Source: Gekko japonicus (taxonomy: Eukaryota). Taken from it: a stretch of DNA of 64,000 nt. The stretch lies in assembly GCF_001447785.1 (NCBI RefSeq), contig NW_015176464.1:248001-312000 (forward strand). Reading direction: 5' to 3'. The translations under genes and the position numbers were made by a program. Under the pieces are notes generated by a model that made no database searches, was not told the DNA's origin, and was given only the letters and a program-made list of their open reading frames with translations. Of the stretch, positions 1 through 64,000 are shown in pieces. Within the stretch, counting starts at the first letter, position 1. The number at the start of each line of letters is the position of its first letter.

Positions 1-149
1 CTTTTTGTATTTCTCTGCTCTGTTATCTGTGTGATAGCTGAATTAGCTATTTGGAGGAACGTGGAGAGGTCAAAAATGGAAAACTGATTATAAAAACAAC
101 TTTTATTGAACAAAACAGAGACAAATAGAAGTCTTAATGTGTAATTGAA

Positions 150-3100
150 CTAAAAGTTGACCGTTTCCATCAGGGTGACTTTGCTTTCAATTACATCTTT
201 GAGCCACTTTTCTTTAAATCTGCACTCTCCTGGCCTACAAAAGACAAAATGGGGAAATTTGAGAGAGCAGTGGTACTGTATTCCAAAACTTAATCCATTG
301 TAAACAATGTTTGCTATTTCTTACAATTCCTGTGTGAAATATAACCAGATATAGAAGGTCAGGAAGCAGTCACCTCTATCCAACCAGTCTGCTCTGCAGT
401 ATTTGAAGCTTTCCTCCAAGAGGTTTTTCCTCTGATAGAAGAACTAGAGGTAAACTTTTTAAGTTGCCGAAAGGCATCAAAAGCTGCTGAGCAGATAAAA
501 ACCAACAGTGTGCAACATTTGGGATTATTAACATCTGCCAAACATAAGTTTTCCACGCAGATGTTTTCCTTGCTTATATCCAAGCAATTATCTGTAACTT
601 TTGCGGGTTTCAGTCTGGGGCAATTTCTCCACAGAATTAACCAGTATGTGGGTCTCAACACAGAGAGACTATTTCAAAGTTAATACATTTTCCTAAATGT
701 ATTTCATTATTGGTTTGAGAAGTTGGAAAAGTTGCCAAATTTTGTTGGGAGCTATTTAAACTCAGGAATCCAGTAGTGCTTTAAAAACTAACTGTTTATC
801 CTAGCATAAGATTGGTGTGTCAGAGCTCATTAAATCAATTGCATGTAGTAGCCATCTGTAATACCTTTAGCATAAGTATAGCTGCAATGGATGTATGATG
901 CATCAGATGAAGTGAGCTCTGACTCACAAATATTTATGGTGGAATAAATTTTGTTAGTTATTGTTCTAATACTAATTGTGCCATCCTAAGCATAGTTACA
1001 CCCTTCAAAGTCCATTGAAGTCAAAGGTTATAGATTTGCTTAGGATACCCTGTAACAGGGTTACCCCTCTGTAATTATTTAAACTCATGGAGCCTAACCA
1101 AAATATTCTGCTTTCATCTGTGAATTTAATGGTGAGGACTATTTATATCAGTAAATGAAAGTTGCAAATAACAATTGCTAAGGTCTTGAATGATTGCTGT
1201 TACTGTATCTCTCAGTAGCAGCAAGTTCATCTGTAAACATTAAAAGGCAACAGTGGTTATTTTCATGGAATAAAACACATCGGATTCCAGCAAATCAAAG
1301 AGTTGGATCTAACCAGCTTTTCTACTGGTGAAACGGAGAGGATTAGCCCCCCCCAGAAGGCTAGGCTGGAGATGATAGAACCTGCATTGACAAAAGGTAT
1401 GCAGGACTAGGATGGCAGGAAGGAAGGGAATGAAGTGCAATTGAAGGGAAAAGCTGGATGGATCCAATAGAAACTGTTTGTTTAGAACTTTTTGCATGAG
1501 AGGGGTTCTATCCACCCCCACTCCCACTGATAAGTATGATTACAAATCCATGAGATTTACTTAGCTGGAATTGTGTTCCTGTTGGATCTGTTGATATAAG
1601 ATGATTTTATCAATAGCAAAACATGAAGCAGGTTCCAATATGGATAGATACACAAGAACATAGTGTAAGTATAAATTATTTGACACTTAAGTAATTACAG
1701 GAAAATATCTACCTGTGTATGAACCTGTTTGTCTCTACTACAAAGAATACTTCAACAGGTAATGTCTGCAATAGATATCAAAATAGATGGTTAACACAAT
1801 GAGATCTTAAGGGTTTGATTTTACTACAAGAAACCCCTGGTATACAAGGCTTTTTAGTCCTCATGGAAACTGACAATCCTGGAAAAGTAATGGCCACATA
1901 CTCTCAGGTAAGAAGACCCGGTACATAATATGCTCTGATATACAAAGAGGGAGTTCTAGAGAATCCAAGCCCTGTTTGCAATCAACTCCCCCCCCCTTCA
2001 GTTTCTATCAATTTTATTCCCCAAAATTCAAACCTTTTTTGGTTGCTGCTACTACAGATGAAATGATTAAGGGCTTGGTTTCAGTTGCTTACAGATTTAT
2101 AGAAGGAAATGGATGTCATCAGATTGCTGCAAATGACCAGGCTTAGGGATCAGACAGATCTTTATTAAGGCACTCTAGGAATGCTTGTACTGTGTATATT
2201 CAGAAGAGAAGAGGCTGAAAGAATCAGAATACTTACAACCGGTTTGATTTTGGAAATCTCTATGATGAAATAGACATTTGCTGTTGCTCGGGGGATGGGC
2301 TTCCTACAGGTTGGGATGCTCCAGCGTACCCGATAATGATATCTAGTGCTGTACTGCAGTTCTTCTTCATCTAGATAGTTTATCCAGTGTAGCCAGCTCT
2401 TATGAAGCTCCCATGTCTGCAGAATAATCACAAGTCATTCTGAGGTTTTTTGGACAAGCTTCTTACCTTCATGGTCTAATTCTTGATTTATGATGTAATA
2501 GCACAACTCCATTTGTAATACAATGGGTGCAATCCAGAGGAAGTCAGGCATGCCCAAGGCTCACTGGGATCAGCAGGCCTTGAGGTGGAACTGTGAATCT
2601 AGACAGTTACTAGGGTTGCCAGGTCTGGGTTGGAAAATACCTGGAGACTGTGGGGGTGGGGGGAGGGGCCTCAGCATGGTAAAATGCCATAGAGTCCACC
2701 CTTCAAAGCAGCCATTTTATCCAGGGGAGCTGATCTCTGTCACCTGGAGATCAGATGTAAAAGTGGGAGATCTCCAGGCCCCACCTGGAGGCTGGCAACC
2801 CTAACAGTTACTTGGGTGTCAGTCCCATTGTTTCCTTTTCGATGAGGTTTGGAAGTGGCTTTCATCGGGCCAAGAACATTACTCTGTGCATCTAATGTAG
2901 CGATGGCACACCCAGCTGCAGGCTGGGAAAAGGGCAGGGGAGGAGGAGAGGAAGTCTGCGTGGGATCTCCACAGGGGTATTCTTGGGATCGTTGATCCTG
3001 GGCTAAAGTTTTGTTCTCCCTGAGGCATTTGTTGTGATTGAATGGTTCTCCATTAAAAAATGAAAATCCTGCATATAGACGTGTTCTCTAGGCATTAGTG

Positions 3101-4920
3101 AGATATTGTATGGAGGACTATTCAGTCATGTGAATGCTGAGTCTAAAGTGGACCAGCGCAGACACTGATTTGCCATCCAAGTGAGAATCGGGCCTAAGTC
3201 TCGCCTTTTTGTTTATGCACAATATAGACAGTCTCCTCTGTGCAGTCCAATGAGAAATCAGGCAGCTCGCACTTTTTAGCATTCTGACCAAAAAGTTGCG
3301 ACCAAATGCATCGAGATGATAAATATTTGGACCTTAACCAAATCAAAATATTATTAGAGGGTGATTTGATATTACAAACAACCATCTAATTCAGCTTGCA
3401 TTGCTGATCACCCAAAAACCACATATTTATCAAATCATAAACCACGTGTTTATAATTGATTTTCAACACGATGGGTAATATTCTACCATTCTGCTGAGCA
3501 AATGGTGGTACCTCCTTCCAGTGTAAGAAGCCTTCCTCCAGTGCAAGAGACTGAGCCCCTCTTTCCTTGGAGTAAAGCTCCTTGTTGGTGCCACCAAGGG
3601 AAGGTGTCACCAACCCCTTCACCCACCCTGCTTTTCCCGTCACTGATTCCCCTTTTTTACTATCGTTTCACAATTTATCTTTTTCATAGCAAGATACATT
3701 GTTTTCAGTTGGTTGTATCCTACTGTTCTACTCAGTTAACAGTGGCACCTTTGATTAGACTAAGAGTCCAAACATTTATCATCCGGAGATTGCCAGCCTC
3801 CAGGTGAGGCTTGGAGGTCTTCTGGCATTACAATTGATCTCCAGGCTACAGAGGTCAGTTCCCCTAGAGAAAGCAGTCACTTTGGAGGGTGGACCCCCTC
3901 TGTACCCTGGTGAAGTCCCTCTCCTCCCCAGGATCCACCCCCAAATCTCCAGGAATTTCCCAACCTGGAGGTAACAACTCTAGGTCAGTTTTGTGTTTCT
4001 GGGTTTTGTTTCTCAACTAAAATAAAAGTATTTCATCTTACTATCATCAACATAAAGCGTCAGTAAATAAGTACTTTTACATAAGTAGAAATGTTCCTTA
4101 ACAAAGCCAATATGAACTATTGACAACATTTAACAAATAAAATTTGTCTTTAGGGACTACTTGTAGAAGAAGAAGAAGAAAAGATTGGATTTATACCTCG
4201 CCCTTCACTTGGAGTCTCAGAGCGGCTTACAAATGCCTTTCCCTTCCCCTCCCCACAACAGACACTCTGTGAGGTAGGTGGGGCTGAGAGAACTCTGACA
4301 CAAACTGCTCTTTTCCAAGGACAGCTGTGCCAGAGCTTGTGACTGACCCAAGGTCACATCAGCAGGTGCAAGTGGAGGAGTGGGGAATCAAACCCGGTTC
4401 TCCCAGATTAGAGTCCGCACACTTAACCACTACACCAAACTGTAGGTACCTTTGACTAGCTACAGGCCTACATCTAGCCAGTTTCCAAGACTGAATTCAC
4501 ACATCCAACAAGGCTGGGTCTGTATGGCCCCTCCCAACTATGATTCTGTGAGTCTAAGTCCATAAATACCAGCCCTTCTCCTTACTCTCACGTATTCCTC
4601 AATCTGTAGCAGCCCCCTTGGTGTTGTGAAGTCCTTGCACATCAGCCACTTGATGTTTCTCACTTCATGTTTGGCTCCTGCAACTGAAGAAGGCATGGCT
4701 AAGTGCCCAGTGCAGATGGATTTCCCACCCTCTTAAAAATGTCAAAGGTAGTACCTGCCTCTTTAGGTCGTTCTTCTGTTTTCAGTTGTTCTTCTGTAAC
4801 AACTGGCACGGCACTTTCTTCTGTAACAACCTGCGCGGCGCTTTTGATCACATCGTCAACTATTATATATGCGAGCTCCGAGACAGAGTCAAAGGGAATT
4901 TCTGGGTTTTTCCAGGCCAT
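150..4920 (-). CDS. AKAP14: A-kinase anchor protein 14 (AKAP28 family), 5 coding exons, ~193 aa
   Basis: Exons (minus): 4920-4755 (MAWKNPEIPFDSVSELAYIIVDDVIKSAAQVV...), 4683-4586 (VAGAKHEVRNIKWLMCKDFTTPRGLLQIEEYVR), 2416-2237 (TWELHKSWLHWINYL...ATANVYFIIEISKIKPV), 1765-1713 (TLPVEVFFVVETNRFIHR), 234-150 (PGECRFKEKWLKDVIESKVTLMETVNF*). All GT-AG with compatible phases; AATAAA at 107-102; syntenic with NDUFA1. Confidence 0.9.
2611..2803. mobile_element. hAT-type MITE with TAGGGTTGCCA TIRs (abundant family; other copies ~3787-3983, 8982-9191, 10480-10662, 12814-13240, 29128-29337, 42288-42497)
   Basis: TAGGGTTGCCA...TGGCAACCCTA with 8-bp TSD ACAGTTAC (2603-2610, 2804-2811). Confidence 0.8.
4167..4440 (-). 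mobile_element. tRNA-derived SINE (Squam3-like, L2-type tail)
   Basis: Head GTTTGGTGTAGTGGTTAAGTG...GGTTTGATTCCC, (TTC)n tail, TGTAG target-site duplication. Confidence 0.85.
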
Positions 4921-5099
4921 TGTTCTCAACCCTCCAAAAAGAGAAAAAACAAATGCATGAGATCGCATGGGACTGTGAGGTTGTTCAGCAGGGAGGAGAG
5001 CAAGTGCTTTGTGGTAGGCAAGGCTCTTGTATACCCAGCAGTAATAAACAACAGGATTTTGCACCAGGAAAAGTTAAATAATTTTACCTGGTATAACAA

Positions 5100-6790
5100 A
5101 TTTAGAGTCCAGTGGCACCTTTAAGACCAACAAAGGTTTATTCAAGGTATGAGCTTTTGTGTGCATGCACACTTTGTCAAATACATTGGAAAGGAAGCTA
5201 GATTTCAAATTTATAGATGCAGACTGAACAGCAAATTAACATGTAGATGCTCTGAGATATTCAAAGTGAAACTAAATAAGCTAAGGTTATAAGGTCAACA
5301 GTTGTTTTGATTTAATTAAGAAGGGGAAAGGACAGCAAGGTAATAAATATGTCAAAATAGGGGATAAATGTGGGAAGGCATCTTTTCTAACTGTGGGAGG
5401 TAAACTGAGAGTCACCATTCGTCTCCTCTCAGGTGTGGAGTTAATTTAACACCAAAACATTCCATTATAACTTGCATTACATTCTAGTATACTATTCTGA
5501 AAAATAAATACACTAAAATACAGAAGATGTATAGTCCTCCTTGTTGAGAATACATATGTGAGGACTGAATGGGTTAGCATACGTAATGGGATAAGAAACC
5601 AATATCCCTGTTGACTCCTGGGGATATGTTTGTTCCAAGTGTTGTAGAAAAGAAGAAGAGATTGGATTTATACCCCGCCCTTCACTTGGAGTCTCAGAAT
5701 GGCTTACAAACTCTTTTCCCTTCCCCTCCCCACAACAAACACTCTGTGAGGTGGGTGAGGCTGAGAGAACTCTGACACAAACTGCTCTTTTTCAAGGACA
5801 GCTGTGCCAGAGCTTGTGACTGACCCAAGGTCACATCAGCAGGTGCAAGTGGAGGAGTGGGGAATCAAACCCGGTTCTCCCAGATTAGAGTTCGCGCACT
5901 TAACCACTACACCAAACTGTAATAACTTGTAATTCAGCAATCTCTCTTTCCATTCTGTTCCTGAAGTTCCTTTGTCATTCATTAAATGTCCTGAAAGGCT
6001 GAAGTGTTTTCCTACAGGTTTCTCAGTCTTGTGATTCCTGATGTCAGATTTGTGTCCATTTATCCTCTGGTGTAGGGTTTGTCCTGTTTGTCCTATGTAG
6101 AGAACCGAAGGGCATATACAATGTTAGAATATATACCTGGTATATGAGGTTGGATCCAACAAAGTTTTTCATTGGTGGAAAAGGGAGTAGGGGGACTCCT
6201 GTGATCCCCCAAAAAAGGATGTGCTGTGGATCAGATATATAAGGCACTTTGAGGTGGATCAGGGAGTTCCTGAGATCTTGACAGCCATTTATTTTCTCAG
6301 GGAAGACAGCAGTAAAATGCACCAAGAGGTCAGAAAGAGCAAGAGATGAGTTTCCACTGGGAGATAGCCATTTGCTCATCTGCTAGACAGACAGGATGGA
6401 TAGCTGTTGTTAAACATGATCTGGGTATGAAGATGCATGCAGCAAATACTACATATGTTCGGAGAGAGTTTGGAGTGTATTGTCCTATGAGGGGCAGGAC
6501 CACTAAATCTGCATTAGAGGTTCCTGACAACTAAGACAGGAAGAATTAAAAAGGTTGACTCGTCTATTAGTTCTCTGTTCAAATGCTTTTACCAGATGCA
6601 ATGGTCAAATGCTGGGAGCCAGATTCCAGGTAGTAGTATAGGGTTCTGGATGTGTTTTTGTTCCATGACAGCCAGGTGGGCTGTTAGAGGTAACTGTTCT
6701 ATATTCTCAACTTGGCTTATGTTTTATGTTGTTTTCCTTAGATGTGTAACCACTAGGCTTGATGGTACCTATTTCCCATGTATGTGCTCT
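5100..6790 (-). mobile_element. Degenerate Penelope-like retroelement (GIY-YIG endonuclease plus terminal repeat), interrupted by a SINE
   Basis: Minus-strand translation near 5940-6105 gives LYIGQTGQTLHQRINGHKSDIRNHKTEKPVGKHF...RNRMEREIAELQVI; PLE-type terminal sequence GAGTCCAGTGGCACCTTTAAGACCAACAAA at ~5105. Boundaries approximate. Confidence 0.7.
5647..5918 (-). mobile_element. Squam3-like SINE inserted into the Penelope element
   Basis: Near-identical to 4167-4440; TGTA flanks; splits the GIY-YIG C-terminus. Confidence 0.85.
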
Positions 6791-9474
6791 AGCTTATTGA
6801 ATAGTAAGGTGGTGTTAGCCGGCGAAACGGAATGTCCAGCTCGTAAGCTCGTACACCTGGAAAGATCTCTTCAGCATTAAGAAGCCTGCGATGGGCCAAT
6901 CCGGCCAGGCGGTGGCAGTGCGACGCTGCGACTCGAAGCAGTCCTGGAAAAACTGACGTCATCAAGCCAAGCCGAGTGAATGCCGTCTGGAACACGTCTA
7001 AGTCTACAGCTAAACAAAAACCCCATCGGCTGCAAATGTGTGCGACTTAAAAGATTTATATGTTGTCCTCCCTTACCCCCTATGAATCATTGTTAGTCCC
7101 GTGTTAATATGTGTAACTGTAAATCGCTCAGAGCCAGCAGCTCTGCAGGATTGAGCGATTAATAAATCAAAAGATATTATTATAATATATATAATAATGT
7201 ATTTTCCTGTTTAAGAAAGCAGATTGAGTTTCAGCTCCTCCCCACAACACCTTAGATTGTTCACTGTGCTCATATGCACGCACAAGGGGAGGGGAGTTTA
7301 AGTAGTTTTAGCTTTGCCATTTGTAAAAAAGGCTCAGAGACAACCTTTACCAGGGTTCCCTAAGGCACTGGAAGTGTAGAAAGGGAAACATGCTTTACAC
7401 GTAGGCAAGCACATAACACACAGACCCAGGATGGGTTTATGACAAGCTATATCATGGGCCCTGCATGGAGAAAAGGGATGGGGGATGTAGTGAGGAGAGT
7501 AATTAGGTGAGACTGAGTAAAAATGCTGGCTGGATCCAATCCATGCTATGCAAGTCAATCCCATCTGCATACAGTTCTGCTTAATTTTGCATTCTTTGTC
7601 CTGTTTCTGCTAAGGAAAGCATCAAAGAGCTGTGTGGGTTGTGGAGGCCCCAGCCCTGGACCCTGACTGCTGGAGATTATGCTCAGTTGCTTTTTGAGAC
7701 ACTCACTATTTTTGTTACCAGTCCCTATTTCTATTTACCGATTGCTGTTTAACTACTTGCTTTTCCAAATTTCTCTTTAAACCCTGCCAATTACGAAGAA
7801 GTGTAAAGTGAAAAAGAGATAGTGAAACTGACAGGCACATGCAAAATCAGACCAGTGAAGGTTACTAAATACATCAGTTAGGCTGATGCTTGAATAGAAT
7901 GTAAGAATCTTCATAAAGGGAAGGAAGAGAGGCGGGATGACAGTGGGAGTTAGAGAGAGCAGCAAAGAGTTTGTTGAAACAGCCTGCACTTGTAATCCAT
8001 CGTGGAAAGACTAGAATGATATCTACTTTTGGGCTAGACTCAACTTGCCAGGTTCATCCTGGTGACCAGTGGGAGACTGGGGGTGGGGTGGAGATATGGA
8101 AAAGTGAACATTGGCAACAGTGCAACATCACTTCCAGTAAGTCCTCTTTAGGAATTGACTGAAACACTATGATAAAACCATGGAGTTTTTCAGCATTTCC
8201 TAGAGAGGACTAATGTCACTTCCAGATTTTCCTGGAAGTGATGTCATTACTTCTGTGCTGCTGCTCTTTGTTTTTTTGTTTTTCTGGTTTTCCCCTGTCA
8301 CTGCTTGGAGCAGCAGTGGACAATGGGAGCTCTAGGTGGGGCATCCCCCTCCCCAGCCAAGGGGAATACCATCCCTATCCAGAGGGCATATAGCAACCCT
8401 AGGCTGGAGCCATGATGATGTTTGCCAACCCAAAAGCAGAACAAAAGGTATGTAAAAAATACAATAGTTCTATCACAGTATTAATTGCGCAAGCTATAAG
8501 CAATATACATTCATTTTTATATTTTTTATTTATTTATTCGATTTATACCCTACCCTCCCTGCCAAAGTAGGCTTAGGGGAGGACAATGTGAGAACAATCA
8601 AGTGAAGGTTGGTTGGTGTGTACGCATAAAGTCAAGCTTCAGGGGTGCTCTGTAGGTGAATCAAAAAGGAGACATAAGATTTTGTGAAGTCAGCCCAGTT
8701 CATCCTGTTGTCAGATACAGAGACTGTAACAGCGTCAAAGAGCGGCTGTTTCACGGCATAAAACTAGGCTCGCCTCTGAGTGTACACTCAACACGGAACT
8801 GCAGCCAGTTCTGGTTCCCAAACGCAACACTAGATCATGCTGCATTCACACATTATATTTTCAAGCACAGACTTTCAAACTTCTTAACTTACTTAGAAGT
8901 ATCATGTGTAACACAAGATTATTAGCATGAACTATCTTATTCCTCTGCATTCCTTCAGTCCTTCATTCTTCTTAACACTTAAGGTTGCCGATCTCCAGGT
9001 GGTGGCTGGAGATCTCCCAGAATTACTACTCGTCTCCAGACAACGGAGACCAGTTTCCCTGGAGCAAATGGCTGCCTTGGCAGGTGGACTGTGTGGCATT
9101 ACACCCCACAGAGGTCCCTCCCCAATCTGCACCTTCTCCAGGCTCCACCCCCAAGTCTCCAGGTATTTCCCAACCCAGAGCTGGCAACCTGTACACTCCA
9201 CCGCAACTGCTCATGAAGAAACAGACAGCCCCTGACACAAGAAGGTAGATGTCATAGAAATAGTGATCAAGCCCGCTTCACTGGGCATCAGATTGATCAC
9301 TCAGCACTTCTTCCCCAAAGTGGCTTGGGGACGTTTAATTACCTGCCTGAAGGCACCTTCCAGGTGCTTTTCTCTTGTGATGGGATCTGCTTTATTTCTC
9401 CCAGGGAAGCTTCTTCCCAGCGCTCATTATGCAGTGGGCTGGCTGGCTTCCCTAGTAAGTGTTTGATCACAATC

Positions 9475-9488
9475 GTCACCCAGGCAAC
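9475..9488. promoter_or_regulatory. Candidate RFX X-box of the AKAP14 promoter
   Basis: GTCACC-CA-GGCAAC fits GTNRCC(N0-3)RGYAAC; CCAAT nearby (~9499) and a minus-strand splice donor at 9343/9342. Confidence 0.4.
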
Positions 9489-9739
9489 ACCGGTTCCGCC
9501 AATGGAATGACAGCATTGATGTACAGGCATTCCATCCTGCTTAAAAGAAATGTGCCGCTGAAGAACGGTTTGTTGTGCGCATCAAATGTTATCACTGGGC
9601 AGAAGGAGAGGCCAGAAGATCACTGCCAATTTCGAAGTGGTGCAGAAGGATCTTTACCCTCTCTGCATTGCTAAATGTTGGCTGGGCAGTGTTGGAAACA
9701 GAAAGCAACATGGATTTTGGCCTCATCTATCAGGGCAGT

Positions 9740-10089
9740 AAGGAGCTGCGGTGGCTCAAGTGGTTAAGACGCTGAACTGCAGGCTGTGGAAGGTCGGTAG
9801 TTCAGCAGTTCGAGACCTGAGTTGCTGCATGACGGAGTGAGCTCCCGTCTCTAGTTCCAGCTCCTGCCAACCTAGCAGTTCGAAAGCAAGAAATTGCAAG
9901 TAGATAAATAGGTACCACTTTGGTGGGAAGGTAACAGCGTTCTGTGCGCCTTGGTGTTTAGTCATGCCGGCCACATGACCATGGAAACGTCTTCAGACAG
10001 CGCTGGCTCTTCGGCTTTGAAACGGAGATGAGCACCGCAACCCTAGAGTCGGATTCGACTGGCTTTCGAGCAAGGGAACCTTTACCTTT
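9740..10089 (+). mobile_element. Sauria SINE, full length
   Basis: tRNA-like head, core CCTGCCAACCTAGCAGTTCGAAAGCA, (ACCTTT)n tail; 12-bp TSD TATCAGGGCAGT at 9728-9739 and 10090-10101. Confidence 0.9.
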
Positions 10090-12412
10090 TATCAGGGCAG
10101 TCCCATATTGGGGGGGGGGGGGGACGACCCTGAAAGCAACAGTACTGTACCACTAATAAACCACAGGGAGGTATGTTAGTTTGTTGTGGCCAAAACCACC
10201 AAGGTATGGTATTGGTCAAAGTGGATTTTGACTCACAAATGTTTATGTTACAATAAATGTGTTAGTCTTTGAGATGCAACAAGATTTTTTCGCTGTTTTA
10301 GAAGTATTGCGTTCATCAGGACCAGCTATAATACTTCTTTACTAATTTGTAATGATTGAGGCCTGATTTCAAAGAAAGAACTCACCCATGCAACTTTGCA
10401 CTCACGTAACGTCTTTTTTAAACTTGGCTGCTACCCATGCAAAGTAACTAATCACAATGCTAGCATGACTCCCATCTGTCAGAATTACACTGGATCTCCA
10501 CACTACAAAAATGAGCTCCCCTGGAGAAAATGGAAGTGTTAAAGGCTGGAGTCTATGACATCACTTCCCCACACCAAGTCCCTTCCCTTTCCCAGACTCT
10601 GCTCTTCCCAGGCACCACCTCCCAATCTCCAGGATTTTTCCAGTCTGGAGCTGGCAACTCTACTTGTACATCTCTGCGCGAGCCACTGCTCTGGTCTTTC
10701 TTCAGCTAATTAGATGAGTTAATCCTGCAGACACATGTGGGGGGGGGGTAGGCTCCCCGGCAGGTGGGCATTTTTTGTTCTCATTCTAAAAGTATCCCTG
10801 TAAGAGTTAATTCTGCTTCCAATTTTAGTGTTTTTTAAAGTATTTTTCGGAACTGTGAAATTATGACCACATGGTTTTTAATGTGACACTTGTAAAAACA
10901 CCCTAATTTTTTTCCCCATTTCTACAGCTTGTGACAGGAAATCTGGGTTTCAGCTTTAATCAATTTCCAAGCTCAGACCCACTTCCTTTGCAGTGAGGTG
11001 CTAGATTTCCCACAGCAAGCGGGTGGGGTGCTTTGTAGAGAGACTGTTCTCTCACTCCCTGCAAAAGACAAACTCAGACAGGAAGCGTGATGAGTTGGTC
11101 ATGGGCTAGCATGTCCAGTTCTGTCACCCTTTGCAATTTGCTGTTTTAGTCATTCCTATGACATCCCAGAATTGATGAAGGTAGTTCTCAGGTGGCAGGC
11201 ATATTTGTCTGCTTTTTCTTTTCCCTCCAATCCTTATCGGCTAAGATACCAGTGAGAACAATTGTGTATTTGTTCTTCTCAAGCTACAAAGCAAACAAAG
11301 GTGACTTTGAAGTTTGCCAGAGCAGCCAATGACATGGAGACTTTGAAGAGAGGGTTCAGTCTTTTCAGGGTAATGCCCAGGAATTACAGAAATGTACCCA
11401 TGCTTGTGGGCTACTCTCACCTGCAAACTCTTGATCTCTTTGGTTCAGCATCCACATATTAGTACCTCTTTGCCTTGAAAGCAGTTTAAAGTGGGAGCTG
11501 GGAAAAGGAACTTTAAAACATCTTCAAATATATTTTGGAAAGGACTTTGGAGTGATATATTACATCTAATGAAGAGCTGATGCAGCAGAGAGACTAGAAT
11601 TCTGAGTCTGGACCCAAGTCCTGTGTTCAAACGTCACTGCAATCATGAACTTGCCTACCTTTACAGAGTGGCTGCAAACATTATGTGATGTGAAGTTTTC
11701 AGTAACAGCAGCAAAGCATATGAAGCCCTCCCGAAGGAGGTCTGCTTGGCAGGCTTATAGAATTGCTTAAAACTATTCGTTTTTCTTTTTGTCTGTCTCC
11801 AATTTAATTGCTTTTGTCAGTTATTTTGAAGTTTTTAGTTCTGATTGATCTTCAACTTCTAGATGAATGTTGGAACACTCAGGTATTCTCTGGATGCTTT
11901 AGCAAATTTTGCATGCATAAACATTGAAATCATGAGAACTAGAGTTAAAACATGAAAGTAGAGAGTCACTTCCATGTAGGGGAAAGTGTGTAAATTGCAC
12001 ATAATTATTTCACTATATACAGACTCCAGAAAGCAACACCCCCCCATTGGGTACATGCCATGAAGCAGGCGCATTCAACGGTCATGCTGTTTCGGACACA
12101 GAAGAAGTCCTTTTTAGTGGAGGTAGTTTGGTATCCTTTCAAGGGGGCAAAGCACCGTGTAATCTTTAACTGTGCAAATTCCTAAATCCATCTCCTTATT
12201 TTTCCCTGAGAGGAAACCTAGTTCCCAGTAAAAAGAAGGGACATGTGAGCAAGAGGTTGTTTGTATCCAAAATGGGCAGAAAATGAAATTGTTATGGCTC
12301 AATGACTCAGCAGGGCCCTCCCTTTCATTTTAAAGATTTTTTCCTCAAGCCTCAGAGAGTTAATTATTGAGATCAAGGAGAGCAGGCATAACAACTCCTT
12401 TTCTCCTTGGCT

Positions 12413-15400
12413 ATGGCTCACTGGAATCTCTCTCTTCTCTTCGGCTCCACAGTCCTTTGGGCCACGCTGATTCCACGCAGTGCCTTTCCGACAGGGGCTC
12501 CTGCCTCGGCCTGTGAGAATATGTTACCTGTGCACACTGGGGTCCAGCCCCAACAAACTCGGTCTCCCTATGAATTTCTGGTGAGCTCACCGTCTTTCCT
12601 AAATGGGCAACCAATTAACAGTAAGTGCCTCTTTCTAGCTTTTGTTGAAATCTTTTGCTTCAAGCCTATAATATCAGAACGACCAAGTGAGGAGATTACT
12701 TTTATCATCCCTAATTCGTTTGGTTATGCTAGTAATTGAAGATATTTCCTTAATAAGCACTAAGGGCTGGAGAATGTTTCTGACCTGGCTTTTGATGGCT
12801 GGTGGCTACTAGGTAGGGTTGCCAACTCTGGGTTGTGAAATTGCTGGCAATTGGGTGGGTGGGTGGCAATGTTCCCTTTAAGCTGTGGAGTCTTGTGAGC
12901 AAAAATTCTACTTTGTGAGCTACTGGCATTAAAGTTGTGAGTGAGCCATTTGGCTGCTACATAAATCAGTTTGCTTTGGAGCCATCCTTCCTGAGCTAAG
13001 ACAAAAATGTGTGAGCCGGAGGCTAAAAATCTGTGAGCTGGCTCACACTAACTCAGCTTAGAGGGAACTATGGTGGGTGGGTGGGCAGGGTTTGGGGAGG
13101 GAGGGAGCTTACCCGGCTGTAATTTCATAGAGTCCATCTTCAAAGTAGCCATTTTCTCCAGGAGAGCTGATCTCTTTGACCTGGAGACCAGTTGTAATTC
13201 CAGGAGATCTCCAGCTACCACCTGGACAATGGCAACCCTAGATTAGTTTGGAAGCTTTAAGGGAAGATGGCTGAAAGGGAAAATCATCAAAGGCTACAAT
13301 AAATCAAATAAATAAATAAATATTTGCTTTAGGGGAAAGTACTGCTGCTTTATAGACTAGCACTGAACATCTGGGCATGCACACCTCAACATTACAGACC
13401 AGTTATTACGAAACGGTGGCTTGGATCCCACAGAAAATCTTCACTGAGGGAAGGAATTTCCTCACTTTCTTTGGCACACTGTAGCCCATAATACCCCATG
13501 AAATTCTGTTGGCGGACAATGCTCCTAGCCTGGCTGCATATTAGAAGGTCAGATTGACTAGTTTGGTGTAGTGCCAGTTTGGTGTAGTGGTTAAGTGCGC
13601 GGACTCTAATCTGGGAGAACCAGGTTTGATTCCCCATTTCTCCACTTGCACCTGCTGGATGACCTTGGGCAAGCCATAGTTCTGTCAGTGCTGGTCTTGA
13701 AAAGAGCAGTTTCTGCCAGAGCTCTCTCAGCCCCACCTACCTCACAGGGTGTCTGTTGTGGGGAGGGGGAGGGAAAGGCGTTTGTAAGCTGCTCTGAGAT
13801 TCCTTTGGGTAGTGAAGGGCGGGGTATAAATCCAATCTCTTCTCTTCTTCTCTTCTCTTCTAGTTAAAAGCATTTCTAATGCTGTCCATCCTTCAGGGCA
13901 AGTTGCAGCCATTTTAAAAACACAAAATGTAGTAAACAAAGCCTCCAGCCAAGAAAGCAGCTCTTAGTTTCTCTTGTATCAGAAAAGTTAAAACCAACAT
14001 AATTTGGAAAAAGAAAACAACCCAATTTAAGACTGAGGCTGGCCAGACCCTTGGGAAAAGGATGTTTGAAACAGTGAAATGCCAGCAAAGATAGGGTGAA
14101 GTGGACCTCCATTGGGAGGGAATTCCAGAGCTGTGCAGGCACTGTAGAGAAGGCTTGGTCTCCTGCAGCACATATCAGATGGTGGGGCGCATAGAGAAGT
14201 CCCTCTAGGGTTATATAACCTTTTCCCACTCAGATTCACTCAGTTCCCTTCTCCTTACTGCACCTCATAGGCTTTTGTCCATGCAAAGAGCAATACTCTT
14301 CAGAATCGCCTTTTTGTGGTTAAAGTGGAGATCCCTCCCTTTTTCAGCAGCAGAAAAGGTGATTATATCGAGCCCCGATTTCAGTCCCGAAGTCTATAGG
14401 AGGTGAAGTAAGATAGTCTGAATGTGGCACTGGTGACCAAGCTGTCTTGCTGGAAAGTTTTTTCTTCATTAAGAAACCCATGATGTGCTTTGAAGGAACC
14501 CTGGATATGTTTGGGTATTATAGATTAATCCAGAGGACCATAGTTTTCTATGCTTGAAAGAGCACTCAGACATGGTTCACACGTGCAGGAGAATTAGATG
14601 GTAGAAGGACACGAGGTGGTAGAATAACATACTAAAAATGTTGAGCAACTAAAATAGATTTTGCCATGTCAGCCTTGCACTGTTAGATGAAAACTAGCAC
14701 TTAGATGAAAGGCCTCCTCTCTTTGTTGGCTGTGCTAGTTCTCTATTTGCAAGGAGGCTAAAATAGATTTTGCCATGTCGGCCTATGGGGTGGGGGTGGA
14801 TACTAGCTTTGAATATTCCTTGAAAGAAAGAAAACTAGCACTGTTAGATGAAAGGCCTTCTCTCTTTGCTGGCTGTGCTAGTTCTCTATTTGCAAGGAGT
14901 CCTTAAACGTCAGTGAACATTACAAAATGTGATCCTCTATCCTCCGTTTGTTTTATGAAGTGGCATGATCCGTTCTACCACCCTGAGTCTCTGCCACCTC
15001 ATTGCCCGTTCCATGTATGAGCCCAGCCTATGGCAGTTTGATGAGTGTGATCTTTGGCTTGGAGCCAATCAGAATTTCCTGTGGGTGGTAGGGCTTCTGC
15101 CCATGGATCACGACTTTCCTACTTTCCCATCTCCCACTGCAGCCTGAAATACCCCCTTGAAATGCTGGCACACACCCCCGGTCCATGTAGATCTGTGTGA
15201 CAGGATCCATCCCCCTGTTCTCTCTTTAGTTCAGATCCTTGGGCCTGCATACAGAGGACTGTTGTTAGAGGCTCGCTCATTTGGATCCAACACTGCACTG
15301 GGCTTTTGGAAGACTCCACCCAACAACACAAAATTCTTGCAGGTAAGAGACACAAAGTCATTCCTCTTTTCTAGCCCAGAGGTCCTGAAATTCAAGCAGA

Positions 15401-18400
15401 AAGCCTACAGATTGAACTGTACAATTCTAAAATAATGGATTCAGTTTGGTTTTAATTGGTTCTGCCACCCATGTTTTTCTTAAATATTATTCGATCGTCT
15501 GGCTCTTATATGGCACCCCCAATGTCCCCCCTTCACAACTTCTGACTAGGTCCCCATCTTCATAGTTTCAGTAAATTGGCTGTTATCTGATGTTCTCAGA
15601 CTATTCACTGGTTCCAGGGATGGAAATTTCTTACCAGTACTGTCTTCTTTTAGTGGGCTTGAAGCAGAGGAAGATAACGTACACCCTGCTGGGTTCCCTG
15701 ATGCTGTGCAAATGAGCTTGGCCCCCACAGCCATGCTCTAGTGAATTGGCTAATGATGGCAACTTGTTTAGCCCAAAGGGCTGTGCTAAAACTGTTTCAT
15801 AAACCGTACATAATTTTATTAACATAAGTGGAAAACGGAATGCTATTAGATTGCCATGATATTTGGAGGGACCAGCCAGCAGGAGAGACCAAGGGCCCTG
15901 CAACTACTACTTCCACATCTCTGCAGAAACCAGACCTCCTTATAATCATGTTAATATTACAGGAGGGGAGGCTGGGATCCTCAGGGCTGTTTGAAGATAC
16001 AGCCCTAAAGGGCTTGGGTATGCCCAGTGGGATTTCTGATCAACAGCTTCCCAGTTCCTGTTGCATAACATGCTTTTGGAAGCCCTTCTCAGGGACAAAG
16101 CACTTGGCTATGTAGCATGATGGGAGGCTGCTCAACACGCACAAATCCAGAGGCTCCTTGGGCAGACAGAGCTAGCTGTTCTCTGGATACTGACATGGTC
16201 ATTGTGACTAGGAGAATGGGGGGTGGGGACAAGACTGTAGGGAGCCTGATCACCTTGGGGACCTATGGAGCCTGGGAAGTCATGTTTTGTTTGGGTCCAA
16301 GCGGTGGAGGGGGGAAATCTTTGGCTGGGGACCCCCAGGCTGACAGCAGCCCCTGGATGCCAACCAATGATACTATAAACTCAACACTATACTTCAGTGG
16401 TGTGCCAGCCTTTTGAGGAACACTAACCATGAGCTGAGCCTCCTCTAAAGCAATGAGAACTAGAAGATGATATTTCGCTTTAAGAAAGTTGGGAGATCTA
16501 GGGACAAAATATACGTAATGCTGGGGATCTGCGATTAGATTCTCCCCTACATAATTTAGGTGCAAAAAAGCAGCTGTCGGGTGAGGGAGGAATGGGGCCT
16601 GCACAGAATGACAATGTGATGTGCAGAATACCCTTTAGAATGAGAAAAGCTTGCACAGCCACTGTTGTACAGATTATGTAAATAGCTTTCTCCTCCTTTG
16701 CAGTGCTCTGGAAACCCACGTGGAGCAGTGACTCATTCCAACACCAATATAAAAACAAGGCAGACTACTTATACATGGCTCCCACCTAACTCTGGCTGCC
16801 CCCCAGTGGTTATGTTCATGTAAGTTTCACGCATTCTTTTAAAACACTGGCGCCTTTCTTTAAATGTATTTTAGCTCCATCCCTTGTAGAAGCAGAAAGT
16901 TATTTAAATGCACATAAAAGCTGCCAAGAAACTAACACAAGCTTCTTTCTCACTGTTCACTTCACAATAATTTCATTCTTCCAGGATGTAGAGGGTGTGT
17001 TTTTTTAAGTAGAAAGAATGTTCAGAAATTGAATCAAAGCAGTTACAAACGGTCCCATCCCCATACACATAAGAAGTGCCCTGCTGGATCAGACAAGTGG
17101 TCCATCTCGTCCAGCATCCTGTTTGACACAGAGGCCACAAACAGGACATAGAGCCAAAGGCCTTCCCCTGGGGCTGCCTCTTAGCACAAATATTAAGAGG
17201 TCTGCTGCCTCTGAAGGCAAAGGATCCCTTTCATCATCATGGCTAAGATGTTGATGGACCTCTCCTGCACAAATCTGTCTCATCCCCTTTTAAAGTTACT
17301 TATGCTTGTGAGCACCACTATGCAGCGCATTTCACAATTACTTGTTCAGTGAGAAGAGTACTTCCTTTTTTCTATCCTAAATATATTGCCCCATCAATTT
17401 AATTGGGTGTACCAGAGTTCTAGTGTTAACTGAGAGGGCATTCTCTCTGTCCATTCTCTGCACCCCATGCATAATTCTGTAAACCTCTATAATGGCAGAT
17501 TGCAAAGGTCTATTTCTCAATGTATATTATAAACTGTGTCTCCCCCCCTTCTCCACTTTTTTTGAATCAGGGCAACGGTCGCCCAGTCTCATGATTTCTA
17601 CTGGACCAATGTCAAGTCTAAAGTGATCTGGAAAAGTGAGTAACTCTCTAAATTGCTATTTTGAAATAAGACCCTGCTTTCAAGGTCAGTAACTGCTTCC
17701 ACTAAAATAGCACATTCTGCATGGAAAGAATACCTTCTGTTTGGGAGAGCAAGACAGCATTGCATTTGTCATTACAGATCTGATCCCTCTACTCGGAATC
17801 AAAAGGAGGGTTTCCTGTTTATCTAGCAAGTCTTGGCATTTCTGCCACAGTGCATGGTTCCCCATTAGTGCAAAAAGTGGAGTATGCACAAAGTAAATAA
17901 ATTAATGTCACTCCTGAGCAGTGTTCCCTCTAAGCTGAGTTAGTGTGAGCTAGCTCACAGTTTTTTAGCCTCCAGCTCACACATTTCTGTCTTAGCTCAG
18001 GAAGGATGGCTCCAGGGCAAACTAATTTGTGCAGTAGCCAAATTGCTCGCTCACAACGTTAATGCCAGTAGCTGACAAAGTAGAATTTTTGCTCGCAGGA
18101 CTCCATAGCTTAGAGGGAGCATTGCTCCTGAGCTGTTTAGAGAAAGAACAGAATAAAAATGAGATAAATCCAAGAAAATTGTTACAGCTATCATGATCAC
18201 TAATTTGGACCTCCAAGTATATATATTTGACTAGCAGGAGGTTAGGAAGGATATCACCTGCATACATTATCTCTGTCCATCTGGTTGGTCTTGGAAACAG
18301 GGTGTAGTGGACTGAATGACCCTTGGTCTGATTCAGAAAGACAGTTCTTAATGTCCTTGAGTGAAGGTGATGGACAAAATTGAACCTCTGATTTTATATG

Positions 18401-18556
18401 GTTTCAACTTTAGCCCAGACTAGAAAAATCTTAATCTAATTTTCTTTCTATATTACAGATCCCAAAGCTACATGTGGAGCTGAGATGCTGGCCAGAACAT
18501 GGCCTGCTGCAGCACTGTTACCATCTCTGCTGCTGATTTTCCTTGTATACCTTTAG
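12413..18556 (+). CDS. Secreted, probably GPI-anchored single reeler-domain protein (putative defense protein / FRRS1 N-terminus-like), 5 exons, 199 aa
   Basis: Exons 12413-12620, 15230-15342, 16704-16819, 17571-17635, 18459-18556; all GT-AG and phase-compatible. Signal peptide followed by reeler motifs FPTGAPASACENMLPVH, YRGLLLEAR, GFW, CSGNPRGAVTHSN, YTWLPP, FMATVAQSHDFYW; C-terminal hydrophobic tail AAALLPSLLLIFLVYL*. AATAAA at 18822-18827. Confidence 0.88.
12867..13072. mobile_element. ~205-bp hAT MITE (TIR CARTGTTCCCTCTAAG), nested in another MITE
   Basis: 8-bp TSD GTGGGTGG. Confidence 0.85.
13573..13861 (+). mobile_element. Squam3-like SINE
   Basis: Same family; TCT-rich tail; short duplication of the head at 13560-13573. 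Confidence 0.85.
17067..17492 (-). mobile_element. CR1 LINE 3' fragment
   Basis: ACATAAGAAG...CTGCTGGATCAGAC...GGTCCATC..GTCCAGCATC is the reverse complement of the CR1 3' end seen at ~28900-28970. Confidence 0.7.
17919..18124. mobile_element. ~205-bp hAT MITE
   Basis: TIRs; 8-bp TSD CTCCTGAG. Confidence 0.88.
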
Positions 18557-19478
18557 AGACCCTTACAAGAAGGGCTACTTATTAGTTGTGAATGAATCAA
18601 AACAGAGTTATCATTTTTGTTTAAATATAGGGGGAAATCCTCTTTTCAGCTCTTCCCTAAGACATGAATGATGTTCCAGCAGGCAACTTTATATAGAGTT
18701 TCTGTTTCTTATAATATAGGGCAACTTTTCTAGCCCCTAGAATGGGAGATGTGAAAACAGGACATTTTGTATTTAGTGAAAATATGATTCCATTGGTAAC
18801 ACTATAGATTTTCAGTGTCCCAATAAATCCTATCACAGATTTTCCACATTATCTGGTTTGCTGTAGAACTTTTCAGATTTATTGTAGCCATGGTTTGAAA
18901 CTACTGAATAAATGTCACTTAGTCAAGCTTACCCAGATCTGAAAAATTTATCTCAAGTTAATGGAACCATTAATGGTCAGGACTATAGTTAAGTCTGCCC
19001 TTACAGGAAAGAATATTTGAGCATACAGTGAAATAGATATGAAATGTTAACACACCTGATGCAGGTGTTAGCATAATCTTGCATGAAGAAGAATCCTTCA
19101 GAAATTATTGCCAGTACTTTGAATCAGGATTTGGAAGAGGAAATGGGGATGCCCAAGCACAAGACTATCAGTCTCCTCCTTAACCAGACGGATAGAAGCA
19201 TGGCCTCCCCCTATATAGCTTAGGACCAAGGTATTTGAAGAACTACCTGCTCTTTTATATATAGCCTGGACACTGATTTCATATTTACAGGCCATGGTTT
19301 TGTATGTGTGTGTGTCTTCTCTCTCCCCCACCCCGCACTGAGGTAAGGTGTGCAGTCAGAAAGACAAGGCCTTCTCAGCTTTGGCACCCAAGCTTTGGAA
19401 TGCCCATCCTGTCAATCATTGTTTGCTGCCTGCTATAGCATTTCAGGAATGTAGCCACATCAATCTGTTGTAGTAGAA

Positions 19479-19664
19479 CAAAATTCGAGTCCAGTAGCAC
19501 CTTAAAGGCCAACAAACTTTTTCAGGGTATGAACTTCCATGAGTCAAAGTTCACTTTGTCAGACAAACTCTCATCTGTATCTGATGAAGTCACCTAGGAC
19601 TCACAAAACTTTATACCCTAGAAAATATAATTGGTCTGTAAGATGCTACTGGACTTGTATTTTG
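19479..19664. repeat. Inverted pair of Penelope terminal repeats with degenerate hammerhead motifs
   Basis: Arms ~19479-19564 and ~19579-19664 are imperfect reverse complements; CTGATGA at 19581-19587. Confidence 0.6.
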
Positions 19665-20184
19665 CCTGCCAGAGCTGAGCTAAGACTTAGTCTGCCCCTC
19701 CCCCATGTTTAATGGTTCATTTTCTTCACTTTTACTCTTGTTGCTACTGTTTTAATAGACTGGAGATCTGTTTTAGAATAATTTTAGCTTTTACCTTTTT
19801 AAATAGATACATACATTGTGAGCCCCACAACTTGAAAACTACAGATTTTGGGCTTTGCCACAGTATTTCAAGTGAGTAGCCATATCACTCTGTAGAAGCA
19901 GAACATGCCTTGAAACAACTGAAATTGGAAAACAGATCCAACTAGACTTGTACTATACAAGTATAGTATAGTACTAGACAGTACTATACTCAGTACTGGA
20001 TGAAAAAACAACAACAGGTTTTCAAGCTGCTGAGACAAAGGAAGGGAGGGAGGAATTTTCCGTTCTGAATATAAAAGGTAATGATTTGTCAAAAGTCTCT
20101 CCAGCAATCAGTGAGACAAGCATAAGGTGGGGGGATGGGACAATGGACCTTATATTCATAAATTGGAGATTAATTTAAGATGAT

Positions 20185-20390
20185 TCTCCACTCCTCCACA
20201 TGCAGCTGCTGGTGTGACCTTGGATCAGTCATAAGTTCTCTCAGAGCTGTTCTCTCAAGGGCAGTTCTCAAAAGAGCTCTCTCAGCCCCACCTACCTCAC
20301 AGGGTGTCTGTTGTGGGGAGGGGAAGGGAAAGGGATTGTAAGCTGCTCTGAGACTCCTTCAGGTAGTGAAAGACAATCTCCTCCTCTTTT
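20185..20390 (+). mobile_element. 5'-truncated Squam3-like SINE
   Basis: Body CTCTCTCAGCCCCACCTACCTCACAGGGTGTCTGTTGTGGGG. Confidence 0.75.
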
Positions 20391-20517
20391 TTATTTCTTG
20401 GAAGTTAGACATTTATGTCCCCCATTCTCAAGTCTATACTCAGTATGAGGTACACTTTGTCAAATACATATTTATTGATATTAGGCTGGTTCTGGTAGAA
20501 TTCATCATGCCATGGGT

Positions 20518-23500
20518 TTAGTCAATGTTCTCCAAGCCCTGAAAAATACAAAGTTAGACAAAGTTAAAGGCTTCTGCCAGATATAACATTGATGCTATCC
20601 ACCAGTTAACAAATCCCTTTCTAAGGAACTTCTCTGCTTATTTTTGCTAACAACAGAAAGGCAGTGAGATCCTATGCAGGCAATCTTTCTGCCTAGTTCC
20701 CCTCCCCCTGTGCAGTCTTCTGTTTCTCCCACATGCCCCCTAGGTTGTTTAGCAGACCCCCAGGGACAGCATGAGGGTTTAAGTATGAGGCTGCCATGAG
20801 AGGGGAGGAATCAGTGAAAATCACCTCCCTTTCTGAGTGGAAGTATCTGCTCCCCGCACTTCTTGGGTGCAGCATCAGGCAGGCAAGCTCTTTTGTAACA
20901 TCAGGAGTTGAGCCATAACAGCTATTCTGGTTGGCATTGGCTCCGCTGCTGTGATGTCACAGAGAGTCCTGCTAGCTTCAGCCTGGGCAGACTGTTCTTT
21001 GACAGGCATCTCATGCCAAAGCAACGAAATCTGGCACAAGAGGGGTGAGAATCACTGTAATGGATCTTGTTGTGGAGTCACTTTACATACAAGGTTCCAT
21101 AATGTGAAGATCAAATCATCAGCACCTAGGAAAAAAAATTGGTTGCTGAATTCTCTATTTTAGTACCTTAGAAACTCATCCATCTTATGGGAAATTTTCA
21201 GAGGGATATGGTTCTGTCCCAGTGATAATTTTAAAAAAAAAATCATCTACAAGAAAGTCCATGACTATGATGCAATCCACAATGGTTGACTAGGCTCAGA
21301 ATGCCTCTTGGAGGAATGGATAAAGCACAGGATATGAATTATGAGGGCCCATGAGTAACATTTACCAAATTAAATAACATAAGCATCATGTGGATGCTCT
21401 GGACACTAAACAACACTTTGTGGACAAGGACAAGCCATTTGCAGAAAATAGACAAGACATCCCTTAAGTCCATAGAGTCCAGAGTCTATACTGATACTAG
21501 TCAAGAAAATCAGCCTTATTTCTTGTGCCCTGAACCCACCAGCTGCTCCCTGTGGCCTCCAAGACCCCCCTATGGTCATTTGCTTAGATAACAGTGGCTG
21601 TTTTTTGTGTATGCGCCCAGTATCATGAGGTAATATGGCAGTCAGTAGCCAGCAGCCATTGGAAGTGACAAAGAAAGGCTGGGAGAGGAATAATGGTGAA
21701 CAGTTAGGAGCCAGTGATGTGCTGTGGCCGGTGTGTTAGAAAAGGAAGACCTGGGTTCAAATCCCTACTCAGCCACAAAGCACACTGGTGACTTCAGTCC
21801 CCCGTGTCTCAGCCTAATCTAACTCAAAGGTTATAAGGATAAAGCAGAGAAGGAGAGAATCAGGTACACTGCTCTGAGCTCATCAGAAGAAAGAGGAGAA
21901 GAAAAAGTAATAATTAGATGAGGCGGCTGTTGGGCTAATAAGGAACCAAGGTCTGTTAGCTGTGTCCTCAGGCATCATACAGCAACACTGCACAAAAGAA
22001 AGGAAAGCAGGAAAAATGAGCAAGAAGTGGACTTCATGAACTCAAGAAAGCATTCTTCCCCCCCACCCACAAAAGTCTAATCTGTGAATGAGCCAGTCTC
22101 ACACCATAAATAATGTCAGCATCCAGAATTTCTACAACATTTCTTCATCCAGCACTCAGCACCGTTATTTTATCAATGACTTGTTTTCTGCCTGAAGGCC
22201 ACATCCTACTCTGGTTTCTCCATGAGATGGATGGCTGTGAACACAGGGGTGGAAACTAGTCAGAGGGTCAAAAATACTGATTTTATTGACCAAAAAGAAC
22301 CGGCCAGCAGCCTGCCATCCCTGGTGGAGGGCGTGTCAGGCTGGGTGTTGGAACACCCTAGACCGATTGTCCTGCGTGATTTCAATGTCCATGAGGACGA
22401 TGTGGCCCCCACTCAGGTGATGGACCTAGTGTCATCCATGGTGGCACTGGGACTCTCCCAATATGTAACAACTCCCACTCGCCGAGCCGGACACACGCTT
22501 GATCTGATCTTCGCAGCAGGGGTCATGGTGGATTGAGTTGGACCATCTGAATGTTTCACCCCGATCCTGTTTGGGTGGCAAGCAGATTTCAGCTTGCCCA
22601 CAGAGCCAAATGGACCCTATGTGGCTTCAAATGGCCCTGTGGGATCCAATGCCCCCCTGGTGGCTCATTAGATGAGCTTGTGGAGGATTGGCATAGCTGA
22701 CTCTCAGCAGCCATTAATGAGATCACTTCTCGACGCCCTTGACGCCTTCACTCTAGACTGGCTCCTTGGTTTACCCGGGAGTTGCGGCTGATGAAGCGAA
22801 GGCTAAGATGGCTAGAGAGACAGTAGCGGTGCGCCTGCAATGAAGCCACAAGAACATCTTATAGGACGTTTATGAGATCCTATGAGGTGGCAGTCAAAGC
22901 CGCTGAGAGTATTATGCAGCCACGATTGCGTCTGAAAGTTCATGCCCAGCCTAATAATCGGTCTATGACTGTTCTGCCACAAGGCAGACCAAATGTTAGG
23001 GAATTGGACACTGGCTGTGAGGCCTTTGCAAGCTACTTTGCAGATAAAGTCCTCTCACTCCGCCGTAACCTCCCCACCACAGTTGATACAGTAAGTGAAC
23101 TTGAGGCTCCATGAAGGTCTTCTAGTCAGGTTATGGATTATTTCAGTTTGCTCAGCCTGGAGGAAGTTGACAAACTGCTCTCAACTGTACACCCTACCAT
23201 GTGCTGCCTTGACCCATGCTCATCATGGCTAATTAAAGCTGGCCGTGATGGGTTTCGAGATGTCCTAAGAGAGATTATTAATAAATCCCTCTCAGAGGGA
23301 CAGTTCCCTAGGGCACTCAAGGAAGCTGTGGTTCATCCCCTCCTGAAAAAGCCATCTCTGGATCTGGCCGAATTGGCTAATTACCGGCCGGTCTTCAATC
23401 TGCCCTATTTGGGCAAAATAATTGAGAGGGCCATGGCACTTCAGCTACAGAGCTTTTTAGATGACACTTCTATATCCTTTCCAGTCCGGTTTCCGCCCAA

Positions 23501-26500
23501 GCCACGGGACGGAGACGGCACTGGTTGCCTTCATGGATGACCTCCGGAGGCATCTGGATCGGGGTGGATTGACAGTGATGTTGCTGTTGGATCTGGTTGG
23601 TGGCGTTTGACACGGTCGACCATCAGTTACTGATCCACCGCCTCGCCGACACTGGAGTCCAGGGGTCTGCCTTGCAATGGCCGGCTTTCTTCCTTCAGGG
23701 TCGGGGACAAAGGGTGGCGCTAGGGGAGCAGCTATCCCAAAGGCACCCACTAATATCTGGAGCGCCCCAAGGGGCGGTGCTGTCCCCAATGTTATTTGAC
23801 ATCTACATGTGCCTCCTTGCCCAGATTGCCCGGAGGCATGTGCTGGGATGTCACCAGTATGCGGATGACAACCAGCTCTATCTGTTGTTGGGGGGGCCAG
23901 TCTGACTTTACACTGGAAGATCTGGACCAGGCGCTGAAAGCTGTGGCTGGCTGGCTCAGACTGAGCCAACTGAAACTGAATCCGACAAAGACAGAGGTCC
24001 TATGCCTGAGCCAGGGTGGCCCAAGGGTAGGGATCCTACTTCCGATCTTCAATGGGGTGCCATTGGTGCCAAGCGCCGGAGGTTAGGAGCTTGGGAGTGC
24101 TCCTGGATGCCTTACTAACAATGGAGGGCAAGGTAGCAGCCACTGCCAAATCAGCCTTTTACCACCTACGGCAGATTAGGCAGTTGGTTCCCTTCCTCGA
24201 ATGCAACGACTTGGCAACAATGATCCATGCAATCGTCACCTCAAGATTGGACTACTGTAATGCTCTCTACATGGGGCTGCCCTTGACCCAAATCCAGAAG
24301 CTACAGCTAGTGCAAAATGCTGCAGCCAGGCTTCTGATGGGCCTCCCTATGCGGGAGCACATCCAGCCTGTGCTGAAAGCACTGCACTGGCTGCTGATAG
24401 CATACCGAATTCGCTTCAAGGTGCTGGTACTTACCTTTAAAACCCTTTATGGTCAGGGTCCCACATACCTGAGGGAATGCCTTTCCCCACACGTTCCCCA
24501 GAGAGCACTGCGCTCAGGGTCACAAAGGTCCTAAAGATGCCAGGCTGGCCACAACCAGGGCCAAGGCCTTCTCAGTGGTGGCTCTGTACTGGTGGAATGT
24601 ACACCCTACCATGTACACCCAGAAGAGATCAGGGCCCTCAGGACCTTTTAAAGTTCCACAGGGCCTGCAAGATGGAGCTCTTCCACCAGGCCTTCGACTA
24701 AGGAGCCGCACCAAATAACATCAAATAACTGAGAAGAGACAGTGCCCTGGTCCTTGGCTTACCACCGCCTGTGCTGTTGCCTAAATATAGAGACCAAGAC
24801 GAGCCAACCACCAATATAGATCATCTGACTACAACACTAGTATTGGTTCTGCCTTCTGTAAGCATTGTTATAAGTACCTGATCAGTTACTAGCACTTTAT
24901 GATAATGTAGAGTTTTATTATTTGTTTTAAGATTGTATATAATTTGTTACCTATATGTTTAATCTCTTTGTAAGCCGCCCTGAGCCTGCTCCGGCAGGGA
25001 GGACAGGGTATAAATAAAGTTATTCACGAACTCTTTTGTTTCTCAACAGTTTTCTGCATTGCATCCACAAGCATTTTTCCCCTTGTCCTCTTCTTCCATT
25101 GCTTTCTCAACTCCTTCTAGCATGAGCTGTGCCATGCTGAATCCCACAATATCCATTGCCTCTACTTTCATTGTCTCATGTTTTAAGAGGTTAATTATGT
25201 TTCTATACTTTGTGGAAGATTTCACCAAATCACTTTTACTCTTAGAAACAAAGTCCTTAAAGTACTTCATAACTAAACTGAAAACAATCTGTCTTCTCAC
25301 TGGGAAGTCATCATGTTTGCCCAAAAATTCAGTAATGAAAATGGAAAAACACAAACTGCATTCACAAAAATCAAAGAAATACTGACTTTACTGACCAATT
25401 TTTTAAAAAAACTGACAAATTACTGACCAAGATGAAAAAACTGACTTTTACTGATTTTACTGACCATTTTCCACCCCGTGAACAGATGTTAAGGGGTAGA
25501 ACCCAGCCTAGAAGTCATTCGGGGACCAAGGTAGAGGTGAACTGCTGATGATGAATTTATATCTTTCAGTACTAGTTTTGCCCCGACCACTTTGTCCCAA
25601 GACGTCTGTTCAAAACTCACCTTTGATTCATAGTAGCGATTGGTTTGGGAAACACGCCTGTCCCTTTCCATTAGGTACCACTGATAGGGACTCCGAGCAA
25701 CTCTCTTCTCCTAGGCACACAGAAATGCATCAGAGAGTATAGAGGGAAGAATAAAGAGAAATGATATCATGTAACTGGGGGGAAATTAGATACAAAGTAA
25801 AGCTCACATCAGAAAGAGGAATTAAGTACAAGTGATGCTGGCTAAGGTGCAAAGCTTTTTCTGCAACGATGACATCACAGTCTAACATGTGACCAATGTT
25901 CCCTCTAAGCTCTGAAGTCTTGTGAGCAAAAATTCTGCTTTGTGAGCTGCTGGCATTAAAGTTGTGAGTGAGCGATCTGGCTACTGCATAAATCAGTTTG
26001 CCCTGGAGTCCTCCTTCCTGAGCCGAGGCAAAACTGTGTGAGCCAGAGGCTAAAAAACTGTGAGCTGGCTCACACCAACTCAGCTTAGAGGGAACACTGC
26101 ATGTGACACAATCAAATTCATAGGTAAGGATACAGTTCAGCAGAGAAGACGATTAAAAATGTTTCTGTACCATTTCAGATTGCTAGTGTGGGTTTTTATC
26201 ACTGAATGTTTTCCAATTTTAACATACAGAAAACTAGCCATGTTGTGTAATGGGCAGGGGTCATTTCCTGCGGGAGCGCACAGGAGTGGAGCAACAAGCA
26301 CATGCAACAAGCCCCACCCCCTGCTCCCAGCAGCCCTCAGTTGGTCCACGAAGAGCAAGAGGCAGCCAGGTAAGTTGCAGAGCCCCCCCTCCGGCCCGCC
26401 TTCAGGTACAAGCTCTCTCTCCTCTGTGAGGGCAGATCTGTGCGTTCCCCCCCCCCCAAAGCTAGCAATCCAAAACAGTCCAGTGGAACCTTTAAGACCA

Positions 26501-29500
26501 AGTTTTATTCAGGTACAAGCTCTCCCCTCCTCTGTGAGGACAGATCTGCACTGCAATAGATAGCCGTCCAGTGGAGCCTGAGTGGTGGATGTTGCCTTCT
26601 GACACAGTTCCGGTGATGTCAGGAGGTGTGGCATATGCAAATAGGTTATGCTAATGTGCTCCTGTACCTCTTTTTCTACAAAATGCCCCCTGGTAATGGG
26701 TAAACCACTATACTTGGTCTGTGGGTCCTGGTTCAAATGTCCAGTTAGCTCTGAAACAGCTTTTACTGTTGTGATTTCAGATATTATGTTTTTATCATAC
26801 ATTTCTATTAAGGAGCTGGAGGTAGTGTGTACAGGCCTCTTTGTCCCTAAGTTATCAGTCCTCTGACTGGCCAACAACATCCACTAATCTAGGGCAGTTA
26901 AGCAGAGATCTAAACTCAGATCTAAGCAGTCTTATTTATTCCATTCTTATTGCACCCTTCCTCCAAGGAGCTCATGGTGGTATACATGGGTTGCCTCTCC
27001 CCTGGTTATTAGTGTCACAACAATCCTGTGAGGTAGTTTAGGCTTAGAAATGAAGTAATTAGCCTGTTGCCTTGCTACCCAGTAAATTTCATAAAGGATC
27101 TGTACCCAGCCCTATTTGGTCACTTTAACCAGTCCTCAATGCAGGCTGCTCTGTCAGTCACTTCATACATGGCACAGAAAGGCTACAAAACGAGACACTA
27201 CCTTGAGATAAAAAGAAATTCTTAAAGTGAGATAGGATGGTGCCGGTGGGTGGTTCAAGTGTCAAAATGCTGGGAGATTAGGGTTGCTAGGTCCCCTCTG
27301 GCCACAAGCAAGGGATGGGGGGGGGGGGGGTTGCAGATCCAGGTTGGGAAACTCCTGGAGATTTGGGGATGGAGCCTAAGGAGGATAGGGACCTCAGTGG
27401 GGTACAATGCCCTAGAGTCTACCCTCCAAAGCACCCATCTTCTCCAGGGGACCTGAGTCAGATTGAGGTGACGAAAAAGGAGGTCCTAAAACTGATAGAT
27501 AACTTAAAAACTGATCACCAGGCCCAGATGGCATACATCCGAGAGTTCTGAAAGAACTCAATTGTGAACTTGTGGATCTCCTGACAAAAATATGTAATCT
27601 TTCCTTAAAATCAGCCTCCATTCCTGAGGACTGGAAGGTAGCTAATGTCACTCCCATCTTTAAAAAGGGTTCCAGAGGAGATCCGGGAAATTACAGGCCA
27701 GTCAGTCTGACGTCGATACCGGGTAAATTGGTGGAAACCATTATTAAGGAAAGAATTAGTAGGCACATAGATGAACAAAACCTATTGAGGCAGACTCAGC
27801 ATGGGTTCTGTAAGGGAAGATCTTGTCTCACTAACCTGTTAATGTTCTTTGAGGGGGTGAACAAACATGTGGACAAGGGGGATCCAATAGATATTGTTTA
27901 CCTTGACTTCCAGAAAGCTTTTGATAAAGTTCCTCATCAAAGGCTCCTAAGTAAGCTNNNNNNNNNNNNNNNNNNNNNNNNNNNNNNNNNNNNNNNNNNN
28001 NNNNNNNNNNNNNNNNNNNNNNNNNNNNNNNNNNNNNNNNNNNNNNNNNNNNNNNNNNNNNNNNNNNNNNNNNNNNNNNNNNNNNNNNNNNNNNNNNNNN
28101 NNNNNNNNNNNNNNNNNNNNNNNNNNNNNNNNNNNNNNNNNNNNNNNNNNNNNNNNNNNNNNNNNNNNNNNNNNNNNNNNNNNNNNNNNNNNNNNNNNNN
28201 NNNNNNNNNNNNNNNNNNNNNNNNNNNNNNNNNNNNNNNNNNNNNNNNNNNNNNNNNNNNNNNNNNNNNNNNNNNNNNNNNNNNNNNNNNNNNNNNNNNN
28301 NNNNNNNNNNNNNNNNNNNNNNNNNNNNNNNNNNNNNNNNNNNNNNNNNNNNNNNNNNNNNNNNNNNNNNNNNNNNNNNNNNNNNNNNNNNNNNNNNNNN
28401 NNNNNNNNNNNNNNNNNNNNNNNNNNNNNNNNNNNNNNNNNNNNNNNNNNNNNNNNNNNNNNNNNNNNNNNNNNNNNNNNNNNNNNNNNNNNNNNNNNNN
28501 NNNNNNNNNNNNNNNNNNNNNNNNNNNNNNNNNNNNNNNNNNNNNNNNNNNNNNNNNNNNNNNNNNNNNNNNNNNNNNNNNNNNNNNNNNNNNNNNNNNN
28601 NNNNNNNNNNNNNNNNNNNNNNNNNNNNNNNNNNNNNNNNNNNNNNNNNNNNNNNNNNNNNNNNNNNNNNNNNNNNNNNNNNNNNNNNNNNNNNNNNNNN
28701 NNNNNNNNNNNNNNNNNNNNNNNNNNNNNNNNNNNNNNNNNNNNNNNNNNNNNNNNNNNNNNNNNNNNGGTATAGATAGGGGCTCTGGGGCAAGTGATGC
28801 TCTGTCTTCTTGGTGCTTGGGGGGGGGGGTTCAACAGTGGGATGGCTTCTAATGTCCTGGCCCCACTGGTGGACCTCCTGATGGCACTGGTATTTCTGGC
28901 CACTCTGTGATACAGAGTGTTGGACTGGATGGGCCTTTGGCCTGATCCAACATTGGCATCTCTTATGTTCTTAACCAATCTCTGTAGTCTGGAGATGAGC
29001 TATAATACCGGGGGACTCCGAGGTCGAACCTGGAGGCTAGCCTCCCTATGGGAGATCCAGGTCAAATCCCCACTTCATCACGAATCTCATTGGGTGATCT
29101 AGGGTCAGTCACTCTCCCTCTCAAACCTAGGGTTGCCAGCTGTGGGTTGGGAAATTCCTGGGGGTTTGGGGGTGGTAGCCTGGGTTTGGGGAGGGGAGGG
29201 ACCTCAGCAGAGTATTATGCCACAGAATTTGCCCTTCGGAGCAAGCGTTTCCTCCAGGGGAACTGATCTCTGTAGTCTGGAGAACGACTGTAATTCCAGG
29301 AGAACTCCAGGTCCCACCTGGAGGTTGGTAACTCTACGCCCTCAGAGGGTTGTTAAGGGGACATTAAAGTGGGGGAAAGAAGAACACTGAGCGCTGCCCT
29401 GAGCTTACTGGAGAAAGGATGGGATAAAGTGTACTCCAGAGAAAGAGCAAGACCCAGCTAGAGAGTAAAACGGAAACCCTCTCGTCGCCAGACCTCTTCA

Positions 29501-29629
29501 CGGCCGAATAGCTAGACATACTCTCACCTTTCCCCCGTTCGTGTATCTATGGATCCAGACGGTGCTGAGTCCAGGGATATTCAAACACACATACATGACC
29601 CCCAAGCAAGGGAGGATCTCGTACCACAT
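20518..29629 (-). CDS. NDUFA1: NADH:ubiquinone oxidoreductase subunit A1 (MWFE), 3 exons, 70 aa
   Basis: Exons (minus) 29629-29528 [34 protein letters not shown], 25710-25621 [30 protein letters not shown], 20538-20518 GLENID*; GT-AG; AATAAA at 20476-20471. Confidence 0.96.
22244..25480. mobile_element. hAT-like DNA transposon remnant hosting the L2 insertion
   Basis: TIR CAGGGGTGGAAA...GTCAG (22244) / CTGACCATTTTCCACCCC (~25460-25477); GTGAACA on both flanks; subterminal ACTGAC repeats 25381-25466; AT-rich ORF remnant 25043-25354. Confidence 0.6.
22301..25018 (+). mobile_element. 5'-truncated L2-clade LINE (frameshifted endonuclease/RT ORF2) in NDUFA1 intron 2
   Basis: GHTLDLIF (APE end), [16 protein letters not shown] (RT), [23 protein letters not shown]; 3' tail GTAAGCCGCCCTGAG...GGGTATAAATAAA; many stops and frameshifts. 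Confidence 0.92.
25894..26099. mobile_element. ~205-bp hAT MITE
   Basis: TIRs; 8-bp TSD CATGTGAC. Confidence 0.88.
26255..26692. mobile_element. hAT non-autonomous element (TIR CAGGGGYCATTT)
   Basis: 8-bp TSD GTAATGGG; a second, partial copy in opposite orientation at 49540-49693. Confidence 0.8.
27453..28972 (+). mobile_element. 5'-truncated CR1 LINE (RT) spanning an N gap, inserted in a TAGGGTTGCCA-type MITE
   Basis: [28 protein letters not shown]...QHGF...[13 protein letters not shown]; 3' end CTTATGTTCTTA; host MITE resumes at ~28975. Confidence 0.9.
27958..28768. other. Assembly gap (N run); further gaps at 49694-49866 and 50327-50339
   Basis: Runs of N. Confidence 1.
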
Positions 29630-30097
29630 CCCGACTGCGCTCTCCGGCAATACCACCACCTTCACTCAGTCTCTCTCTCTGTCCTAAAGACACACAGAGT
29701 AATCACCACGCATGCGTGAAAGCATGTAACCGACTCTCCGACCTTTCCCAGAATGCATCGCGCACCACGGTAGTAGTCAGCGGCTGTTGCTAAGGTGACA
29801 AGGACAGCCGAATAAACAAGCTGGTTAGATGTGTGTATGGCTGGCATGCCGGGAACGAGGAGGTCTGTGAAGGTTGCGGAGCATGCTGGGAGTGGCCGTC
29901 CCGCCCGGGGTATGTCGGGAATAGGAATCTCTATGACAACCATGAGGCCTGGAATAGTGGTGCGTCCCTATGCCCGTGGAGGAGGTGTCGCTTTGGGGGC
30001 GGCCCTTTTTTCGGTACTCCCGCGAGAGGAGGGATGGCGAATGCGCGCACCAGTCAGAGCTGAGGCGGACGGAGGAGGAAGGCCGGCTGCATCTGCG
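29630..30097. promoter_or_regulatory. Bidirectional CpG-island promoter shared by NDUFA1 and UPF3B
   Basis: 468 bp between divergent ATGs; CpG-rich; NRF1-like palindrome CACGCATGCGTG 29707-29718 and TGCGCGCA ~30042; ZNF143/SBS-like TTCCCAGAATGCA 29745-29757 with reverse-oriented copies at 29843 and 29881. Confidence 0.75.
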
Positions 30098-33000
30098 ATG
30101 AAGGAGGATAAGGAGAATGCCAGGCCGAAGGAGAAGCGAGGCGGGCCTCTCACCCCGACCGGACTAGGAGTAGCCATGGCCGGAGCGGACGCCAAAGGAG
30201 GCGGTGAGCCTGATAGGCTGGAGCGGCCTAAGGAAAAGAAAGAGACGCTCAGCAAGGTGCGGTCCAGCTCGCCTGCCTGCCTGCCTGCGCGCGCTCGGAG
30301 GGGCTGCCCCCGTTGGGGCGGTGGAGCTTTTCTGTGGCTTCCGCTTGTTCCGGCTGCGTTGCAGTCAGACTGTTTCCATGCCTGTAGAAAACTAGCGTGT
30401 CACGACGGACTCATCTTCTTGACGTACAGGTTTTCTTTCTGTGAGGACTTTTGTTGTTGGGCGAATTCACGTTGAGCCTTCTGTACGTTCAGTTGCTATA
30501 ATGTGGAGCTTTTCCTGAACTGTGCCGTTTTAGACTGCCCTGGGATGGTGGGTTTCCATGTTTGACTAATTGCATATAGAAAGATAGCGAGGAGGCTGCT
30601 AGGGTGAGCCTAACAAGCTAGTTTTCCACGTGCAGGGAAACTGGGGCCAATATACTAAAAATTTTCCCAACACCAGCGCTACTCTCCTTGAGCTAGCTTA
30701 CAGTCAGGTGCTGGAGCTAGCTTACAGTCAGGTGCTGGAGCTGTCCCTTGGCTTTACTGTTTCTGGATGCATTAAAGTATGTTTCCATTTTTGACTCATT
30801 GTATGTAAGCAACCAGCACACCAAATAGAAGAGTATGATGAACCCTTTTCCTTGACATGGTTGTTTCCTAGTAGAATTGTGTGTGTGTTTCTTTCAAAAC
30901 ATACAAACTCCCTATTGGCATAATTGGTAAGCTTAAAGCTGTGTGTTTTGATGAGAAATTTTGATTGAGTTTGTTGACTTTGTAAACTGACCTCAAGTTA
31001 TGCCCCTCTTCTGATCACGCTAAGGGCTTCTGGAGGGGTGAGGTCACAAATGAGCTGTCTCTGCCATTGGTGGTCACTGCTGCAAGGTACTGAAGTGGCA
31101 CACACTGGGCTCTGTAATAACAAAAATGCAATCAAAGAGACTTTGACCCTTTTGTGTATAGCTTTCTTGTTGTCTGTCATTTTGAAGTGTGTTTTAGTGG
31201 GAAGAATGCGGTCTGAGAAAGTTTTGAACTTCTACCCACATTAGGTTCTTAATCTCCCAACTATGGTGTGCTTTTGCTAGATGCCACTATAGATTTCTAA
31301 AACGTTAGAAGTTACCACTAATTGATTTTTGGTTGTCACACCATCTTTCTGGAACAGCTTCCCAGAAGTGGTCAGGTGGGTGCCCTTCCCACATTTTTGG
31401 AAGCATGTAAAGCAATATTGTTCAAGAGTGTATTTGATGGGGAATGATATTTTTCCCAGGTTTCTGGGAAAGAGGCATTGTAATGGAGATAGTGGTGATA
31501 CTGGATATGTGTCTTAGCTGTTCTTTTGATTTAGTAGTGCTGTTCCTGTTTGTTGGCACATGCTTTTGTAGGTTGGTTTGAGCTTCTGACAATGGAGTGA
31601 GAGGTGGGATACAAATATTTTAATTAATACATACCTCAAAATTCATAAGCTCTTTAATATTTAGTCATGAGCATGGTAATTTTAGTACTTATTACTAGCA
31701 AGAAAAAATATGTCTTGCTACTTTTTTCAAAGGTGATCTTTGATGTTGTGGACTGACTGGTAAAAGATGTTAGGTATTTAGTATTATTGGAGGGAAACGC
31801 CTTCTAATTTAATAGAAAGGACCAGTGGATGTGAGTGGTGTTTATGCAATAGGAGCATTAAATATGTATTTACAAAAGTGCATTAGGCTCCTATGAATAA
31901 TTTTTTAATGAATCTGTAACCAACTGACCATGGGATCCTTCGCTAAACTGTAGCTTGCACTAAAGCTCTTCTGCAAGTGGAAACACAAGGAAAAGATGGT
32001 GGTGCCCGCTAGCGCTAAGCAAGACTTATTGTATTCCCACTTGTGCAAGATTTTGGTGCAACCTGTTTCTGGGCACTAGATATTGCACATGATCTTACTT
32101 AGGTAAAACTGCTCTAAGTTCATTTATGTGTACACTTGTGCATGACTGGATTTAAGCTTATATGTGGGGGTTCCCTTCAAAGATCTCTAACTGTTTTGGG
32201 ATGTAATAAATGTCAAAAAAAAAGGAGTTTGCAGAGTGTATCCGGAAAGACAAGATGTTTGTAAAAATGATTTTTTTCCTCCCTTTAAGGTAGTGATTCG
32301 ACGCCTGCCTCCCAGTCTGACCAAGGAACAGCTTGAAGAACATCTCCAGCCTTTGCCTGAGCATGACTACTTTGAATTCTTTGCTAATGATTCGAGGTAA
32401 AAGGAACTTGGGTCCCTTGGTTGTGTTGCATGTAACAATGGCATGTCATGAATGTCTTTCAGTTTTACACCCGTCTGCGTTGTGTATATATGCAGTCATC
32501 ACTCAGCAACGTTTCCTTATACATTGCCATTTTCTGTCCTTCTGCAGTTTGTATCCACACATGTTTTCCAGAGCATACATCAACTTTAAAAACCAAGAAG
32601 ACATAGTTCTATTCAGGGATCGCTTTGATGGTTATGTTTTTGTTGATCACAAAGGCAAGTAAGCCTAAAACTTAGTTCTATCCTATTTCTTTATTTATAT
32701 TTAGACATATATTAATTGAGGTAATGAGACTGTAATTCTGGAAGCACCCATGTCTTTTAACCTAGATTTCAGAGAATTTATTTGCAAGTTAGTTTAGTAT
32801 TTCTGCCTAGCTGCCGCAACAGCCCTTAGTGTGTTTTCCTAAACATAAGTCCCATTAGCATCAGTCAGGCTTGCTTCCAAGTAAGTATGTCAGGGCACTC
32901 AGGGCAGGTGGTTCTCTCCTTTTGCAGTGCTGAAGCAGTGATGAGCTGAACCCATCCTAAAGGTCCTAGCACTACTGCTTGGGAGTGACTTGCTTTGCAA

Positions 33001-36000
33001 GCTGTAAAAATTGTGTGCGTTTGGTTGTGAGTTTGTGTGTATGTGTGTGGTGAAGGGGCATAACTAATGCCAGCCCTCTTCCTCAAGATCCACAAGGGCT
33101 GTCTTTGGGGCCCCAGTACTTTTCAGTAAACATAAAGATGCATTGAAAATTTCTGATACAGAACTTAATTGCAGTGGCATGCATGCAGGACAGGTAGTTG
33201 TGCTCCAGCAGCCCATCATAGGATGCTGCTTTTGCATCCTGCACTTGAACAGCAGCAGTTGAGCCAGCACTACAGGATCATTCTGCTTGTATTCTTTTTT
33301 CTTTACCATTCTTCATATAACCAAATTTATTTTTATAAAGTAGTGCTGCGGTAGTCTCTGTTGTTCAAGAAACACTTGTTCACTGAGCTTCAACAGTTAA
33401 TCCATGTGTGTCAATTCATTATAATAATTTTCCCATTTGAAAAAAAAATTAATACATAATCTGTTGTGTTGTAGTTTCAGGGGCAATTCACAGGCCACAT
33501 TTCTTGCCTGTATGAGCACAACTGATATTCAGGCCATAGAGCCTGGCCTGCTCATGTGGGTAAGCAATGTGTTGTGTGAAACTGGCCCTTGAACACATTT
33601 TTTCAACGGGGGGGAAGCCTCTTCTTAAAAACCAACCATTATGTTAAGAATTTTTTTCAATGTATGAATAGGTCTGGAGTATCCTGCCATAGTGGAATTT
33701 GCACCATTTCAGAAAGCTGCCAAAAAGAAGAATAAGAAAAAGGATGCCAAAGCTGGGACCATTGAAGATGGTTAGTAACAATTGTTGCTTATTGTATGTG
33801 ATTTTATTTGGCATTCTAGTGGAGAATCAGTGCATTGGTGGACTTTGTGGATGCACATGGCAGTTGCTGTAATAGTAGAAAAGGTGGTTTAAAATTTTAC
33901 ATATAATGTATCACCTGACAACTTCAGGCTGTACTGCCATATCATGCATACCTGATCTTGGTCATAAGATTTCTGATCTTATGAGGCAGACACACAGTAC
34001 AGAAACAACAGCTTCTTAAGATTACTTTCATGTTTTTAGTTACAGTAATTAGCCTGAGTACAAGTGAAATGTGGGATGTGGTTGTTTTTGATTATATCGC
34101 TTGCCTCCTAGTTGATCTGATGTACTTCAAAGATAATATGTATTTGGTTTTAGGACTTGTTGCAGTGCAAGCTTCAGACTTGCATTATTACTAGTATCTA
34201 GAAATAGTCATTTGAAGGAAAGATCTCTTGAGTAGATAAGCATCTGACATTACTGCTAGGACTACTAACTTCTGGTTTAATTTTTTTGCTGAATGATGGA
34301 TGTGAAAGTATGTGTTTCTTTATGACATGCACACTTTTTGTTCCTCATCAGATCTAGAGTATAAGAAATTCTTAGAGACCTACAGCGCTGATGATGAAAA
34401 GCTAACATCCACTCCTGAGACTCTGCTAGAAGAAATAGAGGCAAGAAACAAAGAACTGATAGGTACAAAAAGAATTTTACCACTATGAATTTGAACATGC
34501 TTCCTTGAGAATATCTAGTATGTTTTTGTGTCTGTTTTAAAAACAATATATTGTTACCCCTGCTGCTTCTACAAAGGTCATATTTTGAGTGATTCCTTTC
34601 ATTTTTAGTGACAGGGAGGAAATATATTACACATTGTACAAAACAATGCATGCAAGTCCCATGCTCTTTGCCATGGTGCTGCTTTAGTCTGAACTCCTTT
34701 TTTCCCCTTAGTGTGTAAGTGGAGTTAAATGCACCCTTACCTGCATGCAAGGGCAGGTGGAAATGCAGGGAAGAACAAGCAGCTAGAATGTAGCATCATC
34801 AACATATTTCTTGACTATTCCAGTTTTGCTCCTTGTGTTATGTGCATTCATCAGGAAATACTTAGGCTTAAGCTATATATACCCCTCCCCTCATATAAAA
34901 AACTAACAATTTAAATAGGAAATAACCTGGACTTCAAAAGATTTATTTAAAAAGAGTATCCACACACTTAGCCAAAAACATGTGAGGTAGTTTATAAAAG
35001 TTTTAAAACAAAAGCAGTATCACATATAAAACAAATCCACAGCATAAAATCTCAAGAGGCCACAATATTAAATCTCAGCAAATAACTATTTTTTCTTAGA
35101 GCTAAAGCAATAAAACTAGAAAAACATGGAGTAGAACAAAAATCCAAGCAACCAAAAATCAAAAAAACTAAAGCAACCACTTCCCTTTGATATCAAAACA
35201 CAAATGCCTGAGAGAGAAATGTATTTGGGGATGGAGTTCCCAAGTTAAACTGCCTTAGTTTCTGAAGATGGTTGTACAGAGATTAGGCCCTCTTAACTGT
35301 TGGTTAGGTTCATATTGAAGAAGTTGATTTTTCAGTCACCTTGATTCCAGGCTGTCTAGGGCAGAGGTGACCGAACGTAAGAGCCACACAGAATAAACAT
35401 CAGATGTTTGAGAGCCGGAAGACATGAACAAGTATTACACACACATTTTTATTGGAAAATAAGCAAATTTACTTTTTATTAACATTAAATGAGACTGCCA
35501 AAAATAAAAAACAAGGGGTAAAAAAAGAGATATTGATAATGATATTTATTTGTCCAATGATATTTATTTATTTGATAATGATATTTATTTGTCTAAGAGA
35601 GAGAGAGAGGTGGAAAAAAAGAATGAAAGAGGTGGAAAGAGAGAGAGAGAAACAAAGAAAGCAAATAGATGGGGGAGGGTGGGGAAGGAAGGGAGAGAGA
35701 CAGAAAGAGAAAGAAACAAAGAAAGCAAATAGATGGGAAGCCTGCCAGGAGCCACAGAATTTGTGTGAAATAGCCATATGCGACTCCCGAGCCACAGTTG
35801 GCCACCCCTGGTCTAGGGCTTTCAAGATTAAAACCAGCACTTTGAATTGTACCTGGAAACAAACAGACTGCCTTCAACAGGAATGGGTCATGCTACTTGT
35901 CACTTACATCAGATAGCATTCTTTCTGACAGTACTGTAATATTACTAGGTGACTATGGTTTCTCCATACCAGGTTACCTGCAACAGAGTCCTTTGCAGGT

Positions 36001-39000
36001 ATAAATGACAAGAGTGGGAAAGAGCTAGTTTAAGCATATTCAGTGGGATTTTTTCTAGCATTACACTACAAACTGCTTTTGAAAGTTACATCTGTTTCCA
36101 AACTATCCCCAAACGTACCTGTCGCAGTTACTTAATGGTTGTTTTTGAATGCAGTATGCTGATCTGTTTGTCTCTGAGCACATTTCTGTCAGAAACTATA
36201 AGTGCTGTAAAGCTCTGTCTCTGCTGGTCTCCTCCTCTTGTTCTTGTTTCATTAAATGACCTATCAAAATTTTCAACTGTGGTATTGCAGATAGACTCTT
36301 TATATACGGAACTGTAGATTGACAGCCCTGGATGTAATCCATTCACAGCTGCAATACCTAAAAGTGGATGCACCAAAAAGGTGTAGTCTTGTAACAAGCT
36401 ATTGTAATAAGCCCCAAATAGATTTTCTCAGGCAAAGTAATCTGGTTTTCAGAACAAAATATCTGAACCTCCATTGAAAAAGCTTTCAGAAACATGCCCC
36501 AGAAAGTTAGTCTGACTGAATCCAATAGGACTTACTCCTGAATTAACTGCACAGTTGGATACTACTGTGGTTGACTTCTGTGTTGGGAGGTCTTAATCTA
36601 ATTTTCTCTCTTTCAATGCTTAGCAAAAAAGACCACTCCTCTGTTGAACTTCTTGAAAAACAAGCAGGTGAGTATTCTTCCAGAGCTAGAGATTCTCTTA
36701 CTCTAATATGTGCACGTGTGAGCTGCAGAAAAACTTCTACAAATAATTGGAAGAGAAAGTGCTGGACTTTTCCAGTCTTATTGCAGGCAGAGATATTTTC
36801 CACTTTCTTGGGATAGAACATTAGTACTATTATGTCCACCCCTGTCCTAGTTTAATAGTTCTGGCTGCTCACTTTCATTATTGAAGTTTGGAGTAAATAC
36901 AGTGGTTTTACAAATCTTGTTCAGTACTTTTGTGGATTAGTAACTTTTTCAAGAAGTATCTAATAGTTGCCTTTTTAAAAAAGTAGCCATAATTTTGTAT
37001 TCAGTGTGGGGGGGTGTTCCTAACCCAGGGTTTTCTCTCTCATTTCATTTTTCCATTTCAGAGGCTGAGAGAAGAAAAACGAGAGGAGAGGAGGAGGCGG
37101 GAACTAGAGAGAAAAAGACAAAGGGAAGAGGAGAGGAGGAAATGGAAAGAAGAGGAAAGGAGGAAAAGGAAAGAAGCTGAAAAAACAAAGAAGGTGGAAA
37201 GATGTCCAGAGAAGGAAAGGGACAGATCCAAGGATGAACCAAAGATTAAGGTATCGCTTTGTTCTTGGAGGATAAACACTGCCCTCGTGCACACATTCAT
37301 GAAATGTTGTGACAAGGCAAACAAGTACCTAGAATATGGCTCAGTAGTATTTGCATGCCACTGTTTCATACATATACGCAGTCTTTTAAGATTGCTGCTC
37401 TGTGCATGTTTTCTTGAGAATAAATTCCAAGTGAGCCTGCGGATGACTGCTCCATAATAAAACCATAGTAATGCTGTTGGGCAGCTCTGGTTTATGTCCT
37501 AGCATGGAGATTCTTTTATAAGTGTGATGCAGCGCATGAATTTCCTCATGCATAGATACTGCACTACTGTCCTCTCAGGACATAGCCTGGTTGAAGCCAG
37601 TACTTCCGGTGCAGAGGGTGAAATGACTTGCAGTGCAAACCTTATGCAGAGTTACTCCAGGCTAAGCTAACTGAAATCAACAAGCTTAAAAATGGAGTCA
37701 GTCAGCATAGAATTGCACTCCTTCTCTCCCCAGCCCCACAAAGCTTTCAGTATTTGCTCACATTCATCCCTTGTTTCCCTGCTGTCTCTCTTAAGTTGTC
37801 TCTTCCACTGGTTGAAATCTAGGTTGCAAACTCCCGTGAGTGGAGATTTGTCTCTTGCACTTGCTGATCATATGCTGCTCTCAAAAATGCGATATATGTT
37901 GGTGGCACTGCAAAAGCAAACAGAACATGCCAGTAACATTATAATCAGGAGTGGACAAGATCATCTTTATTTCACTAGCGATTTGTTAGAGTATATAGGA
38001 AATAGAATAAATCCATACAAAACACAGGTAAGTGCTCAACAGCCATGCATAATAGAAATAACTAGTTCTGGTAGTATCCCCTGCTCTTCTTATATTACAT
38101 AATAGACCCCCTCTTTGTAATAATAGACTTGTCCCCCTTAGCACAGGTTAGCATTAGAGTTAATTTAGTAAGGAAAAAAACTAAATTTGTTCTCTTCCTA
38201 GCTACTTAAGAAGCCAGAAAAAGATGAAAGAGACTTTGAAAAAAAGGAAAAGGCCAAGAAACTGGAGAAAGAGAGTCTGAGGGAGGAAAAGGCTGCCAGT
38301 GCAATCAGCAGTGCGCCAGCCAAGCGCTCCGATGGGGAGGTTAAAGAGGAGAAGGCCAAAAAGTTAGTGTTCTCCTTTCAGTACGTATCCTTGTTTAATA
38401 GAATATGCTGGTTAACTAGGTTGTCTTATCCAGGAACTGCTCTTGAATTAAAATCTGCTAGCGTTCCAAATTGGAACTGCGGAAGTAAACACAGAATTTC
38501 TGGCAAATCACAGAACAGTTCACCGTTTGGTCTTTCAAGCAGTTTACAAATGTCTCCAAGTAGGTACTGAATGATGTAACTGAATTAGGGCCTCGTGACT
38601 GTGACAAGCAGGTCTTAGAATTGTGTGTGCCTTATGAGTACATTCATCAAGGTGGTGGGACTGGCTCATCACCCCATGTTGAATGGCAAACCTGGGTTTG
38701 TTGTTGTGTAATGTGTGGAATGATCCTGAGAAATCTTAAATCTATCAGACTGGTCTTTAGTTATCTTGCCTAAATTACAAGGGACAATGTTGTCTTTGGT
38801 TGTGGCTTTCAGTACTGTAACTTGAACTAATACCTAAATTTTGCCTGGGGTTGTCATGATGCTTAGTTATCCGTGCCGATGCTCTCTTGTTTAATTGTCC
38901 AGTACTTTAATTGAACTTCCAAATCTCTCTCTTTAAGCAGATTGGAAGATGATTGTGGCAAAGACTACAGAGAAAGAGAGCGAGAGTATGACCGGGACCG

Positions 39001-39530
39001 AGAGTATGAGAGAATCCAGCGTGAGAGGGACAAGCTTAGGCGCCAGGAAGATGAACGGCGGAGGCAGAAAGAACGCTTTGAGAAAGAGAAGGTTTTCAGA
39101 AGAAAAGAGGAAGACATGAAAAAGGAAAGAGACTGTTTGCGAGAGAAAGGAAAGCGGTCTGAATTGAGTGACTATCTAGGCAATATGGAGAAACCCGAGA
39201 AAGTAACCAAAGAGGATAAAAAAGAAGAAACGGCTAAGAGGGATCGCATTAGAAACAAGGTGCTGACTCTGTGATCTGTTTTCACTATTTGCCAGGCTGT
39301 GCATTTAGCTTTTGTGATAAGTTGTTTAGGGGAAGTGATAAACTGCCACAAACTCATCTGTATTTATTAATATCATACAAGGTCTAAATGTTGATTCATA
39401 ATGCAGCTTACTTCTAGCTAAAGATTAATACATTTGCAGTTAAAGTCCCTTTTTCAGGCAGATTTATTTTAAATTTTAAAAGTGTCATATTATATAAAAC
39501 AACTGGTTTTATTATATAAAACACACACAT

Positions 39531-39569
<39 letters not shown>

Positions 39570-40255
39570 ACATCTGGATTGGCACCTGAGTTGCCAGAAT
39601 ATTTGTGTTTAGGTCCTGCACACTGCATTGTATGCTAGAATACCTGGCTGTGCTATAAAAAGGTCACCTGTTCTTTCTCCAAAGAGTTCAGGGTGAGTCA
39701 CAAGCAATGCTACCTCTAAGCTATGGCGTCTTGTGAGCAAAAATTCTACTTTGTGAGCTACTGGCATTAAAGTTGTGAGCGAGTGATTTGGCTGCTGCAT
39801 AAATTAGTTTGCTCTGGAGCCATCCTTCCTGAGCTAAGACAAAACTCTGTGAGCCGGAGGCTAAAAAACTGTGAGCTAGCTCACACTAACTAAGCTTGGA
39901 GGGAACACTGTCACAAGTGGCTGTCTAATACTCGACTCCCCCCAAGTTAGGCTGAGAGATAGTAAAATAGCCTAAAATGGCCCAGTAAGCCTCAAGGCTA
40001 GGAGAGATCTTGAACTCAGGACTTTCTGACTGAAGTCCAACACTGATCACTGATCTGCATTAAACTGAAAGCAGCTTATCACAACAGAATGTATTGTTAA
40101 TGTTTCAGGATCGCCCAGCCATGCAGCTCTACCAGCCAGGGGCTCGAAGTCGGAGTCGTTTATGTGCATATGATGAGAGCTCTCCAAAGTCGCCTGATCA
40201 AGCAGTGGATAAAAAGCTGGAATGTGAGACGATGAACACAAAAGAGGAAGACTGA
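30098..40255 (+). CDS. UPF3B: Regulator of nonsense transcripts 3B, 10 coding exons, 480 aa
   Basis: Exons 30098-30256, 32290-32396, 32548-32654 (GC donor), 33672-33770, 34352-34462, 36624-36667, 37062-37250, 38202-38362, 38941-39259, 40109-40255. RRM-like domain (KVVIRRLPPSLTKEQL...RAYINFKN), Arg/Glu/Lys-rich middle, EJC-binding motif RIRNKDRPAMQLYQPGARSR. AATAAA at 41055 and 41373. Confidence 0.96.
35362..35810. mobile_element. hAT (Charlie-like) non-autonomous element
   Basis: CAGAGGTGACCGAAC...GTTGGCCACCCCTG; 8-bp TSD GTCTAGGG. Confidence 0.8.
39521..39568. repeat. (AC)n(AT)n microsatellite
   Basis: Directly visible. Confidence 0.9.
39705..39910. mobile_element. ~205-bp hAT MITE
   Basis: TIRs; TSD (G)TCACAAG. 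Confidence 0.85.
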
Positions 40256-41522
40256 TGAGCCGTGGGTTTTTGGACCAACCCAGCAGCCAAAGAGCATGAA
40301 CTGCGCAGTCCAGAAGTGCCTTGGAGGAGGAAGAGGGAAAAGGGGGACAGTACTTTTGGATGTCTCTGGTTTCAAAGCCTCAATGCAGAGTCGAGACTCA
40401 AACTGTATTCTCGAAGTTCATTGTCACGGGCGGGAGGAGGAGATGGTGATTGTGGCAGCGAACTGCAAGGGGGAAGAAAGCTTTCCAATTTCTTAGAAAT
40501 AGGCGTAATTGCCCCCCAGATAAGTCATGTGACTAAGGGTATCCCAACGCCATGCTCTCTTTGAAATAGTAGCCATGTACCAGTATTTGCACTTAAATAC
40601 AGCCATCTTGGACCCTCAGGATTGCTCAAGTGTTAATGCCTTTATCACTGCGCTGTGTGGAATCTGTAACTAACCAGGGTGGGGGAAAGTAGTTCTAGCG
40701 CTGAGAGAGGTTTTTGTCTGTGGAGCTGCTTGCAGCTGATAGCAGAATGTGTTTTTAGATCAGGAGGCCGCTACACTTTGCTTATTTCCCCCCATTACGA
40801 CTATAAAATCTTCACTGAAATGAGAGGATTTTTTGTTCATACCTTGTGTGATATCCAAATACTGATGCAACTTCATTTAGCTGTGTAGTCATTTCCAGCT
40901 TTTCCTCTTTTCCTAGTGCTAGAGGGGAAAACGTTCCATTTCAGTTCTTCATTGTCTCTCCTGAGGCATTAGAGTGTCTTGCAACCCAGGAAGAACTTTT
41001 ACTAAGAGTTGCAGCTCCTCCTTATTGCTAACACAACACAGCTATTTTGTACTTAATAAAACTCTTGAGAGATACCATTTAAAACTTGCTTAAATTATTT
41101 CTGGCATGTTTGAATGTGCACGTAGTTTCCAGTTTGCCTTCTGATGTGGTCTTCTGAATTGCTCGTGATGCCATCCAAAGGTGCCTTTAAGTGGATGTTC
41201 CTGATCCTTTTCCAGCTTGGTAGTGCATTTAAGTCTATATCCTGCCTTCTGACTGTGCTAGTGCACTACTGAAGTCAGATATTTACACTACACCCCCGGT
41301 ACATTACTTTGACACCAAAAGTCATAGCCCTAATGTTTTCTTACAGAATGCAGTACACAGGTGTGTCAAAATAATAAATGTATATATCAATTGACTTTTT
41401 GCAGCTGTTTAGTGGTAGCCGTATTGTAATGCCAGGGCTGGTGTAGCACACTAGCTAAGCATGGGACCTCTGCCTTTAGAATTCATTGCTTCAAAAGTCA
41501 GCTCTGCCATGAACTCATCATA

Positions 41523-41752
41523 AGAAGAAGAGTTAGTTTTTGTACCCTGCTTTTTTCTACTGTAAGGAGTCTCAAAGTGGCTTTCAATCTCCTTCACTTC
41601 CTCTCCCTACAACAGGCACCTTGTGAGCTAAGTGGGGCTGAGAGAATTTTGAGAGAACTGTAACTGGCCCAAGGACACCCAGCAGGCTTCATGTGGAGGA
41701 ATGGTGAAGCAAACCCCGTTCTTCAGATCAGAGATCACTACAACACACTGGC
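41523..41752 (-). mobile_element. Diverged Squam3-like SINE
   Basis: Similar to the other copies in reverse orientation. Confidence 0.65.
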
Positions 41753-43249
41753 TATCACACCAGCTTAGGTAGCTAGAAACCAGTATACTCTCAGGTGAAT
41801 TCAGTCTTCCATTCCAATGTAAAGGTAATAGAAACTGCTGACCTTTACAGATCTGTCTCTCAGGACGTGAAAACTAGAAGCAGCTTAGAACACAAAAGAG
41901 TACCACACAAATAGTTTACAGTATTAGTAAGATCTGCCTTGTCCCATGCACAAATGAGGCAGATCACACTTGACCTGCAGACTGGGAGAAGTGCTATGAT
42001 ATCTATGTGCCTGCTGTAAGGCACATCTATGAAAGGCCCATGCTCAGCCCTGTTCTCGGCCTGTGTCTTCTTGCCTCCATACAGTTTACATACTGCTGCT
42101 GAGTTTTGGGGCTTTTATATCCAACAATAAAGTTACAGCAGGTTGATGTGTTAGGCTGATGTATCAGAGCATGTACGCATTTAGAATCCTAGCCAAATTT
42201 GTTTTCTATCCTGTAACCTACTGGAATTATATTCTTTGGTTTACTTCTTATTTAAATTTTAAAAAATTAAAAAATTGCTTTCTATATGGTTGCCAACCTC
42301 CAGGTAGTGGCTGCAGATCTCCCGCTATTACAGCAGATTTTCAGACAACCGATCAGCTCACCTGGAGAAAACAGCTGCTTTGGAAGATGGTCTCTATGGC
42401 AGTACACCCCATTGAAGTCCCTCCCCTCCAAACCCTGTCCTGAGGCTCCACCCCCAAAAACTCCAGATAGTTCCCAACCCAGAGCCGGCTACCCTACTTT
42501 CTTAAAACAAGCAGGGTTTAATTTTTAAAATGGGTGCTGCTGCTCTATCCCATAATTCTTGTGACTAAAGGGTTGTGCCCCACCCAAAAAATTGTATTTA
42601 TTAGAGCTTCAATAATATGGCTTGAGCCCTGGTACAAATTGAGTTCCAGTCAAAAGTGCTAATACACTGTGTGTATGAACTCCAACTTCAGAGCACCTTC
42701 AGTCCCTGGGTCTCATTGCTGGGGAGACATTTGGCTAAACTGCTGCATTTGCTATTAATTAAGGGGAAATGCCATTGTTTTTTCTTTTGTCCTCGCAACC
42801 TGAAAGCTTGTTTTGTACCCAGCACCAACTGATCTAATTCACTTTTGTCTGCAGCATGGCCTCTTTTCCACTTTAAGGCTACAATTACAGACGTTGCCAC
42901 TGTGCCTTCAAACGAACTTATTATTCCTTCCCCCTCTTCTTTTTTTTTGTACTGACCATCCAGCCTCATGGAGAATTCTACAGAACTCAAAAGCTTGCAG
43001 ACTATTTTGTGGTACTTTGGTTGGTCCAGTAAAAAGTATTTACTCCACTTCTGTTCTCGAAATTTGTCAACAAACAAGCGACTTGTGACTTTCAATCATA
43101 ATACAAATTCATTTACATGTGAGGGTGCCCAAAAGTATAAAATAGAAAGCGGCCAAATGTATTGTGGTAAGGTTTATAAGACCTATTAAAATCAGAACAA
43201 TATTTTATCCCCGCCTTAATCGTAGTGGAAAAGTTCTGCAGAATAGACC

Positions 43250-43466
43250 TCGAACAGATGACGTCAAAGGAGAAAAGGCACGCCTTTATGGGATACGTGT
43301 TTCGCCAGGCGTAGAAATGTTCCTTGAGTAACACCAGGGGTCGCTGTAGCTGAGGAAACTCTAGCCCGCTTTTTCCTGTCTTTTCTCTCCTCCGTCACTT
43401 GATGCTCCGCCTTTCCTTTCTCTCTTCCGCTGCGACATTGTGGTGAGCGGCTGTGAGGTCTTGGCC
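43250..43466 (+). promoter_or_regulatory. RPL39 promoter and 5' TOP start region
   Basis: CRE TGACGTCA at 43259-43266; pyrimidine tract CTTTCCTTTCTCTCTTCC at 43411-43428 upstream of the ATG, typical of ribosomal protein TOP mRNAs; CpG-rich. Confidence 0.7.
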
Positions 43467-50636
<7,170 letters not shown>

Positions 50637-51566
50637 AGAGAAGCCGCTCCAACCCTTGTGGCGCGTCTTGTCCTGCGTCGAGACCTCAAATGGCCCTTTG
50701 CTACCAACGTACCACAGCCCCGTTTTCAAAGCCGACTCACCTTGTGCATATTTTCTTTTATAAACCTTTATTTTCACAAGGGGTTTTTTTTTTTGAAAAG
50801 AATTAAAACCGAATAATGGAAAGCTTTGTGTACAATTAGTGTCTTTTTAGTTCTCAGTGCCTCTGTGTTGGAGGAATTCTTGTTGCTGGTTGAGAGAGGT
50901 TCATTAATAAATATGAGGTTGCACAGAATCCCGCGAATTAGCAATTTATGGTTGGATTTACTGTTTACACTTGCTGCATACGGGGGAGTTGGCAACAGCA
51001 CAAAAGGCTAATGGCTGTGAAATTGGCACCTATTGGAGGGAGGCTGGAAACTTCCTGCTGTGTCTTAGTAAGTGAATAGCTTGAAACAAGCAGCGGACAG
51101 TCCTCCGTGAGAAACATATTTCTCAGGGACTGGAAATGCTGTTCAACTGGCTACAGAAGGCCCAAGCAGGCTCCGGGGAGAGGAAAATGGAAAGGAATGA
51201 GACAAAAAGAGAGAGCATGGCTTAGCGGAACCCATGAAGAAGTGAGTCCTAGGGGCTTGCTTTGTTAGGGGAAAAATGTAATTCAGTAAGCATGACCACT
51301 CTGGAATTCTTAAGAGGCTCAAAAAGCTCTTTTTCTTGGCAAGACTTGTTGGAACGATGCTTAACTTACTGTGTTAGAAGAGGAAAGCGTAGCCAATTTT
51401 TTTTGTATCCATTTCACCCAGGTTGGGGAGAATCACATTGAAGAATAATAGCAGATAAAGACGGGACTTGCATAAATTGGTGTAAAATACAAACTGACAG
51501 GAAAACAAAACTTCACCCCTTGTTGCAGGAGAGGCGGTGTTTGCAAGGCTCTGTCTGTAGAGCTTA

Positions 51567-52254
51567 GGCTGCGGTCACACGGAGCATTAGCCACGCTACA
51601 GAGGCGGAAGATAGGCGGATTTTTTAGGTGCGATCACACCGCAACATCTGGAAAGCGTAGTGCTCCCAAGGCTTCCCGCCGAAGATGCGGCTTAAAAAAC
51701 TAGTACCTCTGAGGTACTAGTTTCCGGAAACTGCGGGGCAAGGGCGGGCGTCTGATCGCGTTTTTGGTGGTAGGTTGTGGCATCAGGCGCCCGCCCATGT
51801 CCCGTCGCGAAAAGGTTTTTTTGTTCAAGTCTCCACGGGATGCGCACAAGCACCCAACGGCGCATGCGCACACTTCGTTTACAAACAAACAACACGGCCC
51901 CCTCCTCTTTTCCGTACCCCCCCCCCACTCCTGGCTCGGCCTGCTCTCTCTGCACCGGGCGGCAGGGGGTGTGTGGTGGGAGGGTGGCCCGGCTGCAGCT
52001 CCTCCTGGAGGGACGGAGGACACAGTTTGCATTCCTCTGCAGCCCTGGAAGGGGTTAAACCCGCAGAGCCTTTTGCTAGAGAGGCCGCTTCTTTGCCGCG
52101 CCGCAGGATTGTCCTGTGATCGGCACCTCCCCCCTAACCACGGGACCTCGACTGGACGTCTGATCTTGCAGCTGCGCGTTATTTTGCTCCAGGGCAAACA
52201 GCCACGCTTCCCCCACCCACCCACCCGCATTTTCTGGCCCATGTGACCGGGGCC
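51567..52254. mobile_element. CpG-rich PIF/Harbinger-type MITE, same family as 45964-46492
   Basis: Same TIRs and shared internal sequence; 3-bp TSD TTA. Confidence 0.75.
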
Positions 52255-53536
52255 TTAATTTGGCATTTCCAGACAGTGGAGACCTGCAAGATCACTGAAT
52301 CTTCACTCACTACTCAAGAAGTCATCTCTAGAGTTCCAGGTATTTCCAGTTCATCACACTATTCTAGCTTGGTGGCCTTCTTGGTGTTAACGGCGGTGTG
52401 CAGATCCTTCTAATCAAGTCCGAGGACCTGAAAATACTACATCTTATTTTAGTCACTTAAGAACTCCCAAAAATAACATTGTGGGACATTTAACATAGTT
52501 AAAGGTGGATTACTTTTGTGAGTGTATAGTAAAAGTAGTAGTGAAAACTACCTTTATGGTACAGTCTGTCTAATGCTAGATGTAAGTTGGCATCTTTAAA
52601 TTCTCTTTCAGAAACTGGCTTTTCCCCCCAGTTAGGCATTTGGGACTGGCAGGAAATGAAAGAAAGAGCTAACCGAACTGGGGAAGTTCCTAGTAAAGCA
52701 ATAATTTGGTACCCTGCTATTGTGTAGGGTAAGCAGCAGAGATCGTGCTGTTGTACAATAAAATAGTTTCCTGGTTTCTGTGGAAATTGCAATGGATGCA
52801 TAGTTTAAAATGCCAGGGGATTAACTGCCTCGAGCAGGCAAGACCAGCATCGAAGTGAAGGAGCAAAGAGCAGGAGGCAGCACGGAGCACTTGCAAAAGT
52901 TAAACTGGATGGACCCTGTGTCCTTAACAAAATACTGCAACTTCTGCCAGAGACATTCCAGTCAGCTGCTCATATACCTTTCAAATTGTGACAAAATCAG
53001 CCCCAAACTAGTGAAATGCAAGGGACTGGAAGGCATGCCTTGGAATGAACCCATTTGTGGAATACACCTGTCCCTTCAAGCGATGCAGTTCACTGGCACG
53101 TCCATACCACTTTTAAGTCATCAGGCATAGCTTGCAACTAAGAAACCTAGCCACTGTTTTGCAAATTTTCTAGCAATCCTCCAAGAAGTCTTAGCAGCCA
53201 CGTAAAATATTTGCCAGTTTGTCTGGGGGGAGTTCTGGTTACCCCATATAACTGGCAGCAGCCAACACAAGATCAGAGCCCTTGGAACATTTAAAGAAGA
53301 CTTCATGCATGATGCTGAGGTTTTTTCCTGTGACAAACATGAAGTATGCACTGCTAATTCTGCAGTGTGTGATCCAGGTGAATTCAGCGGGTGTTCACAG
53401 TTCTTAAGCAGTAATTTTAACCCCTTTAATGCTTATACTGCTGTTGTAGTGCCATTAGGATGATAAGTGTAGGTGTGTCACTGGCCCCTATTGGCTTGTA
53501 ACCATAGTGTTACTTTTCAAGGGTACAACTCCTGAC

Positions 53537-53736
53537 CAGTGTTCCCTCTAAGGTGAGTTAGTGTGAGCTAGCTCGCAGTTTTTTAGCCTCCGGCTCACAC
53601 ATTTTTGTCTTGACACAGGAAGGATGGGGCTCCAGAGCAAACTGATTTATGCAGTGGCCAAATCGCTCGCTCACAACTTTAATGCCAGCAGCTCACAAAG
53701 TAGAATTTTTGCTCACAAGACTTAGAGGGAGCGTTG
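53537..53736. mobile_element. ~200-bp hAT MITE
   Basis: TIRs; 8-bp TSD CTCCTGAC. Confidence 0.88.
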
Positions 53737-53824
53737 CTCCTGACCCTGTGAAAACTGTTCTTTTGTTGAATGTTTATGTCTTGTTATTTTAAAATTCTGT
53801 TTTAAAGCGTAGCAGCCTTGCTAG

Positions 53825-54085
53825 GAGCCAGTTTGGTGGTGGTTAAGTGCGTGGACTCTAATCTGGGAGAACCGGGTTTGATTCCCCACTCCCACTTGCA
53901 GCTGCTGGATGACCTTGAGCAAGCCATAGTTCTGTCAGAGCTGTTCTCTCAAGGACTTCTGGAAAGAGCTCTCTCAGCCCCACCTACCTCACAAGGTGTC
54001 TGTTGTGGGGAGGGGAAAGGAGTTTGTAAGTCACTCTTGAGACTCTTGAGTGAAGGGCAAGGTATAAATCCAATCTCTTCTTCTT
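53825..54085 (+). mobile_element. Squam3-like SINE
   Basis: Same head, body and tail as other copies. Confidence 0.85.
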
Positions 54086-54983
54086 GCAGAATGGGAACAT
54101 TCTCATCTACAGTTTAAGGGGGAAAATATTTACGAAGGGCTATCCTCTTACTCCTAGCAAATACATTTTCATTTTAGAACCCATCTCCTGCCTCGTTTTC
54201 ATTTAAGCTGTGAATTCCCCCTCTCCAGTGTTGGAGTGTGCGTGGTCCCTGTTTTTAAAACAGAAATGTCACAGCGCTTTGATAGCAGCTCTATAAACCC
54301 ACCTACAGTAGATGGGATCCTGGAACACACACAATACTCGGGGTTAATCTGCTTTTTGTTCTTTATTTGAGAATGCTCTGATAGTTGAAAATTTGCATCC
54401 GCACGCACTTTTAGGCATGCAAATCTGTTGAATTTCTGATTACAAAGATACTTTTCAATACGTGTAGAGGATGCCTATGGGAAGCCTTTTAGCAGAAGGG
54501 GTGCCTGCCCCAGATCCCCAGGGGCTTAGGCGTGGGGGTTTTCTGCTCAGCATTGCTCCTTGCCATACCTAAAGCCAGAATAAATTAGGCAAAATGAAAA
54601 CCTATACACATTCGTAAAATTTGCTTACCCAGGTTGCGGAATTTCTCTTTTCCTGGCTCAGTACTTAGAGGTTAGTTGGTCTTTAAAATTTTCTACCCAC
54701 AAGTCTTTCCTATGGATGGTCTTTAGCAGAGTGCAGGATGGCCCCTCTAGATCTGGTACTACCACTCGCTCCCTCATTTTCTTCAAGACCTTGGACGTCT
54801 CATACCTAAGGCCGAACTGCAAGTCTGGGCAGGTTGCCTGAGGCCAGCATCTTACAGATAACCTCTGTGGGTCCTCACCTACCTCCCAGGCTTCCTCCCG
54901 CAGCATCCCCACCCTTTCACGATGGCTTCTGTCAAAATCTGCCCAGTCAACAGACCCAAGTGCCTCTGCTGCTGAGCAAATGT

Positions 54984-56036
54984 CTACCGGTCTTGGAAGA
55001 ATGCAATGGCTTGCCGGAACAAGTTCCTTAAAGAGGTCAGTCTGGTGATGGGCCTGCGGCTGTTCTCTTCCCCTTGAACACCCTCGCCGGCTCCTTTGAA
55101 CCCGTTGCTCCTACCGCGTCTGGATGACACACAGTTGTTGTTGGTGTTGAACGCTCCTTGCAGGGCCAAGTCTTCCTCGCAAGCCCCCAAAAGCTCCTTC
55201 AACTCTCTTGGAGCGTCTGCTCGGAGGTATTGCCATGCTTGGCGGCCATTGTGGTCCCGAAGGCTTGTGTTGGCCCCGTAGGCCCCCACCAGCACCTTGA
55301 TGACCATCTCGTGTCCCTGAAGAGCAGCCAGGTGGAGAGGAGTCAGCCTGCCGCTAGCTGAGAATACGTTGACGTCTACCGGGTAATGCTGCTTCTCGGC
55401 AAAAGTGATGACTTCTATCAAGTCCTCATGATGACCGTGCTTGGCCAACCAGTGGAGGACGGTGAAACCGGTCACAAAATCTGTGCTGGAGAGCAGGCTG
55501 GGATCCTGGTCCAGCAACCGGAGGATACTCCCCGCATCCCCTTGGGCCACGGTCAGCATCCACTCGTGCTCCAGCGGGTCTAGAGCTAACGACAAGTCCT
55601 CCAAGTTGGCTTCCAGAAGAGGATCCTGGCCTTGCCGCCCATCGGGGACGCTGCTGGCATTGGCCTCTCCCTTCGACAAAGCCGCCAGCCACACGGGCTT
55701 GGCCTCGCTGCTCTGCAGGAGGATCTCCTTCAGTCCTTTCCTCCTCGTGCTGCCTCCGCCCACAGAGAGCCTGGCCGTGTCCGTTCCTGTCGCCCAGTTA
55801 TGTGAACGTCTGCTGGCCCTGCTCAGGCTCCTGTTGGACAGCTGTGCCCGGCGGAGAATCAAGCTCCCGGCCCGGACACTGGGGCTGGGGGACTGGCTGC
55901 CCGGCACAGCCGCCTGCAGGCGAGGTTGGGAGGTGTCCTCTGGCACACCTGTCCTCTGGCACTCCCGGGATGCCTGCTGTCTATCCAAGCACTCGTCCCT
56001 TTGCCGCTCTGAGACGCTCTCTCCACCAAGCTCCAT
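54984..56036 (-). CDS. SOWAHD: Sosondowah ankyrin repeat domain family member D, single coding exon, 350 aa
   Basis: Intact ORF with the SOWAH signature LDPLEHEWML...DFVTGFTVLHWLAKHG...LTPLHLAALQGHEMVIKVLVGAYGA...RDHNGRQAWQYL; next to RPL39 and convergent with it, as in human. Confidence 0.92.
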   Translation of the reverse strand: MELGGESVSERQRDECLDRQQASRECQRTGVPEDTSQPRLQAAVPGSQSPSPSVRAGSLILRRAQLSNRSLSRASRRSHNWATGTDTARLSVGGGSTRRKGLKEILLQSSEAKPVWLAALSKGEANASSVPDGRQGQDPLLEANLEDLSLALDPLEHEWMLTVAQGDAGSILRLLDQDPSLLSSTDFVTGFTVLHWLAKHGHHEDLIEVITFAEKQHYPVDVNVFSASGRLTPLHLAALQGHEMVIKVLVGAYGANTSLRDHNGRQAWQYLRADAPRELKELLGACEEDLALQGAFNTNNNCVSSRRGRSNGFKGAGEGVQGEENSRRPITRLTSLRNLFRQAIAFFQDR

Positions 56037-56671
56037 TATCCCTCCAGAGTTTTCTGCATTTCTGGTGACGTTACCAGTTGGGTTTTATTTTTATAAAGCC
56101 ACAGGCGCGCCGCTTTCCGGCTAGTGAGATGGGCGCTCCCGAGCTTTCGACAGCAGCAGAGCTTCCTGATTTGGTCTGCAAAGGAGAAGAAACAGTTTCG
56201 GTACTCAGGAGGAAGAAAAGGCTTGTGGTGAAATGGGCTGCGCAGCAGGCAGCAACCACGCCTGGCCTGCAGGGGAGCAGACTGAAACTCCATGGCGGGA
56301 CACAATGGCTTTTGATAAGGGGGGGCTTGCAAGGACCCCTTGCTCAGAGCTGGGTGTTATGACCCTGCCTGTAAATTTCTCCGCCTCCCAGCCCTTGCCA
56401 AATATGTTTTCCAAATACAGCCCCGTCTAACGCCTGAGTGGAAATGAATTCTGGCTGAGGCCAAAGCCCTTTCCCCCGGGACTTCACACTCACCCGGCGT
56501 CTCCTTTAAACTGGGCTCCTACCTATGAAAGGCAGCTGTAGGGCACAGGCAGCATGGGTGGGAGCTCAGTTCGAACACGAACCGGGGGCCTGCACAAAGT
56601 TCCACAGAAGAATGTTGTTACCTTGTCTTCCCTCAGATAACTTTGGAAGCCAGGACAGAAGCATGTTTTAA

Positions 56672-56966
56672 AGAGGAGGAGGAGGAGGAGGAGAGGAGGT
56701 TGGATTTATACCCCGCCCTCCACTACTCAGAGGAGTCTCAGAATGGCTTACAAACTCCTTTCCCTTCCCCTCCCCACAACAGACACCCTGTGAGGTAGGT
56801 GGGGCTGAGAGAGCTCTTGACAGAAACTGCTCGTTTTCAAGAACAGCTGTGCCAGAGTTATGGCTTGCCCAAGGTCATCCAGCCAGGTGCAAGTGGAGGA
56901 GCGGGGAATCAAACCCGGTTCTCCCAGATTAGAGTCCGCGCACTTAACCACTACACCAAACTGGCT
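56672..56966 (-). mobile_element. Squam3-like SINE
   Basis: Same head and body; GGA-type tail. Confidence 0.85.
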
Positions 56967-59199
56967 CTGGCGACAGACAGTAGTTTTGATCAGAGTGGTC
57001 GCAGAGAGGCTTCACTGGCCAGAGTCTACACACATTCATGTTACCTCTGGGTTAAACAAGTCTGACAGGTTTTTAGGATACCGAAACCAGTGTGGTGCAG
57101 GGATCAAAGTGTAGGGCCTGGGAGACCCAGGTTCAAATCCCCACTCCTGCCACACAAGTTTGCTGGGTGACCTTGGGCAAGTCACTCCCTCACAGCCTGA
57201 CCTACCTCCCAGGGCTGTTGAGAGGATAAAATGAAGGAAGAGAGAATTATGCTGCAAGCTGCTGTGGGGCCTCCCTGGAGTGACCAACAGGCTATAAATA
57301 TTCAAATAAGTAAATATAATCCTAACACCTGTTGGGACGAGTGAGCAACAAACAGGCCGTGTTCCAGTATGGTGCACTTGTTAGAATGTTGGACTAGCAT
57401 TTGGGAGACCCGAGTTCAAATCCTTTCTCAGGTCTGAAGCTCCCTGGGTGACCTGAGGCCAGTCCTCTCTCAACTAGCCTACCTCACAGGGTTGTGAGGA
57501 TAAAATGGAGGAGTGAAGGGCCATATATGGTGCCTTGAGCTTATTAGGTGATCCCCCTTTCCAAGTGCTTTCAGTTGTGGGGGCAGGCGGGGGGAATCTG
57601 TCTCCAGCCTGAAAGTAACACGTACATCCAATATTTCTGAGTTCTCCCCCCTGAATGGTACCATATTTTAATACCAAAACTATATGGACTTTAATATTTA
57701 ATAAGGATTTTTATTATTTCCTAAGGCTTATTGCTGATTCCACCCCACCCCGTTCTTTTTGTTAGTGTCCTGGTTGCTGCTTTAATATTTGTTTTCTCAC
57801 TTCTGCTTTTATCTGCTCGCTGCTTTAATTCTTTTCTCTTTTATACTGGGCTTCTTTCTCTTTGCACTGAGATGTGTCTTATTTACTTTGTTGTCAAGCT
57901 GCCCTGGGTGTTTTTAACGAAGACCTCGGAATATAAAACATTTTAAAAGACATTCTTACAACTACCCTGTAAGGCAGGCTGCAGGCTGACTTCTTCCCAT
58001 GTGACTGACATCAGCAGACTGCAAGAGAGAAGCTAGTGCTAGCTTAAAGCAACCTACAAATTCATGGCTGAAGTGAAATTTTTAACAGGAGCCAATCTCT
58101 TAATGCTTTGAACTAACATGTCGCTTTAAATGCATATGGGGGTGCTTAACCACAAGTTCCAATGCTCACCTATAGCAATTAAATAAATGCAATTTGCACC
58201 TTGCCAGGGATACACAGTACCATCTGCTCTGACGCCATGACATTTCATGAACTGAGACCCACTGCTGAAGTTCTGACACGATTGCAAGGGTTTAAGTAAG
58301 GATTCTGATTCTTCTGTTTGACATGACATCAGATGAGTTTTTGATGCTTGGTGTGGAAGAAAAAAATTAAACAAAATGCTAATTCTACATTCATTATTCA
58401 CATTATTTCTCACTGGGACTCAAGGCAGATTACACAGAGCATAATATGTAGCATATCTGTGGGGGGGGGGGTTTAAGTGTTTCACATGTACTACTTCAGT
58501 AATGCTTAGAACATCTCTGTAAGGTAGGTCAATATTATAGCCCCATATTTAATTGCTGGCAGGTGGGGACTTCTTTATGCTATGGTAGTAATACTTAATA
58601 TCTATACCGCACTTTTTGGGTTCAAAGTGCTTCACTTTAATGAGGTTGATCCTATAAACACTGACAAGAGGGGGAATCATCCGTAATTAGCTTCTTTGTT
58701 GGGGCTTTCTGTCTCCCCTGAACCCCAACAATGCCCTTGCAGGAGTCGCAGGGAGTGGTGGGAGGGGAAATCTACTTTTGCAAGCAGCATGTTCGTAGGA
58801 TCCAACCAGAACTATGATCCCAATACTCCTTACAACATAAGGTAGGCCAGTATTGTTATCCCCATATCCTGAGACAGGAGACTCAGAGAGATTTGCCTAA
58901 GACCAGTTAGTAACTTTAGGACTGGGACTTAAACCAGCAGCCTCAGGGACTGCAGCCTCAAAGCTGGGCTTCTTAACCACTATGCTAAACCAGCTGAATA
59001 GCTGAGGTTAACAGGGGCTTTCCAAATCACAGTTCAGTCCGTCTTCTACACCAGCTCTCCGATCCAGGAAATGCAACCCTTCATTTCTGTGTCACATGTG
59101 ACAGCTGCGTGCCTCCTAAAGAAACATTTCTCAAGGTGTGTGTGTGCGTGTTTCTTAAAAGTGAATATTATTTTTATTCGGCCCCTGGTAAAAACAACC

Positions 59200-60000
59200 T
59201 GCTGCTCCCACCCGCGTGCACAAACCTTAGCGCGCCCTTTTGCGCCTGCCTCCTCGCCGCCGGGAGGATTTTTCACGACGGGACGATCAGGACCTTGAAA
59301 AAGCAACCAAGATGGCCAAAGCGTCCCAGGGAAGAATGACAGCCCCCTTGGCGAAGCTCCCTTTCCAGACGCACCTTCAGGGCAGGGGATGCTGCTGGGA
59401 CGCGGCGGCCGGCATCCCCAGCCTGGGGAAAAAAAATCTCCGCGGGCGGCTTAACATGCGCGGCCGCCCGCGGGGCTCCTCGGCCAGTCCCTCCTGCAGC
59501 CGCCGCTCCTTCCGTGCGTCGCCGCCGCCGCTTCCAGGCAGCGCCTCGACAAGTTCCTTTTGTGCAAAGTTTGCCACCGCCGGTGAGTTTCGCCGCACGC
59601 TGGAAATGCCGCCGCGTGACCTTTGCTCTCCCCTCCTGACTAAGCCCGCTGCAGCCGCGGCGTGTGATTGCAGGGCGGCTGGGAGGCGAGAAGCGACCCC
59701 TCTCGTGGGGAGAAGGAAGCGGGCGCGGGGTCGTCGCGGCCGGCCAGGAGGAGGAGGAGGAGGCGGCTGCAGCAGGCGCCACAAACAAGCCACAGGGGCC
59801 GCCGCAAACGAAGGAACCCGGAAAACCGGTTGAGCCGGGCACACTCTGCAAGGCGGCCACTGCCCAAGGACAACTAGGGACCGTCGCCGGAGGCAGCCTT
59901 CCAGGCAGCGTTGTCTAGCGGCGACAGCCTTGGACTCGGATCTGGAAGAAGAGCCAGGTCGGAATCCCCCCACCCCTCTGCCTTGGAAGCTCCCTGTGGG
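59200..60000. promoter_or_regulatory. CpG island (possible distal SOWAHD promoter/first exon)
   Basis: Very GC- and CpG-rich, GGA run, no TE hallmarks; minus-strand donor AAG|GTGCGT at 59375/59374. Confidence 0.6.
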
Positions 60001-63000
60001 GTGACTTCGGGCCTGTCACACGCAGCCGAGGCCGCCTTACAGGGTTGTTGTGAGGATAAAAGGGAGAAGAGGAGAATGATGTGCGCTGCTTTGGGTCTCC
60101 TCTGGAGAGACAAGTGGGGCAGAGAGTTCTAAAGAAACAAAAAAAACGTGTGTGTGTGTGGGGGGGAAACAAGCTTCACATAGCCAATGTGGTGTAAGAG
60201 CCTTGGGAGACCCCACTCTACCCCGAAGCTCCATAGGCGACCTTGGTCCAGTCTTCACAGAGGTGTTGTGAAGGCAAAACAGGCTAGGTGAGAGTCATGA
60301 ATGCTTTTCTGAACTCCTTGGAGGTAGAGCAGGATGAAAATAAGATTGAGTGGAAGAGATAGGAAAATATGCTGATGATGAGAAGATTGGGGTTTCTTAC
60401 AGAGAACCCTTCAAAATTAAATGCCAGGTTGTTTCAGGGAATGTTGTGACAATCAATGCTATTATCACCCATGTGCTGTAAAACACAGGCAGGTTGACCA
60501 GTGATTGTAAATCACCCTTCCTGCCTGGCCATTCATCCATTCAGAATCCCTGTACATTTCAAATTTCTTCTAAATTTTACATCCATTAGAAACCAGATAC
60601 GCATTTAGAACCTCCTTTCCTTTCTTTAGATAATTATACCCTTTTTTCTCCTTGATGGGGACCCAGAATAGCTTCCAATAATGTTGTCCCCTCTCCCATT
60701 TTATCCTCACAACCACCCTAAGAGATAAGTTACGTTGAGAGAGAGAGTGTGTGACTGTCCCAAAGTCATCCAGCAAGCTTCCATGGCAGAGTGGGGATTA
60801 AAACCTGGGTCACTGACATCTGACCTAATCTTGCTTTGTAATGACTATTTGTCACCCATGAGCACCAACAGCAGGAGAAAGATTAAAGTGGTACATCTGA
60901 ATTTAAACCTCTCAGAAAAGATCTTTAAACTTAGCATCTAAATCAAAATAGGGTTGTTGGGTTGAACACTTTACTTCATGGATGATCTCCTGGTTTGTCT
61001 GAGGTATTTCACTCCAACTACCCTTTGCAGAAAGAATGAGACCTGTCTACCTTCTAGGGTTGTTGCTGACATAATGACTGAGAAGCACACTAACCCTACA
61101 CACCGAGTATTGTTATTTACACGTGCACACATTTCTATGGCTACAGATTCCAGAAGATTAGCCATTTTAGGGTGTGGCAGAAACTGAAGAGAAATCAAGT
61201 GCAGTATAAGGGGTTTGAGACAAAGAGTTGATAAAACCGGAAGTTACACCTCTCCACTGTATTAAACAAACTGAGTGACCTGAGTATTGCGTCAGCACCC
61301 TCCCCACCCATAATCAAAGTGGAAATAATGAAACTTATCTAATGAAGAAAATGGTTTTAAGGCAGATTACAGAGATTGTGTATGGGGAACGCTTTGAATG
61401 CTCAAAGCTACTATAGGTGAGTGTTACAAAGTCCTGTGGCTTCTGGTGGCCACAGTCTTGGTAGCCATCTGCACACAGGGAAGCCGAGCCATGATTACAT
61501 TTCTAAGGCACTCTCTGTATAGATCCCCTCAGGAGGTTCCCCTTCCAAGTACGGACCAGACCTACTTAGCAACAGGAAGGCCAGCCAGTACGTCGTGACT
61601 CCTGCCAACCAGACCCCAATGATCTGCCCTCCCTTGGTTTCTTGCATTGCTGGGAAGTCAAGCATTTCCTTATAATAGCACTGCCACTTTCTCAGCAAAG
61701 GAGGATTGCTTAATCATTACCCACAGTTCCTGGTTTGCAAGGAGATAACAGTTACCAACTGCCTTTGGCGAGGCCTGAGTGAGACGAGGTGGCAGCCAGG
61801 CCCCCTCCATTGCGCCCAGAGTTTGCTCCAGTGGTGAACCCCTTCCTCCCAGCTAGAGGGAGTTTCCCCTTTTTCATGCCCCTGGGATTCAGTTCCAGCT
61901 ACCAACTGCCACCACTAAAGACAGAGAGAGGAGCAGCCAGCCAGCCTTCTTTCAGGCCTAGGTTCGGACATCACTGAAAATCTCTCTGTGGAGCTCCTGT
62001 TAAAATCAGATTTTAGTTTTCTCTTGTCAGTTTGGAATTGCTGTAAACTGCCTTGGGATCGGGAACCCAATTTTGACTGAAAAGTAGGATTAAAATATGA
62101 GAACATGTGAATGAAAGTGAGGGTCAGGAGTGTCCCAAAAGAAAAGAAAAAAAGACAACTTTTAGGATGGTTGGTGCCATTCATGCTGGTCTTAGAGAGA
62201 ACCTCTGTGTAGAAACAGAGGTACTGTAAACTTTCAGGAGTTCACTCAAACCCATTCCGTTTGCAAAGTTGCTAGCTGCAGTGCTGTCTAGTGGCCAACC
62301 TCTAAGTTGCAGATAAATACGAAACAACAGTCGCAATGAAAATGGAAAGGATTTTGGCGAAATCACAAAAGACAAAGTGGAAATCCAAACAACTGTATCC
62401 AAACCAGGACACTGAATTAACACTCCACGTACCATTTCAACACAGTATAGGATGGGCCATTAGTAATTTATTACCTTATATCCCCTTGCCCTTATATACT
62501 TTACTAAGCCAGAGGAGGAAGATGGAAAGCATAGCTGAACAATCTCATCCTCACAGCAGCCTTGTGAGGCGGGCTATGCTGAGAGTGGTTGGCCTAAGAT
62601 CAGTCAGTGAGCCTCACAGCATGGTGGGGATTTGCAGTGAGACTTCTGCAGTCCAAATCCAACACTTCAGCCATTGCTTCACACCCGCTCCGAAAAGAAT
62701 TGCACTCACTCATTTGTTCACTGGATTTACCGAATATATCCCTAATCAGCGTACAAAGTCTTCCAAGCTGTTTACAAAGCAAAGTAAAATCCTTTGATCA
62801 ATCAAAACAACCCCCCCATAAAGTAGCAAAGAAAGTGCATAAAAACAAGTAGAACTACACAGGAAAGGGAACAACTGGCTCCTTTAAAATGCCTCCCCCC
62901 CCCAACATAATAAAAATATCTTCACCAGCCTTTCAGAAACAAAGAGAGAGAGCGGAATGGGGAAAGGAGTCAGCAGAAGACATTTCGCCTTTGAGGGCCA

Positions 63001-64000
63001 ACAACAGAAGAACTTGGGGGAAAAGGAATGTAGCAGGATCAGGGCTTCATCTGCATATGTCAATATAGTATGACCCGTCTTTTGCAGCTGACAGTTGCTC
63101 AAAGCCTCCGGGATGACCAAATCCTGGTTCTCTCAGATGGCAGATGAAGTGTTAATCTTGATTCTGGATGGAACCATTTCTGACTGAACATTCCTTTGTA
63201 TATTGAAAAAATGTTCCGTATGTAGACTGCTAGCACACTGGGGAGAAGAATTCTCACCTACCTGTCTCACTGCTGTGTGTTTTTCTATATGCAGGGAGGA
63301 TCACAAAGGGCTAGACAAGATGTTTTAAAACACAAGCTGGGAATTCAGAGCTAGTACATTTGGCAATAGGTCATTATAATCTCATTGCACTCTATAGCGA
63401 TCTAGCAATTACCAACTTTTTAAAAAGCCTGACAAAGTCCTCTGGTGGCAGGGGGCAAATGAGGCAAGGAAGTGCTGTGTGAATGCCCCATTGCCCACCT
63501 GAATGCAGAGGCATTTGCAGTTTAACAGGAGCTACAAAGAGAATTGTCTCCTTGTGGAAGCCGCCCAATCCCAACTGGCACTACTTCTGTCATCCTGAAG
63601 TTCAAATATAACAGGAATGAGGAACTGGCTAGTGCAGGGATGATTCTCTCTTACTGCAGAGCTCCATCATCTCCCCCCCCCCCAGTATTTTATTTATTGA
63701 TTGGTTCTTATTTAAAATATTTGCATTCTGCTTTTTGATTAATGTATGTTCAAAAGATGGCTAACCAAAACCGGATTAATAACAGGTCATAACAATTAAA
63801 ACCAATAAGAGGTCACTGCCAAGGGCAGAAAGCAGAGACATTTAACCGCGGGCCCCAAATGCTGTTCTAACTGCTTCATCCTGGTGACCAAAACAGTGAG
63901 GGAAGCAGCAGTTCCCTCTGATAGGTGGCTACACTGCAGGAGTCAGCATCCTTTTGTAAATAAAGCACCAAACAACGTCAACATTCAGAGTAAGAGAAAA

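Follow-up and report, generated by a model that had tools for sequence, protein, structure and literature searches.

Which protein is encoded between AKAP14 and NDUFA1 in Gekko japonicus, and what might its solitary Reeler domain do? The window, that is, the whole 64,000-nucleotide stretch of DNA analysed in this work, carries at positions 12413 to 18556 of the forward strand a five-exon gene of 600 nt, specifying 199 amino acids followed by TAG. Its four introns all have GT...AG borders and pyrimidine tracts, with phases 1/0/2/1. Exon 1 (12413-12620, amino acids 1-69) opens with an ATG in good context and encodes the signal peptide (amino acids 1-24, 12413-12484), the predicted mature N-terminus F25-P26, the triplet GAP, and the residues C34 (12512), M37 (12521), and H41 (12533). 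Exon 2 (15230-15342, amino acids 70-107) contributes Reeler core strands and the sequon NNT at 101, exon 3 (16704-16819, amino acids 108-146) supplies C108, the invariant T-H118 (16734), and C139 (16797), and exon 4 (17571-17635, amino acids 146-168) holds the final Reeler strands. The coding part of exon 5 (18459-18556, amino acids 168-199) encodes a stalk with C173 (18473), a spacer, a hydrophobic tail, and the TAG; two AATAAA hexamers at 18822 and 18907 (span 18822-18912) on the same strand are candidate polyadenylation signals. A profile of 97 homologues, run against 2672 six-frame stretches of the window, matched exons 1 to 4 with E values of 7e-22, 1e-17, 6e-18, and 5e-8, respectively, and no other stretch fell below E 1.4. 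Exons, introns, phases, and profile matches agree with the intact gene proposed in the initial annotation, and a pseudogene or chance ORF was rejected.

The flanking genes had also been named correctly. AKAP14 lies upstream, head to head, on the reverse strand (2168-4920, with the ATG near 4920 and more exons below 2168), and an AKAP28 domain at 2168-2434 (-) supports its identity. NDUFA1 lies downstream, tail to tail, on the reverse strand (20471-29629, polyA near 20471), with an MWFE match at 29501-29665 (-); its exon 1 spans 29629-29528, and exons 2 and 3 lie near 25710-25621 and near 20538, with borders placed by eye and uncertain by about 1 nt. UPF3, RPL39, and an ankyrin ORF come next.

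Residues 37-199 are identical, letter for letter, to XP_015282553.1, the G. japonicus RefSeq protein "ferric-chelate reductase 1-like". This RefSeq model is truncated and misnamed; database forms of 163-164 amino acids that begin at M37 without the leader occur in the gecko and in turtles. The RefSeq name originates from FRRS1/SDR2 and Drosophila CG8399, which are Reeler-DOMON-cytochrome b561 proteins and have an N-terminal extracellular Reeler in common with the gecko protein, but the latter has neither the DOMON nor the cytochrome b561 domain. A fragment of FRRS1 was rejected, since Reeler is the sole Pfam match, the ORF ends at 18556, and NDUFA1 is the next gene. The label "uncharacterised" holds insofar as our literature search found no functional study, fish namesakes appearing only as rows of expression tables, but the gene has already been modelled and automatically named "putative defense protein 3/Hdd11" in many genomes.

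The single Reeler domain was recovered with the Pfam model PF02014 at 87.1 bits (gathering cut-off, 21), using a protein identical to that of the window. The predicted fold, taken from a model of the Heteronotia homologue (177 of 199 residues identical to the gecko protein, pLDDT 87), is an F-spondin-type beta-sandwich. The other features that had been read from the sequence are all present in the 199-aa translation, namely, the signal peptide, four cysteines (34, 108, 139, and 173), the sequon NNT, the stretch TCGA, and a hydrophobic C-terminus without a cytoplasmic tail; a second sequon, NLS at 5, lies inside the leader. The hydrophobic leader, with small residues at -1 and -3, is conserved among homologues: of 95 sequences, 89 have a small residue at its end, all 95 have Y/F/L next, and 88 have P after that. 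Four positions are invariant or nearly so: H41 (134/134), H118 (136/136), C34 (124/124), and M37 (132/134). The final 19 residues are uncharged, with nothing after them. For the GPI-type C-terminus we used a rule of our own rather than a trained predictor (small omega and omega+2 residues, spacer, hydrophobic end, no cytosolic tail); the gecko protein conforms to it, with the best site at C173-G-A, 26 residues from the end, and so do 86 of the 97 homologues. TCGA (residues 172-175) had been noted as a small-residue stretch, and it does provide the candidate omega site, but its C173 is also a candidate disulfide partner of C139 and probably bonded to it. After nine short sequences were dropped from 136, both cysteines were present in 53 of the 127 full-tail sequences, neither in 69, and one alone in 5; ray-finned fish and the snake Ahaetulla have each lost the pair on separate occasions. 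A homodimer prediction scored 0.00 and weighs neither way. That the gene is real and its product surface-anchored is very probable, gene and anchor both being well supported, the latter by the predicted C-terminal signal.

Homologues range from sharks to platypus, and lamprey and hemichordate proteins have the same architecture. No named bird or therian protein appears among the best 120 of 147 matches, nor among all 47 matches of a platypus-plus-alligator profile. A plasmid tblastn gave eight records, all at chance level. The proposal of a gene retained in reptiles and lost from mammals agrees with the lack of a therian match, but the gene is jawed-vertebrate-wide, is kept in platypus, and is apparently missing from birds; a reptile-specific gene was thus rejected. 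Judging from these matches, the gene was apparently lost in birds and in therians, which would parallel their loss of skin xanthophores. Birds, however, retain pigment cells in the iris, which counts against the parallel, and given the platypus copy and the lamprey and hemichordate architecture, the ancestral role would therefore have been broader than xanthophores. The proteins called si:dkey-251i10.2 or, in RefSeq, "putative defense protein 3/Hdd11" in fish, amphibians, reptiles, and platypus are alike in signal peptide, single Reeler, and hydrophobic tail, but those of ray-finned fish lack C139/C173. Seven fish proteins named Si:dkey-251i10.2 in UniRef share 47-55% identity with the gecko protein and score 132-172 bits, versus 102-142 bits for other stand-alone paralogues. 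In the tree, the split from the "b" paralogues was supported at 92/76, and tetrapods joining the "b" paralogues were not rejected by the AU test (p 0.11). Zebrafish si:dkey-251i10.2 (NP_001313480, ENSDARG00000093957), whose own sequence is absent from the matches listed, is the probable orthologue; presumably, zebrafish ndufa1 was formerly named si:dkey-251i10.1.

In zebrafish, si:dkey-251i10.2 was detected in 100% of the cells of cluster 15, which are xanthophores, versus 4.6% elsewhere (logFC 3.48; PMC7886338), and it is a listed xanthophore marker with a specificity of 0.69 and 89% of cells (PMC6588384), both data sets being sorted for the sox10 lineage so that specificity applies within the sorted cells. 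The gene is a marker of an epithelial cluster at 48-50 hpf (48% versus 1.4%). The FPKM of goldfish "putative defense protein 3" is 0 in white, 23.0 in yellow, and 9.5 in brown skin (PMC9854719). Egg-spots of a cichlid show reduced hdd11 (logFC -2.19; PMC5012078), which counts against the xanthophore reading. No trace of the gene came up in a supplement from work on anole skin colour or in those of two further Danio papers on pigment or skin, and a literature search returned no study linking xanthophore with reeler. By analogy with fish, we consider it fairly likely that the gene is xanthophore-enriched in reptiles. The upstream sequence had been taken to carry an AP-1 site, and TGACTCA does stand at 12303-12309 (+), 104 nt ahead of the start codon. 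The motif occurs at chance level, however, the window holding 9 copies against 11.2 expected from shuffles, and was rejected as evidence. SOX and PAX-like promoter words have counts near expectation, a single imperfect M-box-like word, ACATGTGA, lies at 12241, and no NF-kB-like or MRE word occurs within 1.5 kb upstream; nothing was rested on any of these.

What the domain might do is suggested by its structural relatives. The top match is the F-spondin Reeler (2ZOT, 2ZOU, and 3COO; Foldseek E 8e-8, Z 12.4); F-spondin and Reelin are, however, large matrix proteins with 16-19% identity and a Glu at H118. The best match after F-spondin is cytochrome f (2JXM, 4OGQ, and 1E2V), with Z scores of 9.3, 9.2, and 8.5 that lie within 1 of a pilin (8.7) and PECAM-1 (8.4), a tie that counts against the link; the superposition has an rmsd of 3.0 over 127-130 aligned residues at about 11% identity. 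The sandwich of the cytochrome f large domain, including the N-terminal arm, is common to both. Because the alignments begin at model 27/chain 3 or 29/5 in the three structures, F25 falls on cytochrome f residue 1, as read from the range ends only. Mature cytochrome f starts with Tyr1-Pro2, and Tyr1 ligates the haem; an aromatic-Pro start after leader cleavage is predicted for the gecko protein too. Cytochrome f differs in its covalent c-haem, bound via CxxCH, its inserted small domain, and its transmembrane helix, and CxxCH is absent from the gecko protein.

This motif is found in bacterial choice-of-anchor V proteins (NF041895), surface-type proteins that are homologous to the Reeler across the whole domain, with leader, G-A-P, and Cys order in common. 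Every one of the 74 bacterial TGAPG-x3-CxxCH proteins tested falls under NF041895, and 40 of them also match Pfam Reeler, but as the set was picked for CxxCH, the commonness of the motif is not readable from it. They have His at the H41 column and, in 65 of 74, at the H118 column, and lack an equivalent of C108. In the profile alignment (P 84.8, E 6.6e-6), the Cys that opens CxxCH is matched by C34 and the His that closes it by H41, and the alignment is still significant without the N-terminal arm (P 77.7; 10 column shuffles, <=0.66). The two best structural matches of a bacterial model are cytochrome f, with Z scores of 10.8 and 10.7 and 139 residues aligned from chain residue 1, and one of the 74 proteins touches Apocytochr_F_N (E 0.011). 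The gecko counterpart of CxxCH is C-E-N-M-L-P-V-H, in which the second Cys is gone and three residues are inserted before H41. The vertebrate HMM recovers just 2 of 121 bacterial sequences at E<1e-3; with NF041895, whose cut-off of 42 bits was not reached, P0012 gave no match, 27 of 97 homologues did (best E 7.4e-6), and five fish proteins rescanned at 15.6-19.3 bits. PDB sequence searches gave nothing significant, whether with the protein, whose best match was a polysaccharide monooxygenase at E 0.42 that we attribute to chance, or with the homologue profile (F-spondin, E 0.09), and cytochrome f was undetected by sequence from the vertebrate or the bacterial profile. An Atlas search leaving out Reeler clusters gave no usable match, and one with the hemichordate homologue gave Reeler clusters only, bacterial ones included, with no cytochrome f row. 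In the literature searched, no earlier link of reeler to cytochrome f or CxxCH was found, nor one to NDUFA1 or to a GPI anchor in zebrafish.

Our best reading, put forward tentatively, is a protein GPI-anchored on the surface of xanthophores, whose haem or metal site derives from cytochrome f. The protein would be secreted, lose its leader ahead of F25, carry a glycan at N101, and be closed by two disulfides, C34-C108 and C139-C173, and an anchor at or beside C173 would keep it lying against the outer leaflet, nothing of it reaching the cytoplasm, chiefly on xanthophores and more weakly on epithelia. The free alpha-amine of F25 and H41, aided by M37 or H118, may stand where cytochrome f has its haem-holding Tyr1 and CxxCH His, and non-covalent binding of haem or a transition metal is proposed for this reason. 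We hypothesize that the protein partners the pigment cell in extracellular redox chemistry or scavenging, much as if the Reeler ectodomain of an FRRS1-type reductase stood on its own. A site in actual use is possible rather than probable, and the C34-C108 bond could close the pocket, which counts against it. Metal or haem handling, already suggested at the outset, gains independent support from the cytochrome f match and the bacterial CxxCH, while binding itself stays hypothetical.

It is rather unlikely, in our judgement, that the protein instead serves pigment-cell recognition or adhesion with no cofactor, as a basic beta-sandwich whose ligands are glycosaminoglycans, matrix, or a partner on a neighbouring chromatophore and whose histidines are structural relics. 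The xanthophore data fit such a role equally, the mature domain is basic (12 K/R versus 4 D/E, pI about 9.8), and F-spondin, the closest solved fold, has a Reeler that binds heparin. Passages in two sources suit an adhesive role, one terming Reeler an adhesion module (PMC10691727) and the other citing weak homophilic Reeler dimers (PMC8011033). Adhesion nevertheless leaves the fixed aromatic-Pro N-terminus and the invariant M37/H41/H118 unexplained, and F-spondin lacks H118. A protein mostly secreted or held in the lumen of a pigment organelle, its tail a plain membrane anchor or often spliced away, would account for the 9 of 136 database models that are short of the tail, for the leaderless forms, and for the 11 of 97 homologues that fail the GPI rule. 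We regard it as very improbable, as no residue follows the uncharged run in 67 of 97 homologues and a few do in most others, and forms complete with leader and tail, 190-230 aa in full length, occur in all groups.

The epithelial innate defence first suggested is not the leading reading, because the fish relatives show xanthophores first, weaker epithelial expression, and repression rather than induction; that the protein recognizes microbial patterns or acts against bacteria at the surface of skin and other epithelia appears distinctly unlikely. Its models would be arthropod Hdd11, Noduler, BmReeler1, PIXR, and LvReeler1-3, in which a single Reeler likewise comes straight after the signal peptide. 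In shrimp, infection induces the LvReelers, which inhibit Vibrio (PMC12113285), and tick PIXR limits biofilms (PMC5543126); the basic charge and the expression at 48-50 hpf also suit defence, which haem or metal sequestration could itself serve. However, the "defense protein" names are automatic, the pigment cell gives the strongest expression signal, and the AP-1 and NF-kB-like words lend no help. Salmon fin hdd11 drops about 25-fold with lice (PMC7177938), and the zebrafish protein drops during CuSO4 inflammation (PMC7271515). Arthropod Reelers are described as secreted and infection-induced, those of shrimp as tail-less proteins of 143-159 aa, whereas the gecko protein has a GPI-type tail and its relatives, fish namesakes only, mark xanthophores and fall under lice and copper.

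The Reeler function in FRRS1-type proteins is stated as not known in a passage of PMC10691727, and the cytochrome f link is testable family-wide, human FRRS1 and insect defence proteins included. On a broader view, which we consider rather unlikely, the Reeler domain would descend from a cytochrome-f-like c-type haem domain, with CxxCH kept in bacterial choice-of-anchor V proteins and the amine/His site kept in eukaryotic stand-alone and FRRS1-type Reelers, which would bind haem or metal non-covalently; the gecko gene would encode a GPI-anchored xanthophore haemo- or metalloprotein, lost twice, in birds and therians, with skin xanthophores, and fish, amphibians, and reptiles would gain a new candidate gene for colour. 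Retention of that site would explain why a Reeler almost always starts directly after the signal peptide, and if the N-terminal amine matters, N-terminally tagged recombinants may miss activity. Separately, an unstudied surface protein that xanthophores express strongly and that birds and therians seem to have lost is a candidate for colour or patterning and might offer a way of sorting these cells by their surface.

The five-exon Reeler gene at 12413..18556 (+) was borne out at the positions proposed in the initial annotation, with canonical splice sites, compatible phases and a product of 199 aa. Pfam also confirms the proposed AKAP14/NDUFA1 flanks, the order being AKAP14 (-), the Reeler gene (+), NDUFA1 (-), UPF3B, RPL39 and an ankyrin gene; to our knowledge, the human interval contains no such gene. 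The Gekko japonicus protein XP_015282553.1 ("ferric-chelate reductase 1-like", 163 aa) is identical to residues 37-199, begins at M37 and therefore lacks the leader and C34, the missing part (signal peptide, C34) corresponding to window positions 12413-12520. Since other geckos have full-length relatives, among them a Heteronotia protein identical to the subject protein at 177 of 199 residues, the upstream ATG is confirmed. The same start at M37, with signal peptide and C34 missing, is seen in the model for Gekko kuhli and in several isoforms from turtles. As to the AP-1 site that had been proposed, the word is present, but it occurs 9 times in the window against 11.2 expected.

The gene has a wide taxonomic range. 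An alignment search gave 147 matches, and the 120 listed include squamates, tuatara, turtles, alligator, frogs, lungfish and platypus, as well as sharks, chimaera, bichir, gar, paddlefish and many teleosts. No bird or therian name was present among these 120, nor among all 47 matches of a platypus+alligator profile, of which 3 are unnamed; because both searches were word-seeded and incomplete (the profile found fewer fish, and Xenopus and zebrafish are unlisted), absence of the gene from birds and therians is likely, short of proof. The proposal of retention in reptiles and loss from the mammalian X needs correction, since the platypus keeps the gene. Birds and mammals have no skin xanthophores, which the likely absence in birds and therians parallels, with platypus as the exception. 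In an exhaustive search of 50% representatives (3841 matches, 150 listed), the 20 named entries were from fish, salamanders, lamprey, hemichordates and a snail and included further paralogues of cartilaginous fish, paddlefish, anchovy and newt; the hydrophobic C-terminal tail is also found in the lamprey and hemichordate proteins. The gecko protein groups with reptiles in a 48-row tree, from which the "b" paralogues, a second group of stand-alone Reeler proteins, split off with hemichordates (support 92/76). Given this split, the fact that forcing tetrapods together with the "b" group was not rejected (p 0.11), and the overlapping bit scores against the gecko protein (132-172 for seven fish proteins named Si:dkey-251i10.2, 102-142 for nine paralogues), orthology to zebrafish si:dkey-251i10.2 is probable, short of proof. 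Cartilaginous fish have several stand-alone paralogues (Callorhinchus P0088, P0294 and P0150; Pristiophorus P0163 and P0166), and two of the Callorhinchus paralogues are listed on contigs of equal length (17,883,382), which suggests that they are linked.

Across 136 sequences, isoforms included, no variation is seen at C34, H41, C108 and H118, and hardly any at M37. The last residue of the leader is small in 89 of 95 homologues, and the predicted mature chain of the 95 starts with Y/F/L, mostly followed by P, always three residues ahead of GAP. The predicted mature chain of a Lissotriton paralogue (P0285/P0157) begins with His (H-P-D-G-A-P), reminiscent of the N-terminal histidine braces that bind copper. 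C139 and a stalk Cys occur together in 53 sequences, are both missing from 69 and occur singly in 5 (9 short rows dropped), counts largely made up by one inherited event; their co-occurrence and their joint loss, seen in ray-finned fish and also in a single snake, point to a second disulfide between them. Thy-1 offers a precedent for an omega Cys that takes part in a disulfide.

A link to bacterial proteins emerged from the choice-of-anchor V family (NF041895), whose model is matched by 27 of 97 homologues. When prokaryotic genomes were scanned for TGAPG-x3-CxxCH, 6 of the 64 parts yielded 123 stretches (an estimated ~1300 overall). Of 127 pattern matches, 74 distinct ones with a full open frame were retained; the others lay at the edge of a locus (44), contained stops or X (4) or were duplicates (5). 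NF041895 is matched by all 74 and Pfam Reeler by 40, and their profile finds F-spondin (E 7e-5). When the profiles are aligned, C34 falls on the first Cys and H41 on the His of CxxCH, and H118 aligns to a bacterial His found in 65/74; a core-only alignment is still significant against shuffles. The Heteronotia protein model (pLDDT 87) has F-spondin Reeler as best structural match, followed by cytochrome f chains (Z 9.3, 9.2 and 8.5; rmsd 3.0; 127-130 aligned). These Z scores tie with those of pilin and PECAM-1, but the latter align at most 104 residues from near residue 51, whereas the cytochrome f alignment includes the arm at the N-terminus, its offset staying at 24 throughout, which sets F25 on residue 1 of cytochrome f. 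The haem ligands of cytochrome f are the residue-1 amine and the CxxCH histidine. A bacterial protein model (pLDDT 94) has cytochrome f as its top match, from chain residue 1. The fold matches and the bacterial CxxCH homologues support the view that Reeler and the large domain of cytochrome f share an ancestor, haem binding by the vertebrate protein staying hypothetical. The bacterial proteins (GTDB; many from Bacteroidota and Acidobacteriota), with leader, CxxCH and cytochrome-f-like fold, are candidate unrecognised surface c-type cytochromes; at two pairs of loci (L005/L006 and L061/L062), two such genes lie ~0.9 kb apart.

In the accessible parts of the expression studies, every cell of a 68-70 hpf xanthophore cluster expresses si:dkey-251i10.2, compared with 4.6% of the remaining cells, and the gene is detected in 48% of one 48-50 hpf cluster whose markers we read as epithelial and otic (PMC7886338); it is also one of 30 listed xanthophore markers, with the second highest mean expression (PMC6588384). 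Of the relatives matched by name only, that of goldfish is absent in white skin and highest in yellow (PMC9854719). Against or neutral to a xanthophore link are a cichlid namesake lower in egg-spots (PMC5012078) and a salmon namesake ~25-fold down in lice-infested fin (PMC7177938), both likewise matched by name, as well as the zebrafish larval protein, detected and down after CuSO4 (PMC7271515). Neither the gene nor a relative was found in the accessible supplements of PMC8416024, PMC10495112 and PMC8290120.

Our preferred, still tentative, reading is that of a GPI-anchored protein on the xanthophore surface, whose free N-terminus and His41 would bind haem or a metal in an extracellular redox or scavenging role. 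Behind it we place cofactor-free adhesion or recognition, which is rather doubtful; accessible text describes N-terminal Reeler domains and weak dimers (PMC8011033) and states that what the Reeler domain does in proteins of the FRRS1 type is not known (PMC10691727). Defence of the arthropod type, for which portions of PMC12113285 and PMC5543126 are cited, ranks behind the haem/metal reading as well and appears unlikely. So does a form without GPI anchor, which we regard as improbable; the GPI-type tail proposed initially passed a rule-based test in the window protein and in 86 of 97 homologues. Being already modelled, auto-named in many genomes (for example "putative defense protein 3") and a member of a known family, the gene is not the undescribed system for which it had been put forward as a candidate. 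No functional paper was found in the open-access literature. Nor did this literature, which leaves out subscription titles and with them the papers on the F-spondin structure, yield any on anchor, synteny, loss pattern or a cytochrome f link.

Elsewhere in the window, NDUFA1 and UPF3B are arranged head to head, with starts ~470 nt apart in a CpG island (29629-30098); no RNF113A-like ORF was noticed between them, unlike the human order. Assembly gaps (27958-28768, 49694-49866 and 50327-50339; 997 N in total) all lie outside the Reeler gene. The last intron of NDUFA1 carries a broken LINE-type element (about 22200-24800, +) with an RVT_1 match at 23579-23902. Introns 1 and 4 of the Reeler gene hold two oppositely oriented copies of a 203-nt small repeat (12866-13068 and 17923-18125; 91% complementary), with a further similar copy near 25890-26095.
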